Of a stretch of DNA of 64,000 bases, positions 1 to 64,000 are shown piece by piece. Within the stretch, counting starts at the first letter, position 1. The number at the start of each line of letters is the position of its first letter. The position numbers and the translations under genes are program-made. Source of the DNA: Clostridiales bacterium (GTDB taxonomy: Bacteria; Bacillota; Clostridia; Christensenellales; Pumilibacteraceae); contig JAFLVH010000004.1 in NCBI GenBank assembly GCA_022508365.1, positions 275 to 64,274 of the forward strand, written 5' to 3'. The notes beneath the pieces were generated by a model. That model was not told the origin of the DNA. It saw only the letters and a program-made list of their open reading frames with translations, and did no database searches.

Positions 1-1
1 G

Positions 2-886
2 TAAAATATCCTGAACAAGGCACCATTCCCACGTGCAGATATATCTGCATCCGCGGAACTCCGCGTAATCGGACATATATTTTGCGTGGTACACTTCCTC
101 GAACTCGCCGCTGCTGTTTAGATGATATATCGCTTCGCTTGTGATTAAAAATAATCCTCGTTCGTTCCTGTAAAAGTGATAAAAGTGCGGATGAATTCTG
201 GGATCAAGCTTTTTGCTAAAATCGTAGATTTGCGCAAGGTTCTCCTTTTCCGTAACATCGAGAAGCTCTAAACGCCGTTTAACAGTAGAGATATACTTTT
301 TTCTAAGCACAAGAGTTCCGCCCTCTTCTTTGTACCTACCGTAGGAGCACTCGTATATGCGTCTGTTCTTTACATCATAAAAATTTCTAATCAGATAATA
401 GCTACCTTTGGAATATTTGTGAAAGTGATAATAAGTGTAAGGTTTTTCGCCTTCATTGGCTTCGCGCTCCATTTGAGGAAGCGGAATTGTAGTATACGTT
501 AATGTTTCCGGATAAACGCGGTAAATAAAAAATTCTATCCCATTTTTTGTTTCTTTGGTGGCACGACCGTAGATTACATTTTCTTCCTCGTCGTAATAGA
601 ATTTAGGATCGGTACTCGGAGATCCCTTCAACCGCATTTTTCCGAGGAATGTAAAATCCTTCACGGAATAAAATGCAAACTGTCCGACAGTTGACTTTAC
701 GGCGATAATCCCGTTTTTATGCGAGATAAATATTTGATTTGGGTTGGCTATGTCCGATAGCTTTGCTATACTTCCCAGCGTTTCTATATCAAACACGCGC
801 ACCGAGCGCGCGCTCAACAGAAAAAACCGAGAATTAACCTCGTCAAAGGTAATATTATAAGAACACCCGCTGATTTTACGATTCAC
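2..886 (-). CDS. Hypothetical AT-rich protein, 3' end runs off the window (>=295 aa), beta-strand rich, possibly propeller-like
   Basis: Absent from the ORF track because it has no stop in the window. Manual translation from GTG at 886 (GGAGG upstream) gives MNRKISGCSYNITFDEVNSRFFLLSARSVRVFDIETLG... open to the window edge. Confidence 0.75.
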   Translation of the reverse strand, partial: MNRKISGCSYNITFDEVNSRFFLLSARSVRVFDIETLGSIAKLSDIANPNQIFISHKNGIIAVKSTVGQFAFYSVKDFTFLGKMRLKGSPSTDPKFYYDEEENVIYGRATKETKNGIEFFIYRVYPETLTYTTIPLPQMEREANEGEKPYTYYHFHKYSKGSYYLIRNFYDVKNRRIYECSYGRYKEEGGTLVLRKKYISTVKRRLELLDVTEKENLAQIYDFSKKLDPRIHPHFYHFYRNERGLFLITSEAIYHLNSSGEFEEVYHAKYMSDYAEFRGCRYICTWEWCLVQDIL

Positions 887-916
887 CTTTTCCTCCGATT
901 ACTGTGCTAAATTTAT

Positions 917-1037
917 TGCGGTTAATAAGACTTTCATAGAGAAAAGGGCAAAGACGACTCCATCATAATCCTTTTTATGTGGCTCTAAAACTGCATTAAC
1001 CGCATTATACGAGGATGACAAAACGATAATTATCGTT
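917..1037 (-). promoter_or_regulatory. Structured intergenic region with nested inverted repeats and a 16-bp palindrome
   Basis: TGCGGTTAAT (917-926) / ATTAACCGCA (995-1004); inner AAAAGG/CCTTTT; perfect palindrome AACGATAATTATCGTT at 1022-1037. Confidence 0.4.
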
Positions 1038-1055
1038 GCCGCCAAAAATCTGAAC

Positions 1056-2234
1056 TTACTTTTGCGCTCTGCGCAAGATGGAGAGTTCGGGCAAGCGGAC
1101 GCCCAATAGCTTTACGCGCTTAGCCGGGACCTTTGCGTCGGTTATTCTTTCGCCGTCCTCATACTCCATTACAGGCACTTCAATTATCTTGTTAAGATAC
1201 TTTTCATCGGGAGAAAGCACCTCTAAGCTCTCGCCCGTTTTAAAGCGATTGCGCATTTCCACCACCGCGCCGTCCTTTTGATCGCGCATGACTATTCCGC
1301 AAAAGTCATAGTATTTTTTAGGATTGTTATCATGCACCGGCTGACCGAAATAAAACCCGGTGTTAAAGCCGCGATTTGGCGCCTTTAATGTCTCGTTTAC
1401 GTACACGTCAATCGGCTTACCGCTTATAGACGCGTCCAGAGCCTTTCGGTACGCGTTTACAATGCACGCGACGTAATATTCGGATTTTACCCTGCCCTCT
1501 ATCTTGAACGACGTGACGCCGGCGTCCCACACTTCCTTTAAGTGCGCAATCATATTCAAGTCGTTGCCGCCGAAAATATATGTTCCGTCGTCCTGAACAA
1601 ACTCCAGATTTTCGTCACTGCATTCCGGCTTGAACATCATTCTGCACGCTTGATTACACTCGCCGCGGTTGGCGGATCTGCCGGTAAGATAATTGGACAG
1701 CAAGCACCGCCCGGAATACGAAATGCACATTGCGCCGTGCACAAATGCCTCCAGTTCCACGCTGTCGGGAATACTGTCGCGTATCGTGCGTATCTGTTTG
1801 AGATTCAGCTCCCTCGCCAATACTATGCGTTTTACGCCCATATCCGCGTACATGCGAGCTGCTTGGCTGTTTGTCACGTTGGCTTGCGTGGAAACATGCA
1901 CAGGCACGCCTGCATGTTTTTTAAGCAAATGGTTGATAAGCCCCAAGTCGGACACGATTAAGCCGTCCACGTGCAAGCTCTTTAAGTAATCGACATACTC
2001 GTCAACGCCGCCGAAGTCGCTGTCGTTCATGAAAATATTGAGCGTGACGTAAAACTTTTTATTGCGAGAGTGCGTGGCAAGCGACGCAGCTTTAAGCTCG
2101 TCGTAATCGAAATTTTTGCACGCTGCGCGCATGCCAAGCGTTTTTCCGGCAAGATAAACCGCGTCAGCGCCGTATTCGAGCGCAACGTCCAGTCTTTTCA
2201 TATCGCCTGCGGGCGCTAAAATTTCCGGTTCCAT
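1056..2234 (-). CDS. Peptidase U32 family protein (TrhP/YegQ-like tRNA hydroxylation protein)
   Basis: PEILAPAG N-terminus, HVSTQAN, LARELNL, Fe-S Cys cluster CISYSGRC...RGECNQAC, SFKIEGR. Confidence 0.9.
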   Translation of the reverse strand: MEPEILAPAGDMKRLDVALEYGADAVYLAGKTLGMRAACKNFDYDELKAASLATHSRNKKFYVTLNIFMNDSDFGGVDEYVDYLKSLHVDGLIVSDLGLINHLLKKHAGVPVHVSTQANVTNSQAARMYADMGVKRIVLARELNLKQIRTIRDSIPDSVELEAFVHGAMCISYSGRCLLSNYLTGRSANRGECNQACRMMFKPECSDENLEFVQDDGTYIFGGNDLNMIAHLKEVWDAGVTSFKIEGRVKSEYYVACIVNAYRKALDASISGKPIDVYVNETLKAPNRGFNTGFYFGQPVHDNNPKKYYDFCGIVMRDQKDGAVVEMRNRFKTGESLEVLSPDEKYLNKIIEVPVMEYEDGERITDAKVPAKRVKLLGVRLPELSILRRAQK

Positions 2235-2235
2235 A

Positions 2236-3912
2236 CTAACAATCTATGACCATGGGTAAAATCATGGGGCTACGGCGCGTCTTTTTGAAGATATAGTTTT
2301 TAAGCTCTTTTCTTATTGTGTTGTTGAGCGTGTTCCTGTCGTACTCCCTCAAGTCCAACCCGGACAGCAGGCGCGACACGGTCTCGCGGCACGCCTCAAA
2401 AAAGTCGTCGCCGCCATCCTTGTCGTACGCAAAGCCGCGCGAGGTTATATCTATTGCGGACGCCGTGCCGGAAAGCTCGTCAATGCAGATGACGGCAATA
2501 AGCAATCCGTCCTCCGCCAAATGCTTTCTGTCGCGCAACACCGAGCTGTCGGTATCACCAACGCCCAATCCGTCCACAAGCAGACTGCCCGACGCAACCT
2601 GTTCGCCTATCTTAAACATTTTGTGCGACACATATACGCAATCGCCGATGTCGGTTATTATTATATGTGAAGGCATTTCACCCATTGCCACGGCAAGCTC
2701 GGCATGCTTTTGCAGGTGTCTGTGTTCGCCGTGGACCGGGATAAAATACTGTGGCTTAAGAAGTGCGTGCATAAGCGACAGTTCGTCTCGGCAGGCGTGA
2801 CCGGAAACGTGTATCTCCGCCAAGCTCTCATAAATTACGCGTGCGCCGTGGCGGTAAATGTTGTTAATGACGGAATACACCATGCGCTCGTTGCCGGGTA
2901 TGGGATGCGCGGAGAGAACTACGGTGTCGTTGTAGCCAAGCTTGACCTTGGTAAACTCGTCCTGCGCCATGCGAGTGAGCGCACTCATCGGCTCGCCTTG
3001 ACTGCCTGTGGTGAGTATGACCAAATCCTTGTCGTCTACGTTTTTTACCTTTTCTATATCTATAATCTGCGAGCGATCTATCTTAAGCTCGCCTATCCTC
3101 GCCGCGCATTCCGCAACATTTATCATAGACCTGCCGCTAAACGCGACCTTGCGTCCGAACTCTGCCGCCAAATCTATTATCTGCTGCAAGCGGTGTATGT
3201 TTGACGCAAACGTCGCTATTATAAGCCGCCTGTCCTTGTTTTCGTTGAATATGGTGCGCATGGACCGCCCCACCGTCGCCTCGCTCATAGACGTGCCCGG
3301 ACGCTCCACGTTGGTGCTTTCGCAAAGTAACAGCAAAACTCCCTGCTTGCCTATTTCCGCAATGCGCTGCAGGTCTATCATATTTCCGTCAATCGGCGTA
3401 TAGTCCACCTTGAAGTCGCCGGTGTGAAACACGGTGCCTACAGGCGTGGAAATGGACAACGCGCAAGAGCCCGCTATAGAGTGCGACACCTTGACAAATT
3501 CCACCTTGAACGCCCTGCCGAGTGAAATAACATTACCCGGCTGAACAACGTTAAGATTGGCGTTGTCAATATGCATTTCGCGCAGCTTGTTGTCGATGAG
3601 CGCAAGCGTCAGCCTTGTGCCGAATATCGGAACATTACATTCCTTTAAAAAGTACGGAACGGAACCTATATGGTCCTCGTGGCCGTGCGTAATAACAATG
3701 CCGCGGATTTTGTCCTTGTTTAACATGAGATACGCGGGATCGGGAATGATAAGATCCACGCCCGGCGTGTCGGACGTAGGGAACGTAGAACCGCAATCGA
3801 TGATGATTATGTCCTCACCAAACTCAAGGGCGGTCATGTTTTTGCCTATTTCACCCACACCGCCCAAAAAGATAACCTTTAAGATAGGCTCAATAAATTT
3901 CTTATGCTGCAA
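2236..3912 (-). CDS. rnj: Ribonuclease J
   Basis: LGGVGEIGKNM, THGHEDHIG, HTGDFK, TGSQGEP, HVSGH, PVHGE motifs; TTG start with GGAGG. Confidence 0.95.
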   Translation of the reverse strand: MQHKKFIEPILKVIFLGGVGEIGKNMTALEFGEDIIIIDCGSTFPTSDTPGVDLIIPDPAYLMLNKDKIRGIVITHGHEDHIGSVPYFLKECNVPIFGTRLTLALIDNKLREMHIDNANLNVVQPGNVISLGRAFKVEFVKVSHSIAGSCALSISTPVGTVFHTGDFKVDYTPIDGNMIDLQRIAEIGKQGVLLLLCESTNVERPGTSMSEATVGRSMRTIFNENKDRRLIIATFASNIHRLQQIIDLAAEFGRKVAFSGRSMINVAECAARIGELKIDRSQIIDIEKVKNVDDKDLVILTTGSQGEPMSALTRMAQDEFTKVKLGYNDTVVLSAHPIPGNERMVYSVINNIYRHGARVIYESLAEIHVSGHACRDELSLMHALLKPQYFIPVHGEHRHLQKHAELAVAMGEMPSHIIITDIGDCVYVSHKMFKIGEQVASGSLLVDGLGVGDTDSSVLRDRKHLAEDGLLIAVICIDELSGTASAIDITSRGFAYDKDGGDDFFEACRETVSRLLSGLDLREYDRNTLNNTIRKELKNYIFKKTRRSPMILPMVIDC

Positions 3913-4085
3913 AATATTGCCTCCGTTATTACTCGATTTATTTAATATAAATGCGGTTTTATTTACAGTTTAAAATTACACCGAAATAAATAAGAATTAA
4001 ATTTATCTGCACAAAAAGACAACGTGATAGCTGTTGATTTTGCCTATGTATTAAAATGAATTATGCGAACCTTCGCGTCGATATA

Positions 4086-4114
4086 ATTATAATCCATTTA
4101 AAAATAAAACACAA
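4086..4114 (-). promoter_or_regulatory. Putative sigma-A promoter for rnj-U32
   Basis: TTGTGT-17 bp-TATAAT on the minus strand. Confidence 0.55.
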
Positions 4115-4154
4115 GTCTTTTTGCACAATTTGACAAAAAAATCATACAATCCCG

Positions 4155-4186
4155 CACAAAAAACGCCCCGATTGCTCGAGGCGTTT
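4155..4186 (-). terminator. Intrinsic terminator of the giant surface protein gene
   Basis: AAACGCCTCGAGCAATCGGGGCGTTT followed by a T-run on the minus strand. Confidence 0.8.
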
Positions 4187-4200
4187 AATGATGTTTTACT

Positions 4201-7200
4201 TTACATTACGGGAGGATTGTTAGGGTCGGTAGGCGCGCCGGGGTTAAGACCTATAGCTCCGCCTTGAGGAGGCACATTCTCACCTGCACCAAGCATAAGC
4301 CCGGGATCGTTCTGCGTAGGCATTGTGGGCGGCAGATAGCCAAACGACTGCATCATGCCCATGCTGCTTGCACCGAGGCGCATCATCTGCTCCTCTAACT
4401 CCATTTCGGAAAGCAATATAGCTTCCAACTCCTCTTGCTTGCGCTTGCGGCGCTTGACAAGGATTACGATGAGGATTATAAGCGCAATCAACACCAAAAT
4501 GCCGATGCCGACGCCCCACCATATAATCGGGTTGACCTCGTAGCTTATCATGATCTTGTCCCAGAACGACGGGTCGGGTCTGTCTATGTTCTTTATCTTG
4601 AACGTGACCTTGGTTACCTCGCCTGTGCAATCCATGACACCAATCGTTATGTTGCACTCGCCGTTGAAGTTGAACGTAATGTATAATAGCGTTCCGTCCT
4701 CGCTGACGCGCACAGAACAAATCGTAGGAGAAGATACGGATACGGACTTTGCGTCGAATGTAAGCTGATCGCCAAGCGGCAGCTCTACGTCGTCAAACAG
4801 GTCCGTCGGATTGAGCATAGCCGTTCCGTTGTTGTCCAAAACAAACGATCCGCGGCCGGTCTCAAACAGCAAGCCTTCCTCATTGTTGTTTTTAATGTAT
4901 TCCTTGAGTGTAGGCATGTTATTTTTGATGACGGTCACATTAAACGTCATGTGAATCGATTTTACGTCGGGATCGTCAATCGCGGTCTTGTTTTTGAACG
5001 TGACGTTCATTCTGATGTTTTCGGCTACGGATTCGCCCTTAATCATCCAGTCGTCGCCGTCCTTATACACGCGCACGTTACCGGACGCGGTAAGCTCGGT
5101 AATGGCGTATTCTGCGCCGGGGTTAAATTTGCCCGGTTCCTCCGTAGCATGATCCTTTATGCCAAAGGTATCGTCAATGGAGTTGAACAGCGCAGCGGCG
5201 TCGATCTTTGTGGGAAGGCTGCGAATGGCGGTTATGTCATTGAGCTTGATATCCGAAATATCGTAGCTGATAATAAAGTGGAGGATGAACTCGACAGTAC
5301 TGTATTCTATCGCGTCGGCGCCTTCCACAACGTCGGCAACAATCACACTGACATACTGCTCGCCGTAATAGCCGGCCTTGGGAGTGAACGTGCAATTATA
5401 CATGTTATCGGCAATTGCAATGCCCACAAGGTCGCTCGCACTGTCGCTGTCACGCACGCAGTGCTGATTGCCGTTGGAAGGATTGCCTTCGTAAACAGCC
5501 GATACACCCGCTATCCTCAAGGCGTCGCCGTTGAGGTCCTCGACATAATCGTTGATGTCTATGACAATCGGTTCGCCATCTCTGGTGTCGTAGCCGGTCA
5601 CAATAAACGGCTTGTTTTCCACACCGGCCTTAAGCGTAGGCGCAGCGTTGAGAATGTGTATGCGCACAGTAACGGTAAAGCCGAGGAACGGATTGGTAGG
5701 ATCGCCGCTGCGGTCGATAATACGCATTTTTGCGGTTGCGTCATCGATATTGCGGTTGTACGACAACAGGTTTATGCTGAACCCGGCAAAATGGTTTTTG
5801 TCCTCGGGCATAACATTATTGTCAAATCCGAACAGAGGTTTAATTACCGCCACGTCCTCGTTTGCTTTGTCCGAGCGTACCGTCAGCTCCTTGCCGTACA
5901 TCAGATACGAGTTGGATTCGGCGCTTTCCGCCCCGACAAGACGCATGGAATCGGTGTCCGTACGCATTCTTGTGTAGTCCGGATCGGCAACATACGTGCC
6001 TTGGCTATCGACAAAGTAGAACGGCGCAAGCGTCCTTTGCGGTACCATATATGCGTCTATAAAGTAGGAACGGTAATTTTCCTCATCTACCGAAAGCTGA
6101 TAATAGCCGTTTACGGGATCGGGCGTTACCTCAATAATCTTTGACGCGTCAAGGTCTATGTCAGCGTTTTTAATGGTTATTGTTACCTGAACCTCAACCG
6201 CCTGTCCGGCGCGGTCCTTTCCGTAAATATTGAACGGAACGTCTACTTCGGACAGATAATTTCCGTCAGCGTCTTGCACATCGATACGCCTGTTGATTGT
6301 TACGGCAATCGTGTATGCGGGAATTCCCTCCACCGGTTCGCTTGAGTTGTTTACCTCTATCGTAAATGCCTGAGGCTTGTTTATACCCTCGTTGGCGCGC
6401 CAGTCTATTTCGGCTGCGGTCGCGGCGCTGAATGCCCTGTTATAGTCCGGCGTAAGCACCGTGCTGGACTGGAAGCCGTCATACACGACATAATCGTTGA
6501 GGTCGGAATCGGTAAACAGCGAGCCGTACGGATCGTCGTTGTCGTACAGTTTAATAAAGATACGATTGTCGTTTTGACCGTCTTTCTTGCTGGTAACGTC
6601 GCCCTCGTAGCTGAGCACGCTCTCTTCTTCCGTAGCAATAGGCGCGGAGTCCATAACGTTTACATAGAAGATATCACCGCAAGCCGTGTCCACGTTGGAA
6701 ATGTTGACCGCGCGAGTATCTGCAATGTGTTTTTCGATCTGAACGTAAAGCGGAATCTCAACGTCTATATTTGCGGAAACCGGTCTGAACAGAAGTGACA
6801 CACCGTCATCGCCCACGTCAAACATGAAGTAACGCTGGAGGAAAAGCACTAGCGAACGGTTTACATGGGTCATGGTAGTGCCGTCATCATAGAAGCCACC
6901 TATAAGGAAGCTGTCTATGTTGAGATGCTTTTCGTTGAGGAACGCATTGTTACTTAAATCGCTTTCCGACTTAAGCGCAAGCACCTTTTTGTTGACAACG
7001 GAAGGATTTAAGTTGAACAGCGAGGAGATATTTTCAAGCGACATTGCCTGATACTCGCTTTCGCTGCTGCCCACCGTCGCCATAAAGGCGTAAATGCGCA
7101 CTTCGTAATGGCGGTTGAGCGAGCTGTGCATGATATCCGGGTCGGTCAAAGGCCGCGCGCTTGCAGCGGTTTGGTCAACCGACGCAGGCATACCGGGATA

Positions 7201-10200
7201 CGTGAGGAACTGGAACGTGCTTTGTACGTCAACAATGGTGTTGCGCTCGTCTTCGTCCTCGGGCAAATCGATGCTGTAACCGCTGTAATCGTCAAAGGAC
7301 TTGACGTTGACAGACGCGATAGATCCGCGCTGGAACTGCTCCTGACGCACGGAGGAATTGGTCATTTGTGCATCGTTGGTTATGCTTGAGTAAAGCGTGG
7401 AAAGACGTATTTCAATAGGAATAGCGTTTTCAAAGATATTGTTGCCGCTGTCGCGCACATAGAACCGGATAACATCCTCGTCAAAAGAGCTGTTGTACGT
7501 CTTGCACTCGATAGTAAACCACCTGTAATCGGGTGAAATCTCTATCGTGAACATGTCGTTGTAGTAGATCAACCTATTGTCGGGATCCTTGCTCATAGCG
7601 GTGTTGTTGAACGAAAAGACATTATAATCCGCTCTATCCTCGCTGTACAAGGCAAGTATGTCACCGCTGTCCGCATCGTATGCTATCTCGTCAAGCGGCA
7701 AGCGAACTTTTCCGTATGCCTTGACTGATCTGCCGGTGTTAAGCGTAACGTCCTTGTATGTGGCGGTAACGGTGGGAACGTTGTTAATATTCTGCGTCGT
7801 GTTCTTGTCGGTTACGTTGTCGGCAATCATGTACATGCTGTAAACGCCCTTTTGCAGTACCTGAGAACCCATAATATTCTCATATACAGGGCTTAACGCG
7901 GCGTTAAGCGTGTGACGATTGTCGCCATAATCGATTGCAACGGGCTTGGAGCTAACCACCGTAACGTACATAGTAAAGGTAATGCGCGCCATGTTGGCAT
8001 CGACAACCGTAATCGTTACAGGCATGTTGGTGCAAACAGAGCTTGCCGTGATTGTTATATCCAAGCAGTACTGCATACCGGTGCTCTGAGACGAACCCTC
8101 AAGCGGCAGACCGTCTCCGCGCCTGCCTAACTCGAAGCAATTGTCGTTGTAATAGTCAACGCTCTCAAGACGCAAGCCCCACGGCATATCGTCGTCTGCA
8201 ATTGCAAGATAGCCGAGGTGCTGATTGCTGCCGCCGTCGCTTACGTAGCTGTGAAGAGCATACTGACCGTTGCCATCGATATTCCTTTCCGTAAGCTGCT
8301 CGTACTTGACCGTTGCGTTTTCGGCAAGCAGATTGGCTTGCATAATATTGGCATATCTGTGACTGGGATCCGCTCTGTTCGCCACAATATCGTAAGAAGT
8401 GGATGCACGTGCGGACGGCGTGGGAGTTGTGTAATCGGAACTCGATTCATTAGCCTCGGAACCGACAAACCTGTTGTACGGCGTGGTAACAACCGTAAAG
8501 CTGTCACCCACCTGCATTTGAAGGCCGTTTGCTTTGTTAACAGCTTTGCCGCGAATTGTGGGAGTCTGGTTGACAACGTTGATCTTGATGTACAGATCTT
8601 TTGTCTTGTTGCCGTCGCTGTCGGTAAAGTTAATCTTAAACGAGAAGTCGTCCTGCTGAACGGAAGTAGTGACATTGTCAACGGTGGTCTGATACGTTGT
8701 ACGCCTATTGGCGCGGAACATGATATCATTGCCGATGGGAATAGCGCCATAAGCCAACGCATCCTGCACCTGCGCTCCGCCGTTATCGTTGTAATAGTCC
8801 ATGTACATTATCACGTCCGGCATATAGGAATAACTAACACCGATGTAATTGGGATTGGACGAGTACACGGCATTACCTTGGCGCAGCTTCAAGTTATCCT
8901 GCGCTATCGTGTTTGCATTGGTGGAGTATGTCTGAATATTGTTTCTGTTGTTAAACGGCGAAACAAGATATGTGCCGCTTTCCAACCTGAACATATCATC
9001 TCTGCGCAAAGTTTCCGAATCGTAATTATTTCTGTTGCCGGCTTTTTCTTTGAGCAAATCGTAATCAGCCTTCCAGAAGAAATTGGTGCCGGTCTTGAGC
9101 AGACTGTCGCTGGTGATGACATGCGAGATATTAAGCGTGTAAGGCTGATTTATGGCAAGCGATACATTGATCTGCTTGCTTCCGTCCGAAGCGTAGTCTT
9201 CAAGGTTGTCTACAAGCTTAGCAGACGAACCGGAGATAGCTACACGGATCTCAACCGCTACATAAGACGCAGCGCCGAATCCGTCGCCGTGATCGTCGTA
9301 AATGAGCACTTTAAGCGGATAGTACGCGCCACCCCCCGCATTGTTGGAGTCAATAAGCTTAAGTCCGCGCTCCAAATAGTAATCCGAAACTGCGGTAAGA
9401 TTGGAGCTGCCAATCATATCGGGGTTGATAGACGTCTTTGCCTTGGGAGTGATAGAGAGCGTAGATCCGTCAAGCGACACGCCAACGGAGAAGTACTTAT
9501 CGTAGCCCTCATTGTTGTTGTACGCGTAAAAACCGGTGTTTGGCTGATATTCGCTTGTCCTGCTGTCTACAGCGCTCTTGTCTCGGGCATTCAGATAGTT
9601 TTTAATAGACGTCTGCGCATATTGGCTTGTTGACGTATTGCTGAATGTAATATTGGTGTTTGCACTGTCCTCATCAAGCTCCAACACTCGTTGATAGCCG
9701 GTTAAATACTTCAATTGCCGCAGCGAGCTATACGAGAACTTGGCAGTATCGGACTTGGAAGCGTTAACCGTATTGTCCGAATTGTAAACCACGTCGGCGT
9801 CTGTATACTTAATGACTTTGCTAATGTCAGGGACAGTAGACGCACGGGACAATGCAATGTACTGAGTATCCATGTCAGTAGTCAAATCAAGCATCTCGAT
9901 GTAGTAACCGGCAGCATCGTGCTGCTTTACGCCGTTGCTTGTTTGTTCAAGATCGATAGGGCTGTTGCCTATTTCCAGCTTAAACGTCAATGTGGCGGAG
10001 TATTGCGCGCCGTCCGAATCACCGTAGCCACCGTAATTGGGCATAACCTTGTTTGTAACGCTATTGAATGTGCAAGCAACAACCTTAACGGTGATTGTAA
10101 GCGACGCAACTTGCGCACGCGTATCTTTTTTGCTGAGCTTAAGTCCAAACAAGTGCTCCTGCAGACCGTATTGCTTTTCTGCATTATTCACAACAAGCTG

Positions 10201-13200
10201 ATTGGAAAGATACAGCATCCGTCCGTATTCGCCCACAACGTCGTTGGCGTACAGACCCCTGCTTGATTCAACATTTATAAATTGTTCAACGCCGTCCTCT
10301 TTGTATGTGGGAATGGAAAGACGGTTATTCAGATAAGGGCTTGCTAAAAGTTTTGTCTCATCCTCTTGCTTGTAGGTGTTGCCGACAAGATCGAAGAATG
10401 TGATTGCGACGTAAGGGTTTGTATCACTGCCCTTCCAAGTGTCAACACCGTCGCTTATTGTTACGGCATCACCGTAACCCATATATCTAAGCTGATAACC
10501 GTTTACATCTCCGGTATCGTACGATATATACGAATCCTGTTTGAAGGAAATAGCTCCGGTAGTGTCGTTAATCGTATAGAAGTCCTTATTGAGCGCAAAA
10601 TAGCTCATAGGCACATACGTCGCCTCATTTGAGTTGCCCGATACATGTATGGTGTCGCTGTATTTGAATGCGCTTTCCCTACGACCGGAAACTACATTAC
10701 CGCCCGATCTGATCGGATAATTAAACCCGTTGGTCGCATTTGCATTTGCTATGGAGTATTCCACACCGGAATGAACGCCTGCAAAAGTTTCGTCAGTACC
10801 GTTTGCCGAACGATTTTTCAAAGTGACCACGCCGGCACTCTGTTGCGTAGTGATGACCTTTGACGAACCGTCATAGTACAGATTTTTTATGTCGCTTTCC
10901 GCATCATACTGCGAGGTTTTAATTCCGTCATAAGTGGGAACATAAACCGCACCGTTTGAATCCGCAGGATCGGCAACGGTATAGAATCCGTCAAACTGAT
11001 TGTAATAGGTGTACGGCACAATACCTATGCCGTTGATAAACATGTCGTACGAGAACAATTGATTGGCAAATACTACGACCTTGTTTGCATTGCCTGCATC
11101 GTGAGCCGTGGCAAGACCCGCCGTATCACCGCCGAGCTTTGTCTCGTCGCGCATGGAGATGCGCAGATTTATATATTGGCTGGCGTCGGAGGAAGAATTG
11201 GGCTTGACCATAATAGCCCAGTCTGTGACTGCCCATCTGCCCTCTTCGTCAAATAACTGCCTATAGACATTCAAACGGTAAGGCGCGTCTTCCTTAACCA
11301 AATCGGACGCCTTATATGCGGTGTAGCCGCTGCCCGATCTGACAAAGTAAACTATATCCGTACCTTCGACGTCAATCTTCTTTTTAAGTCCGGCGTCGGT
11401 AGTGTCATAGTTAATGCCCTGTCTTAGCGCTATTAACGCGCCGATAGCTAAGTTGGAATTGCTCCTGTCGGCTAATGGCGTGTTCCAGCCTATACCGAGC
11501 TGAGGTACCGCAAGCTTGTATGCGGCAATATATTCATCGTCGGTAGTGCAGCCTGACAAATTGGCATTGCGGTATCCGACGTCGACAGGATTTGTACTGC
11601 CGGGCGCCCTCGCAGCCGAAATGACAACGCCTTGTAAACTATCGGTGTCGCTTATCAAATACTTGATCTGACCTGACGACGCACTGAATTCCGCGCGAAC
11701 AGCGGTTGCCGCATCGCTTCCCGAAACAAAGAAGCGGGCGCGACTCATATCCTGCGCGGTTAAGCTCTCCACATCCCACAGATATTGGTCTACATTAGTG
11801 CTTTCGCCGTCATATACCGGCACAAAGCCGTTGTCGCCGGTGTTGTACGTGAAGCCGGCATTGATGACCTCTATACGAACGTAGCATACCGATCTTTCAA
11901 GCGTGCCGGAGTCGTTATATCTGCCGTCTGTCGCATAGAACCGTATATAAAGAGTTTCAACGGCTTGCGTGGAGTTGAGCGCAACAATCGTCAACGTGGT
12001 TGCCGTCATTGTGACGTTTACATAATTGCCGTTGTACGATCTGCCCGCAAAATCGACTTCGCTGCCGTTTGAATCGTTTTTGTCTACTACCTGGAAACCT
12101 CCGGTAATGTCAAACCAGACTTCGCTGTCCTCGTTGTCAACAAGGAAGTTGTTTTTCTCATCGACGCTGTCCGTCGCCGCGTAAATGACAAGCGTAGACG
12201 GCTTTATGCTGCCGGGAATGAACGAATTGCTGTTTTCTACACTCTCCTCGGACAAAGGATTTGTCGTGAGCGTATAGTACTTTTCCGGATACTGAACGCG
12301 AGGCGAGCTGTTGATAACGTCAATCTCGACGCGAATCTTGATAATGCCGTACGCGTCATCCGAAGCGCTTGCGCCGGTACGGTCGCGTACGGTAAACTCC
12401 AAGACCGCGGGCGAACCGCTTAACGTGCGTCTATTAGCCGTGATAACGGCGTAGTCAATGTTGTATGACTTATTAGAATACTCTATTTTGCTTCCGAACG
12501 AATAACTGACATATCCGTCGCCGGTCATGTCCGCGCTTGCAAAAAGCTGTCTGTTGGTATTGGAATACGGGTCATAGGTAAACGGATCGAGGCTGGAGCC
12601 GTCGATAGTTCTTGCAAAGTACAGTTTGTCAATAGACGTTGTGCCGCTTGACGTCGTGCCAAACCTGTTGTCGGCAGTCACCCTGTTAAACGTGCGCTCC
12701 GCCTGCAAAGCGCCAATCATATTGAACAAGCTCTCGGTGTAACTGCTGCCGTAATATGGATAGCTGTTAGCCGATGTGGCAATCCCCTTGATGTTTATAA
12801 TGTTGGTGCCGGTTGTCGGTCCGTTGACAGAGAACACACCTGTGGACGTGTTGAACCCACCGGACAATCCGTTTAGAGTAAAGCCGTTAGAAATGCTAAT
12901 ACCCGCATTGGTCATGTTTTCGTCTGTGATAAGATCGTAAGGCGATACAAGAACCGTGGAGTGGGCAGGCACGCTATACTTGATTGTTGCCGTTGACTGG
13001 GTGTACGTGGACCTAACGGTTACGCCGTTATATGTGTAACCGAGCTGAGCGACGTTGGCGGAATCCAATGTCACCGGCGCCTTGTTGCTGACGTTAACGG
13101 CGATGTATGTGGATATCTCCGCTTCTGCGCTGTCCTTAACCTTGACTTCAAGATGCAAAAATCTGTTGTGCGTCCAGTTGTTTAGCGTGATCTTAAGTCC

Positions 13201-16143
13201 TTTTATCACTACGCACTGACCGTACATGCTGTTTGTATCCCTGAGCTCGCCAAGCACTGTGCTTACACGCCCGCCGAAGTACGCTGTAGGAATATAGATA
13301 TCAACATAGTCTACTGTAAAGTAATAGCCGGACTGATTGGCTGAAATCGAAGATTGAATTTGCGCGAGAGACGAACTGATCCTGACAAGCTCGTTAAGCT
13401 TGCCCGCACCGGTCTGCCCTACCGACGTAATGCTTTGACCTCTTAACATGTTTGTAGTGAAGAAGTTGTCTGCATCACCGGCAAGCGGACGCAAGCCCGC
13501 AGAAGAATACGTGCTGTCGTCAACCTTGAGCATGCCGATAGGATAGGTTTGCTGGCTGATTGTTATGCCCATAGGCGTAAAGTAGAACACCTCGCCTTTG
13601 TCGCCGTTGGCCGTGGGCATTTCACTTACAGCCGAGGCGTTGCGCTCCGTTTGCAATGTATTGGGAGCTCTGTTTGTTACCTGTATGCCGAGAGGCAGCC
13701 AAATACCGTTATCCGAAGTGTCGTTTTTGTCCTGTACACGTATAAGAATATAGAAGTGACCGGCGTTAGCGACACCGCTTGCCATCTGCACGCCGCCGCT
13801 TATAGAGCCGCCCGTAGCCGCTTGAGCGGAGGTTCTGGTGGACTTATACATGGAATACGAGGCACGAAGTCCGGTAAGCGTAATCGTATCGTTGCTGAAC
13901 GAATACTGCACAAACGCCACGTCGGTATTTGCCGAGCCGTTGCTTATGTACCAGCTTTCAAACCCGGTTGTATTATTCTCGCCCTTTAGCTGACCTGTGG
14001 CAAGAACGCCGGTAAACCTATCTGCATTGGTATTGTCCGCAATTACGTTAAAGTACGAATTGCTGCCGTTTTTTGTTGTCTGGACTTCGCCGTACTTGTT
14101 TGTCAATAAAAACTCGTGCGTCGGAACCACCACCTCTTTAATCTGGTGCGACGTGGAGTTGATAGTGCCGTTTGCGCCGTCAATATCGGTGAAGTAAGTG
14201 TTGAGGCTGAAGGTTGCCGATGCAAGCGTACCCACCGTTGCTACCGGAGCCACATTGGTTCTGACCGTCGGACGGGTATTGTCCATCTTAAAGACTATAT
14301 CAACCGTCATCCTCGTGGATGTACTCGAGGTTACATTGGCCTCAACGTTGGAAAGACCCATTGCGTTGACCGGTGTCTTTTCCACCTCGTACACCGTTAC
14401 GGAAAACACCTGGTATGCCGGGTCGGGCGTTATACAAGTGAAAGTGAGCGTGTCGTAAACGTATGACAGCTTAGCCTTGGCGGAATTATATGCCGTGCCG
14501 CCTGCCGTATTTGCGTCATATTCGTTAATTTTATATTTTCTGGAAGATCCGGTGATTGACGAAACACTGCTGAACGACGCGACAATCTTATCAAGACTGT
14601 TGTTGAAGCCCTTGATAAGATCGGACGCGTTTATCTTAACGCCTTCGTTATATCTGATGGGTTGCTCAAACACCGCGGTATACCTGTTGGTGCCGAGCGG
14701 ATTATAAAGATTTGTCGTGTCTATTGCACTGCCGGCAGGCGCCGTAGCCGTCTTTGACAAGCCAAAGTGCAGCTTATTGCCGCCGGTCTGTGATGAAACA
14801 ACGTCCGCTGCCGCATTTGTGCGCTGCGAAATTGTGTTGGCAGGCACGACAACCGTAAACGGTATAACCGAAAACGCGCGCGACGATGTACTTGTTCCGA
14901 AGTTATCGCGAATTTTTACATACAGCTTGATTGTGCCGTTTGTTGTACACCCGTCATATCCCGCTCGAGGATACTTCTTTATCTTGGTTATGTTAAGCTG
15001 ACTGTTGCTCGACCATGTCCAATCGAAATATTCGGTAGCAAGCGTGGTGCACGCGGAATTTACCCACAACCTTTGATTGGCGGTTGTGGTAAACGTATCG
15101 ACAGCGCTTGCATTGCCGTCGGTAAAGTACACGCCGGTAAGCGTAGCGTTGGCGTGGTTGGCATGGTCGCTGTCCTGCGCCAAAGAGCTGGCTGTAATCG
15201 CCTGGCTTATCGCGTTGCCCGTACGAGCGGGCAATGTTATCGTCTTGTTGAGCGAAACAGGCGCCTGATTGATGCTGATGGCAGTAATTCTAACCCTGCC
15301 GTTGCCGGACGCAGAAGAATTGCCATAGCTGTTGCCCGAAGAAGTAAAGCTGCCGCTTATGTAGTTGGAGCCGCAGTAGCTGCTTATAGGGTCGTCGCCG
15401 TGAACGACTGCACCGCCGTAATAACCGCCGCCGCCGCCGCCCTCGTCGTTGGAGTAGCTGGAACGGTGTCTGGACACATCGCCGCTTGCGCCTTGAAACA
15501 GCACGCCGCAAGAGCTGAACTTTTGAGTCGTTCCGGTAGCGCTACCGCCGCCGCCGCCGCAAGCAACAATTATGCGGTTGCTAGTGCTGGGGGACGTTCT
15601 GATATCGGTACCGCCGCCGCCGTTGTAGCCGCCGTAACGCCAAGTGGTGTTGTTGCCGTCGATACTGCCGGTACCCGCAGCGCCGGTGCCGCCGCAATAT
15701 ATATATATAGTTGTAGCAGACGTATACGTGATTTGACCGTAAGAATAACCGCCCAAACCGCCGTTGGCCGTGCCGGTATTGGCGCCGTTGTTGCCGGTAT
15801 AACCGCCGCGTCCGCCCCAAAGCTCAAACTTCCAGGTGCCCTGAGGAAGAGTTACCGAATAATAGCTGCCATTGTACGAATAATCAATATAGTTGTTATT
15901 AGTAAACGTACCGTTATTGATATACGTCTGAATGGTATTACCCGTGACGTTGGTGTAGTTGGCGGAAGTTGTAGCCTCCGTCTGCTCCACATCATTATCC
16001 ACACTCACCTTTTTGGTGGGCGACGTGGTGAAAACAGCACAAGTGACGGCTACCGCCAATGCGGTGATAACCGTAGCAAGCAGCAACAGTACGCGCCGCC
16101 CCACTCTTGATTTGCCTTCGGTCTTGTCAGTATGATTGTTCAT
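4201..16143 (-). CDS. Giant (~3980 aa) surface protein: N-terminal signal/TM, Gly-rich domain, tandem cadherin/Ig-like domains, C-terminal TM, Pro/Met-rich cytoplasmic tail
   Basis: Track ORF is 4201-16188; the likely start is ATG at 16143 (GAGAGGT upstream). Hydrophobic RRVLLLLATVITALAVAVTCAVF; WGGRGG...GGYNGGGGTDIR...IIVACGGGGG; repeated N-x-x-P linkers and D-x-D motifs; TM IIWWGVGIGILVLIALIILIVILV followed by KRRKRK. Confidence 0.85.
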   Translation of the reverse strand: MNNHTDKTEGKSRVGRRVLLLLATVITALAVAVTCAVFTTSPTKKVSVDNDVEQTEATTSANYTNVTGNTIQTYINNGTFTNNNYIDYSYNGSYYSVTLPQGTWKFELWGGRGGYTGNNGANTGTANGGLGGYSYGQITYTSATTIYIYCGGTGAAGTGSIDGNNTTWRYGGYNGGGGTDIRTSPSTSNRIIVACGGGGGSATGTTQKFSSCGVLFQGASGDVSRHRSSYSNDEGGGGGGYYGGAVVHGDDPISSYCGSNYISGSFTSSGNSYGNSSASGNGRVRITAISINQAPVSLNKTITLPARTGNAISQAITASSLAQDSDHANHANATLTGVYFTDGNASAVDTFTTTANQRLWVNSACTTLATEYFDWTWSSNSQLNITKIKKYPRAGYDGCTTNGTIKLYVKIRDNFGTSTSSRAFSVIPFTVVVPANTISQRTNAAADVVSSQTGGNKLHFGLSKTATAPAGSAIDTTNLYNPLGTNRYTAVFEQPIRYNEGVKINASDLIKGFNNSLDKIVASFSSVSSITGSSRKYKINEYDANTAGGTAYNSAKAKLSYVYDTLTFTCITPDPAYQVFSVTVYEVEKTPVNAMGLSNVEANVTSSTSTRMTVDIVFKMDNTRPTVRTNVAPVATVGTLASATFSLNTYFTDIDGANGTINSTSHQIKEVVVPTHEFLLTNKYGEVQTTKNGSNSYFNVIADNTNADRFTGVLATGQLKGENNTTGFESWYISNGSANTDVAFVQYSFSNDTITLTGLRASYSMYKSTRTSAQAATGGSISGGVQMASGVANAGHFYILIRVQDKNDTSDNGIWLPLGIQVTNRAPNTLQTERNASAVSEMPTANGDKGEVFYFTPMGITISQQTYPIGMLKVDDSTYSSAGLRPLAGDADNFFTTNMLRGQSITSVGQTGAGKLNELVRISSSLAQIQSSISANQSGYYFTVDYVDIYIPTAYFGGRVSTVLGELRDTNSMYGQCVVIKGLKITLNNWTHNRFLHLEVKVKDSAEAEISTYIAVNVSNKAPVTLDSANVAQLGYTYNGVTVRSTYTQSTATIKYSVPAHSTVLVSPYDLITDENMTNAGISISNGFTLNGLSGGFNTSTGVFSVNGPTTGTNIINIKGIATSANSYPYYGSSYTESLFNMIGALQAERTFNRVTADNRFGTTSSGTTSIDKLYFARTIDGSSLDPFTYDPYSNTNRQLFASADMTGDGYVSYSFGSKIEYSNKSYNIDYAVITANRRTLSGSPAVLEFTVRDRTGASASDDAYGIIKIRVEIDVINSSPRVQYPEKYYTLTTNPLSEESVENSNSFIPGSIKPSTLVIYAATDSVDEKNNFLVDNEDSEVWFDITGGFQVVDKNDSNGSEVDFAGRSYNGNYVNVTMTATTLTIVALNSTQAVETLYIRFYATDGRYNDSGTLERSVCYVRIEVINAGFTYNTGDNGFVPVYDGESTNVDQYLWDVESLTAQDMSRARFFVSGSDAATAVRAEFSASSGQIKYLISDTDSLQGVVISAARAPGSTNPVDVGYRNANLSGCTTDDEYIAAYKLAVPQLGIGWNTPLADRSNSNLAIGALIALRQGINYDTTDAGLKKKIDVEGTDIVYFVRSGSGYTAYKASDLVKEDAPYRLNVYRQLFDEEGRWAVTDWAIMVKPNSSSDASQYINLRISMRDETKLGGDTAGLATAHDAGNANKVVVFANQLFSYDMFINGIGIVPYTYYNQFDGFYTVADPADSNGAVYVPTYDGIKTSQYDAESDIKNLYYDGSSKVITTQQSAGVVTLKNRSANGTDETFAGVHSGVEYSIANANATNGFNYPIRSGGNVVSGRRESAFKYSDTIHVSGNSNEATYVPMSYFALNKDFYTINDTTGAISFKQDSYISYDTGDVNGYQLRYMGYGDAVTISDGVDTWKGSDTNPYVAITFFDLVGNTYKQEDETKLLASPYLNNRLSIPTYKEDGVEQFINVESSRGLYANDVVGEYGRMLYLSNQLVVNNAEKQYGLQEHLFGLKLSKKDTRAQVASLTITVKVVACTFNSVTNKVMPNYGGYGDSDGAQYSATLTFKLEIGNSPIDLEQTSNGVKQHDAAGYYIEMLDLTTDMDTQYIALSRASTVPDISKVIKYTDADVVYNSDNTVNASKSDTAKFSYSSLRQLKYLTGYQRVLELDEDSANTNITFSNTSTSQYAQTSIKNYLNARDKSAVDSRTSEYQPNTGFYAYNNNEGYDKYFSVGVSLDGSTLSITPKAKTSINPDMIGSSNLTAVSDYYLERGLKLIDSNNAGGGAYYPLKVLIYDDHGDGFGAASYVAVEIRVAISGSSAKLVDNLEDYASDGSKQINVSLAINQPYTLNISHVITSDSLLKTGTNFFWKADYDLLKEKAGNRNNYDSETLRRDDMFRLESGTYLVSPFNNRNNIQTYSTNANTIAQDNLKLRQGNAVYSSNPNYIGVSYSYMPDVIMYMDYYNDNGGAQVQDALAYGAIPIGNDIMFRANRRTTYQTTVDNVTTSVQQDDFSFKINFTDSDGNKTKDLYIKINVVNQTPTIRGKAVNKANGLQMQVGDSFTVVTTPYNRFVGSEANESSSDYTTPTPSARASTSYDIVANRADPSHRYANIMQANLLAENATVKYEQLTERNIDGNGQYALHSYVSDGGSNQHLGYLAIADDDMPWGLRLESVDYYNDNCFELGRRGDGLPLEGSSQSTGMQYCLDITITASSVCTNMPVTITVVDANMARITFTMYVTVVSSKPVAIDYGDNRHTLNAALSPVYENIMGSQVLQKGVYSMYMIADNVTDKNTTQNINNVPTVTATYKDVTLNTGRSVKAYGKVRLPLDEIAYDADSGDILALYSEDRADYNVFSFNNTAMSKDPDNRLIYYNDMFTIEISPDYRWFTIECKTYNSSFDEDVIRFYVRDSGNNIFENAIPIEIRLSTLYSSITNDAQMTNSSVRQEQFQRGSIASVNVKSFDDYSGYSIDLPEDEDERNTIVDVQSTFQFLTYPGMPASVDQTAASARPLTDPDIMHSSLNRHYEVRIYAFMATVGSSESEYQAMSLENISSLFNLNPSVVNKKVLALKSESDLSNNAFLNEKHLNIDSFLIGGFYDDGTTMTHVNRSLVLFLQRYFMFDVGDDGVSLLFRPVSANIDVEIPLYVQIEKHIADTRAVNISNVDTACGDIFYVNVMDSAPIATEEESVLSYEGDVTSKKDGQNDNRIFIKLYDNDDPYGSLFTDSDLNDYVVYDGFQSSTVLTPDYNRAFSAATAAEIDWRANEGINKPQAFTIEVNNSSEPVEGIPAYTIAVTINRRIDVQDADGNYLSEVDVPFNIYGKDRAGQAVEVQVTITIKNADIDLDASKIIEVTPDPVNGYYQLSVDEENYRSYFIDAYMVPQRTLAPFYFVDSQGTYVADPDYTRMRTDTDSMRLVGAESAESNSYLMYGKELTVRSDKANEDVAVIKPLFGFDNNVMPEDKNHFAGFSINLLSYNRNIDDATAKMRIIDRSGDPTNPFLGFTVTVRIHILNAAPTLKAGVENKPFIVTGYDTRDGEPIVIDINDYVEDLNGDALRIAGVSAVYEGNPSNGNQHCVRDSDSASDLVGIAIADNMYNCTFTPKAGYYGEQYVSVIVADVVEGADAIEYSTVEFILHFIISYDISDIKLNDITAIRSLPTKIDAAALFNSIDDTFGIKDHATEEPGKFNPGAEYAITELTASGNVRVYKDGDDWMIKGESVAENIRMNVTFKNKTAIDDPDVKSIHMTFNVTVIKNNMPTLKEYIKNNNEEGLLFETGRGSFVLDNNGTAMLNPTDLFDDVELPLGDQLTFDAKSVSVSSPTICSVRVSEDGTLLYITFNFNGECNITIGVMDCTGEVTKVTFKIKNIDRPDPSFWDKIMISYEVNPIIWWGVGIGILVLIALIILIVILVKRRKRKQEELEAILLSEMELEEQMMRLGASSMGMMQSFGYLPPTMPTQNDPGLMLGAGENVPPQGGAIGLNPGAPTDPNNPPVM

Positions 16144-16170
16144 ACATTTACCTCTCGAGTATCGATGTCT

Positions 16171-16233
16171 TGTTAACAATTTGTTCACAATTGTATGGAT
16201 ATACAGTTAAATGTTAACATATTGTTCATAATT
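16171..16233. promoter_or_regulatory. Two 22-bp direct-repeat operator-like sites
   Basis: TGTTAACAATTTGTTCACAATT (16171-16192) and TGTTAACATATTGTTCATAATT (16212-16233): 19/22 identical, 41 bp apart. Confidence 0.55.
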
Positions 16234-16239
16234 TGTCAA
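16211..16239 (-). promoter_or_regulatory. Putative sigma-A promoter of the giant surface protein gene
   Basis: TTGACA-17 bp-TAACAT with extended TG, minus strand. Confidence 0.6.
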
Positions 16240-16372
16240 TAGTTTTTTTAAATATAGTTTTGAATATCGACAAAATTTATTGACGCCAAAGCAAATAATC
16301 TTTTTATTTACTTGACTTTTATATGTAAGATACGATAATATATGCACGGTCATAAAATTTCGGAGGTGAATT

Positions 16373-16660
16373 ATGAATATAAAACCATTGTTTGACCGCA
16401 TCGTAATTGAGCCGTTGGAGACGGAGGAAAAGACAAAAAGCGGGATAGTTCTACTTGCTAAGGATCAGGAAAAACCGCAAATCGCGCGCGTGACCGCAGT
16501 GGGACCCGGCGGACTTGTGGACGGCAAGGACGTAAAAATGGTTGTCAAGGTCGGTGACAAGGTAATCTATTCCAAGTATGCAGGCAGCGAGTTCAAGGTG
16601 GACGACAAAACGTTTACCGTCATGCGCCAGAGCGACGTGCTCGCCGTTGTGGAAGACTAA
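16373..16660 (+). CDS. groES: Co-chaperonin GroES
   Basis: MNIKPLFDRIVI, TKSGIVL, VGPG, VKVGDKVIYSKYAG; GGAGGTG RBS. Confidence 0.98.
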   Translation: MNIKPLFDRIVIEPLETEEKTKSGIVLLAKDQEKPQIARVTAVGPGGLVDGKDVKMVVKVGDKVIYSKYAGSEFKVDDKTFTVMRQSDVLAVVED

Positions 16661-16744
16661 CCTATTTCTCGTCATCATGAGCGAGCGCCATTTGGCGCGC
16701 AGTCGAAGGATCTAATCACTATTATATATATGAAAAGGAGTTAA

Positions 16745-18373
<1,629 letters not shown>

Positions 18374-18424
18374 AGCGGCGCAAGCGCCTAAGATAATAAA
18401 TAAGAGATAATAGATAAGAAATAA

Positions 18425-18455
18425 AAAAGTGGCGTGGTACTACCTCGCCGCTTTT
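18425..18455. terminator. Bidirectional terminator after groEL, flanked by TAGATAA/TTATCTA heptamer repeats
   Basis: AAAAGTGGCG...CGCCGCTTTT hairpin with A- and T-runs on the two sides. Confidence 0.75.
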
Positions 18456-18505
18456 ATTATTATTTATTATCTATTCATTATTATCTATTATCTAAAATAT
18501 CGGTC

Positions 18506-18618
18506 GAGATTCTTCACTTCGCTCCGCTCGTTCAGAATAACCTGCGGTTGCTTCGTAGGACAAAAATAATGGTTATGAACATGTCGGTTTTGTCATTCTG
18601 AGCAACGCGAAGAATCTC
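18506..18618. repeat. Inverted pair of REP-like palindromic elements (REPIN-like)
   Basis: GAGATTCTTCACTTCGCTCCGCTCGTTCAGAATAAC (18506-18541) and, inverted, GTCATTCTGAGCAACGCGAAGAATCTC (18592-18618). Confidence 0.65.
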
Positions 18619-18622
18619 ATCA

Positions 18623-19012
18623 TTAATATATATCAAAATCCAAATCGCCGTTGAATTTACTGAGCAAGCTTAATACATTGTGGTCGATTGACATACCCGG
18701 ATAAGTGCCGTACTGGTAAATTACTATGCACATTCTTACTTCAATCTTATTCTGCAAGACGAATTCGATAAAGCCGTCGTCGTTCCAGAAGGGAAAGTAG
18801 CTCATAAATTCGCTCATCACTTCCTCTAAGTACCATTTCCGAACATAATCGCGGTATTCTATCGATATATTCAAAAACTTCTTTCGTGCGCATATTTTCA
18901 ATACAGACCCGTCGAATTCCATGTCCTTCAATCGATCGCACAGCAAATTATAGATATCTTCATTTTCGGAAATAAAGGTAATCTCGGGTTTTATTTTAGG
19001 TATCTCGTCCAT
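18623..19012 (-). CDS. Hypothetical AT-rich protein (~129 aa), C-terminus resembles DUF4279-type proteins
   Basis: Track ORF is 18623-19057; the likely start is ATG at 19012 with AAGGAG upstream; ends FNGDLDFDIY. Confidence 0.6.
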   Translation of the reverse strand: MDEIPKIKPEITFISENEDIYNLLCDRLKDMEFDGSVLKICARKKFLNISIEYRDYVRKWYLEEVMSEFMSYFPFWNDDGFIEFVLQNKIEVRMCIVIYQYGTYPGMSIDHNVLSLLSKFNGDLDFDIY

Positions 19013-19084
19013 GCAATTCTCCTTTTTATAAAGTTGACAAGCACAAACACCAATCATTCTGCATTATGCATTCTTAATTCTTCA

Positions 19085-19879
19085 TTAAACTATCTCGTCT
19101 ACTACGTTAAGCCCTGCGTTTTTGGCGTAGGCATAGAGGGCGAGCGTATACTTGTCGCAGAGATAGCGCGGATTGTGCGCGTCGGAGGACACCACTACCC
19201 TTGCGTTATACTTTTTGCACAGCTCCACAAGCAAATCGGTTGGATATCTGAATTCGTGATACCTTATTCCGTTGGCGTTCAGCTCGAGCGCGACCTTTCT
19301 TTCAGCGGCGAGCTTGACGGTACGTTCCATTGCGTCCGCCATGCGCGGTGTGATCTTGGGTCTTTGATAAAAAATAAGATCGGGATGCGCAACAAGAGCG
19401 AACAGACCGCTTTCTATCCCCTTGCACACATTGTCAAAGTACGCCGACACGTTCTTGTCGTCAGTTCCTTCAAAAAATGAATTGTACAGCTTGCCGCCGC
19501 GCATATACATATGCTGACCCAATACCATATAGTCAAGCTTGGATTTGAGTGTTTTGTAATAGTCGGGATATCCCTCGAAATATTCTATTTCCACACCGCG
19601 GAGCAACCGCAATTGTTCGCCGTACTGCCGCTTCGCCTCGTCAAACTGCGGCAGGTACACCTTGTCAATATCGCGCAGAGAAATATACGGGTCATAAGTG
19701 GCAACGGACGGTAGGCAGTGATCTGATATGCCTAAAATACTCATGCCGCACCTTACCGCCTCCTTTGCGTAATCGGACACGGTGCCGCCCGCATGTCCGC
19801 ACAGATAGTTGTGCGTGTGGTAGTTGCTCTTTATTTTGATGTCTCCCAAATCGTCGGGAATGGAAAAGTTTTTAAGCAT
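19085..19879 (-). CDS. PHP-family histidinol-phosphatase-like hydrolase (HisJ family)
   Basis: YHTHNYLCGH, GISDH, GVEIEY, VAHPDL, ELNANG, SSDAH metal-binding motifs. Confidence 0.85.
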   Translation of the reverse strand: MLKNFSIPDDLGDIKIKSNYHTHNYLCGHAGGTVSDYAKEAVRCGMSILGISDHCLPSVATYDPYISLRDIDKVYLPQFDEAKRQYGEQLRLLRGVEIEYFEGYPDYYKTLKSKLDYMVLGQHMYMRGGKLYNSFFEGTDDKNVSAYFDNVCKGIESGLFALVAHPDLIFYQRPKITPRMADAMERTVKLAAERKVALELNANGIRYHEFRYPTDLLVELCKKYNARVVVSSDAHNPRYLCDKYTLALYAYAKNAGLNVVDEIV

Positions 19880-19980
19880 ACTCTATTATTTTCTTTTCTC
19901 CGAAATTTAAGTGAATAATAGGCGTGAGACTACATATACTAAGGTTACAAAGCAATATTTAACGCTTTGTTATCATATTT

Positions 19981-20014
19981 GCTCACATCGGTTATTCGTT
20001 GTGAGCTTTTTTTT
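19981..20014 (+). terminator. Terminator-like hairpin oriented on the plus strand, opposite to both flanking genes
   Basis: GCTCACA-TCGGTTATTCGT-TGTGAGC followed by a T-run on plus. Confidence 0.5.
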
Positions 20015-20022
20015 GTGATAAT

Positions 20023-22233
20023 TTACTCGATTGCAGTAATGTTCACCATGCCGCCGGAGGCTTTTACCGCCGATTTGCCTGCAGGGACGATAAAGAAATA
20101 CTTGACCGTCTTTTTATCCGACGGCAGATTGAGATTGACGGAAATGTTCTGTTTGGCGTCTATCATGAACTCGCCGCCGCCCTCGCCGTCGATTACAAAG
20201 TTGCGCACGATAAACTTTCCGCCCTCGCCCTTGAACATGTTTACTTCGTCCATGATTAGCGCCGTGCCCTCGTCCGCCACCTCTATGCTGTACACGTGAC
20301 CCAAAAGCTTTAGGTTTGTAACCGAGTTGAGCCCGGGCAGGAACGTGCCGAACGATATTGCGTCCTTTAAGTCGGGACGGAAGTATTCTATATCTATAAG
20401 CTCCTGCATGCCGATTAACGCAAGCATATTGCCGTTGGCGGACAGGTATTCGTCGTCCTGAACGCGCTTGCCCTTGGGCAGATACACAGAATAGTTTTCC
20501 ACATTGTCGCTTTCGTTTGCCGACCACAGCGCCGCGCTCTTTTGCGCGATCTGCGCCGCAAGCTCGTCCAGTCCGTAACGCTTGAGCCCGTGATAGACTA
20601 TAAAGTTGACGTACGGCACTATGCTGCCGCGGTATACAAGGTACGGCGGCGTGCGCTTGCCGTTGTTGTCGGGCTTACTGCGCTTGCCGTACTCGCGGTT
20701 GTCTATAGACAGCGTGGGAATTACGTAGTCGCCCCAAAACCTGTTGGTGTCGGTAAGATTGTTGACTATAAGCGAGAGCTTTTCCGGCGTGTCCACCGCA
20801 CCTGCGAGCAGCGGATAGAAGGAGGTTGCGCCAATCGCCGTCGCCCACTGTCCGGTGGTGTATCTGTTTATATACATGCCCTCGCCCTCGCACCAGAACG
20901 TCTCGTTTATCACCTTTTTCATGTCAGCTTTGGCTTTGGCGTACTTAACCCTGTCCTCCGACATATCGAACATGGCGGAAATGCGCTCCAAAACGTCAAA
21001 CGCAAGCAATTTAAGCGACGACAAATCCAGGCTGAACATAGCCGTCGGGTTGAATTTTTCTTTTAATGGCGAGTCCCTCCACTTGTACGCGACGTCGTTT
21101 TTGCTCTTTTCGGCTATGACCGGCGCAGCAATCGGCGGATACAGCTTGACAAGCTTTAAGTATTCATTGAACAGATTTTTCCTATCGGTAGTGTGCATGT
21201 AGTTGTGCCACACCGCAAAAACCGCCATTATCTTGTCTTCCATAGTGTAGCTTAGCTGCCCCATCGCCTGACCTGTGCCCGTGTAGCAGCCTAGTATTGC
21301 CGAACAGTTTTCGTCCGTGCCGTCAATATCGAAGTGATTGTCAAGCACCGTGCGCTTTGGCGTGAAGATTTCCGAAAGAAAATACGGATAATACACGCGC
21401 GACCACAGCACCGCGTTTAGCATACGCTCCACCGGTGCGCCCAGTTCGCCGGAGCCCATGGTCTTATTTACGCCGTAGCGGAGCTCGCTCGTTTCTATTA
21501 GGCTTTTTATTCTGTCAAACCGCGGAAGCTCGGCTTCGTCCGTGTCGCTGTCGTTGACGCCGGCGTACACGTATACGCTGGGCTGGCGGCGGTTGATGAC
21601 AAACTCCATTATCGCCTCGTTGAACGCGCCGTTTGCCGAATCGGACGGCGGCATGTATGACTGCGCGTAAAAGTACTCGCGCCGGCTGTCATCCACCGCC
21701 AAGTATCTGCCGCGATACACGGCGTTGTTGTCGGTAAGCTCCACCGTACCCGGCACTACCGCCATGTACGGACTGCGGCCGCGCACCACCGCACCCTCAA
21801 TGGACAGCTCACCCGGGCAGTCGTAGCACGGATAGAATATAACTCTGACGCGAAGCTTCCGCTTGGAGCTGACCTGTAAAATAAGCGACCTGTCGTTTTG
21901 CCGCGCCCACTTTATGCTGAGTGGACCGGAATTGAAGTGCGCAAAGCTTCCGTCCGCGGTGTTGGCGCAGCTGCTACCCATCTTGCGCACAAAGTCGTCG
22001 TTGTCCAGCCACTTTTTGCCGGAATAATACAATACGCGCACGCCCCACATGGATCCGTGCTTGCCAACCAACATTGCGCCGTTGATCGCGCGGTAGTCAT
22101 ACCCCACGCCCATTATGCACTTATCCGGGAAGTTGCTTCTGCCTATCGGCGGACCGTCGTCCGTCACCTCGTAAAACTTATCGAAAAACGGCGGGCGGAA
22201 AGCAAATCCGTATTCCTTATTTATATACTTCAT
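20023..22233 (-). CDS. MGH1/GH63-like (alpha/alpha)6 glycoside hydrolase
   Basis: C-terminal half has INETFWCEGEGMY, IGATSFYPLLAG, YRGSIVPYVNFIVYHGLKRYG, ENY; no signal peptide. Confidence 0.7.
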   Translation of the reverse strand: MKYINKEYGFAFRPPFFDKFYEVTDDGPPIGRSNFPDKCIMGVGYDYRAINGAMLVGKHGSMWGVRVLYYSGKKWLDNDDFVRKMGSSCANTADGSFAHFNSGPLSIKWARQNDRSLILQVSSKRKLRVRVIFYPCYDCPGELSIEGAVVRGRSPYMAVVPGTVELTDNNAVYRGRYLAVDDSRREYFYAQSYMPPSDSANGAFNEAIMEFVINRRQPSVYVYAGVNDSDTDEAELPRFDRIKSLIETSELRYGVNKTMGSGELGAPVERMLNAVLWSRVYYPYFLSEIFTPKRTVLDNHFDIDGTDENCSAILGCYTGTGQAMGQLSYTMEDKIMAVFAVWHNYMHTTDRKNLFNEYLKLVKLYPPIAAPVIAEKSKNDVAYKWRDSPLKEKFNPTAMFSLDLSSLKLLAFDVLERISAMFDMSEDRVKYAKAKADMKKVINETFWCEGEGMYINRYTTGQWATAIGATSFYPLLAGAVDTPEKLSLIVNNLTDTNRFWGDYVIPTLSIDNREYGKRSKPDNNGKRTPPYLVYRGSIVPYVNFIVYHGLKRYGLDELAAQIAQKSAALWSANESDNVENYSVYLPKGKRVQDDEYLSANGNMLALIGMQELIDIEYFRPDLKDAISFGTFLPGLNSVTNLKLLGHVYSIEVADEGTALIMDEVNMFKGEGGKFIVRNFVIDGEGGGEFMIDAKQNISVNLNLPSDKKTVKYFFIVPAGKSAVKASGGMVNITAIE

Positions 22234-22254
22234 AGTTTTACCTTGCCCCCGTCT

Positions 22255-23739
22255 CTATGCCAATAAATACGCGTTGGAAGGAAGCGACAAAACCTGCTCC
22301 GTCCGTGCGCTAATCTTAAAAGAATTGTTAGCGAGCGTTTTATCCGGCACCAGATACACTCGCGCCGATTTTGCACACCTGACCTGCCAGTCTCCGCTGC
22401 ACAAAAGATCGAAAATTTCGGGATTGACCGACACAACCGCCGCCGTCACCGCACTGTCCGCAAACACGTCGATCAGCTGCGCCTTGATTTTTCTAAGTAA
22501 AAAGTTGGGCGCCTGCACGTACGCCGCGCCGTGACATTCCGAGCACTTGCGTAATAGCTGTGACTGTATCTCTTTGCCAGTCTTTTTGCGCGTCATCTGC
22601 ACAAGCCCAAGCTCGGTCATTGGCAGCACGCGCGTGCGAATGCGGTCTAAGCTCGCCTCTTTGCGCAGCACCTCCACAACTTCCTCGTTGTGCAAGGGGT
22701 CCTGCATGTCAATAAAGTCAATCACCACCATGCCGCCGACATTGCGAAGGCGAAGCTGCCGTGCAATCTCCTTGGCCGCCTCGCAGTTGGTCTCGAACAC
22801 AGTCTTCTCTCTGTCTGTTTCGCCCGTGAATTTGGCGGAGTTGACGTCTATTACGGTAAGCGCCTCCGTGTAGTCAATAACTATATTGCCGCCGCTTTTA
22901 AGCTCTATCTTGGGCTGTAGCAGCTTTTCCACCTCGCCGAGAACTTTGTACTTTTTTAGCACGTCCTTGTCCTCGACAACCGTTACCTTTACCGCGCTGG
23001 CGAGGTTTTCCGAAAGGTACTTCTTTAGCTGCATAGCCACGGCGCGACTGTTGCACACAATCTCGTCCACGGTGGAATTGAATAAATCCCTGACCGAGCG
23101 GAAAATAAGATCTCCGTCGGTAAACAGCCTGTCCACGCCCTCGGTGGAGTTGAACTTGTCCAAAATAGAAGTATACAGCTTGAAAAAATAGTGGATTTCG
23201 TCTATGATGTCCGACCTAGGCGCGTCCTTTGCCGCAGTACGCGCAATAAGTCCGCAGCCCGGCATCGGGCGGTTGGAAGTTAAAAGCTCGGTTAGCTTTT
23301 CGCGCGTAGCCTCGTCAGCTATCTTGTTTGACACGCCGATAAAGTCCACCGTAGGCATAAACACAATGTATCTGCCCGGAATGGAAAGGTTGGAAGAAAG
23401 CCTTGCACCCTTTGTCTCCGTCGGCTCTTTTACCGCTTGAACAAGCACGTAATCGCCTTCCGACACGTCAAGCTTAGTGGGAAGCTGACCGGAACGAAAC
23501 AAAGCAGTGCGGTTTTCCAGCATGTCGGACGCCGCCAAAAACCCGTTTTTGCGCTTGCCGATATCTACAAAAGCAGACGAAAGCCCCGGCAAAACATTTA
23601 CAACTCTGCCCTTGTAAATGTCGCCGGTGATGAGCTCCGTGTTTCTGTCTTCTACGTAAAACTCCTCAAGCACCCCGTCTTCCAGTAGAGCGACAGAGCA
23701 CATATACGGTTCATAGTCAACGAGAATTTTGCTTTTCAA
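22255..23739 (-). CDS. rng: Rne/Rng family ribonuclease (RNase G)
   Basis: GDIYKGRVVNVLPGLSSAFVDIG (S1 domain), KEPTETKGARLS, EALTVIDVNS, VIDFIDM; likely TTG start at 23739 with GAGGT (track start 23766). Confidence 0.92.
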   Translation of the reverse strand: MKSKILVDYEPYMCSVALLEDGVLEEFYVEDRNTELITGDIYKGRVVNVLPGLSSAFVDIGKRKNGFLAASDMLENRTALFRSGQLPTKLDVSEGDYVLVQAVKEPTETKGARLSSNLSIPGRYIVFMPTVDFIGVSNKIADEATREKLTELLTSNRPMPGCGLIARTAAKDAPRSDIIDEIHYFFKLYTSILDKFNSTEGVDRLFTDGDLIFRSVRDLFNSTVDEIVCNSRAVAMQLKKYLSENLASAVKVTVVEDKDVLKKYKVLGEVEKLLQPKIELKSGGNIVIDYTEALTVIDVNSAKFTGETDREKTVFETNCEAAKEIARQLRLRNVGGMVVIDFIDMQDPLHNEEVVEVLRKEASLDRIRTRVLPMTELGLVQMTRKKTGKEIQSQLLRKCSECHGAAYVQAPNFLLRKIKAQLIDVFADSAVTAAVVSVNPEIFDLLCSGDWQVRCAKSARVYLVPDKTLANNSFKISARTEQVLSLPSNAYLLA

Positions 23740-23799
23740 AACGACCTCTTGCTTAACAATACGCACGTCGGCAAGTGTGAATATTTTTTGCCAAATACT

Positions 23800-23828
23800 A
23801 TTGTACTACAAAATTTGCCGTTTGTCTA
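23800..23828 (-). promoter_or_regulatory. Putative sigma-A promoter for rng
   Basis: TAGACA-17 bp-TACAAT. Confidence 0.5.
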
Positions 23829-23848
23829 TATTTTTGACTTATTTTATT

Positions 23849-24724
23849 TTACTTGATTAACGCTTTTGTCACATTTTCGGAATAACCATAGCGCTTGACT
23901 GCATCGATTAGCTGTGACTCGGAAAGATGTCCGCACGGCTTCATGTCGTCGCCTACTACGGTAAATTCGGTGTATCTGTCCGGGTCGAGCGCGACGGCAA
24001 GGTCGGATAAAGCGGCGGTGTCCGACACGGCATAACGCCTTACTTCAAGCGGACTTTTAAGCCGCTCCGCCCTACTTCCCGCAGCAAACAGCGCGTGATA
24101 TTTTGCGCGATCGTCCGGAATAAACGCCGAAAGCGTCATAAACAGCCCAACGCCCAGCAAGCTGAGATTGACAGTCCAAAACGCAGAAAGCACAAACAGC
24201 GCAATCGCGATAAGTCCGAATATTACGGACAAAATGCGCACAATCTTGTACGCCTTATTTCGCTTTACCCTGCCCGACAAAATCCCGAGCAACACCCTAC
24301 CGCCGTCCAGCGGATATACGGGCAAAAGATTGAACAGACCGATATACACGTTGCAAAAGCAAAACGCCTGAGTAAACATGTACGACGACGGCAACAGCCA
24401 CCACACCGCCGCTATCACCACCGCGACAAACAAATTGAACACGGGCCCGGAAATCGCTATAAGCACTTCGTGTTTTGGTTTTAACTCCAAATCGCCGCAC
24501 AGCGCGGCGCCGTACGGCATGAGCTTTATTATGTTTAGCTCGTACCCTAACTTTTTTGCCACCCTTGCGTGTGCGCACTCGTGCAAAAGCACGGCGGCAA
24601 GCGAACAAAAAAATTCGTACGCCATGCCCACCGCAACAAAGTACAGCGCCATTACAAACATTATCGGCGATATATATATGCGCATCTCGTCGCCGCTTTG
24701 GGTGTTATGCGAATGCCTGCCCAT
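23849..24724 (-). CDS. SpoIVFB-like M50 intramembrane metalloprotease
   Basis: LHECAH, IAISGP, FNLLPVYPLDGGR; multiple TM segments; start may be ATG at 24685. Confidence 0.85.
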   Translation of the reverse strand: MGRHSHNTQSGDEMRIYISPIMFVMALYFVAVGMAYEFFCSLAAVLLHECAHARVAKKLGYELNIIKLMPYGAALCGDLELKPKHEVLIAISGPVFNLFVAVVIAAVWWLLPSSYMFTQAFCFCNVYIGLFNLLPVYPLDGGRVLLGILSGRVKRNKAYKIVRILSVIFGLIAIALFVLSAFWTVNLSLLGVGLFMTLSAFIPDDRAKYHALFAAGSRAERLKSPLEVRRYAVSDTAALSDLAVALDPDRYTEFTVVGDDMKPCGHLSESQLIDAVKRYGYSENVTKALIK

Positions 24725-24730
24725 ACCTTA

Positions 24731-25003
24731 TCAGCCGAAAATAGACGTGCCGAAGCCGCTTCGCCCGAACACGTCGTAACAAAACACCTTGCTAAGCACA
24801 TCGGTAATAGCTTGTTGCTGCGGCAGAATAGGAAAATAATGCAATACCAAAATCACGCCTACAATGAGCGCGGATATGATAAGCCGCATTAAAAAATGCG
24901 ATTTTGCTTTTTTTTCGCTCACCTTTTTTGCATGATTATTCTCTTTTATCGGCGCTGTTACCACGCTTTCCACTATGTTACAGCCTTTATACTTTTCGTC
25001 CAT
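24731..25003 (-). CDS. Small single-TM protein in the spoIVFA position
   Basis: Basic N-terminus, one hydrophobic helix LIISALIVGVILVLHYFPIL, directly upstream of the spoIVFB-like gene. Confidence 0.6.
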   Translation of the reverse strand: MDEKYKGCNIVESVVTAPIKENNHAKKVSEKKAKSHFLMRLIISALIVGVILVLHYFPILPQQQAITDVLSKVFCYDVFGRSGFGTSIFG

Positions 25004-25008
25004 GCCAT

Positions 25009-25037
25009 AATATATGAGAGACAGCGCCCGAATATTA
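25009..25037 (-). promoter_or_regulatory. Sigma-E-like sporulation promoter
   Basis: TAATATT-14 bp-CATATATT, matching the sigma-E pattern; spoIVF is sigma-E controlled in B. subtilis. Confidence 0.5.
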
Positions 25038-25047
25038 TACGCAGGCT

Positions 25048-25278
25048 TTAATAGTTGTCCGAAGTATTTCCTATACCGAATATTCTGTTTACGTGCGCCG
25101 TGATTTTTACGACATAGCCGTCGTCCGTTCTGTCGGCCGCTACGTCCAACGTTTTTACGTCCATGTAGTCGGACAAAAGCGCAAAAATGTCGCTTTGCGC
25201 CACCTTTAGCGTGCGTTTGACTGTGCCGTCCTCGTCGTTTTCTATCATTTTTGCTATACGCTCGGAGATGTTTGACAT
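25048..25278 (-). CDS. Divergent MinE-like topological specificity factor
   Basis: 76 aa immediately after minD; SERIAKMIEND...AQSDIFALLSDYMDV resembles the MinE AKERL...DILxVISKY pattern. Confidence 0.6.
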   Translation of the reverse strand: MSNISERIAKMIENDEDGTVKRTLKVAQSDIFALLSDYMDVKTLDVAADRTDDGYVVKITAHVNRIFGIGNTSDNY

Positions 25279-25279
25279 T

Positions 25280-26035
25280 TTAACTCCTTTTACTCAGTCT
25301 TCGTCTTATTCCGCCGAAAAATCCGCGGTATGCCGCCGCCGGGTCGATCGGCTCGCCCGTGCCGAAGTGCAGACGCTTTGCCAAAAGCTCAAACGGCTTC
25401 TTGGGCATCTCCGAAAAGCCGAACACTCCGTCCGTTTCGGGAATAATACCGTCAACGCGCACCTTGAGCAAATCCTCTATCTCGTCCTTGCTAGGGATCT
25501 TTCCTTCCGCAAGCAGATCGCCGCGCACTCGGTTTACCACCACCGTAGGCGGAATTTTGTACGAAGATAAAAGCGCAATCACCTTGTGGGCGTCTCTTAG
25601 TGCGCTTATGTGCGGCGTTGTAACAACCAATGCGCTGTCGCACGCGCCTACCGCGCGATTAAAGCCCATCTCTATCCCGGCGGGACAATCGACAAGCACG
25701 TAATCAAACGTTACGGCAAGGCTGTTGAGAATAACCTTAATGTTCTGCGAAGTCACCCTTTCGCCCAAATACCCGTGCGCGGACGGCAAAAGATATAAGT
25801 TTCTGTTGCATTCCACAAGCGCCTGGCGCACCCGACACCTGTTTTCTATAACGTCCGCTATATCGTAAACAACGCGGTTTTCCTTTTCCAAAACCACGTC
25901 GAGATTGTTCAATCCGAAATCGGCGTCTATAAGCACAACACGCCTATTAAGCTCCGATAAAGCTCTTCCCAAACACGCCGTAACAGTAGTTTTGCCTACG
26001 CCGCCTTTGCCCGATGTAACCACTATGCTCTTCAT
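25280..26035 (-). CDS. minD: Septum site-determining ATPase MinD
   Basis: IVVTSGKGGVGKTT, DADFGLNNLD, DCPAGIE, TTP; true start ATG at 26035 or 26038 rather than 26131. Confidence 0.92.
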   Translation of the reverse strand: MKSIVVTSGKGGVGKTTVTACLGRALSELNRRVVLIDADFGLNNLDVVLEKENRVVYDIADVIENRCRVRQALVECNRNLYLLPSAHGYLGERVTSQNIKVILNSLAVTFDYVLVDCPAGIEMGFNRAVGACDSALVVTTPHISALRDAHKVIALLSSYKIPPTVVVNRVRGDLLAEGKIPSKDEIEDLLKVRVDGIIPETDGVFGFSEMPKKPFELLAKRLHFGTGEPIDPAAAYRGFFGGIRRRLSKRS

Positions 26036-26042
26036 CATAAAA

Positions 26043-26071
26043 AGTATAGTACCCGGCAAAAAAATTTTCAA
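26043..26071 (-). promoter_or_regulatory. Sigma-A promoter abutting the minD start
   Basis: TTGAAA-17 bp-TATACT; ATGs lie 4 and 7 nt downstream; no SD. Confidence 0.55.
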
Positions 26072-26182
26072 GCGGAAATTTGTTCGCTTTTGTCGCAAAC
26101 AAATAAAAATTTTTTTGATAATAAACCTCATCCGTCGCCTACTGCGACACCTTACCCCAAGGGGAAGGCTTATAAGGTTGCT

Positions 26183-27196
26183 TTATTGATGAGATATTAT
26201 ATCGTAAAGCAGTTCGTCGTCTGACAGGAGCTTGCCTCCGCCGAGCACAGTCGCGTATTCCGCTTCTGCAGGGATATAGATTTTGAGTCTTAAAAGCTTT
26301 TCGAGCATTTGTTTAAGTCCCGGTATCATAGCGCAACCGCCGACAACGGTCATGCCCGTGCGCTGAATTTCCGCGGCGACGGTGGGAGTGCTGGCGTTGA
26401 TTACGCTTTCCACAGCGTCGGAAATGTTCTTGTAATAGTCGAACACCACGCCGTACAGTTCCTGCGCGGCTATCGTTTGCGAGCGGATTACCTTGCTTTC
26501 CACGTCTATGCCGCTGACAACCGTCGTCAAGCAGTCGTTGCGGATGAGTGAGCATATCTTTTCCCTCACGCCGCGCATGCCCGTCCTGCCTATGTTAATC
26601 TTATATTTGCCGCTTACCCAGTCCATAAGCGCGCGGTCTATCATGTCGCCGCCTATGTTGATGCCGTAGCCCGACACTATTCCGCATAGGCTTAGTATGG
26701 CTACTTCCGTTCCGCCGCCGCCGATGGACGTAATAAGTCCGCCGAAATTGGACGAAATCGGCATATCAGTGCCGATTGCGGCAAGTATACACGAGCTTAC
26801 CATTGTTATGTCGTCTATGCCGGCGCGCATAAGCACGTCCTCGTACGTCTCCCTATCGGCAACGGTTATGCCGAGCGGCACGCCGACAATACATCTGATT
26901 TTCGGCTTGAACACATACGATTCGGGCAAAATCTTTGTTACAAACTCGGCGAGCATATCCGCGCAGGCGTCCGCATCCTTGATTGATCCGTCAATAATGG
27001 GACAGACGATCTTGGTCTTGTCGGGCGCTTTGCCCATCATGCTGTAAGCCTCGCTGCCCACGGCGCGCGTGCGCTTTTTTCCGCCGTCATCAAAGTAAGC
27101 GATTACGGACGGCTCATGCAAAACTATGCCGTTGCCCGATACAAATATCGACGTGAACGACGTGCCCAAATCAAGCGCGATATCCATCTTCGCCAT
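26183..27196 (-). CDS. Divergent MreB-like actin homolog
   Basis: DIALDLGTS, EPSVIAY, PIIDGSIKD, IGGDMIDRA, VGGCAMIPG; catalytic motifs altered (see findings). Confidence 0.85.
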   Translation of the reverse strand: MAKMDIALDLGTSFTSIFVSGNGIVLHEPSVIAYFDDGGKKRTRAVGSEAYSMMGKAPDKTKIVCPIIDGSIKDADACADMLAEFVTKILPESYVFKPKIRCIVGVPLGITVADRETYEDVLMRAGIDDITMVSSCILAAIGTDMPISSNFGGLITSIGGGGTEVAILSLCGIVSGYGINIGGDMIDRALMDWVSGKYKINIGRTGMRGVREKICSLIRNDCLTTVVSGIDVESKVIRSQTIAAQELYGVVFDYYKNISDAVESVINASTPTVAAEIQRTGMTVVGGCAMIPGLKQMLEKLLRLKIYIPAEAEYATVLGGGKLLSDDELLYDIISHQ

Positions 27197-27782
27197 AAAT
27201 CAAATTCTCCTCGATAAGTTTTTCCGTGAGTTTTACCGGCAGCCCTACGACGTTGTCGTAGTCGCCGTCCACCGCAGTAATAAGCGGTTTTATCTGCGGA
27301 TCGTCTATGTTGTATCCGCCCGCCTTGTCGAACGGCGCACCGCTCTCGACATAATTATACACCAAATCTTTGTCAAATGCACCAAAAGTGACGTGTGTTT
27401 TTTCGGTTTTTTCTATAATTTTTCCGTTTACGGCAAAAAAAACAGCGGTAACCACCTCGTGAGTGTTGCCGCAAAGCGACTTTAGCATACGCACCGCATC
27501 ATCATACGTTTCGGGCTTGCCGTACACAATGTCATTAAGTCCCACAACCGTATCAAACGCCAAAACGGGTAATTCCGTCTTTTTCATTGCCGCCTCGCCC
27601 TTTTTGCGCGCGTTTGCCGCAGCGGTCTGTTCCGCGCCCGATAGCGTAACTTCTTCTACGTCCATCGGCATGAAAATAGGGTTTATCCGCCCTATTCTGC
27701 GTATAAGCAAACGGCGGCGCGGGGACGCCGTTGCAAGCACGATATCAAAGGATTTCAAGATTTTTCTTATACGCCTTGGCAA
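27171..27782 (-). CDS. maf: Maf family nucleoside triphosphate pyrophosphatase
   Basis: VLATASPRRR, AFDTVV, GKP, DKAGGY, NVVGLP; start uncertain (TTG at 27758 possible). Confidence 0.9.
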   Translation of the reverse strand: MPRRIRKILKSFDIVLATASPRRRLLIRRIGRINPIFMPMDVEEVTLSGAEQTAAANARKKGEAAMKKTELPVLAFDTVVGLNDIVYGKPETYDDAVRMLKSLCGNTHEVVTAVFFAVNGKIIEKTEKTHVTFGAFDKDLVYNYVESGAPFDKAGGYNIDDPQIKPLITAVDGDYDNVVGLPVKLTEKLIEENLIYGEDGYRA

Positions 27783-29256
27783 AGTCGGCGCCGGCGGACA
27801 GCGCGTCCTTAATCTCCAGCGAGCAATCGCCTTCCACCTCGGTCTTCATTATTACAGAATCGCCAAGCACGTCGCAGGTTATCGCCTTGACCGAGCCGGA
27901 CATGGAACGGTCGAGCGAGTCCGCTATTCTTAGGATTACCGCAAGCCGCATGACGGCGACAAGGTCCTCCTCCTGCACTATTCCGGCGTACTTTTTCCAC
28001 TCCGCATACGAAAGATCGTCCAAGTCGTGCGCAAGCACAACAAACGCCGCCAACACCAAATCGCGGTGCGAAACACCGTACAGATTGGAGTTCATAATTG
28101 AATAGTTAGAATGCTTGCAGTTGTTGTAAAAGCTTATTCGTCCACCCGTCTCGTGCATTAAAGCCGCTATCCTTAGCACGCGCACGTACTGGCGCGGAAG
28201 CTTGTGCAGCACGCGAAGCTGCTTATACAGCTGTATTGCAAGGTTGCAAACATGCTCCGCATGCGTGATATTAAGTCCGTAATAGTGAAGCCTTGTATAC
28301 ACCGAATAGCCCAAAATGTCGCTAATCGGCTTTTCCAGCGTGGTGGGCACGGCGTGGTTGAACAGCACGCCCTCTCTGATACCCGATCCCGATACAACCA
28401 TCTCGTCGAATTCCGTGCAGCCGAGCAAGCTCTTTATGCATGACAGCGCCGCGCAGAAAATATCGGCGCGCTGGGCAGACAATCCCTTGATTTTGGAGCG
28501 CTTTTCCACATCCAAAATCTTGATCATGTCGTACATTTTGTTGAACGTTTCCACGCTTATGTGATAGTTGTGCACCATGGCAAGCGGATACTTTTCTATC
28601 CGCTGAACAATGCTTGCAAGGTTGCGGAACGAGCCGCCCACTCCGACAAGCTTATATTCGGGATCGAGCGTCTTTAACCATTCGATGCCGGCAAACTGGT
28701 CGCGCATGTACGTTTCTATCATTTGCGATTGCTGAAGCGGCGTTGTGTTTTCGTTGAACAGCGAGGAAAGCGTCATCGTACCTATGGGAAGATTGACGCG
28801 GTTGACTATCATTCGCCTGTTGTACTGTATAAGTTGCAGGGACGAGCCGGATATATCCATAATCACGCCCTTGGGAATCTCCAACGAGTTGATAACGCCG
28901 TAGTATATTTGCGTAGCCTCTTGCTCCTCGCCGAGTACGTCCATCTTGAATCCGCAAACGGTGTTTACTTCCTCCAAAAAGCTACGCTGATTTTTTGCCT
29001 TTCTGACGGCGTTGGTCGCAAAGGCGTAAATTTTTTCCACATTATTGGCATCACAAAGCTTGCGGAACATCTTGAGCGTCTTGACCGCCTGCGCAATACG
29101 CGCCTGCTTAAGATACCCGTCACGCTCCATGTCCTGTGCGAGCCTAACGGTTTCCTTCAGTTCGTCGTACACGACAAAATAGCCGTCGTCTATTACATGC
29201 GCCAAAACCAGTCTTGCGGAATTGGATCCCAAATCAATGATAGCAATGTTATTCAA
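27745..29256 (-). CDS. ppx: Ppx/GppA exopolyphosphatase with HD-like C-terminal domain
   Basis: IIDLGSNSARL, ATNAVRKAKN, GEQEA, MDISGSS, GVGGSFRN, SGIREG. Confidence 0.9.
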   Translation of the reverse strand: MNNIAIIDLGSNSARLVLAHVIDDGYFVVYDELKETVRLAQDMERDGYLKQARIAQAVKTLKMFRKLCDANNVEKIYAFATNAVRKAKNQRSFLEEVNTVCGFKMDVLGEEQEATQIYYGVINSLEIPKGVIMDISGSSLQLIQYNRRMIVNRVNLPIGTMTLSSLFNENTTPLQQSQMIETYMRDQFAGIEWLKTLDPEYKLVGVGGSFRNLASIVQRIEKYPLAMVHNYHISVETFNKMYDMIKILDVEKRSKIKGLSAQRADIFCAALSCIKSLLGCTEFDEMVVSGSGIREGVLFNHAVPTTLEKPISDILGYSVYTRLHYYGLNITHAEHVCNLAIQLYKQLRVLHKLPRQYVRVLRIAALMHETGGRISFYNNCKHSNYSIMNSNLYGVSHRDLVLAAFVVLAHDLDDLSYAEWKKYAGIVQEEDLVAVMRLAVILRIADSLDRSMSGSVKAITCDVLGDSVIMKTEVEGDCSLEIKDALSAGADFAKAYKKNLEIL

Positions 29257-29451
29257 AACCGTTACCTCAATGCAATATAAAAAAGCCTATTTCGATTTAT
29301 ACACGAATTATAACATATATTTCAACTCTTGTAAAGGGGGTATTATGCATAAATTTTAATAATTTTTTTGTAACTTTTGGCTAAATAATGCCGAATGGGC
29401 CTTGAAGTCGGCGCAGGCAGTCAACCATTTCGACAAAATGCGGCAAAACTC

Positions 29452-29480
29452 TTTACTTTTTTTTACACGCGTGATAAAAT
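29452..29480 (+). promoter_or_regulatory. Extended -10 sigma-A promoter abutting the start codon
   Basis: TTTACT-17 bp-TAAAAT with TG; ATG 8 nt downstream; no SD. Confidence 0.5.
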
Positions 29481-29488
29481 AATATAGT

Positions 29489-32167
29489 ATGACTATAAGC
29501 AAAAAAATCAGATATGTTATTATAATGATGCTGTCGGTGGCGCTTGTCGCTGTCGGGGTAATTATGCTGCCGTCCGCGGCGGCAATAGCCGAAGAAGCGG
29601 GCTTTGTGAAGCTTTCCCCCGTGAAAACCGAGGGCGAAAACACCTACTTTTACTTTGATAATCCCCTGTCCGTCTATGCCGACGGCGAGGTGAAAATCGT
29701 CTCCGGGCAAAACGGCATTTACTTTGTATCCGAATCCGCCGAAACCGGCGAAACGGAAATTTCGCATAGAGTGACGCCTGCGGACAAGGTGTACCGTCGC
29801 ACCACACACCAAACCAATACCGAATATTTGATTGTACTGTACGACGGAAAAATCTCCGTGTTCGGCGCGGACGAGGAAGCTTTTGATTTTTCGCCGAGCG
29901 TGTCCGGCGATATAGTTGACTTTACCGTTTGGGAGGACAAGCTTTTTGCCGTCACACGCACGCAAGCGGTTGTCGCTCCCCTCACTACGACAGGCATAGA
30001 CAGCGACAACGCCTTTGTCTCCCCTCTTGCTTCCGGCATGCAAACTACGGTGACGGCAAGCAAGGTCACCGCCATGAAAGGCAAGCTTTACGTGTCGATT
30101 AAAGCGGTGTTCGGCAACAAGTGGGACGTCGGCGCAGTGGATATTTCCGAGCTTTCAAAAGGCGCTACCTGCAGACTGGAAAACGTACTCAACCAATCCA
30201 ACGAAATATTATCGCTCACCGCGTCCGACGAAAGCGCCGCTATCTACACGCTTACACGCAGCGAGATAGTGGGATACACCACCACAGGCGGCGGATTGCG
30301 CAGAGATTGCGTGACAGACGGCAGCGATATTACGGATATTTTTGCGTACGGCGACAGCGTGTACACTCTGGACGCGCTCAACGGGCTGCACGTAATGAAC
30401 AAAGACTTGTCTAGCGGTCGCGTTATTGTGGCGTCCGCAAGCGCCGGCGAAGGATTTTTTAACGTTCCCTACGGAATAGCCGCAAAAAATTCCACAATTT
30501 ACGTCGCCGACACGGTAAACAACAGAGTTGCTATCTACTCCGGCGGAAACATTCAGTACATAAGCCGAGAATTCCGCACTCCCGTTTCGGTCGCCGCCGA
30601 CAATGGCGGCACGCTGTACGTCGCTTATGACGATAACAAGGTTGGAATTTTCCATACCGGCGTATACACCCAATCAAGCGAATATACCGTTACTGCCGCT
30701 ACGCTAGGCATGATACGCCAAATTACCGTCGACGCCGACAAAAAACTGTATATCCTGTCCGACACCGGGCTGTGGTGGGTTGACGGCGATTACAATCTTC
30801 ACAGTTTGACAAAAGTTGTGTACGACGCGATTACGCTCAGCATAGGCAAAAACAATCTGTATGCGCTAAGCGGCGACAGCGTCGTAATGATTGACAAGTC
30901 CGACGGCACGGTCAAAAACACGCGCACAATAGAAAGCGGCGCTGTTTCCATAGCCGTAGACCTCAACGACACGGTGTTTGCGCTGTACCGCGATAAGATT
31001 GTCAGCGTAGACTCGGCAGAAAAAACCGTCGAATTCGCGCTCACACTGGACGGCGAGGCTTATACCCTAGGCGATCGCATGGGAAAAATAGTTCTCTGCT
31101 TTATGGAGAACGGTCTGGACGAAGAAACCAACAATTACGCGATTATCCTTGACACGTTTAGGCACCGCATCCTAAAGGCGGACGGAAACAGCCTTAACGC
31201 GAGGTTTGTAGACACGTCGTACGAATCCCCCGATATTGTGGGCAGCGCCGATGCGGCGGACGCCCAAAACGGCATCATTTACAAGGTGCGGTTTGACACG
31301 GCGCTGTTTGACTACCCTATTGAAACAAAGTCCGATTACACTCTGCATGGCGGCGGATACGTAATTATGCCCGATTACAGCATTGTCGCGCCCGATTATA
31401 AACCCGAGGAAACACCGGAGTTTGCGTTAGTGCTTGTGGACGACACGGAAAACAACAGACTGATTCAGGGCTATGTGTACAGAGACGCGCTTACTAAGGT
31501 TCCATACACAGATCCCCCGTCAAGTATTTGCACGGTCACAGGCGAGCTGGGTATTGCCGTGTATAAGTGGCCGAGCCGCAATGCCAAGCCCGTATCGGGC
31601 TATGCCGCGGTAGCCAAAAATACAAAATTTCCCATGCTTGACTTTGTGCAGACTGATACGGACAAAGAAAAATTCGGGCTTAGAGACGGGCGCGGATATT
31701 ATTGGTACAGAATACAATTGGACGACAGCGGCAAAGAGGGCTACGTGCTTGCTATTGACGTGATAACCACCGATTATAAACAAGCCAACATTTTGCCCGA
31801 CTACAACGCCGAAATTGTGGCCTACAAGGGCATCAAAGTAGCCAAAACTTACGACCGCGACGCAAGCGGAAATTACCATGAAGTCAGCGACGTCACGCTT
31901 AAAGCCGGCACCAAGGTGGAGGTTGTAGGCGCGTTTGACTCGTCAGAGCGCTACACCAAAATCAAATTTTTGGACGAAAAAACACACAAAACGGTCACTT
32001 GCTATGTGGAAACCGTGCATCTAAAGTACACGGGACTTAATATCGTGCTGATTGTTGCGCTAATTGTCATTGCCGTCACCGTCACTCTTGCCGTAATAAT
32101 AATATCAAGGGTGTACTACTCCAAAAAGAAAAGACTGAACGGCAACGACGAGGAAATTCAGGATTAA
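29489..32167 (+). CDS. Secreted, membrane-anchored NHL/beta-propeller protein with C-terminal SH3-like modules and TM anchor
   Basis: Signal peptide; FNVPYGIAAKNSTIYVADTVNNRV and PVSVAADNGGTLYVA NHL repeats; WYRI...EGYV modules; C-terminal IVLIVALIVIAVTVTLAVIII followed by basic residues. Confidence 0.75.
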   Translation: MTISKKIRYVIIMMLSVALVAVGVIMLPSAAAIAEEAGFVKLSPVKTEGENTYFYFDNPLSVYADGEVKIVSGQNGIYFVSESAETGETEISHRVTPADKVYRRTTHQTNTEYLIVLYDGKISVFGADEEAFDFSPSVSGDIVDFTVWEDKLFAVTRTQAVVAPLTTTGIDSDNAFVSPLASGMQTTVTASKVTAMKGKLYVSIKAVFGNKWDVGAVDISELSKGATCRLENVLNQSNEILSLTASDESAAIYTLTRSEIVGYTTTGGGLRRDCVTDGSDITDIFAYGDSVYTLDALNGLHVMNKDLSSGRVIVASASAGEGFFNVPYGIAAKNSTIYVADTVNNRVAIYSGGNIQYISREFRTPVSVAADNGGTLYVAYDDNKVGIFHTGVYTQSSEYTVTAATLGMIRQITVDADKKLYILSDTGLWWVDGDYNLHSLTKVVYDAITLSIGKNNLYALSGDSVVMIDKSDGTVKNTRTIESGAVSIAVDLNDTVFALYRDKIVSVDSAEKTVEFALTLDGEAYTLGDRMGKIVLCFMENGLDEETNNYAIILDTFRHRILKADGNSLNARFVDTSYESPDIVGSADAADAQNGIIYKVRFDTALFDYPIETKSDYTLHGGGYVIMPDYSIVAPDYKPEETPEFALVLVDDTENNRLIQGYVYRDALTKVPYTDPPSSICTVTGELGIAVYKWPSRNAKPVSGYAAVAKNTKFPMLDFVQTDTDKEKFGLRDGRGYYWYRIQLDDSGKEGYVLAIDVITTDYKQANILPDYNAEIVAYKGIKVAKTYDRDASGNYHEVSDVTLKAGTKVEVVGAFDSSERYTKIKFLDEKTHKTVTCYVETVHLKYTGLNIVLIVALIVIAVTVTLAVIIISRVYYSKKKRLNGNDEEIQD

Positions 32168-32212
32168 GGATTAAGAATTGAAAATAAGATTGCGCTGACG
32201 CGCGCATATAAA

Positions 32213-32238
32213 AATGACGGGTCCAACCACCCGTCATT
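32213..32238. terminator. Hairpin between convergent genes
   Basis: AATGACGGG-8 nt-CCCGTCATT, flanked by AGAATTA-type heptamers. Confidence 0.65.
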
Positions 32239-32266
32239 CTTAATTCTGCTTTTTTAAATCTTAATT

Positions 32267-32908
32267 CTATTCGTCGGAAGTCGAAGCGACTTCACTTTCC
32301 TTTTGTAAAAACTCCACCGAGCCGATGGAAAACTCGTATGCGGTGCGAAGCTCGCTCTCCCCGCCGTCCAGGCGTTTTGTGTATTGTCTGGACTGAATTC
32401 TTCCGCACACGTCAAGCTTTTGTCCGACGGGTGCGTTTTTTATAAGCCGAGCGTTTTTGCCCCAGGCTATACACGGGATATAGTCCGATTTGGCATACGC
32501 GCGGTTGACGGCGAGCAGCACGTCGCAAATTTCTCTATTGAACGGCGTAGTGCGGTATATCGGCGGCTTGCATATATAGCCGATTAGCTCCGCGGTATTG
32601 GGGTTTACGTCGTCCTGCGGCGGATTAATCTCTCGCGCAAACACGCTTAATATAAGCCGAGAACGCTCGCCTTCCGGGCGGTTAAAACTGCGAAACTGTC
32701 CGTTTACCGATATACAATCGTTAATGTTCAGGTTTTCTATCAACCCCTCCGCCGCAGTCACCGGTATTACGTCCAAATGTTCGGAAAGCCGCGGCACGTT
32801 CAGCTTGAACTCGTAAAAGCGCTCCCCGTACAGATCGTGCGAATACTCTATGTCGGAGCCTACATGCCCCTGCAAAAACACGGAATTGGTTGATTTGTCG
32901 TTTTTCAT
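32267..32908 (-). CDS. Clostridial tandem-OB single-stranded DNA-binding protein
   Basis: Two OB folds: YSHDLYGERFY...RLSEHLDVIP and IYRTTPFNREICD...SDYIPCIAWG...GRIQSRQY. Confidence 0.88.
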   Translation of the reverse strand: MKNDKSTNSVFLQGHVGSDIEYSHDLYGERFYEFKLNVPRLSEHLDVIPVTAAEGLIENLNINDCISVNGQFRSFNRPEGERSRLILSVFAREINPPQDDVNPNTAELIGYICKPPIYRTTPFNREICDVLLAVNRAYAKSDYIPCIAWGKNARLIKNAPVGQKLDVCGRIQSRQYTKRLDGGESELRTAYEFSIGSVEFLQKESEVASTSDE

Positions 32909-32914
32909 TAAAGT

Positions 32915-33682
32915 TTAACTCCTTATTTGTCTACCCGTATGATCTATGGTATAGTTGTCTTTGTAGATTAGCTCGCCCACAGTCTTGAACGTAAAGCCCT
33001 TTGCGCGAAGCCCGTCTATTATGGCGGGCAATGCGTCCAGCGTGTGCTTGCCGTCGTTGTGCATCAGCACGATGCTGCCGTTTTTGCACTTGCCGACTAT
33101 GCGCGAGGCGATTTGGTCCTTGGAAATCCCCTTCCAGTCCAGCGAATCCACGTCCCACTGTATGGTGTACAGTCCCTGTTCGGTAGCTACGTTTATAAGC
33201 GTATCCGAGTAATCGCCGTACGGCGGACGGAACAACTCCACCTTGCGCCCCGAAATGCTTTCTATAAGCGATTTGGATGTGGACAGCTCCAGCTCTATCT
33301 GACTTTTGGACAGCTTGGACATGTACGGATGAGTTGCGGAATGCGTGCCTATCTCTATCCTGTCGGAAGCGGCAAGCGTCTTTAGCTCGCTCTCGTACTT
33401 TTCCGCCCAAAAGCTGACCAAAAAGAATGTGGCGCACGCGTCCTTTTGCTCGAGCGTCTCAAGTATGCCGAGCGTCTTGTCCGCACCCCACGCCGCGTCA
33501 AATGTGAGCGCAACTGCCTTCTCCTCAGTTTCCACCGAGTATATGGGCACTTTTTTGGGGCTGATATTGCTGTAAATAGCCGCCGCGCCGGTGTAATACA
33601 CGCCCGTCACGGCAAGCGCAAGCACAACCGCCGTAAGTACGGCTATTATTATCGTCCGTCGTTTGACAACCAAAAACCTCAT
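32915..33682 (-). CDS. Polysaccharide deacetylase (PdaB-like, CE4)
   Basis: N-terminal TM; ALTFDAAWG, HSATHP, FRPPYG, WDVDSLDW, VLMHN. Confidence 0.9.
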   Translation of the reverse strand: MRFLVVKRRTIIIAVLTAVVLALAVTGVYYTGAAAIYSNISPKKVPIYSVETEEKAVALTFDAAWGADKTLGILETLEQKDACATFFLVSFWAEKYESELKTLAASDRIEIGTHSATHPYMSKLSKSQIELELSTSKSLIESISGRKVELFRPPYGDYSDTLINVATEQGLYTIQWDVDSLDWKGISKDQIASRIVGKCKNGSIVLMHNDGKHTLDALPAIIDGLRAKGFTFKTVGELIYKDNYTIDHTGRQIRS

Positions 33683-33815
33683 CGGACATCTCCACTATAA
33701 CATGATATTTCATGCGAATTATGGGAGCCTGTGCCGAATTAGCGCGTTTTTTGATATACGCCCGCCCCGATATTCGCATAAAATAATAGTATTCATAACG
33801 TGCAATTTATATGAC

Positions 33816-33843
33816 AAAAAAAAGCCGCGCTATTATGCGCGGC
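33816..33843 (-). terminator. Intrinsic terminator after the degV-family gene
   Basis: GCCGCGC-6 nt-GCGCGGC followed by a T-run on minus. Confidence 0.8.
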
Positions 33844-33887
33844 ATCAATTTGAAAATTTATCCTTATTTATAATTCTTAATTCTTAA

Positions 33888-34727
33888 TTAGTTATTCTTG
33901 CTCGCAAGAGTAACTATTCCAACCGTGCCGATACCTATATGCACGCCGCCCACAAGACACATGGGCTGAACCTCCACGTCGGTGATGCCGAGTCGCCTAC
34001 TTAAATGCTCTTTAAGCGGCGCAATATACTTGTCGTCGCCTATATAGTACAGCATTATACTTTCTATCTTTTCGGGCAGATGCGATATTGCCGCCTCCGC
34101 CGCGCGGTTAAAGCCTATGGACTTTGCGTAAATACATAAGTCGTTTTTTGCAAACTCAAAAACCGGCTTAAGTTTAAGAATGTTACCGAGGCACGACAAA
34201 AGCTTGTTTACCCTACCGCCGCGCGCAAGCTCCGTAAGCGACGCCGGAATAAACTGCATGGCTATGCGCTGCTGTAAATCCGCCGCAAGCTCCAAAATCT
34301 GCTCAAACGACGCGCCGTCCTCGCGCGCCTTAACCACCTCGCGCATGAACATAAGCGCAGACGGACCTGCCTCGCCGGAGTTGACCGCAACTATTTTCTT
34401 TCCTTCAAACTGCGAAACCGCTACATTCGCCGAGCCAATAGCACCACTGAGCCTATCAGCAATAGTAAATATAATTATTTCGCTGTCCTCGTCCTCTGCG
34501 TATATTTGCTCTATCGCTTTTACGTATTTGTCGGGAGAAGGCTGACTGGTCTTTCCAATGCCTTTATTGCTTGAAAGCTTTTGGTACAGCTCGGGCCAAC
34601 TGTCGTGAAAGCCCTCCTCGAACTCCTCACTCCCGATTAACACCGTAAGACTGACAACCTTTATATCATATTGCTCTACATATTCGCGCGTCAACCCGAA
34701 CGTAGAATCAACAATAAATTTAACCAT
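33888..34727 (-). CDS. DegV family fatty-acid-binding protein
   Basis: IVDST, KTSQPSP, LSG, VVNS-like segment, L..L..GGR, LKLKP, GVHIG.G.VG. Confidence 0.88.
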   Translation of the reverse strand: MVKFIVDSTFGLTREYVEQYDIKVVSLTVLIGSEEFEEGFHDSWPELYQKLSSNKGIGKTSQPSPDKYVKAIEQIYAEDEDSEIIIFTIADRLSGAIGSANVAVSQFEGKKIVAVNSGEAGPSALMFMREVVKAREDGASFEQILELAADLQQRIAMQFIPASLTELARGGRVNKLLSCLGNILKLKPVFEFAKNDLCIYAKSIGFNRAAEAAISHLPEKIESIMLYYIGDDKYIAPLKEHLSRRLGITDVEVQPMCLVGGVHIGIGTVGIVTLASKNN

Positions 34728-34884
34728 ATACCACCGCCGTGCAGTAATTTAATATGTTTGTTAATCTGCCACTAAATCATAATCAATCGACACTATCATT
34801 ATACCATACTTTTTCTTTTTGAGCAACGCTTATTTGAAAATTGCTCAAATAAATTGCAAATGAATTTAAAAAATTATGTCAAAG

Positions 34885-34976
34885 TTATATTTCTATAAAG
34901 TTAAATTATGGTTTTATACCATGATAATTATAGTTTTATATAGTCTAAATTATGGTTTTATACCATGATAATTATG
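34885..34976. repeat. 22-bp periodic tandem repeat array between divergent degV and gdhA
   Basis: TTATGGTTTTATACCATGATAA at 34906 and 34950, variant TTATAGTTTTATATAGTCTAAA at 34928, degenerate units on each side. Confidence 0.8.
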
Positions 34977-35065
34977 AAAGAATATCTACAAAACAGCATT
35001 AAATTATACTAATATATTCACAAAAACAGTCGAACAAATTTTTCTTAAAAAATACACAAAAATAC

Positions 35066-35094
35066 TTGACAAACCTATTTTTCGCTAATATAAT
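35066..35094 (+). promoter_or_regulatory. Consensus sigma-A promoter of gdhA
   Basis: TTGACA-17 bp-TATAAT. Confidence 0.85.
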
Positions 35095-35124
35095 TTAAAT
35101 CGTTAGCAAGGGCGCTGTATCTAG

Positions 35125-36480
<1,356 letters not shown>

Positions 36481-36494
36481 AAATTTATACCGAT

Positions 36495-36528
36495 AAACAC
36501 GCAAGCAAATTGTGCTTGCGTGTTTTTT
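36495..36528 (+). terminator. gdhA terminator
   Basis: AAACACGCAAGCA-AATTG-TGCTTGCGTGTTT followed by a T-run. Confidence 0.85.
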
Positions 36529-36609
36529 GTTTAACGTGTTTTTATTTAATGTGTAACATTTCCGTATTATTGTTGTCTATATAAGTAAGAAACTAATTCG
36601 AGGTGTTTC

Positions 36610-37938
36610 ATGAACGAAAACGTCAAAAAGTCAATAGCGGCAACGCTTGCCGCGGCGTGCGCTCTGTCCGTTTGTTCTTGCGGAAAAGACGGCGCCGTTG
36701 CCAAATCCACAGTGCTGGGCACCGCCGCTACGGCACAGCCCCTATCTCACGCGCAAAATATCGATTCCGCTTTTTGTTCGTTTAAGTCGGGCGTAGAGGA
36801 TTTTTCGGCAAGGTTTGCCGCCGCCACATATTCCGGTACAAACTATGCCGTTTCTCCTGTGTCAGTGTACATGGCGCTCTCCCTCGCGGCGGCGTGTGCG
36901 GACGGACAGACAAAGACGGAAATTCTTGACGCGCTCGGCACGGACGGCATCAATCTTGCGGAGGACGTTGCTCTCCTGTACCGCTCACTCAACGAAGAAT
37001 ATACCGTCTATGACGGCTACAAAGGAAGCAAGGTAACAGGCATGATTCGGCTCGGCAACTCCGTTTGGGTTAACAGCGGAACAACCGTCAAGCAATCCTG
37101 CATTGAAGAATTGGCGGAAAAATTCTATTGCTATTCTTATTCGGCGGACTTCAAAAACGACAATCAAAGCGCAAACCAAGCTGTGCGCGAGTTTGTTTCC
37201 GAGCAGACCAAGGGGCTCATAAACAAGGATTTCGAGCTGAGCGCCGACACCCTTTTCGCGCTTATAAACACGCTGTACTTAAAAGACGTCTGGCGCAGGC
37301 ACGGCGAAGACTTATTCATGACCGATCCGATGACCTTTTCCGGCAAAAACCAAGACAAAACCGTAAAATTCTTGTCAGGATATTATTGTTACGGCCGCGC
37401 CCTCGTCACCGATGAATATTCCGCCTTTTACACAACCACCGCCAACGGAAACAGGTTAAAGTTTATAGTTCCCAACGACGGGTATACGATAGACCAAGTG
37501 TTTACCGCCGAAAATATCTTTACAGTCAACACTCACAGCTTCAGCGATAACGCGGTGGACCACGACAACAAGCTGAGATACCATACGCGTTGTCTGTTTC
37601 CCGAATACAAAGCAAAATTCGACAAAGACGTAGCGCCTGTGCTTAAAAATGATTTCGGCATTAAGCAGCTGTTTGACGCCGGCAGATGCAAGCTTACATC
37701 GCTGACCGACGAAAGAGCTTACTGCAGTAAGGTCCGACACGTGACCGACCTTACCGTCAACAAAAAAGGCATAGAGGGCGCCGCTGTCACCGTTGAGCCT
37801 ATGACAGGCGCCGGCGCGCCCGGTGAAGACGAGTACGAGGATGTTTACCAAACCTTTACCGTTGACAAGTCGTTCGGATTTATCATTACTAACTATTACG
37901 ACACTACCCTTTTTTCGGGAGTAATAACCGATTTGTAA
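36610..37938 (+). CDS. Serpin family lipoprotein
   Basis: Lipobox-like LSVCSC; SPVSVYMALS, NSVW, TKGLI, LINTLYLKDVW, hinge GIEGAAVT, C-terminal FTVDKSFGFII...LFSG. Confidence 0.9.
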   Translation: MNENVKKSIAATLAAACALSVCSCGKDGAVAKSTVLGTAATAQPLSHAQNIDSAFCSFKSGVEDFSARFAAATYSGTNYAVSPVSVYMALSLAAACADGQTKTEILDALGTDGINLAEDVALLYRSLNEEYTVYDGYKGSKVTGMIRLGNSVWVNSGTTVKQSCIEELAEKFYCYSYSADFKNDNQSANQAVREFVSEQTKGLINKDFELSADTLFALINTLYLKDVWRRHGEDLFMTDPMTFSGKNQDKTVKFLSGYYCYGRALVTDEYSAFYTTTANGNRLKFIVPNDGYTIDQVFTAENIFTVNTHSFSDNAVDHDNKLRYHTRCLFPEYKAKFDKDVAPVLKNDFGIKQLFDAGRCKLTSLTDERAYCSKVRHVTDLTVNKKGIEGAAVTVEPMTGAGAPGEDEYEDVYQTFTVDKSFGFIITNYYDTTLFSGVITDL

Positions 37939-37960
37939 ACCTACTGAAAGATTGCTGCAT

Positions 37961-38377
37961 TTAAGCGCTGCGCGAAGCGGCGCTTTTGCTTTTTGCCTTA
38001 AACTTCTTAACAAGCCCGTATATTATCTTGCCCAAAAGCACCGTGCCGAGAAGCATTAAAAACGCGCCGTAGCACGCGCGAAGCACGTATCCGCCCGAAT
38101 ACTTTGCCAAAAAGCTTCCGCCCACCGCGCCGATAACCGCCAAAAGTATTATGTGCACGCTCTTGCCGAACGCGACGTAACCGTTTTTTCTGTGAATAAA
38201 CAGCGCCACAACCGACATAGGGACAAAAGCTATCAGATTGACCGCTTGGGCAAGATGTTGATTAAGCCCCGCGGCAAGGGTCAAAAGCGGAATAAGAAGA
38301 GTTCCTCCGCCCATGCCCATGCCGCCTATTATTCCGCCGAAAAACGACACCACTATTATTACCTGCTGCGGCGTCAT
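37961..38377 (-). CDS. TauE/SafE (TSUP) family half-size membrane protein
   Basis: GGMGMGGGTLLIPLL, HLAQAVNL; 4 TM segments. Confidence 0.85.
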   Translation of the reverse strand: MTPQQVIIVVSFFGGIIGGMGMGGGTLLIPLLTLAAGLNQHLAQAVNLIAFVPMSVVALFIHRKNGYVAFGKSVHIILLAVIGAVGGSFLAKYSGGYVLRACYGAFLMLLGTVLLGKIIYGLVKKFKAKSKSAASRSA

Positions 38378-38736
38378 ACTATCACCAACTTTACGCCTAT
38401 AGCTATCATCATCAGCGCAAAAATAATTCCGATTGCCGTCGGGTTTAGCTTATTTAAAAGCGCCGCGCCCACTATTCCGCCCAGCACGACGCCTATGCAC
38501 GCGCACAGCACTGTCCGCCCCTCAAAAAACCCCGACGCGATATAGATAGCCGCGCTTATTATACATATGGGCAAGATTACAAGCAGAGCCGTGGCATGCG
38601 CCTTTTTTTCGTCCAGTCCGCTTAAAGACAGCAGCGGTACGGCAAGCATTCCGCCGCCGCCCCCGAAAAATCCGGATACCATCCCGACGGCAACGCTTCC
38701 GCCCCAAATCAGCATTGTTTTTGCTTTATCGTTCAT
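38374..38736 (-). CDS. TauE/SafE (TSUP) family half-size membrane protein
   Basis: SGFFGGGGGMLAVP, KKAHATAL; likely start ATG at 38736; ATGA overlap with its partner. Confidence 0.85.
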   Translation of the reverse strand: MNDKAKTMLIWGGSVAVGMVSGFFGGGGGMLAVPLLSLSGLDEKKAHATALLVILPICIISAAIYIASGFFEGRTVLCACIGVVLGGIVGAALLNKLNPTAIGIIFALMMIAIGVKLVIV

Positions 38737-38890
38737 TGTAAATAGTTTTGCGTATGTTTGCAAAAAATAAACATGACGTCGCCCTCGCCTAAAACGGCGC
38801 AAAAAGCGCAATGACCTAAAAGATTTTGTCCGACATTCCCCGATAGTGACAAAATATTTTGCAAGAGTGTCGATTTATGCCCAAAATCAT

Positions 38891-38919
38891 TTGCAATTTA
38901 CTCTAACATATTATATAAT
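38891..38919 (+). promoter_or_regulatory. Putative sigma-A promoter
   Basis: TTGCAA-17 bp-TATAAT. Confidence 0.6.
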
Positions 38920-38962
38920 ATAAAACGTATAAGAAAAACTATATATTTTTAAAGGTGTTTAC

Positions 38963-41900
38963 ATGCACATCATCAAGGTCACTAAAAACAAACCGATAAC
39001 CATTTTCCTGTCCGTGTTAATCGCGATTGCGCTTTTATTGAGCACTGCGATTGCCGTGACAAGACCTGCCGGAGCTGCCGAAGAAAAAGAGGACACAACC
39101 GAATTTGCGCCCGTTTCACTTTCGTTAAGCAATCCGCAGTTCAGCTCTTCGTCCGGCGACTATCCCGCAAACCCCTCCTCTTGGACGGGCGAATACGTGG
39201 ACGGCGGCAAGGCCGAACTTGTAAAAGGCGTGGTAGATCTTACTCCGTCCGTGTACTCCACCGGCGGCAATAAAGAATACGCACTCGACCAGTACGAGGA
39301 CGAATACAAAAGCGAAAAAGATATTCCCAAGTCCATTTTCGGCGAGGGCACCGATTTCGGCGGCGATAAAAAAGCGCTTTTTATCAATACCAAAAAGGGC
39401 GCCAGCACCGTGTATGCCTACAAGTCCGAGGAAATGACGCTTTCCGCCAACTCTTTCTACCGCTTTTCGGTGTGGGCAAAGACAGGTAAATTCACCGCTC
39501 AAAGCGGCGCGACCGTCAAGCTTTCAGGGCTCGGTCAGTATTTTGGATTCTACAACATAGACACCGCAAGAAAAAACATCGACAGTAACGGCAAGCTTGT
39601 GCTTGATGTAAACAACAACTACGGTTGGGTCAAGTATACGCTGTATGTACGCACCTCCGCTTCCCTCTCCAAATCCGTACGCATAAATCTCGGACTCGGC
39701 GAGACGGCAACCGGCGGCAATGAGGATCCCGGTGTGTACGTGCGCCCCGCATCCGGCTATGTGTTCTTTGACGACGTAAAGGCAGACCGCATCTCCGCGT
39801 TTGACTTTGCGTCCGAAACCATGCACTTTGAAAAGCTGGACGGCAAGGACAACGTTTACGGCATGGGCACAAGCATGGCAATCGACCTCAACGAAACCAA
39901 ATCGTTTGCCACAAAAGACGGCTTGGAAATAGGCACATTCTCGCGCAACACCGATCAGTGGAAAAACGCGCGCTATGACGAGTACGAAGAAAACCCCGAA
40001 TATACCGGCTCCGCACTACTCGGCTTTTACAATTCCGAGGGCAGGCTTAAGGACCTCTCCTCTTCCGCCAACGTCTACGGCTTTTCTCAAAACCCGTGGG
40101 CGCCGTACGGCAGAGCGGAATACGCTTCTCTGTCCGATAAGCAGCTTAACTTTTTCGAGAGCGACCGCAACGGCAACATTTTGGTAATAAGCACGTACGA
40201 CGGCGACGAGTTTACGGCTGCGGCACGCGGCGCCGCCTCTCCCTTTGTCACGATAGAGCGCTTTAAGTACTACCGCTTCTCCGTTTGGGTCAAGGGCGAC
40301 AGCGTGGAGGACGGCAACGGAATTACAATTAGGCTAAAGGGCAAGCTCGCCTCCGCCAATAACGTTAACCTGCTCACCGAGTACACAAGCCTCGCCGGCG
40401 ACAGCAGCGACACCGCGCACTACGGCTGGAAGGAACAGATTGTTTATATTCACGGCTCCATGCTGTACGATTACGACGTAAGCTTCGAGCTGTGGCTGGG
40501 CGCACCCGGCGCGCAATCCTCCGGCATCGCCATGTTCGATAACGTTACGTTTACCGAGCTTAAATATTCCGATTACAGCGCCATGTCCGAGGCGGACAGC
40601 GGCAACTTCTACGCCATTGACGACAACGCCAACGCGTCCAATATAACCAACGGCAACTTTGTAGACGTCGACGACATGGACGAAATCAAATTCCCCATGC
40701 CTGCCGCGGAATGGAGCTACCTCACCACCGAGGAAGTAGGCACGCGCGGTTTCTCCGTCAGCGCGGTTGATACCGAAAACGCCGTACACGGAATTATTCC
40801 CACCGACGAAAAGACCTTTGCCGAGATTGCGGCAAGCGGCGCTATCCCCTATCCGGACATGCCTAAGGCCGAAGGGCTTACCAACGTGCTAATGCTTGCG
40901 TCTTCAACAAAGACGGCATTCTGCTATCAGTCACCCAGCATCACCATCGCCACCGACACTGCGTACAAAATCACCGTTGACATGATGGTTGGCCGTGTGG
41001 ACGGCTACGGCGCGTCGCTTGTGCTCAAAACTACAAGCGGAAACGTTATTTCCACAATAGAAAATATTCAGAACACCAACAAGCAGTTCAGAACGTACAC
41101 CTTCTATCTTTCCGCTCCCAGGTCACAGCAGACCGTTTACCTCGAAATTTGGCTTGGTCTCAACGACAGAAAGGACAACAAGCAAAAGCTTTCCTCCGGC
41201 AATGTCTATGTAAAGCTTGTGGACCTTGTAGAATGGACGGCGGCGGACGACGGCAACATTACCGACGAGTTCAACGCCATACTCGAAAAGTATAAGTCCG
41301 ACATAAACAGCACTGCCGCGCTTGGCGCAATGAACTACGGCATTTATTCCTTCTCCGAGCCCACGCTTGACTACTACGACGCTTACTCCTACGACCAGAT
41401 GGGCGGACTCGGCACCCCCTATCAATGGAGCAGATCGTCCGCAAACTCCAACGTTATAAGCGGCATATTCAACACTCTTAACGTAAAGGAAGAGCTCTAT
41501 CCTGGATTTGAAAAGAAGGATCTGTCCGGCAGCATGCTGTACATTTACAACACGGAAAAGAACTATACCAAGTACACCTACGACAACTCGCTTTCACTTG
41601 TTTCCAACAAGTACTATCGCATAGATGTTCAGGTCAAGGTTCGCATTTCAAGCGAAGAGCTTAAAGACAAAAATTCAGTCGGCGCAGGGCTTGCGCTTAC
41701 CGGCTCCTCCGCTTCGTTTACCAATATAAAAGACACATCCACTATCTATGACGTGAACAACGAGGATAGCCGCGATTACGAAACCTTTAAGAAGTATTCA
41801 TTCTATATCTCTACCGGCGACAACGGCGGAGATGTGGGACTTGATATAACGTTTGGTGGCGAGGATAAGGAAAGCTACATTCAAGGCAGACTGATTATCG

Positions 41901-42403
41901 GCAGTATCGTAATGACCGAGATAGACAACCTCGACTACGAAGACGCTCAAAAATCCAAAGACAAAAACATCATCGCAGTAGAGCTGTCCGAAACAGTTAC
42001 GGATAACAGCACAAACAACAACACCGAGGCCGCCTCCTCCGATATTCAGTGGTGGATTATCCCGACGGTCATATTCAGCGTTGCGCTTGTTGCGGCTATC
42101 GTGCTCATTCTTGTTATTCGCCTCCGCGACTACTTCAAAAAGAAGCGCAAAGTCACCTATGCCACCCAGTACGGCCGTGAAGATGCGTATGACGATATAG
42201 AAAGGTTGCGCGCTCAAATAGAAAGCGACAAGCAGAAAAAACAAGAGCCTGCACCTAAGACGCAAACAGACGATCTTTACGAGGAATCCCCAGTCTTAAC
42301 AGACGGCGAGGCTACCGAAACAGAGGAAAGCGAAACCGAAACCGAACAGCCCGAGACGCCTACAGAGGAACCTAAAAAGCCCGACACAGATTTGGACGAC
42401 TAA
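38963..42403 (+). CDS. 1146 aa membrane-anchored extracellular protein with about four tandem CBM-like jelly-roll modules and an acidic tail
   Basis: Signal peptide; repeated YRFSVW/YKITV/YRIDV and W..YT.Y motifs; TM WWIIPTVIFSVALVAAIVLILVI; E/T/P-rich tail. Confidence 0.7.
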   Translation: MHIIKVTKNKPITIFLSVLIAIALLLSTAIAVTRPAGAAEEKEDTTEFAPVSLSLSNPQFSSSSGDYPANPSSWTGEYVDGGKAELVKGVVDLTPSVYSTGGNKEYALDQYEDEYKSEKDIPKSIFGEGTDFGGDKKALFINTKKGASTVYAYKSEEMTLSANSFYRFSVWAKTGKFTAQSGATVKLSGLGQYFGFYNIDTARKNIDSNGKLVLDVNNNYGWVKYTLYVRTSASLSKSVRINLGLGETATGGNEDPGVYVRPASGYVFFDDVKADRISAFDFASETMHFEKLDGKDNVYGMGTSMAIDLNETKSFATKDGLEIGTFSRNTDQWKNARYDEYEENPEYTGSALLGFYNSEGRLKDLSSSANVYGFSQNPWAPYGRAEYASLSDKQLNFFESDRNGNILVISTYDGDEFTAAARGAASPFVTIERFKYYRFSVWVKGDSVEDGNGITIRLKGKLASANNVNLLTEYTSLAGDSSDTAHYGWKEQIVYIHGSMLYDYDVSFELWLGAPGAQSSGIAMFDNVTFTELKYSDYSAMSEADSGNFYAIDDNANASNITNGNFVDVDDMDEIKFPMPAAEWSYLTTEEVGTRGFSVSAVDTENAVHGIIPTDEKTFAEIAASGAIPYPDMPKAEGLTNVLMLASSTKTAFCYQSPSITIATDTAYKITVDMMVGRVDGYGASLVLKTTSGNVISTIENIQNTNKQFRTYTFYLSAPRSQQTVYLEIWLGLNDRKDNKQKLSSGNVYVKLVDLVEWTAADDGNITDEFNAILEKYKSDINSTAALGAMNYGIYSFSEPTLDYYDAYSYDQMGGLGTPYQWSRSSANSNVISGIFNTLNVKEELYPGFEKKDLSGSMLYIYNTEKNYTKYTYDNSLSLVSNKYYRIDVQVKVRISSEELKDKNSVGAGLALTGSSASFTNIKDTSTIYDVNNEDSRDYETFKKYSFYISTGDNGGDVGLDITFGGEDKESYIQGRLIIGSIVMTEIDNLDYEDAQKSKDKNIIAVELSETVTDNSTNNNTEAASSDIQWWIIPTVIFSVALVAAIVLILVIRLRDYFKKKRKVTYATQYGREDAYDDIERLRAQIESDKQKKQEPAPKTQTDDLYEESPVLTDGEATETEESETETEQPETPTEEPKKPDTDLDD

Positions 42404-42418
42404 TAGTAACATCAAACG

Positions 42419-42452
42419 AAAATCCCGACTGAAAACTCAATCGGGATTTTTT
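42419..42452. terminator. Bidirectional terminator
   Basis: AAAATCCCGA-12 nt-TCGGGATTTT. Confidence 0.75.
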
Positions 42453-42471
42453 ATTGAATTTGAAATTAAAA

Positions 42472-42849
42472 TTATCTTCGTGTGCCGTCATCGTCGAATG
42501 TCTTTTTTAAAGCCATTTCGGTTGGAATAATTGACATGACAAGAGCGATTAATTGAACTATAACAACAATTAAAGAGGCAATGCCGATTGTTTCGTAAGT
42601 CCCGTTAAAAAACGGAATCATTACTACCCCTGACGGCACAACAATAATCAAACCCATTATCCACCAAAGCTTTCCGCAAAAACTATGTGCAAACTTCCAG
42701 GTATCGTCATTTTTCATAGACCGCTTTGTTCTGTATCCGATTAATCCGTTAATCTCCTTAGGACAATGCTTCCACATCAATCCGCCCGCAATAATCATGA
42801 TTAACGGTACAATCAAGTTGCAAAACAACATAAAAACCCAAAACCGCAT
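42472..42849 (-). CDS. SdpI/YhfL family membrane protein
   Basis: INGLIGYRTKRSMKNDDTWKFAH motif; 3 TM segments; AT-rich; GGAG RBS. Confidence 0.85.
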   Translation of the reverse strand: MRFWVFMLFCNLIVPLIMIIAGGLMWKHCPKEINGLIGYRTKRSMKNDDTWKFAHSFCGKLWWIMGLIIVVPSGVVMIPFFNGTYETIGIASLIVVIVQLIALVMSIIPTEMALKKTFDDDGTRR

Positions 42850-42899
42850 TTTTCACTCTCCTTATAAGAAAATTCAGAAGTTGCCTTCCGGTTGAATAT

Positions 42900-42964
42900 A
42901 GATTACCACAGAAATTGATACTTTTCAATGCGTTTTGACGGTAATTTTTGCAACAATGTTGCAA
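42900..42964 (-). promoter_or_regulatory. Promoter of the sdpI-like gene with an upstream palindrome
   Basis: TTGAAA-17 bp-TAATCT with TG (42900-42928); TTGCAACA-A-TGTTGCAA at 42948-42964. Confidence 0.5.
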
Positions 42965-42980
42965 TTTTTACAAGTTAAGA

Positions 42981-43019
42981 TAAAGAAGAAGAGCAACCGG
43001 GATATTTTACGTTGCTCTT
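42981..43019 (-). terminator. Terminator of the murF-SDR operon
   Basis: AAGAGCAAC...GTTGCTCTT hairpin with a pyrimidine tail on minus. Confidence 0.6.
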
Positions 43020-43034
43020 GAAATAACTAATGTC

Positions 43035-43060
43035 GAGATTCCTCGACAAGCTATGAATGA
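43035..43060. repeat. Degenerate REP-like element
   Basis: GAGATTCCTCGACAAGCTATGAATGA, related to the 18506-18618 elements (shared GTCGAGATTC). Confidence 0.5.
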
Positions 43061-43104
43061 TGAGTCGGTTGACTCAACAATCATTCTGCATTCTTAATTC
43101 TGAA

Positions 43105-43827
43105 TTAATATCCTCCGTCGACATGCAATAATGCACCGTTGATAAAGGAGGATTTTTCTTCCGCAAGGAACAGTGCGGCATGGCTTATATCCTCCGGCGT
43201 GCCGATGCGCTGCACCGGCGTATTGTCAACTATCCTAAATAGCGCGTCGGGCGGCACGGGGTCGTTCATCTCGGTTGCAATAAGTCCTGCAACTATTGCA
43301 TTTACCGTGACGCCGGCAGGTCCCACCTCGCGCGACAGCGCCTTGGTAAGCCCGTTTACGCCCGCCTTTGCCGCGGAATACGCTGTTTCGGTGCTCGATC
43401 CGCGCTCCGACCAGAATGAGCTGATATTAATTATTCTGCCGAATCCGTTTTTTACCATGTCGGGCAAAAACGCCCTCGTCACCAGCCACACGCCCTTTAG
43501 ATCAACGCCGATTACCCTATCGAAGTCATCCTCGCTGTCCGTCTGAAGCATGCCTATATGCGCTATGCCTGCGTTGTTTATAAGTGTGTCAACATGCCCA
43601 AACACCACTGCATCGTGCAAAGCCTGCACCTGCTTTCCATCGGACACGTCCGCCTTAATGGCTTGGCAAGCAATCTCTTTGCCGTTAAGCTCGTTTACAA
43701 GCTCCATAGCCTGCTTTTCCGACTTGTTATAGCATATAATCACGTTGTATCCGGCATTGCCGAAGTCAATAGCCATCTGCCTGCCTATGCCGCGCGCGCC
43801 GCCCGTGATAAGTACCGTTCTTTTCAT
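43105..43827 (-). CDS. SDR family oxidoreductase (FabG/YmfI-like)
   Basis: TGGARGIG, NNAG, NISS, YSAAK, VNAI. Confidence 0.9.
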   Translation of the reverse strand: MKRTVLITGGARGIGRQMAIDFGNAGYNVIICYNKSEKQAMELVNELNGKEIACQAIKADVSDGKQVQALHDAVVFGHVDTLINNAGIAHIGMLQTDSEDDFDRVIGVDLKGVWLVTRAFLPDMVKNGFGRIINISSFWSERGSSTETAYSAAKAGVNGLTKALSREVGPAGVTVNAIVAGLIATEMNDPVPPDALFRIVDNTPVQRIGTPEDISHAALFLAEEKSSFINGALLHVDGGY

Positions 43828-43835
43828 CTGTACTC

Positions 43836-45401
43836 CTATTTTATGTTATCAGGCAGGTCGTTTTCAAACAGCACAACCTTGTTGCCGTCTATGCTCTTTA
43901 ACGCCTCTACCGCCTCGTCGCGCGTGGAAAACAGTTTGATTTTTTCTTCACTCATTCCTGCCTTAACAGCGCCGCTCTTTATGTCCGCGGCGCGCGAGCC
44001 CACAAGAAAAGCGTAATCGGTCGCGTCGGCTATCTGCTTTCCAAGCTCCACATTGCACGGCTTTTCGAGTGCACCGAGTTCTACAAATCCCGGCGTTATT
44101 ATCACCTTTATGCCGTCAAAGCATTTAAGCACGTCAAGCGCATTTTTCGCGCCTATCGGGTTAGCGTTAAACGCGTCGTCAATCACCGTCACCGCGCCAC
44201 TATCCAACAGCTGCAATCTGTGCTCTACCGGCTGAGCATTCTCCACCGCCGCCGCTATATCGGACAGCTCCACACCGAGAGAAATAGCAATACAAGCGCA
44301 CGTGCATACCGTTTCCGCAATATGCGCGCCCAAAAGCTTTGTGGTTACGTTCTGCCGCTTGTCACCTACAACAAGGCAAAATGATGTGCCGCGCGCGTCG
44401 ATTGTAAGATTTTCGTATGCTACGTCCTCGCCTGCAACTGTGACTTTGCATAGCGGTTTACGCTCCTTTAACGCTTTGCAATCTTCATTGTACCCGTTTA
44501 GCGCAAGTGTGCCGCTATCCGGCAGCGCTGCCGCCAGCTCGTACTTTACGTCCGCAATGTCCATTCGGCTGCCCATGGTTTCCGCGTGCATATCGCCCAC
44601 TGCGGTTATTATGCCGTAAACAGGGCTTACAATATCGCACAGCTCCTTTATGTCGCCTTTGTACCGCGCGCCCATTTCCGCAATGAAAATCTTTTCATCG
44701 CCGAGGTCGTTGTTTATAGTCTTACATACGCCCATAGGCGTGTTGTAGCTACCCGGCGTGGCGAGCACCGTATACTTTGCCAAAAGCATATCCTTTAGCA
44801 AATTCTTTGCCGTGGTCTTGCCGAAGCTGCCCGTAATGCCTATCACTATAGGCGCTTTTTCCGTGAGCTTTGCCTTTGCGCGTTTTACGTATTTTAGGTT
44901 GTTTAGCTTTTCAAACGGGCAAGTTACGGCATTTGCAAGCAGCGCGACAAACGGCACAAGCATGCCGATAGCCGCAGTGAGTGTTCCGCAATATACGCTG
45001 TAATATGTAGCAACGGCAACGCCGCCGCCGAGTATCAACAACAAAATAAGGTTTACCGTAAACAGACGTACCATGCGCCCTGTGAACTTGATTTTGTTTG
45101 CGCCGTTATTCTTGACCGCCACAATAAACACCGCGGCAAATATGCAGTAGAACGCCACACCGCAGTGCCTAATCCATTCCACAGCGGAAAAGCAGGTGAA
45201 AAAAATTATCTCGGTGATAAACGAAAACAGCATAAGCGCGGCATAGCGGACAAGCACGTCGTACTTGGTGCTTTTCCACCAGGCGGTTACGCCTTTCGCC
45301 TTGTAGCCCGATAACTGGATTATCTTAAGCATCGGGATGCTAATTATAGAAGATAGTATCGCCGCCGCCGCTAATAGCGCGACCGAAATGTAAAATTCCA
45401 T
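43836..45401 (-). CDS. murF: MurF-like Mur ligase with an N-terminal multi-TM extension
   Basis: GITGSFGKTT, SYNTPMG, AEMGA, IDDAFNANP, TPGFVELG, VLFENDLPD; about 160 hydrophobic N-terminal residues. Confidence 0.85.
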   Translation of the reverse strand: MEFYISVALLAAAAILSSIISIPMLKIIQLSGYKAKGVTAWWKSTKYDVLVRYAALMLFSFITEIIFFTCFSAVEWIRHCGVAFYCIFAAVFIVAVKNNGANKIKFTGRMVRLFTVNLILLLILGGGVAVATYYSVYCGTLTAAIGMLVPFVALLANAVTCPFEKLNNLKYVKRAKAKLTEKAPIVIGITGSFGKTTAKNLLKDMLLAKYTVLATPGSYNTPMGVCKTINNDLGDEKIFIAEMGARYKGDIKELCDIVSPVYGIITAVGDMHAETMGSRMDIADVKYELAAALPDSGTLALNGYNEDCKALKERKPLCKVTVAGEDVAYENLTIDARGTSFCLVVGDKRQNVTTKLLGAHIAETVCTCACIAISLGVELSDIAAAVENAQPVEHRLQLLDSGAVTVIDDAFNANPIGAKNALDVLKCFDGIKVIITPGFVELGALEKPCNVELGKQIADATDYAFLVGSRAADIKSGAVKAGMSEEKIKLFSTRDEAVEALKSIDGNKVVLFENDLPDNIK

Positions 45402-45405
45402 TGTT

Positions 45406-46113
45406 CTATTCCGTCACAAAATTTTTTAGCCGAGAGATAAAAGCATAGTTGCTGTCTATATACGAATAATGTCCGCCGTCCGTCATGATAAGCGTGCTGT
45501 TTTTTATGAAGCGATTCAGCCGCCTTGCCATGTACGGCGGAGTGTCGCGGTCGCGCCTGCCCCAAAATATCAGCGTATCGCACTTGATATACGGCAACAG
45601 CCTATCGAGGTGCGTGTTGACTATGCGCACAAACACTTTTCGCATATCATTGTCTACATTATTATAATCGGTAGAGCCGAATCCGTCAAGGGATTTTCCG
45701 CGTTTTACCCTGTGGTGATAGCGCGCTATGCGTATTTTTCTTTTTAGACTGAATTTAGGCTTTAGCCCTGCGCTGTCCACAAGCACTATCTTTTTTGCCA
45801 GTCCCTGTGCCGCGAGGATTATCGCCACCCTTCCGCCAAAGCTGTGCCCGACGATAATCGGCTTTTCTATTCCCTGCTCCAACATAAAGTCCCTGACGCA
45901 TGCGGCGTATTCGTACACGCCCCATTCATTCGGCACCTTTTTAGGAAAAGCGAAGTTGACGCAGGATATACCTAAGTCCGACACGCTCTTATATGCGCCA
46001 TTGAACGAACTTAAGTCTCCGCCCCAACCGTGCAAAAACAAAACGACTGTGTTTGATCCCGACGCGTTAAACGCCTCGTACTCGCATTGCACGCCATTGA
46101 CAGTCGTCGTCAT
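45406..46113 (-). CDS. Alpha/beta hydrolase
   Basis: LHGWG, GHSFGG nucleophile elbow, WGRRDRDTP, GGHYSY. Confidence 0.9.
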   Translation of the reverse strand: MTTTVNGVQCEYEAFNASGSNTVVLFLHGWGGDLSSFNGAYKSVSDLGISCVNFAFPKKVPNEWGVYEYAACVRDFMLEQGIEKPIIVGHSFGGRVAIILAAQGLAKKIVLVDSAGLKPKFSLKRKIRIARYHHRVKRGKSLDGFGSTDYNNVDNDMRKVFVRIVNTHLDRLLPYIKCDTLIFWGRRDRDTPPYMARRLNRFIKNSTLIMTDGGHYSYIDSNYAFISRLKNFVTE

Positions 46114-46122
46114 AAAACCTCC

Positions 46123-46285
46123 GGGGACATCTGTATATGTGACGCGTCAAGATAGCTTAGGAAATTTTTGTGATACGAAGGATATGTACTGCAGTTCGTA
46201 GCAGCGCTACGAGCAAAGTGCATAGACGCACGGAGCACAAAAATTAACAGCTATATTGACGCATGAACTTATTCAGATGTTCCTC
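46123..46285 (+). ncRNA. Candidate structured ncRNA: ~163-nt rod-like hairpin, possibly 6S-like
   Basis: Nested stems GGGGACATCTG/CAGATGTTCCT, GCGTCAAGATAGCT/AGCTATATTGACGC, AATTTTTGTG/CACAAAAATT, TATGTACT/AGTGCATA, GTTCGTAGC/GCTACGAGC; non-WC stem pairs are G-U on plus. Confidence 0.5.
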
Positions 46286-46722
46286 TACAAATTAAGTCGC
46301 ATGATAAGCGCATCTTTTCCTTTGTAGTAGTTTTTTCTCTTACCAACCCGTGAAAACCCGAGGCTTGTATAAAGCATAATCGCAGGGATATTGCCGTCGC
46401 GCACCAACAAAAATACGCTTTTTACGTTTTGAGCGACAAGCTCGGCAAGCAGCTTATTGAGAAGCATTTTTCCAACGCCCTGCCGCCTGCACTCCTCCAT
46501 AACCGCGATATTGGAGATTTCGCACTCGTCCGTGACAATCTCGCCCGACACGTATCCGCAGAACTTTCCGCCTGCTTCAGCGACCAAAAACACCGCGCCG
46601 CTATCGATTTCCTCCGCAATCTGAACTTCCGTCCACGGACAGTCTATATAGGCGCGCTCTGCCGCCGCAATAGCCTTAGCGTCGGTATTAACCGCTCTGC
46701 GCACTGTTACAATATCGCTCAC
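46285..46722 (-). CDS. rimI: Ribosomal protein alanine N-acetyltransferase
   Basis: EISNIAV...RRQGVG, LLVRDGN..AI.LY..LGF...G.RKNYY. Confidence 0.88.
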   Translation of the reverse strand: MSDIVTVRRAVNTDAKAIAAAERAYIDCPWTEVQIAEEIDSGAVFLVAEAGGKFCGYVSGEIVTDECEISNIAVMEECRRQGVGKMLLNKLLAELVAQNVKSVFLLVRDGNIPAIMLYTSLGFSRVGKRKNYYKGKDALIMRLNL

Positions 46723-47339
46723 AGATCGCCCTCGCCGCGCTCCGGCTGCGCCTTGCGTATGTACAGCGGCTGTAATTCCTTGTACGACAGCTCCTTGCCC
46801 ATAAACTTTTCCGCGGCAATAGCAAGCTCTCGTGCCGTCACGCCCACCGTGCCGGAGAATATTCCTGCCAGCTTGTTATCGGTGGACACGGAAAAATCGC
46901 TGTGCTTTTTAACAAATACAAGCGCGTCGTCAAGCGTCATGCACATAGCAGGATCGAGCGTGGCGTCACCGTCAAACCGCGCGATATAACACACCTTATT
47001 GCCTGCGTCGGCTACGGAAATCACCTTGCCGCTGTTATTGTTATATGAATTGAGCCGCAGATTGTTTACCCCGAAACAAGGCTTATTAAGCGTATAACAA
47101 AACGTTTTTATCGTGGTAAGCCCAATCCTTAAGCCGGTAAACGATCCGGGTCCGACGCATGCGCCGAATATGTCTATGTCGCCTAAATTTGCGCCTGCCT
47201 TTTTTAAAAGTCCGTCTATCATTGGCATAAGCGTTTCCGAGCCGGCGTTTGATAAATTTTCATCGTAATACTTTTCGCCGCCGAGCATAAGCAGCGCCCT
47301 GGTGCCCTCGGCGGTATCAATCATTAAATAGTTTTTCAT
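46719..47339 (-). CDS. tsaB: t6A biosynthesis protein TsaB
   Basis: IDTA, GPGSFTGLRIG, PLYIRKAQPER. Confidence 0.92.
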   Translation of the reverse strand: MKNYLMIDTAEGTRALLMLGGEKYYDENLSNAGSETLMPMIDGLLKKAGANLGDIDIFGACVGPGSFTGLRIGLTTIKTFCYTLNKPCFGVNNLRLNSYNNNSGKVISVADAGNKVCYIARFDGDATLDPAMCMTLDDALVFVKKHSDFSVSTDNKLAGIFSGTVGVTARELAIAAEKFMGKELSYKELQPLYIRKAQPERGEGDL

Positions 47340-47761
47340 CTTTCTACGACGACCTCTCTTACGTTTTCACTTATTTTGTTTATTGTTATTTCTATCGTAT
47401 GGCAGCCGACAAACAGCTCTTTTACATTGCTCCACCACTCCACAGCGCAAATAACATCGCTGTTGCCGATAAAGTCGGTGAGCCCTGCCTCCGCCGCCTC
47501 GTCCGCGCTCTCTAATCTGTATGCGTCAAAGTGGCAAAACTTGTACGTGCCGAAATATTCGTTCATTATGGTGAACGTGGGCGACACCACCTGCGCCTTT
47601 ACCTTCAGCCCCTTTGCTATGCCCTTGCACAGCACTGTCTTGCCTGCGCCCAGCTCGCCGTTTAAAAGTATGACGTCCCCGCCCGACAGAACTTTTGCCA
47701 GTCTTTTACCGAGCGCCTCCATCTTTTTGGGCGAAGTAATTTTGTACGTTGTTTTATTCAT
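47336..47761 (-). CDS. tsaE: t6A biosynthesis ATPase TsaE
   Basis: GELGAGKT, VSPTF, HFDAYRL, VEW; likely start ATG at 47761. Confidence 0.92.
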   Translation of the reverse strand: MNKTTYKITSPKKMEALGKRLAKVLSGGDVILLNGELGAGKTVLCKGIAKGLKVKAQVVSPTFTIMNEYFGTYKFCHFDAYRLESADEAAEAGLTDFIGNSDVICAVEWWSNVKELFVGCHTIEITINKISENVREVVVER

Positions 47762-47769
47762 TATAAATC

Positions 47770-48651
47770 CTATATCTTTAGCTTTTTGTACAGCGCAGGC
47801 GCCGCAACCGCCACCCATGCCGCCATTACGAAATACCGCAAAAAGCAATATAGCATTGGCATGCTTTCGGGCAGAAACAGTTTAAAGCCCTGCTGAATTC
47901 CTACCGTGACGCCAAGCCCCACGACAATACGAAGCGCTATTTTCCACCACACGCGATTTTCCGTTACGTCGTACCCCACATATCTTTTTTCCACAAAGTA
48001 TCCGATGTCGAACGCCATAAACGCGCCCAAACCCTTAAGTATATCCGCGCCGCTCGGGCTACCCAGCATGCCCACTCCTGCCAAAACAGATATGACTATT
48101 ACGGAAACGGCTACGGCGGGAATGACAAACAATTCCTCTCTGTCCCCGAACAAACTTAACAGCGCGTTGAACGCAATCGCGCAAAACACGCCCACCGTAA
48201 GTCCGCAAAACACGTCCGACAAATAATGCTGACCCAAGTACATTCGCGACAGCATTACAAGCAAGGTTACCGCCACGCCTATTATCGGCACCGCCCTATA
48301 TTTTTTTCCGTACTTGATGGTGAGAAGCGTGGAGATGGACGCAATGCTTTCCGTATGCCCTGACGGAAAGGAATACGTGGTTTCGGGATCGCCTATACTC
48401 CGCACACGGTACGCGTTGAACGGGCGCGTGCGCTTAAAGCCTAACTTTAAGAAGTTGGTGATTGCTACGCCCAAAATGTACACGTTGAAAAACCTGTACG
48501 CGTACCTTTTGTCAATGCACCAATACAGCACAACCGCAATCGCCAAAAACGCGATCTCGGTGCCGAGCTGAGATATGCCCAAAAACACCGTATCGGTAAA
48601 ACCGTTTGATAACCGCTGTAAAAGCTTGATAAAATCGGCTTCGAATTGCAC
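47770..48651 (-). CDS. PAP2 family membrane phosphatase
   Basis: KLGFKRTRP, SFPSGH, SRMYLGQHYLSDV. Confidence 0.92.
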   Translation of the reverse strand: MQFEADFIKLLQRLSNGFTDTVFLGISQLGTEIAFLAIAVVLYWCIDKRYAYRFFNVYILGVAITNFLKLGFKRTRPFNAYRVRSIGDPETTYSFPSGHTESIASISTLLTIKYGKKYRAVPIIGVAVTLLVMLSRMYLGQHYLSDVFCGLTVGVFCAIAFNALLSLFGDREELFVIPAVAVSVIVISVLAGVGMLGSPSGADILKGLGAFMAFDIGYFVEKRYVGYDVTENRVWWKIALRIVVGLGVTVGIQQGFKLFLPESMPMLYCFLRYFVMAAWVAVAAPALYKKLKI

Positions 48652-48654
48652 GGT

Positions 48655-50223
48655 TCAGTCCTCGTACCGCTGTATATTTTTTCCGTCCGACCAAAGCCGT
48701 TCTATGTTATAAAACTCGCGCGTTTTGTCGGTAAATATGTGAATGATAACGCCGCCGTAATCGAGCGCAATCCATTCCGCATTTACGTCGCGCTTGGTCG
48801 GGTCTAATCCGAACTGCTTGGTGAGCTTGTCCTCAACGTATCCCATAAGCGCCTTTACCGCCGTTGTGGACGAAGCGGACGCTATGACAAAGTAATCCGC
48901 AATAATAGTCTTGCCGTCCAAGCTGATTATATCTACATTGCGCGCCTTGTGCAAGCTAAGCTCCGCCGCCGCGACAATAGCAATATCCTTTATTTCGTCG
49001 CCGCTCGGCACAAACTTTTTGGGTTGTTTCGCTTTATCCTCTTGATTTTCCTTTTGCACGCTCACCTTTTTAGGCGTGTCGGGCGATAGAAAAACAGAGG
49101 TCGATCCGTCATTGCCTACAAGCGTTTCGTAATACTCTATCGCCTGCTCGCTGAACTCACAGGTATCTGTGTGCTCTAAGCCGCGAATTTCCTTTAACGC
49201 TGCGAGCATGGCGATGTCTTTGTTATGCTCGCTAAGCGCACGCATGTTTCCCAAAGAATTATAGTTGCGACCGTTTTCCGTCTTGTCGGCAAGATACACT
49301 ATTTCGTCAAGCACGGTCATATTTGCGCGCGCTGTGGAATGATATTTTATCGCTTGCGCAATTTCGTCCGACACGCCGTAATCGGCTTTTGCAATATACG
49401 CGCCGATTGGACCGTGCACGGTGGGCTCGGGAAAGCCGGATAAATCCACCAAATCCTTATAATTGCTTATATCCTGCGCCTTTGCTATATCGTGAAGAAT
49501 GCACGCAATAACAGCGTCATGCGTGCTAGCGCCATAAAGCTTGCTTAGCTCCGCGCCGCGCACCGCCGTGCGGTATGTGTGTTCTATGCGGCGATACGTA
49601 AGTCCGTACTTGTGCAATCCTTCTACATACTTTGCATACGGATTGAACATGCCAGTCTTAAGCATGCAATTATACACCTCTGTCGGCAAATACTTGTTGG
49701 GCTTGCCGAATGCAAGATCGATTTTTGCATCGGTAGAAGAAATATCCGGACCGCAAAAAGGCGCAACCTTGATTTTGATTTTGCGCTTTTTGAGTAATTT
49801 TACCGCGTCTTCGTTCAAATCGTAATTGGGCCGAGGCACTACGTAAAACGTGACAAGCGTCTTAAGCCTATCTATATCGTGCCAATCGATAAGGCGTTTA
49901 ACTTCCTCGCTGCCGATAACCCAGTATAATTGTCCCTGTAAGCGCTTTTTTAGGTACGCGGCGGTGTCCACGCTGTAGCTTACGTCCTTTTTGTTTATTT
50001 CGTACCTGCTGACCTCCGTCTTAGCCGAGGACAAAACCTTTTTGCAAAGCGTGTACCTCACCTTTCCGTCGTCCTGCGGCGCCTTGAACGGCGAAATGTA
50101 CGACGGCATTACTATAACGCGGTCGAACTTTTTTTCGAGGTTCTTCACAATATCCACGTGCCCGAAGTGCAGCGGATTGAAGCTGCCGCCGTAAATTGCT
50201 ATTTTTGTGATTTCATTCTTCAT
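48655..50223 (-). CDS. NadD-YqeK(HD)-RsfS triple fusion protein
   Basis: One uninterrupted 522-aa frame: GGSFNPLHFGH...ISST (NadD); RIEHT...LHDIAK...HGPIG...YHST...ADK (YqeK); charged linker; ADYFVIASA...WIALDYGGVIIHIF...FYNIERLW (RsfS). Confidence 0.9.
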   Translation of the reverse strand: MKNEITKIAIYGGSFNPLHFGHVDIVKNLEKKFDRVIVMPSYISPFKAPQDDGKVRYTLCKKVLSSAKTEVSRYEINKKDVSYSVDTAAYLKKRLQGQLYWVIGSEEVKRLIDWHDIDRLKTLVTFYVVPRPNYDLNEDAVKLLKKRKIKIKVAPFCGPDISSTDAKIDLAFGKPNKYLPTEVYNCMLKTGMFNPYAKYVEGLHKYGLTYRRIEHTYRTAVRGAELSKLYGASTHDAVIACILHDIAKAQDISNYKDLVDLSGFPEPTVHGPIGAYIAKADYGVSDEIAQAIKYHSTARANMTVLDEIVYLADKTENGRNYNSLGNMRALSEHNKDIAMLAALKEIRGLEHTDTCEFSEQAIEYYETLVGNDGSTSVFLSPDTPKKVSVQKENQEDKAKQPKKFVPSGDEIKDIAIVAAAELSLHKARNVDIISLDGKTIIADYFVIASASSTTAVKALMGYVEDKLTKQFGLDPTKRDVNAEWIALDYGGVIIHIFTDKTREFYNIERLWSDGKNIQRYED

Positions 50224-51463
50224 AAGTAAACTCCGTGTCGAGTATTCTGACTATATCGCCCGTTTTTATCCCCGCTTTTTTAAGCGCCTTGGTCACGCCG
50301 CCCACGTCCAGCCGACGCTGAAAGTACATAAAGCTATCCCTATCGTCCAAAACAACTGTGCGCGCAAGCTTTTCTATCATCGCACCGCTAAGCACAAACG
50401 CGCCGTCGTCCGCCCTTGTAATCGCGTAGGAATTGGGATCGACCTCCTCGTACGCAAACGGCTCGAAGCTGAGCGGCGCAGGCGGCGGCAGCGTACCGAG
50501 TTTTTTATTTATCGCTCGCTTTAGCTCTTCCAAGCCCTTGTGCGTTACGCCGCTTATCTCATATATTTCGCCCTTGATATTTGCGCGAAAGTCGGCGATT
50601 TTACTCCTATCCGCGCAGTCAATCTTGTTTAGCGCGATGATTTGCGGCACGTCCATAAGGTCTTTGTTGTACTTAAACAGCTCGGAATTAACAATGTTGT
50701 AGTCCTTTACCGCGTCGCCGTCTGTCGATATATCCACGACGTGAACGATTATTCGCGTGCGGTCTATATGACGCAAAAAGCGATGTCCGAGCCCTGCTCC
50801 GTCCGCCGCGCCCTCTATAAGTCCCGGTATGTCGGCTACGGTAAAGGAGCTTTCGTCCACATAGCAAACGCCTAAGTTTGGCGTGAGCGTGGTAAACGGA
50901 TAGTTGGCTATCTTTGGATTGGCGCCGGTAAGCACGGAAAGCAGCGTGGACTTGCCCGCATTGGGCAGCCCTGCAAGCCCTACGTCCGCAATGGTCTTTA
51001 GCTCTAAGATAATGGCGCGCTCCTTTGTGGGCTCGCCCTTTTGGCTGAAGCCGGGCGCCTGCCTGCGTGACGACTTAAACCTTGCATTGCCCTTTCCGCC
51101 GATTCCGCCCTTGAGCACCGTCACGCAGTCGTCCGAATAGAACATATCCGCGATAATCGCGCCCGAAGCCTCGTCTCTCACCACCGTGCCGCGCGGAACG
51201 TACAGAACAAGATCCGCGCCGTTTTTGCCGTGGCGGTTTTTGCCCGATCCGTTACTTCCGTTTTCGGCGCGGTAGTGCTTGCCGAAGCGAAACTCCGAAA
51301 GCGACGCGGCATTACTGTTTACCTTGAACACCACATTGCCGCCGTCGCCGCCGTCGCCGCCGTCAGGCCCGCCGTTGGGAACGTACTTTTCCGTATAGAA
51401 CGACGTACAGCCGTCGCCGCCGTCGCCCGCTTTTATATAAATTTTTGCTCTGTCTATAAACAT
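50213..51463 (-). CDS. obgE: GTPase ObgE
   Basis: FIDRAKI, GGPDGGDGG, GLPNAGKSTL, YPFTT, DIPG, NKID; C-terminal DUF1967-like domain. Confidence 0.97.
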   Translation of the reverse strand: MFIDRAKIYIKAGDGGDGCTSFYTEKYVPNGGPDGGDGGDGGNVVFKVNSNAASLSEFRFGKHYRAENGSNGSGKNRHGKNGADLVLYVPRGTVVRDEASGAIIADMFYSDDCVTVLKGGIGGKGNARFKSSRRQAPGFSQKGEPTKERAIILELKTIADVGLAGLPNAGKSTLLSVLTGANPKIANYPFTTLTPNLGVCYVDESSFTVADIPGLIEGAADGAGLGHRFLRHIDRTRIIVHVVDISTDGDAVKDYNIVNSELFKYNKDLMDVPQIIALNKIDCADRSKIADFRANIKGEIYEISGVTHKGLEELKRAINKKLGTLPPPAPLSFEPFAYEEVDPNSYAITRADDGAFVLSGAMIEKLARTVVLDDRDSFMYFQRRLDVGGVTKALKKAGIKTGDIVRILDTEFTYEE

Positions 51464-51473
51464 GTTATATCAC

Positions 51474-52088
51474 TTAACCCTTTACGCCTTGAGGACACAA
51501 TCCTTTTACGGAACAATTTTCGCAGTCGGGCGTGCGCGCGTGACAGCAATCCCTGCCGTGTCTTATAAGCAAGAAGTGCACGTCGCGGTAATCCTCCTCT
51601 TTAAACGCCGCGCAAAGGTCCTTTTCTACCTCGTCCGGAGTCTTGCCGCGTGTAAGCCCAAGTCGATTTGCCACGCGAAAAACATGCGTATCCACCGCGA
51701 TTGCCGGCTGATTAAACGCGACGCTAAGCATGACGTTAGCGGTTTTTCTGCCAACGCCGGCAAGCGAAAGCAGCCCCTCCATAGTCTGTGGCACCCTACC
51801 GTCAAAGTTGGACACAATATCCTCGCAGCACTTTTTTATGTTTGCCGCCTTGTTTTTGTACAGTCCGCAGCTTTTGATATAGTCTTCCAACATTTCTATC
51901 GGCATGTCGCAAAATGCCTGCGGAGTGTTGGCAAAAGCAAAAAGCTTGCGCGTCACTATATTTACACGCTTGTCCGTACACTGCGCACTTAGTATAACCG
52001 AAATAAGCAGTTCAAAGTCGCTGCTGTATTCCAGCTCGCAGCACGCGTCGGGATATGTGTTTTTTAGTTTTTCAAGAAGTTCTGTCAT
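51474..52088 (-). CDS. nth: Endonuclease III
   Basis: SAQCTDKRVN, LAGVGRKTANV, VDTHV, C-X6-C-X2-C-X5-C; likely start ATG at 52088. Confidence 0.95.
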   Translation of the reverse strand: MTELLEKLKNTYPDACCELEYSSDFELLISVILSAQCTDKRVNIVTRKLFAFANTPQAFCDMPIEMLEDYIKSCGLYKNKAANIKKCCEDIVSNFDGRVPQTMEGLLSLAGVGRKTANVMLSVAFNQPAIAVDTHVFRVANRLGLTRGKTPDEVEKDLCAAFKEEDYRDVHFLLIRHGRDCCHARTPDCENCSVKGLCPQGVKG

Positions 52089-52185
52089 GGCGCCTTTGTT
52101 GTATTTCCTTTGTACGAAAAAACCAAGCAAGCGCATACTTGCTCGATTATATTCTACCACAACAGAAAAAAAATGTAAAGGTATT

Positions 52186-52437
52186 TTAGTAATTACCCTG
52201 CCGATAAAGCGATTTATATGTTTGACCGTCGAACTCGTAAATATTGCGAAGACTTGTGTAGTAACCGCAGTTTAGCACGTTTTGGCACAGATGATAGTCC
52301 GGGCTCTTAACGGCAAGCGAGCACCCCGATCCGTTAACAGGTGCGCTGACAAGCTTGGCCTTGCCGCCAGACGCGATTACCGCGTCCAAAAATCTGATTG
52401 CGCTGTTTCGTGACGAAAACGAAAAAATGTAATTCAT
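52186..52437 (-). CDS. DUF3343-like small protein (putative S/Se carrier)
   Basis: YIFSFSS...A...APVNGSGCSLA pattern; divergent from the cysteine desulfurase gene. Confidence 0.55.
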   Translation of the reverse strand: MNYIFSFSSRNSAIRFLDAVIASGGKAKLVSAPVNGSGCSLAVKSPDYHLCQNVLNCGYYTSLRNIYEFDGQTYKSLYRQGNY

Positions 52438-52551
52438 ACGCTAATTTCCTCTTGTTCGTTTTTATTTTCTTTAAATAGTTCTAAACCGCCAAAATTCGCA
52501 TTAAATATTAACGGTCTTATTCCGTTATATGTGTCTGGAGAACAGTCTGTC

Positions 52552-53673
52552 ATGATTTATTTCGACAACGCCGCAACTACTATGATTAAACCCGAATGCG
52601 TGCTTAAAGCCGACGAGTACGCGCTGAAAAGCCTATGCGCTAACGCCGGGCGCGGTAGCCATTCCGCGGCGATAAAAGCCGCACAAATTGTTTACGAAGC
52701 GCGAAAAGCCGTTAAAAACTTTGTATTTTGCGACGAAGTGGCTTTTACATTTAACTGCACGGACGCGCTTAACACCGTGCTGTTCGGAACCGCAAAAAAG
52801 AACGGACACATCGTGACAACAGTCTACGAGCATAACAGCACTCTGCGCCCCATTCACGAGCTGGGAAAGCGCATGAACGTAAAATATACCGCCGTCCGCC
52901 CTAATGCGCACGGCATAATCGACCCTGCGGAAATCGAACGCGCCATTCGCCCAAACACCTATCTTATAGCCGTCAACCACGTGTCAAACGTTACGGGATC
53001 GGTTGCGCCCGTGACGCAGATAGGCAATATAGCCAAAAGACACGGTATACCCTATCTTATCGACGGCGCGCAATCCGTCGGGTACCTAGACGTGAATATG
53101 CGTGAAATCGGGTGCAACTATCTGTGCTTTTCGCCGCACAAGGGTCTGCACGGAACGCAGGGCTTGGGCTGCCTGTGCGTGCGCGGTGCGCCTCTTTTAC
53201 ATCCGTTCAGGTTTGGCGGCACTGGCACGTCGTCTCACACACTCGATCAACCCACCGACTTTCCGGAGGGGTTTGAGAGCGGCACGCTGCCCGTAAACTC
53301 CATATTTGCACTTATCGCCGCCATTACGCATCACAAAAGACTGTCTCTCACCGTCAAGCGCAACCTTGCCGCTTGCGGCGACATGCTTAGAACAGAGCTT
53401 AGCAAAATTCAAGGCGTAAAGATTTACGGCAAATACAACGTACTGCCTAACTTAATTTGCTTTAACCTGCAAAAAACGGACGCGTCTTCCGTGGGGAATA
53501 TCCTCAACGATCAGTATGACATTGCAGTAAGAAGCGGTCTGCACTGTGCGCCGCTGTGCCACGCGTTTTTAGGCACTATAAACAGCGGCGCGGTGCGCGC
53601 ATCACTCTCCTACCACAATTCCATAAACGAGGTGGACTTTTTTGTCAAAGCGATCCGCGAGATCTGCAGGTAG
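52552..53673 (+). CDS. Cysteine desulfurase-like class V aminotransferase
   Basis: IYFDNAATT, DGAQS, SPHKGL (PLP Lys), RSGLHCAP; likely start ATG at 52552. Confidence 0.92.
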   Translation: MIYFDNAATTMIKPECVLKADEYALKSLCANAGRGSHSAAIKAAQIVYEARKAVKNFVFCDEVAFTFNCTDALNTVLFGTAKKNGHIVTTVYEHNSTLRPIHELGKRMNVKYTAVRPNAHGIIDPAEIERAIRPNTYLIAVNHVSNVTGSVAPVTQIGNIAKRHGIPYLIDGAQSVGYLDVNMREIGCNYLCFSPHKGLHGTQGLGCLCVRGAPLLHPFRFGGTGTSSHTLDQPTDFPEGFESGTLPVNSIFALIAAITHHKRLSLTVKRNLAACGDMLRTELSKIQGVKIYGKYNVLPNLICFNLQKTDASSVGNILNDQYDIAVRSGLHCAPLCHAFLGTINSGAVRASLSYHNSINEVDFFVKAIREICR

Positions 53674-53678
53674 ATCGG

Positions 53679-53945
53679 CTATTCCGCTTTTATCATTTCC
53701 ACAAGCGCCATTAGCCGCTGCCTGGAATGATCGTCCAAGCTCGGCGATACGACGGACACAAAGCCGTCAAGCTGCTCAATAGAAAATGTGCCGTTGCGCT
53801 TAGCTTGCGCCACGTTTTGCCTGAGAGTGCGAATTAGCTCCTCCTCGCTTTTTCCGGCGTACTTTGCGGCAACCGACGCCACTTCCTCTTTAAGCGTTTG
53901 ATTGCCGCTTTCACCCTCGCGTCCGAAGTCTTTAATACTGCGCAT
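53679..53945 (-). CDS. Small helical hypothetical protein
   Basis: ATG at 53945 with GGAGG; CATACAAT (sigma-E-like -10) upstream. Confidence 0.65.
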   Translation of the reverse strand: MRSIKDFGREGESGNQTLKEEVASVAAKYAGKSEEELIRTLRQNVAQAKRNGTFSIEQLDGFVSVVSPSLDDHSRQRLMALVEMIKAE

Positions 53946-54007
53946 AATAAACCTCCACGCGATTATTGTATGTATCATAAACCGATAAAGTTACCCAAGG
54001 AGTGACT

Positions 54008-54244
54008 ATGGACATAAAACAAATGCTGCCGCTGCTGCTTAAAGGCAGGCTCGGCGAAAAAGAACAGGCTATTTTAAAGCTGACCGAAAACCCCGACCCT
54101 ACTGCGCTCGGCTCGCTCATCACGCAAATGGCGGACAAAAAAACGCCGCGTATCGATCTGTACGCGACGCTGAAAAAGCTTATCCCTGCTGAATCGCTGG
54201 GACTTATTATCAAATACTTCGGGACGCAACGCGCCGCGCGGTAA
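54008..54244 (+). CDS. Small hypothetical protein
   Basis: AAGGAG RBS; MDIKQMLPLL start. Confidence 0.6.
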   Translation: MDIKQMLPLLLKGRLGEKEQAILKLTENPDPTALGSLITQMADKKTPRIDLYATLKKLIPAESLGLIIKYFGTQRAAR

Positions 54245-54248
54245 TTGT

Positions 54249-55202
54249 TTATAGCATCTTATACACCAAACAGGCAAGGCGAAACGTCATTGCATCGTTG
54301 AAGTTGCGAATGTTAAGCCCGGTAATCCGCTCTATCTTGTCCAGTCTGTAAATAAGCGTGTTGCGGTGAACATACATATGCCTACTTGCCTCCGAGATGT
54401 TGAGCGAGTGCTTTATAAACGCGTCCGCCGCCGTCATCAACTCTTCGTCGGACAGCACTTCTCGGTACGACCTGTCCAGCACGGTCTTTACGTACCTTTC
54501 CTTGTCCGCCGAGGTCAAAACGGACAAGGTTTTTATCAGCGCATATTCCTTGTACGAATATATATCGCCATTAGGATCGAATTCCGCTCCGTCGACAAGT
54601 GCGGATTTGGCGTATGCGTAATACTTAGGCAATTCCGACACGCCGTGCGCAACGCCGCCAACGCCTATTTTTACCTGTTCTTTTATCTCCTCGGACAAAT
54701 TCTCTTTTAGCACGGCGGCAAACTCGCCTGCCGAGCGGTAATCCGTATCGTTATCGCTCACCTTGCAAAGCGCAGTAATGCCGTCTGACATGTCGGCTAC
54801 AAAGTCGTTCTCGCCTGCCATTGTCATAAGATATTCGGTTACGCTTTTACTTCCGGCGCCACTGTACACCGCAAACACAAAGTAGTCGGATTTGCCCACG
54901 TGTACGCCCTGGGGCGCGCCGCAAAGCCCAAGCAAAAAATCGCAGACTGGATCGGAAGGCTGTTTTATCATCAATCCAAAAACGTACTCCCGCGCAAGCG
55001 CCGCGGTAATCATACTGCTTTTGTCCGCGCCCTTTACGGCAAACGAATAAACCCTCCCGTCACGGCTTACCGAAAAAACAGTAATGCCGTTTTTTTCATC
55101 CGCCATCACGCCGTTTTCGGGCATATTCTCCGGGGGCTTTACCTGCTCTATGTCAAGCCCGCATAAGCTTTTTATTTGTTTTATTATTCTTTCCGCCTGC
55201 AT
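54249..55202 (-). CDS. PucR/CdaR family transcriptional regulator
   Basis: C-terminal NISEASRHMYVHRNTLIYRLDKI HTH; GVGG GGDEF-like domain. Confidence 0.9.
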   Translation of the reverse strand: MQAERIIKQIKSLCGLDIEQVKPPENMPENGVMADEKNGITVFSVSRDGRVYSFAVKGADKSSMITAALAREYVFGLMIKQPSDPVCDFLLGLCGAPQGVHVGKSDYFVFAVYSGAGSKSVTEYLMTMAGENDFVADMSDGITALCKVSDNDTDYRSAGEFAAVLKENLSEEIKEQVKIGVGGVAHGVSELPKYYAYAKSALVDGAEFDPNGDIYSYKEYALIKTLSVLTSADKERYVKTVLDRSYREVLSDEELMTAADAFIKHSLNISEASRHMYVHRNTLIYRLDKIERITGLNIRNFNDAMTFRLACLVYKML

Positions 55203-55244
55203 GATTTTCCCTATTGCATACTTGATTTTTTGTGCCCGATATTT

Positions 55245-55853
55245 TTACTCAACCGCTACGTACCTTTCGCCGATTATCTTATAATCCGCTTTAAAGGTTT
55301 TAAACGCATTGTCAAGTTCCGTCATATTTTCTGCCGCCACAAGCGCAAGACACGTCACTTTTTGTTCGTAGCGTATTTGTAGTGTTTGACAGTTTAATCC
55401 CCTCAAAAGCCCGTTTATGCGCTTATACGCGTCATTATCGCATGATATCTCTATCTCTATGCGCTTTTCCGCACGGCTTACGCCCACTTCTTCTATAAGC
55501 TCCGCCGCACTCTGTCTGTACGCGCGCGTCAATCCGCCTGCGCCCAACTTGATTCCGCCGAAGTACCTGACAACTGCAATCAACGTCTTTCGCGCCTCCG
55601 CCGCCGCAAGCGCCGCATATATCGGCTTGCCCGCTGTGCCGCCAGGTTCGCCGTTGTCGTCATAGCCGAAGTCGTCGCCCTTTTCGTCCGCGATATAGCC
55701 GTAGCAGACGTGACGTGCCAAGCTGTGCTCGGACTTTAGCGCGTCTATTATCGGCTTAACGTCGTCGCGCGTATCAATATGCCGCGATATCGCTATAAAC
55801 CGTGAACGCTTGACTACAAGCTCCATTTGCCCTTCGTTTACGCAAACTATCAT
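55245..55853 (-). CDS. YigZ/IMPACT family protein
   Basis: VKRSRFIA, HVCYGY, DNGEPGGTAG, RYFGGIKLGAGGLTRAY; ATGA overlap with the tyrS stop. Confidence 0.92.
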   Translation of the reverse strand: MIVCVNEGQMELVVKRSRFIAISRHIDTRDDVKPIIDALKSEHSLARHVCYGYIADEKGDDFGYDDNGEPGGTAGKPIYAALAAAEARKTLIAVVRYFGGIKLGAGGLTRAYRQSAAELIEEVGVSRAEKRIEIEISCDNDAYKRINGLLRGLNCQTLQIRYEQKVTCLALVAAENMTELDNAFKTFKADYKIIGERYVAVE

Positions 55854-57076
55854 TGCATTATAACTTTTAGGCGCACCTTTTTGCCCTTGCAAAGCACAAA
55901 CTCGGTCGATGTCGTGTAGTCGCCTATCTTGGCGGTTACGTTGTCCACCTTTTTATCGTCCACCTTGACGCCGCCACCCTCGATAAGCCGCCGCGCCTCG
56001 CCCTTTGAAGCACACACCTTGCACGCGACCATCACGTCAAGCATGCCGCTGTTTAGGTCTCCGTTTATTGTGACGGTGGGCATTTCTGTAGCCCCGCCCT
56101 CAAACGCCGCCTGCGCCTGCGCTTGAGCTTCGTTTGCGGCGTCCTCGCCGTGAATTATCTTTACCACCTCGTACGCAAGCCGTTTTTTGGCGCCGTTAAT
56201 GCGCTCGTCGCGGTGCGCGCAAAGCTCTTTAATTTCCTCTAAGCCGACGTAAGTCAACAGCCTTAAGCAGTTTTCCACTTCCTCGTCGTCGACGTTGCGG
56301 AAGTACTGATACATCTCATACGGAGTGGTTTTGCTTGCGTCCAGCCACAGCGCGCCCTTTTGCGTCTTGCCCATCTTCTTTCCGTCCTTTGTTTCCAATA
56401 AGGACAAGGTTAGCGCGTAAGCGTCCTTTCTTGCCACGCGGCGGATAAAGTCCGCGCCGGCAAGGATATTGCTCCACTGGTCGTTGCCGCCAATCTCCAG
56501 CATGCAGCCGAAATCGGTGAACAGGCGCAAAAAGTCATACGCCTGCATGGGCATGTAGTTGAATTCCAAAAAGCTTAAGCCCTTTTCAAGCCGCGTTTTA
56601 AAGCAGTCGGCGGTGAGCATTTTGTTGACCGAAAGATATGCGCCGTAGCTGCGCAAAAAGTCTATATAGTTGAGGTTGCACAGCCAGTCGGCGTTGTTGA
56701 CAATTACCGCAGCGTTGTCGCCCTCAAAGCTCAAAAACCGCGCAAGTTGTGGTTTGATCTTTTCTACATTATGCTCCACCATTTCGCGCGTCATCATCTG
56801 CCGCATGTCGTTTCTGCCCGACGGATCGCCTATCATGGCGGTGCCGCCGCCTACAAGCAGAATGGGCTTGTGCCCTGCCTTTTGCATGATTGACGCCGCC
56901 ATAAGCGGTATAAAATGCCCTATGTGCAAGCTGTCCGCAGTAGGATCGAACCCACAATAAAATGTAACCGACTGCGACCCCAAAATATTGTACAAGTCAT
57001 CCTTGTACACCGTTTGCTTGATAAATCCGCGGCCGTCTAACGTATCGAATACATTTTGCTTCATGATACTCTCCAT
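55850..57076 (-). CDS. tyrS: Tyrosine-tRNA ligase
   Basis: YCGFDPTADSLHIGH, GGNDQWSNI, KKMGKT, C-terminal S4 domain; start may be 57064. Confidence 0.97.
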   Translation of the reverse strand: MESIMKQNVFDTLDGRGFIKQTVYKDDLYNILGSQSVTFYCGFDPTADSLHIGHFIPLMAASIMQKAGHKPILLVGGGTAMIGDPSGRNDMRQMMTREMVEHNVEKIKPQLARFLSFEGDNAAVIVNNADWLCNLNYIDFLRSYGAYLSVNKMLTADCFKTRLEKGLSFLEFNYMPMQAYDFLRLFTDFGCMLEIGGNDQWSNILAGADFIRRVARKDAYALTLSLLETKDGKKMGKTQKGALWLDASKTTPYEMYQYFRNVDDEEVENCLRLLTYVGLEEIKELCAHRDERINGAKKRLAYEVVKIIHGEDAANEAQAQAQAAFEGGATEMPTVTINGDLNSGMLDVMVACKVCASKGEARRLIEGGGVKVDDKKVDNVTAKIGDYTTSTEFVLCKGKKVRLKVIMQ

Positions 57077-57151
57077 AGTAAATTATATATAGTAATTGTA
57101 AACTATTTTACCGCAAATATCAACCGTTTTATTAAATATCGAGCGATAAAC

Positions 57152-57180
57152 TTGATTTTATTTTATTTCCATATTATAAT
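57152..57180 (+). promoter_or_regulatory. Sigma-A promoter abutting the birA start
   Basis: TTGATT-17 bp-TATAAT; ATG 6 nt downstream; no SD. Confidence 0.6.
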
Positions 57181-57186
57181 GTAATC

Positions 57187-57912
57187 ATGTTTCTCGATAA
57201 AAAGCATATTTGCCGTCACACCGGACTGAATGTAAATATCGTGGACTCGTGCGCCTCCACTTTTGACGAAATCGGGGCTTACGACGCTATAATCGCCATG
57301 AGTCAAACAAATGGCAGAGGCAGAGGCGACCACACCTTTTTTTGCCCGGACGGCGGACTGTATATAGTAATGCGCGTTCAAGGCGTATACATAAATGCGC
57401 ACACGCTTACCCCTGCCGTGGCGCTTGCCGTGCGCGACACCATTAAAGCCGTTTTGGGGCTTGACACGCGAATAAAATGGGTAAACGACATCTACTACCA
57501 AGGCAAAAAAGCCGTCGGAATCCTGTGTAAGTCGGTGCGCAAAGCCGAGTATCTTATAGGCATCGGGATAAACTACGCCACCCCACAAAAGGAATTTGAA
57601 AAAGCCGGTCTCGGCGATATAGCAATATCTCTCGAGGCGCCGGAGAAAAAAGCAACGGCGTTTGTGACAGGGCTGTTAAATATGATTAAACGCGCAACAA
57701 TAGCCACCTTTGACAGCGTACGATACGGCAAGCTGTGCATTAACGTAGGCAAAGACGTGGAGTTTTTACATGACGGAATGACGGTGCGCGGCTTTGCCGA
57801 AAAAATAGATGACGACGGCTCGCTTATAGTGCGAATAGGCTCTGCAACCGTCGCGGTGGACGCCGGCGAAGTGTCGATTGTCCACGCCGTAAACCCGCCC
57901 AAGCCCGATTAA
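57187..57912 (+). CDS. birA: Biotin protein ligase without an N-terminal HTH
   Basis: QTNGRGR, IKWVNDI, KKAVGIL, GIGIN, GSLIV. Confidence 0.9.
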   Translation: MFLDKKHICRHTGLNVNIVDSCASTFDEIGAYDAIIAMSQTNGRGRGDHTFFCPDGGLYIVMRVQGVYINAHTLTPAVALAVRDTIKAVLGLDTRIKWVNDIYYQGKKAVGILCKSVRKAEYLIGIGINYATPQKEFEKAGLGDIAISLEAPEKKATAFVTGLLNMIKRATIATFDSVRYGKLCINVGKDVEFLHDGMTVRGFAEKIDDDGSLIVRIGSATVAVDAGEVSIVHAVNPPKPD

Positions 57913-57944
57913 ACCGTTCCCCCACTATATTACGGTTTTGCGCA

Positions 57945-57973
57945 TTGACAATATAATGTTAATGCTGTATAAT
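57945..57973 (+). promoter_or_regulatory. Consensus sigma-A promoter of the three-gene operon
   Basis: TTGACA-17 bp-TATAAT. Confidence 0.85.
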
Positions 57974-57993
57974 GTCAAAAAGCATATGCGGAA

Positions 57994-59544
57994 GTGTTTA
58001 TGAAAAAGTTTTTACAGTTTATGCAAAAGGCAATAAGCAACTTTTGGGTTCAGCTTATATTTCTTGTGGCGTGCATGCTCGGCATATTTGCGCTCGGCGG
58101 AGCGTTCACTTCCGCAGACACCGTAGGCGAAAAAATACTTGAGATTGTAACAAGTATTGACATACTTTCTATTTTCCTCGCGGCTACCGTGTCGCTGATT
58201 GTCGCCAATGTAATCATTAAATCAAGAAAGCTTTTGGAAGAATCGCTCAAGATAGACGACGATCACCACAAGATAATATGCCGCTACAACAAGCACAAAA
58301 AATCCAATATTGACAAAACGACAAACTTCTGCGACAAAGACGGCGTTGTTATGACGCTCGACAACGTTGCCGTGTCCAAAAAGCCACCCAAAAACCCTAT
58401 TTCCGACAAGTATTCCGACGGCTACAAAACGCGTCAAGCGGATATAGACTTGTATATGAACGGCAATCTGCAACTGCCGAGCGTAAGCATATTCGCAAAC
58501 ATAATGGGCGACACTAAAGTCACCTTCAGCGATAGGACGGACATGTTTAAGCTGCCGCGGTTTGTCACCGAAAACAAGCTTGCGCTTATGGGCGCACACA
58601 AGACGTCTTCCTCGCGCAACAACGACACAATCCGCCTGGACGATATAGATTATGCCAACGGCACGCTCGCGCTTAAGACCTGCCGCACGCAGTACTACGA
58701 CATGCTTGTCACCAACCGCTGCATGGACTACCGTCTGGACGACACCGTGTCCGTCCGCGAGATATTTGAGTACGGCGCAAAGATAAATCCCCTGTCCAAG
58801 TCTCAGCTTGCCAACCAAATAGGCATTAACGGGCTTATCTTTTCCAAGGACGGCTACTTGCTTTTGGAAAAGCGCGGACACAGCAAAACCACCTGGAAAA
58901 ACAAATTTGCCCAGCCCATTTCGCTCGCCATGAAAAAGTCGGACGTTATCTTACAGCCCGACGGCAAAATCGGCGATAAGCCCGAGGACGCAAACAAAAC
59001 ATTTAAAAAAATCATTCTGACCACGGTAAAAAAGAACTTCGGACTGGAAGAGAAGGATCTGACGGGCTTTGACATATCAAAAAACCTGTTTGGCATAGCG
59101 CGCGACCTGTTGGAAGGCGGCAAGCCCAATCTGTACTTTTACGTTGTCGCCAACTACACCGCCGACGAGCTGGTGGACAAAATTCAAAGCAAATGCAAAA
59201 AGTTTGCCGTAGTCTCCCGCCCCGGTTCTACCGAAAAGTCGGACGAAGCCCTGCCGCAGCTGACAAACGAAAAGCTGGACAGCGACTTCTACCTTGTAAA
59301 CGAAAAGGATATTTTTATAAATTACGGCTACTCGCTCAAGGTAAAGGCGCGTCGCATAAAACGCATAAAGCGCGAATACTATCCACGCGTAAATAAGCTT
59401 AGACAGGCAAACGAAGGATTTTACTACCGCTTTTTAAAGGCGTTTAACGGCAGTTTAAAGCGCGAGTGCGGCGAGGCGCTGCTTGCCTGCCTGTACTACG
59501 CGCGCGTGTGCCGCGACAGAATAGAAAAGGAATTTACATTATGA
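57994..59544 (+). CDS. 2TM membrane protein with a NUDT22-like divergent Nudix-fold domain
   Basis: Two N-terminal TM helices; IRLDD...LALKTCRTQYYDMLVTN; LANQIGINGLIFSKDGYLLLEKR; GIARDLLEGGKPNLYF. Confidence 0.6.
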   Translation: MFMKKFLQFMQKAISNFWVQLIFLVACMLGIFALGGAFTSADTVGEKILEIVTSIDILSIFLAATVSLIVANVIIKSRKLLEESLKIDDDHHKIICRYNKHKKSNIDKTTNFCDKDGVVMTLDNVAVSKKPPKNPISDKYSDGYKTRQADIDLYMNGNLQLPSVSIFANIMGDTKVTFSDRTDMFKLPRFVTENKLALMGAHKTSSSRNNDTIRLDDIDYANGTLALKTCRTQYYDMLVTNRCMDYRLDDTVSVREIFEYGAKINPLSKSQLANQIGINGLIFSKDGYLLLEKRGHSKTTWKNKFAQPISLAMKKSDVILQPDGKIGDKPEDANKTFKKIILTTVKKNFGLEEKDLTGFDISKNLFGIARDLLEGGKPNLYFYVVANYTADELVDKIQSKCKKFAVVSRPGSTEKSDEALPQLTNEKLDSDFYLVNEKDIFINYGYSLKVKARRIKRIKREYYPRVNKLRQANEGFYYRFLKAFNGSLKRECGEALLACLYYARVCRDRIEKEFTL

Positions 59545-60509
59545 ACGGAAAAATTACCGCATACGGAGAAATTATGCTTCGCCTTTCGGCAGGCGACGTC
59601 GGCATTGCAGATGCCAAGGCGTTTGATGCGTGCTACGGCGGCACCGAATGCAACGTGCTCGCCTGTCTATCGCAATTCGGTCATGACACGAAGTACTTGA
59701 CCGCCCTGCCGCAGACGGAGCTTGGCACAGCCGCTATTAACCACATAAAAAGCTTTAACATAGACACAAGTGATATCGTAGTGCGCGGCGACGTGATGGG
59801 CATTTACTTTGTGGAAAACGGCACCGGCAGCCGCGGCTCCAACGTAATATATATGCGCCGCTTTTCCGAGTTTACAAGGCTAAATGACGGCGACTTCGAT
59901 TACGACAAGGTATTTGACGGCGTCAAGCTATTTCACATGAGCGGCATTTCGCTCGCGCTGTCCGAAAGCAGCCGTAACCTTGCGTATAAACTCGTGGACG
60001 AGGCAAAGCGCCGCGGTATAAAAGTCAGCTTTGACTTTAACTACCGCGCTAAGCTTTGGGATACAACAACCGCCGGACAATACTTTAGACCGATAATCGA
60101 CAAAGCGGATATCGTGCTTGCAAGCACTTTGGATCTTACCACCTTTTTAAACACCGACGAAAAAGATTACTATAAAACATACAACAACGAATATTTAATA
60201 CTTCGCGACCGCAAAATATTGTCTGCAAACAAACACAGCGTTAAGGTTGCCGTATACCACAAAGACGGAAAGTCCGTACAAAGCTACCATTCACCCACCG
60301 TTGAGTTTGACGTTTCGGAAAAAATCGGCGGCGGCGACGCGTTTGACGGCGGCATGCTGCACGCAATACTCTCCGGCAAGAATATTAAGTCAGCGGCGCA
60401 GTTTGCCATTGCGGCATTTGCGTTAAAGCACAAAATCAGCGGCGACACGTTTACCGGCACCGCCGCCGACGTCGAAAATTACAGAGCCGACTTTGAGGAT
60501 CTCAAATGA
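59541..60509 (+). CDS. PfkB family sugar kinase, KdgK-like
   Basis: YGEIMLRL, GGTECNV, GIYFVENG, SFDFNYRAKLW, IGGGDAF; ATG at 59541 overlaps the upstream stop. Confidence 0.88.
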   Translation: MNGKITAYGEIMLRLSAGDVGIADAKAFDACYGGTECNVLACLSQFGHDTKYLTALPQTELGTAAINHIKSFNIDTSDIVVRGDVMGIYFVENGTGSRGSNVIYMRRFSEFTRLNDGDFDYDKVFDGVKLFHMSGISLALSESSRNLAYKLVDEAKRRGIKVSFDFNYRAKLWDTTTAGQYFRPIIDKADIVLASTLDLTTFLNTDEKDYYKTYNNEYLILRDRKILSANKHSVKVAVYHKDGKSVQSYHSPTVEFDVSEKIGGGDAFDGGMLHAILSGKNIKSAAQFAIAAFALKHKISGDTFTGTAADVENYRADFEDLK

Positions 60510-61453
60510 AAAAGAAAATTCTTTTAAGCATTTCCGCGCGCGACAAAGATTTTGACAATCTTATAAGCGTTTTAAAGAGTCAGGCGGACGTCACGGTCGC
60601 TGGCTTAGACGATTACTCGCTTGACGGAATTGATATTTTTATCGGCAAAAGCATGCCTGCGGACAAGCTGAAAAGTGCAAACCGATTAAAAGCGGTGTTC
60701 GCGTACAAGACAGGCGTGGACGGCTTCCCCGTTGATATGCTTCGAGATATGAATGTAATGATGTGCAACTCGCACATCAATTCGGAATATATAGCGCAGT
60801 ACGCCTTTTCTTTAGCGCTTGCCATAACAACACGCATAGCCGAGTTCGACAGAAAAATGCGCGGCGGCGATTGGGACATTTTCAACCCGTATTGGAAAAA
60901 CCTGTTTGACATGAAGGTTGGCATTGTCGGCTACGGCAGCATAGGACGCGCAATCGACAAAGTGCTTCGCGCAAACAATATCCCCACCTACACTATCGAT
61001 CGCGGCAAGGATTACGGCGATATATCACTCGTCCCCTCGCTGGAAGAATTGTGTAAAGCTACCGATTTATTGATGCTTGCCCTGCCACAAACCGCACAAA
61101 CCGACAAGCTGATTGACGAACGAATATTGGGCATGCTTGCCGGCAAGTATATTGTTAACGTAGGCAGAAGCAACTGTATTGACGAAAAGGCGCTATTTAG
61201 CGCGCTGAAAAACCGCACTCTTGCCGGCGCGGCAATAGATACCTGGCGGCAAAAACCCACTGCCGAAAACCCCATCCTAAAGCCGTTTGACTATCCGTTT
61301 GACGAGCTTGACAACATTGTGCTTTCCTCGCACAAGGCGATGCAGGTATACGACGGTCACAGCAGATACGTCGCCGACACTCTTAATAACGTGCTTTTAT
61401 ATCTATCCGACCAAACCCCAAAAAACATAGTAGACTTAGCAAAAGGATATTAG
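60506..61453 (+). CDS. D-isomer-specific 2-hydroxyacid dehydrogenase
   Basis: VGIVGYGSIG, NVGR, AAIDTW, SSH; ATGA overlap. Confidence 0.88.
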   Translation: MKKKILLSISARDKDFDNLISVLKSQADVTVAGLDDYSLDGIDIFIGKSMPADKLKSANRLKAVFAYKTGVDGFPVDMLRDMNVMMCNSHINSEYIAQYAFSLALAITTRIAEFDRKMRGGDWDIFNPYWKNLFDMKVGIVGYGSIGRAIDKVLRANNIPTYTIDRGKDYGDISLVPSLEELCKATDLLMLALPQTAQTDKLIDERILGMLAGKYIVNVGRSNCIDEKALFSALKNRTLAGAAIDTWRQKPTAENPILKPFDYPFDELDNIVLSSHKAMQVYDGHSRYVADTLNNVLLYLSDQTPKNIVDLAKGY

Positions 61454-61454
61454 A

Positions 61455-61490
61455 AAAAACACTCGGCATATAAAAGTGCCGAGTGTTTTT
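61455..61490. terminator. Bidirectional terminator
   Basis: AAAAACACTCGGCA-8 nt-TGCCGAGTGTTTTT. Confidence 0.85.
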
Positions 61491-61515
61491 GATTTGATTG
61501 TTGGATTCAAATTTT

Positions 61516-62661
61516 TTACATAAGCGATTGATACAGCGCGATAATATCTTCCTTGGTGGGATCCTTGGGATTGCCAGGGCGGCACGCATCGTCCATGGCG
61601 GACTGCGCGAGGAAGTCTATATCCTCTTCCTTGACAATGCCTTTAAGATTCTGCGGTATGCCTACGTCCTTGCTAAGCTGCGCTACGGCGTCGCATGCGG
61701 CCTTGCGGTATTCCGCCTGCGTCATGCCTTCCGTGCCTTTAACGCCCATTGCGCGCGCTATATCGCGGTACTTCTCGCCCGTAGCGTCCGCATTGTACGC
61801 CATGACCGTGGGAAGCAGTATAGCGTTTGCCACGCCGTGCGGAGTGTCGTACACCGCACCGAGCGCATGCGCCATTGAGTGAACAATGCCAAGCCCTACG
61901 TTGGAAAATCCCATGCCTGCAACGTACTGACCGAGCGCCATGTTTTCCATAGCGGCTTTGTCCTTGTTAACCGCGCCGCGAAGGTTACTTGCTATAATCT
62001 CTATAGCTTTAAGGTGGAACATGTCGGTCATCTCCCACGCCGCTTTGGTTATATAACCCTCTATCGCGTGAGTGAGTGCGTCCATGCCTGTAGCGGCTGT
62101 CAAGCTCTTGGGCATGGAAATCATCATGTCACTGTCCACCACCGCAACCACGGGAATATCATGCACGTCCACGCACACAAACTTGCGCTTTTTTTCCACG
62201 TCGGTAATAACGTAGTTGATTGTTACCTCTGCCGCGGTTCCTGCCGTCGTCGGGACGGCTATTATGGGCAAGCACGGATTTTTTGTGGGAGCAACACCCT
62301 CAAGCGAGCGCACGTCCGCGTACTCCGGGTTCGTCATGATTATGCCAATCGCCTTGGCTGTGTCCATGGACGAGCCGCCGCCGACAGCAATAATATAATC
62401 CGCGCCGCTCTTTTTGCACGCCGCAACGCCCGTCTGCACATTCTGGATTGTGGGATTGGGCTTTATGTCGCTGTAAAGCTCATACTTTAGCTTAGCGTCG
62501 TCCAAAACGTCCAAAACCTTTTGCGTGACGCCAACCTTGACCAAATCGGGATCGGAGCATACAAACGCCTTTTTAAATCCGCGCCGCTTGGCCTCGCCCA
62601 CGATTTCCGCAATGCACCCTGCGCCGTGGTAGCTTGTTTCGTTCAAAACGATTCTTGCCAT
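61516..62661 (-). CDS. fucO: Lactaldehyde reductase (iron-containing alcohol dehydrogenase)
   Basis: MARIVLNETSYHG, GGGSSMDTAK, PTTAGT, DALTHAIEG, HSMAH...PHG; likely start ATG at 62661. Confidence 0.9.
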   Translation of the reverse strand: MARIVLNETSYHGAGCIAEIVGEAKRRGFKKAFVCSDPDLVKVGVTQKVLDVLDDAKLKYELYSDIKPNPTIQNVQTGVAACKKSGADYIIAVGGGSSMDTAKAIGIIMTNPEYADVRSLEGVAPTKNPCLPIIAVPTTAGTAAEVTINYVITDVEKKRKFVCVDVHDIPVVAVVDSDMMISMPKSLTAATGMDALTHAIEGYITKAAWEMTDMFHLKAIEIIASNLRGAVNKDKAAMENMALGQYVAGMGFSNVGLGIVHSMAHALGAVYDTPHGVANAILLPTVMAYNADATGEKYRDIARAMGVKGTEGMTQAEYRKAACDAVAQLSKDVGIPQNLKGIVKEEDIDFLAQSAMDDACRPGNPKDPTKEDIIALYQSLM

Positions 62662-62794
62662 ATTAATCTCCTTAACATTATTTTGCCGCAATCACAGATT
62701 GATTTTTCGATTCCGCTACTATTATACGTAATTCATTGCTCTATCCATAATTGCGTTTTTTATTATATCGCGATAATCGGAAAAGACAATAAAA

Positions 62795-63919
62795 TTATTT
62801 GCCGCACTCCGTAATTGTTAAACCGTCCGCAATGTCCGCAGAATAGAATTCTGCGTTGTAGCCCGTGCTCTCGTGGTATTTTTTTGAAACGTAAGCTTTA
62901 AAGTCCTGCACGCCGACGGTCTCCACAAGCGAAATGGTGCAGCCGCCAAAGCCGCCGCCCACCATACGCGAGCCTATGCACGACGGATGGCTTTGCGCCG
63001 CAAACGCAAGCGCGTCAAGCTCCCTGCCGGTGACCTCAAAATCGTCTTTAAGCGATAAATGCGACTCGTTCAAAAGCTTGCCGAGCGTCACAATATCCCC
63101 AGCTTTGAGCGCTGCCACAGACTGCCGCACGCGTTCGCACTCATTCACCACGTGCCTTACACGCTTTTTTATTGTAGGTGCAAGCATATCCGCGCACTCT
63201 TCAAATTTTTTGGGCGTGATTTGCGCAAGACAAGTCACATTCAGCTTTTTACCTAAAACTTCCAGCGCCTCTTCAGTTTCTGCGCGCCGCTCGTTGTACT
63301 TGCTTTCAGTTAGCTTGTGCGGCTTTTTGCAGTCGGCAATCACAAGCGAATATTTGCCGAGTACAAGCGGCAGATACTCGCAGTTTAGCGTATTGCAGTC
63401 AAGCAACATGACGCTGTTTTTCTTGCCGCATGCGGACGCATACTGGTCCATTATGCCGCAGTTGACGCCAAGGCTATGCTCGGCGCGCTGTGCAATTAAA
63501 GCTATCTTTTCGGGCGGAATATGCACCCTCGCGACGGCACAAAGCGCGCCTATAGTGCTGACCTCTATCGCCGCGGACGACGACAAACCGCTTCCGAACG
63601 GCACGGTGCAATCCTGATACATATCGCAACCGACTATCTTTACGCCCTCTTTTTTCAGCTCTGCGACGCAAGCCGCTTGATAGTTTCCATACTTAATGTC
63701 AAGATAGCTTTGGGGGCTATTTATGTCAATGCTGACCTCGTCAGGCAAGGTGGACCATTTAATATTAATTTTGTCCGTGCCGTTGGGGCGTACAAGCACG
63801 GTATTTTTAAGCGACAACGCAGCCGGCATAACGCTTCCGCCGCAGTAGTCTATGTGTTCGCCGATTATGTTCACACGCCCTGCCGCTGTAACCTTGTACA
63901 TATAATCTTTTTCGTTCAT
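62795..63919 (-). CDS. galK: Galactokinase
   Basis: GRVNIIGEHIDY, PFGSGLSSSAA, CGIMDQ, GSRMVGGGFGG. Confidence 0.93.
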   Translation of the reverse strand: MNEKDYMYKVTAAGRVNIIGEHIDYCGGSVMPAALSLKNTVLVRPNGTDKINIKWSTLPDEVSIDINSPQSYLDIKYGNYQAACVAELKKEGVKIVGCDMYQDCTVPFGSGLSSSAAIEVSTIGALCAVARVHIPPEKIALIAQRAEHSLGVNCGIMDQYASACGKKNSVMLLDCNTLNCEYLPLVLGKYSLVIADCKKPHKLTESKYNERRAETEEALEVLGKKLNVTCLAQITPKKFEECADMLAPTIKKRVRHVVNECERVRQSVAALKAGDIVTLGKLLNESHLSLKDDFEVTGRELDALAFAAQSHPSCIGSRMVGGGFGGCTISLVETVGVQDFKAYVSKKYHESTGYNAEFYSADIADGLTITECGK

Positions 63920-64000
63920 AATTCAAATCCCATGTCCGTCAGGAACTTAACCGTTTGTTTTTTGTCCTTGAACACCGCGGTGTTCAAAAGGATTTCCGAG
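63916..64000 (-). CDS. galT: 3' end of a probable galactose-1-phosphate uridylyltransferase (partial)
   Basis: ...SEILLNTAVFKDKKQTVKFLTDMGFEL* overlaps the galK ATG and resembles the Firmicute GalT C-terminus (L.d.gVFK). Confidence 0.5.
   Translation of the reverse strand, partial: SEILLNTAVFKDKKQTVKFLTDMGFEL

Follow-up and report, generated by a model that had tools for sequence, protein, structure and literature searches.

A giant surface protein of Pumilibacteraceae with an ALK/LTK-type glycine-rich domain, a long non-repetitive ectodomain, and a strongly conserved cytoplasmic tail

What does a gut bacterium do with a surface protein that occupies some 12 kb of its genome? The 64,000-nucleotide stretch of DNA analyzed here (the window) comes from the Pumilibacteraceae (GTDB CAG-552), prevalent and barely studied bacteria of the mouse gut. 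A gene of this size is a large investment for a bacterial genome, and its position and architecture are conserved group-wide; it carries no name. An earlier interpretation made from the letters of the DNA (the sequence-only reading) had proposed a surface protein of about 4,000 amino acids, and this proved accurate: a single open reading frame (ORF), 4201..16188, contains one gene of 3,980 codons. Translation probably begins with the ATG at 16143; a Shine-Dalgarno sequence (GAGAGG, 16151-16156) lies 7 nt upstream. The strand is to be corrected to minus. Coordinates of the features discussed below are collected in Table 1.

Table 1. Features of the giant-protein gene and its promoter region (window coordinates)
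Feature	Position	Strand	Basis
Complete CDS, 3,980 codons followed by a stop (4201-4203)	4201..16143	-	ORF, translation
Probable Sec signal peptide, residues 1-37	16033..16143	-	Hydropathy, conservation
ALK/LTK-type glycine-rich domain (GRD), residues 95-288	15280..15861	-	Pfam PF12810, E = 1.2e-14
Modules M1-M4, residues 296-1281, N-x-x-P linker after each	12301..15258	-	Linkers; no Pfam match
Modules M5-M7, residues 1282-2306, predicted plain beta-sandwich, then mixed beta and alpha/beta	9226..12300	-	AF2
Modules M8-M9, residues 2307-2734, linkers at 2528 and 2734	7942..9225	-	Linkers
Modules M10-M13, residues 2735-3858, about seven predicted beta-rich domains	4570..7941	-	AF2, Foldseek
Transmembrane (TM) helix, residues ~3871-3896	4456..4533	-	Hydropathy
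Cytoplasmic tail, 84 residues, 3897-3980	4204..4455	-	Invariant columns, consensus of 88 tails
Two 17-bp near-palindromic boxes, TGAACAAWWTGTTAACA	16212-16228 and 16171-16187	-	Conservation

The ORF is a genuine, constrained gene, because the ratio of nonsynonymous to synonymous change (dN/dS) is 0.093 (RNase J, 0.005; window compared with the orthologous locus L001) and all of its modules are collinear in the orthologue alignment, down to 36% identity. Diversifying selection is ruled out in this comparison, every ectodomain segment having a dN/dS of 0.06 to 0.13. Orthologues are found in small mouse-gut Clostridia, the Pumilibacteraceae and their relatives, including the cultured Anaerocaecibacter muris CLA-AA-M11. 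The gene is single-copy and lies in the order groESL-gene-rnj in all 24 related loci. Apparent paralogy in the metagenome-assembled genome HAN098 was dismissed, as both copies adjoin rnj (99% and 88% identical) and the bin is probably mixed. By sequence comparison, the protein is a member of an uncharacterized family of about 99 clusters at 50% identity, whose members are mostly 3,000 to 5,500 residues long, and none of which is named. A word-index search with pieces of the protein returned family fragments only (no match above 2,097 aa), and a survey of the literature on PF12810, the Pumilibacteraceae, Anaerocaecibacter, and giant proteins of Christensenellales found no description of it.

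The sequence-only reading had placed an ALK/LTK-type glycine-rich domain near the N terminus, and database searches agree. The domain scores 55.3 bits against the Pfam ALK_LTK_GRD model (cutoff, 24.5), covering model positions 1 to 242 of 243, and exceeds the threshold in 12 of 12 aligned orthologues (best E = 5.9e-24). When PDB sequences were searched with the family profile, only ALK/LTK-type matches were returned, namely nine GRD chains of ALK, LTK, and SCD-2 (E = 1.6e-6 to 3.2e-5); the single giant-protein sequence gave chance matches only, such as an SH2 domain at E = 0.5. Glycines are invariant across orthologues at G110, G113-114, G131-132, G175-177, G197-199, and G236-240. On these similarities the domain is a member of the PF12810 family. 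Pfam scans of the 12 orthologues detected no other domain family above threshold, and a search of PHROGs gave no match outside the GRD region. Tandem arrays of two or three GRDs occur in some relatives. Other bacterial GRDs reside on large surface proteins with PKD, Ig, Flg_new, T9SS, or cadherin domains, and an N-terminal word-index search was flooded by unrelated GRD proteins.

Where this domain would sit depends on the fate of the N terminus. Hydropathy analysis gave only two hydrophobic segments, residues 14-32 and ~3870-3896, in agreement with the N-terminal segment and single TM helix that had been proposed. Residues 1-37 comprise a basic n-region, a hydrophobic core of approximately 17 to 20 residues, and then a conserved V-T-C-A, in which C35 never varies and T34 hardly does among close orthologues; distant relatives have A-x-A cleavage sites in its place, behind the N-terminal hydrophobic segment. 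These features suggest a signal peptide that is probably cut after TCA, and the canonical A-x-A sites of distant family members make the proposed type I membrane topology plausible. Describing that topology as eukaryote-like was an overstatement, since two further proteins of the same window combine a signal peptide with a C-terminal TM anchor. The N-terminal segment is long and V-T-C-A is conserved, so it could instead be an uncleaved signal-anchor, in which case both ends of the chain would be tethered, the ectodomain would form a giant loop, and the GRD would lie near the membrane. The stretch of about 20 residues is of TM-like length, and V-T-C-A-L-C-F is kept in close orthologues beyond what is expected of a disposable signal peptide. 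We nevertheless consider this arrangement unlikely: Gram-positive signal peptides often have an equally long hydrophobic stretch, T-C-A satisfies the −3/−1 rule of signal peptidase I, and distant members show canonical sites, ANA, AEA, and VFA among them, a few residues past the hydrophobic core.

Between the GRD and the membrane, approximately 3,560 ectodomain residues are arranged as non-repetitive modules, each ended by a hydrophobic-x-hydrophobic...N-x-x-P linker. Linkers of the form [IVLFM]x[IVLFM]..[NDS]xxP occur at about 295, 625, 827, 1023, 1281, 2528, 2734, 3168, 3502, and 3744, and the orthologue consensus adds others at about 1430, 2062, 2306, and 3858, which bears out the earlier count of more than ten diverged modules. 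Module sizes range from 114 to 632 aa, far above the approximately 110 aa of a cadherin domain, and the cadherin linker motif DxNDNxP is shrunk to N-x-x-P. Internal repeats were ruled out by profile-profile comparison, in which every module pair remained at or below 40% probability and aligned only over the last strand and linker; this lack of significant similarity, together with the conserved synteny, supports the view of an old, stable gene without DNA-level repeats. The D-x-D motifs noted earlier are likewise real and conserved, with 13 invariant x-D-x-D clusters in 12 orthologues. Of all Asp positions in these orthologues, 22.7% are invariant, compared with 5.7% of Glu positions, and we regard the invariant Asp clusters, on this conservation, as probable Ca2+ sites.

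The proposal that the modules form a cadherin stalk was only partly supported, and the support is confined to the C-terminal part. AF2 models covered residues 1282-2306 (1,025 aa) and 2792-3980, about half of the ectodomain. The model of residues 2792-3980 (pLDDT, 79.8) matched a nuclear-pore chain at rank 1 in the Foldseek PDB search, followed by cadherin ectodomains (E = 1e-13), and also matched an RTX-adhesin extender and the Ig arrays of S-layer proteins; its TM-scores are low because these are multi-domain chains. The last three domains of M10-M13 are predicted to be plain cadherin/Big_9-like sandwiches. M13 scored just below the Pfam thresholds for Cadherin_5 (22.4 bits; threshold, 26.5) and Big_9 (19.9; threshold, 23.6), and M12 gave 16.9 and 15.2 bits, respectively. 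By predicted fold, cadherin ectodomains come closest to the C-terminal third, but other Ig-like arrays are among its top matches too. The remainder does not share this support. No cadherin or Big model reached the Pfam threshold in any of the 12 orthologues (the sub-threshold matches were one to Big_9 at 0.005 and one to Cadherin_5 at 0.029), the whole protein gave nothing at E < 1 against PF00028, PF17892, and PF17963, and module-by-module Pfam searches of M1-M11 found nothing. Comparison of the M1-M13 profiles with Pfam-annotated cadherin, PKD, Big_2, and fn3 proteins (P0057, P0015, P0028, P0066, and P0048) yielded nothing at 20% probability or higher. The M5-M7 model (pLDDT, 80.3; pTM, 0.61), which is rather compact, lacks a confident analogue: Foldseek against the PDB returned one match at E < 1e-3, a cadherin (E = 4.6e-4; probability, 0.38), and against BFVD just generic low-probability Ig-like phage proteins. 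Given the rather high pTM and the absence of an analogue, a portion of the putative stalk may be compact and serve some other purpose.

Following the ectodomain, the C-terminal AF2 model has an unbroken helix at 3872-3907, leading into a tail that had been read as about 85 residues with a charged helix and a Pro/Met/Gly-rich region, a description that fits its 84 residues. A KRRKRK stop-transfer sequence is succeeded by an acidic amphipathic helix (EELEAxLxSEMELEEQMMRL), of which 18 of 19 residues are invariant among aligned orthologues, and then by a P/M/G-rich stretch bearing YxSxGYLPPT, DPxLMLGxG, and LNPG and ending in a hydrophobic residue. These short motifs are separated by variable spacers and persist in 88 tails from the approximately 99 clusters. 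Family tails usually end in an acidic stretch plus F, L, or M, one of which is the final residue in 69 of 85 complete tails. As for conservation across homologues, a check proposed with the sequence-only reading, the tail is 78% identical compared with approximately 43% for the ectodomain, and its dN/dS of 0.024 is the lowest of the gene. The idea that it could bind cytoplasmic partners thus gains support, no stretch of the protein being more conserved than the tail; judged by its sequence, it likely does so. To our knowledge, tails built of multiple short linear motifs are uncommon in bacteria. A portable tail module was ruled out at the level searched, in that full-length matches all carry the last module and short ones are fragments. 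Also ruled out was a conserved neighboring partner gene, the neighbors being housekeeping genes that differ in distant members.

This C terminus also sets the protein apart from other classes of anchored surface proteins. As previously read, LPXTG and SLH signals are absent, with no match to the Gram_pos_anchor or SLH models at E < 1; an LPPTM string lies on the cytoplasmic side, past the TM helix and basic cluster, in an order reversed relative to a sorting signal. No RTX or HemolysinCabind match was obtained and no type I secretion genes lie nearby, and the TM helix plus tail is unlike the C terminus of RTX or type I-secreted adhesins. NCBIfam models of the exosortase/rhombosortase "xxx-CTERM" signals gave nothing beyond a weak GG_III-CTERM score, which fell on the TM helix at E = 0.057 (13.3 bits against 22). 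About 75 conserved residues continue past the basic cluster, so that it does not stand at the very C terminus.

Upstream of the gene, the two boxes (TGAACAAWWTGTTAACA) are 41 bp apart within the promoter, adjoin an invariant TTGACA, and are themselves both invariant in 11 orthologous intergenic regions. Exact 17-bp matches occur nowhere else in the window, and in the loci examined the 15-bp core is found upstream of the giant-protein gene only. We therefore propose the paired boxes as candidate operator-like sites; a dedicated pair suggests that expression is regulated rather than constitutive.

Together, these observations are best explained by a long adhesive fibre, exported by Sec, held by its TM helix, and linked by its tail to a partner in the cytoplasm, which we consider the most likely function and a reasonably probable one. 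Under this explanation, transcription would start at a promoter equipped with a dedicated operator-like pair, and the gene product would be exported through Sec and retained in the cytoplasmic membrane via the single C-terminal helix. Removal of the signal peptide would leave the GRD at the free N terminus, farthest from the membrane, as the likely ligand-binding head, and the approximately 3,560 residues behind it, in some 20 unique domains, many of them Ig/cadherin-like sandwiches and some with alpha/beta insertions, would make up an extended fibre or stalk. The juxtamembrane acidic helix and a disordered chain of short motifs would dock the fibre to an intracellular partner. The likely role would be attachment to a surface, such as host mucus, particles, or other cells, linked by the tail to the cell interior. 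The analyses themselves establish the anatomy of the sequence, the membership of the GRD in its family, predicted folds for roughly half of the ectodomain, the pattern of conservation, the synteny, and the family size; adhesion, Ca2+ binding, signal-peptide cleavage, and the tail partner are all things that we infer.

A typical adhesin has repeats and varies in length, and many adhesins are accessory. The giant protein lacks repeats, keeps a near-constant length, and is encoded by a core gene, traits that suit a part of some structure or machine no less than an adhesin. One such part would be a membrane-anchored, S-layer-like coat or spacer of Ig-like domains needed by every cell, with the tail fixing it to envelope-synthesis or cytoskeletal machinery. 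A single-copy core gene in a fixed position among housekeeping genes at 24 of 24 loci, similar lengths of 3,000 to 4,300 aa in most members, with collinear modules, and purifying selection would all suit that role, as would the Foldseek matches to the S-layer proteins SbsB, EA1, and SbsC and the same TM anchoring on other surface proteins of the genome. These S-layer matches are weaker, however, than the best cadherin ones and reflect generic Ig arrays. The protein has no SLH or other wall-binding module, known S-layer subunits do not resemble a monomer of 3,980 aa that bears a ligand-type domain at its far end, and the dedicated operator pair suggests regulated expression; we give a structural coat little credence.

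A further alternative, which we likewise hold to be improbable, makes the protein a trans-membrane coupling device, acting as a receptor or as the "leg" of machinery for surface motility or cell-cell attachment. Its GRD would bind a ligand, and force or information would travel through the TM helix to a partner held by the tail motifs, be it a motor, part of the cytoskeleton, or a signaling protein, much as in integrins, apicomplexan TRAP adhesins, and the Gli proteins of Mycoplasma mobile. In favor of such a device are the conservation of the tail above all other parts, with its short motifs, variable spacers, and acidic end with F, L, or M; the absence of this tail from any other architecture in the searches made; and the use of the animal GRD as a ligand-binding receptor module. 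The tail contains no enzymatic or signaling domain, however, no linked partner gene was found among the neighbors, and the argument draws on conservation alone. The three cultured Pumilibacteraceae species are described as slow-growing, as having few CAZymes, and as restricted to growth on agar medium, a habit that would suit the adhesive fibre as well as a surface device; no motility is reported for the family in the same preprint (bioRxiv 10.1101/2022.03.07.483007). A related and bolder proposal, to which we assign a similarly small chance from the sequence, is that the protein represents the outer arm of a new trans-membrane coupling system of Pumilibacteraceae and related Clostridia, in which the tail docks to a conserved machine inside the cell, for example a motor, the divisome, or the cytoskeleton. 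Candidate docking elements would be the acidic helix, the YGYLPPT, DPxLMLG, and LNPG motifs, and the acidic C terminus with F, L, or M. We know of no motor in Pumilibacteraceae-type Clostridia.

What is at stake differs among these readings. Were the protein merely a large adhesin, it would be one more ordinary member of a class already described. Were it an outer arm, attachment through an ALK-type head would be linked mechanically or informationally to the cell interior, and the protein would parallel, in a bacterium, adhesins of the integrin or TRAP type, under a dedicated repressor. The conserved short-linear-motif tail points to a partner inside the cell, the operator-like pair should lead to a regulator, and the orthologue in cultured A. 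muris CLA-AA-M11 makes experiments possible.

Several known systems offer partial parallels. The gliding proteins Gli349 and Gli521 of Mycoplasma mobile and apicomplexan TRAP are large modular or non-repetitive surface proteins with a single TM helix and a short cytoplasmic coupling part, and the tails of TRAP proteins are acidic and keep an aromatic residue close to the C terminus, to which most tails of the giant-protein family may be likened. This is a functional analogy only, with no sequence or demonstrated structural relationship. Staphylococcal Ebh/Embp proteins, like the giant protein, are very large and have a signal peptide, a C-terminal TM helix, and a basic stretch, without LPXTG. 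They consist of many near-identical, largely helical repeats, whereas the domains here are unique and beta-rich, and they showed no sequence similarity to the giant protein in any search. We know of no conserved multi-motif tail described for Ebh/Embp, and in the giant protein no other part is as well conserved as the tail. The Aeromonas hydrophila RTX adhesin (6xi1) and cadherin ectodomains (3q2v and 3q2w) resemble the C-terminal tandem beta-sandwiches predicted by the model. Relative to cadherin/Big_9 extenders, however, the modules are unique, 114 to 632 aa long, interrupted by alpha/beta insertions, and below Pfam thresholds, and relative to RTX adhesins the protein is anchored by a TM helix and tail rather than by type I secretion and retention. 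ALK and LTK, like the giant protein, span the membrane once and have their GRD in the ectodomain (structures 7mzw, 7n00, 7nx0, and 7lir). The giant protein differs from them in being bacterial, in having no kinase, and in carrying the GRD at the far N terminus of a 3,980-aa chain, and an ALK-type GRD on a long bacterial fibre could show what this fold binds outside animals.

The most striking result on the giant surface protein is the conservation of its cytoplasmic tail (residues 3897-3980), and interest in the protein rests mainly on this part. When homologs were compared, as the sequence-only reading had suggested, residues 3901-3950 of 12 orthologues were 78% identical to the window protein, versus about 43% for the ectodomain, and 18 of the 19 positions of the tail helix, E-L-E-A-x-L-x-S-E-M-E-L-E-E-Q-M-M-R-L, were invariant. 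The tail also displayed the lowest dN/dS in the gene (0.024). The consensus of 88 family tails begins with a K/R cluster and continues with REEiEALLVSEMELEEQMLRLA, YQSYGYLPPT, DPglMLGxG, and LNPG, followed by a P/Q/G-rich spacer of variable length and an acidic end (e.g., GFDPDDF, FNDDDL, or VPTDSDM). Measured from the helix start, these tails span 30 to 206 residues, and the last residue is F, L, or M in 69 of the 85 complete ones; tails of some distant members carry P/Q-rich insertions of >100 residues ahead of the acidic C terminus. Read from sequence, one face of the amphipathic helix is hydrophobic and the other acidic, and the AlphaFold2 model shows helix until about residue 3924 and disorder beyond. 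The tail had no match in Pfam, NCBIfam, or PDB, and family searches found it on no different ectodomain. We infer from this pattern a disordered tail with several short docking motifs.

The existence of the gene was confirmed. Chance occurrence of an open reading frame (ORF) of this length is not possible in DNA of 49% G+C, and comparison of the window with L001, its closest relative, gave a dN/dS of 0.093, which indicates purifying selection. All features claimed from sequence were found, namely, the Gly-rich region, the hydrophobic-x-hydrophobic...N-x-x-P linkers, the D-x-D motifs, and a single transmembrane (TM) helix, behind which a basic cluster leads into a charged helix and then a tail rich in P, M, and G.

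Features of the giant-protein locus and of the remaining window
Feature	Position	Strand	Description
Giant gene	16188 to 4201	minus	One ORF; best start ATG at 16143, GAGAGG 7 nt upstream; product 3,980 residues
Promoter block	16171-16228	minus	Two 17-bp near-palindromic boxes, TGAACAAWWTGTTAACA, 41 bp apart, adjoining invariant TTGACA
Downstream flank			RNase J and U32 peptidase (housekeeping)
Upstream flank			Divergent; groES-groEL, then PHP protein, GH63-like hydrolase, RNase E/G, others (housekeeping)
Large ORF	29489-32167	plus	892 aa
Bacterial serpin	36610-37938	plus	Pfam Serpin, E=5e-40; adjoins glutamate dehydrogenase gene
Large ORF	38963-42403	plus	1,146 aa
ORF	57994-59544	plus	516 aa; two N-terminal hydrophobic segments, no Pfam match

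Scanning the GTDB species, each represented by one genome, yielded 24 loci with relatives of the giant protein, from Clostridia metagenome-assembled genomes (MAGs), mostly of mouse gut, or from cultured Anaerocaecibacter muris CLA-AA-M11 (family Pumilibacteraceae per NCBI; GTDB equivalent f__CAG-552). Cultured Pumilibacteraceae were described by the culturing authors as growing slowly, on agar medium only, and as having few CAZymes (bioRxiv 10.1101/2022.03.07.483007). The order groES-groEL/giant/rnj/U32 was kept at every locus with flanking DNA, with identities of 88 to 99% for RNase J, 88 to 96% for GroEL, and 33 to 89% for the giant protein; these relatives are orthologues, and the gene evolves fast although it belongs to the core. 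MAG HAN098 carries two versions of the locus, L001 and L023, whose giant proteins are 89% and 33% identical to that of the window. Paralogy was rejected, as rnj follows each copy (99% and 88% identical), and two related species are probably combined in the bin. In L025, a Logan contig, a separate gene call (6001-6567) covers the last 188 residues and overlaps an upstream call of 3,468 aa; a frameshift or misassembly in this copy is the likely cause. When the C-terminal 1,189 residues were searched exhaustively by HMMER against a set of 1.84 billion cluster representatives, 99 clusters matched, many of them solely in the last module, TM helix, and tail. Members not shortened by contig ends are mostly 3,000 to 5,500 aa long, some distant ones reaching 4,800 to 5,500 aa, and no member examined bears a name beyond "hypothetical protein." Distant members lie beside different housekeeping genes (uppS-cdsA-dxr-rseP-ispG, trkAH-ispDF, or pyruvate carboxylase), and no partner gene accompanied the giant gene in the neighborhoods compared. 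Elsewhere in the window lies a serpin gene; serpins are uncommon among bacteria.

The 230-bp region between groES and the giant gene is poorly conserved save for a single block, which 11 species share without change. The TGAACAAWWTGTTAACA boxes of this block recur at the equivalent place in L006, L009, L010, L012, L014, L015, L017, L018, L020, and L024; no further exact match was present in the 64-kb window, and the 15-bp core occurred solely upstream of the giant gene among fetched loci. The boxes are probably a dedicated operator pair for a regulator.

The protein is a member of the ALK/LTK-type glycine-rich domain (GRD) family, as had been proposed. Residues 95-288 matched Pfam ALK_LTK_GRD across the entire model (55.3 bits; cutoff, 24.5), as did all 12 aligned orthologues (best E=5.9e-24), and a full-length-alignment profile matched only the glycine-rich domains of ALK, LTK, and SCD-2 among PDB sequences (E ~2e-6). 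In most full-length family members the GRD lies at residues ~40-350; tandem arrays of two or three occur at the N terminus of a few, and the distant members noted for tandem GRDs, great length, or long tail insertions include P0110, P0117, and P0126. Other GRD-bearing bacterial proteins are large surface proteins that combine the domain with PKD, Ig-like, Flg_new, T9SS-tail, RHS, or cadherin domains, and the matching PHROGs families are without known function.

The proposal that the stalk consists of cadherin modules stood only in part. Cutting the ectodomain at its linkers defined modules M1-M13, of 114 to 632 aa, which are not repeats, as previously stated for the DNA level: all-versus-all profile comparison gave ≤40% probability, restricted to the final strand and linker. 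Pfam matched nothing in M1-M11, and the Big_9 and Cadherin_5 matches in M12 and M13 were all subthreshold (E, 1e-4 to 0.02). The AlphaFold2 model of residues 2792-3980, built on a 34-sequence family alignment, was good (pLDDT 79.8), with about seven beta-rich domains, one helix-decorated (about 2922-3168) and the last three plain sandwiches. The chain then continues as a long TM helix and a short helix before the disordered tail. Foldseek returned 97 PDB matches at E<1e-3; a nuclear-pore chain ranked first, ahead of E- and N-cadherin, desmocollins, protocadherins, and RET cadherin-like domains, which otherwise led the list. Further Ig-like arrays were also matched, among them ciliary central-apparatus proteins, the extender of an Aeromonas RTX adhesin, and three S-layer proteins (SbsB, EA1, and SbsC). 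The middle model (residues 1282-2306), equal in confidence (pLDDT 80.3) and higher in pTM (0.61), opens with M5, a single plain sandwich, after which domains of mixed beta and alpha/beta type follow. A cadherin map fit was its top match in PDB and a weak one (E=4.6e-4, probability 0.38), arginine deiminases followed near 2e-3, and BFVD gave generic phage Ig-like proteins only. On these models, "cadherin-like" is a fair label for the membrane-proximal third and is unproven for the middle. Asp is strongly enriched at invariant ectodomain positions (22.7% of Asp positions invariant versus 5.7% of Glu), and 13 aromatic-x-D-x-D clusters are invariant, which fits putative structural Ca2+ sites.

Two hydrophobic segments only were found, at residues 14-32 and about 3870-3896. 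The first might stay as an uncleaved anchor; we consider this unlikely, since its basic n-region and ~17- to 20-residue core lead to a conserved V-T-C-A consistent with the -3/-1 rule of signal peptidase I, and more distant relatives show the canonical sites A-N-A, A-E-A, or V-F-A at that location. KRRKRK directly after the second segment places the tail in the cytoplasm. Together, these features favor a predicted type I protein with a cleaved signal peptide and a distal GRD. The 892- and 1,146-aa ORFs, neither with a Pfam match, are laid out likewise: an A-x-A site marks the N-terminal signal peptide, and the C-terminal end combines a TM helix, a K/R cluster, and an acidic tail in the cytoplasm. 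Such anchoring appears usual for surface proteins in this genome. Membership of the giant protein in the cadherin, LPXTG, SLH, RTX, or xxx-CTERM families was not demonstrable by membership tests, in line with the earlier statement on LPXTG and SLH.

The best-supported picture, which we regard as probable, is a long membrane-anchored fiber in which an ALK-type head would bind, Asp-rich Ig/cadherin-like modules would extend the ectodomain, and the tail would provide a cytoplasmic docking part, the whole serving attachment in the manner of a giant adhesin. Unlike usual adhesins, however, the protein has a constant length, modules that are each unique, core status, and a conserved tail. These traits keep alive two rivals, a structural envelope component and a trans-membrane coupling device, either of which we judge improbable beside the attachment fiber. 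No description of the architecture was found in the literature searched. Overall, the family is uncharacterized and falls within a known kind, the giant Ig-like surface proteins.
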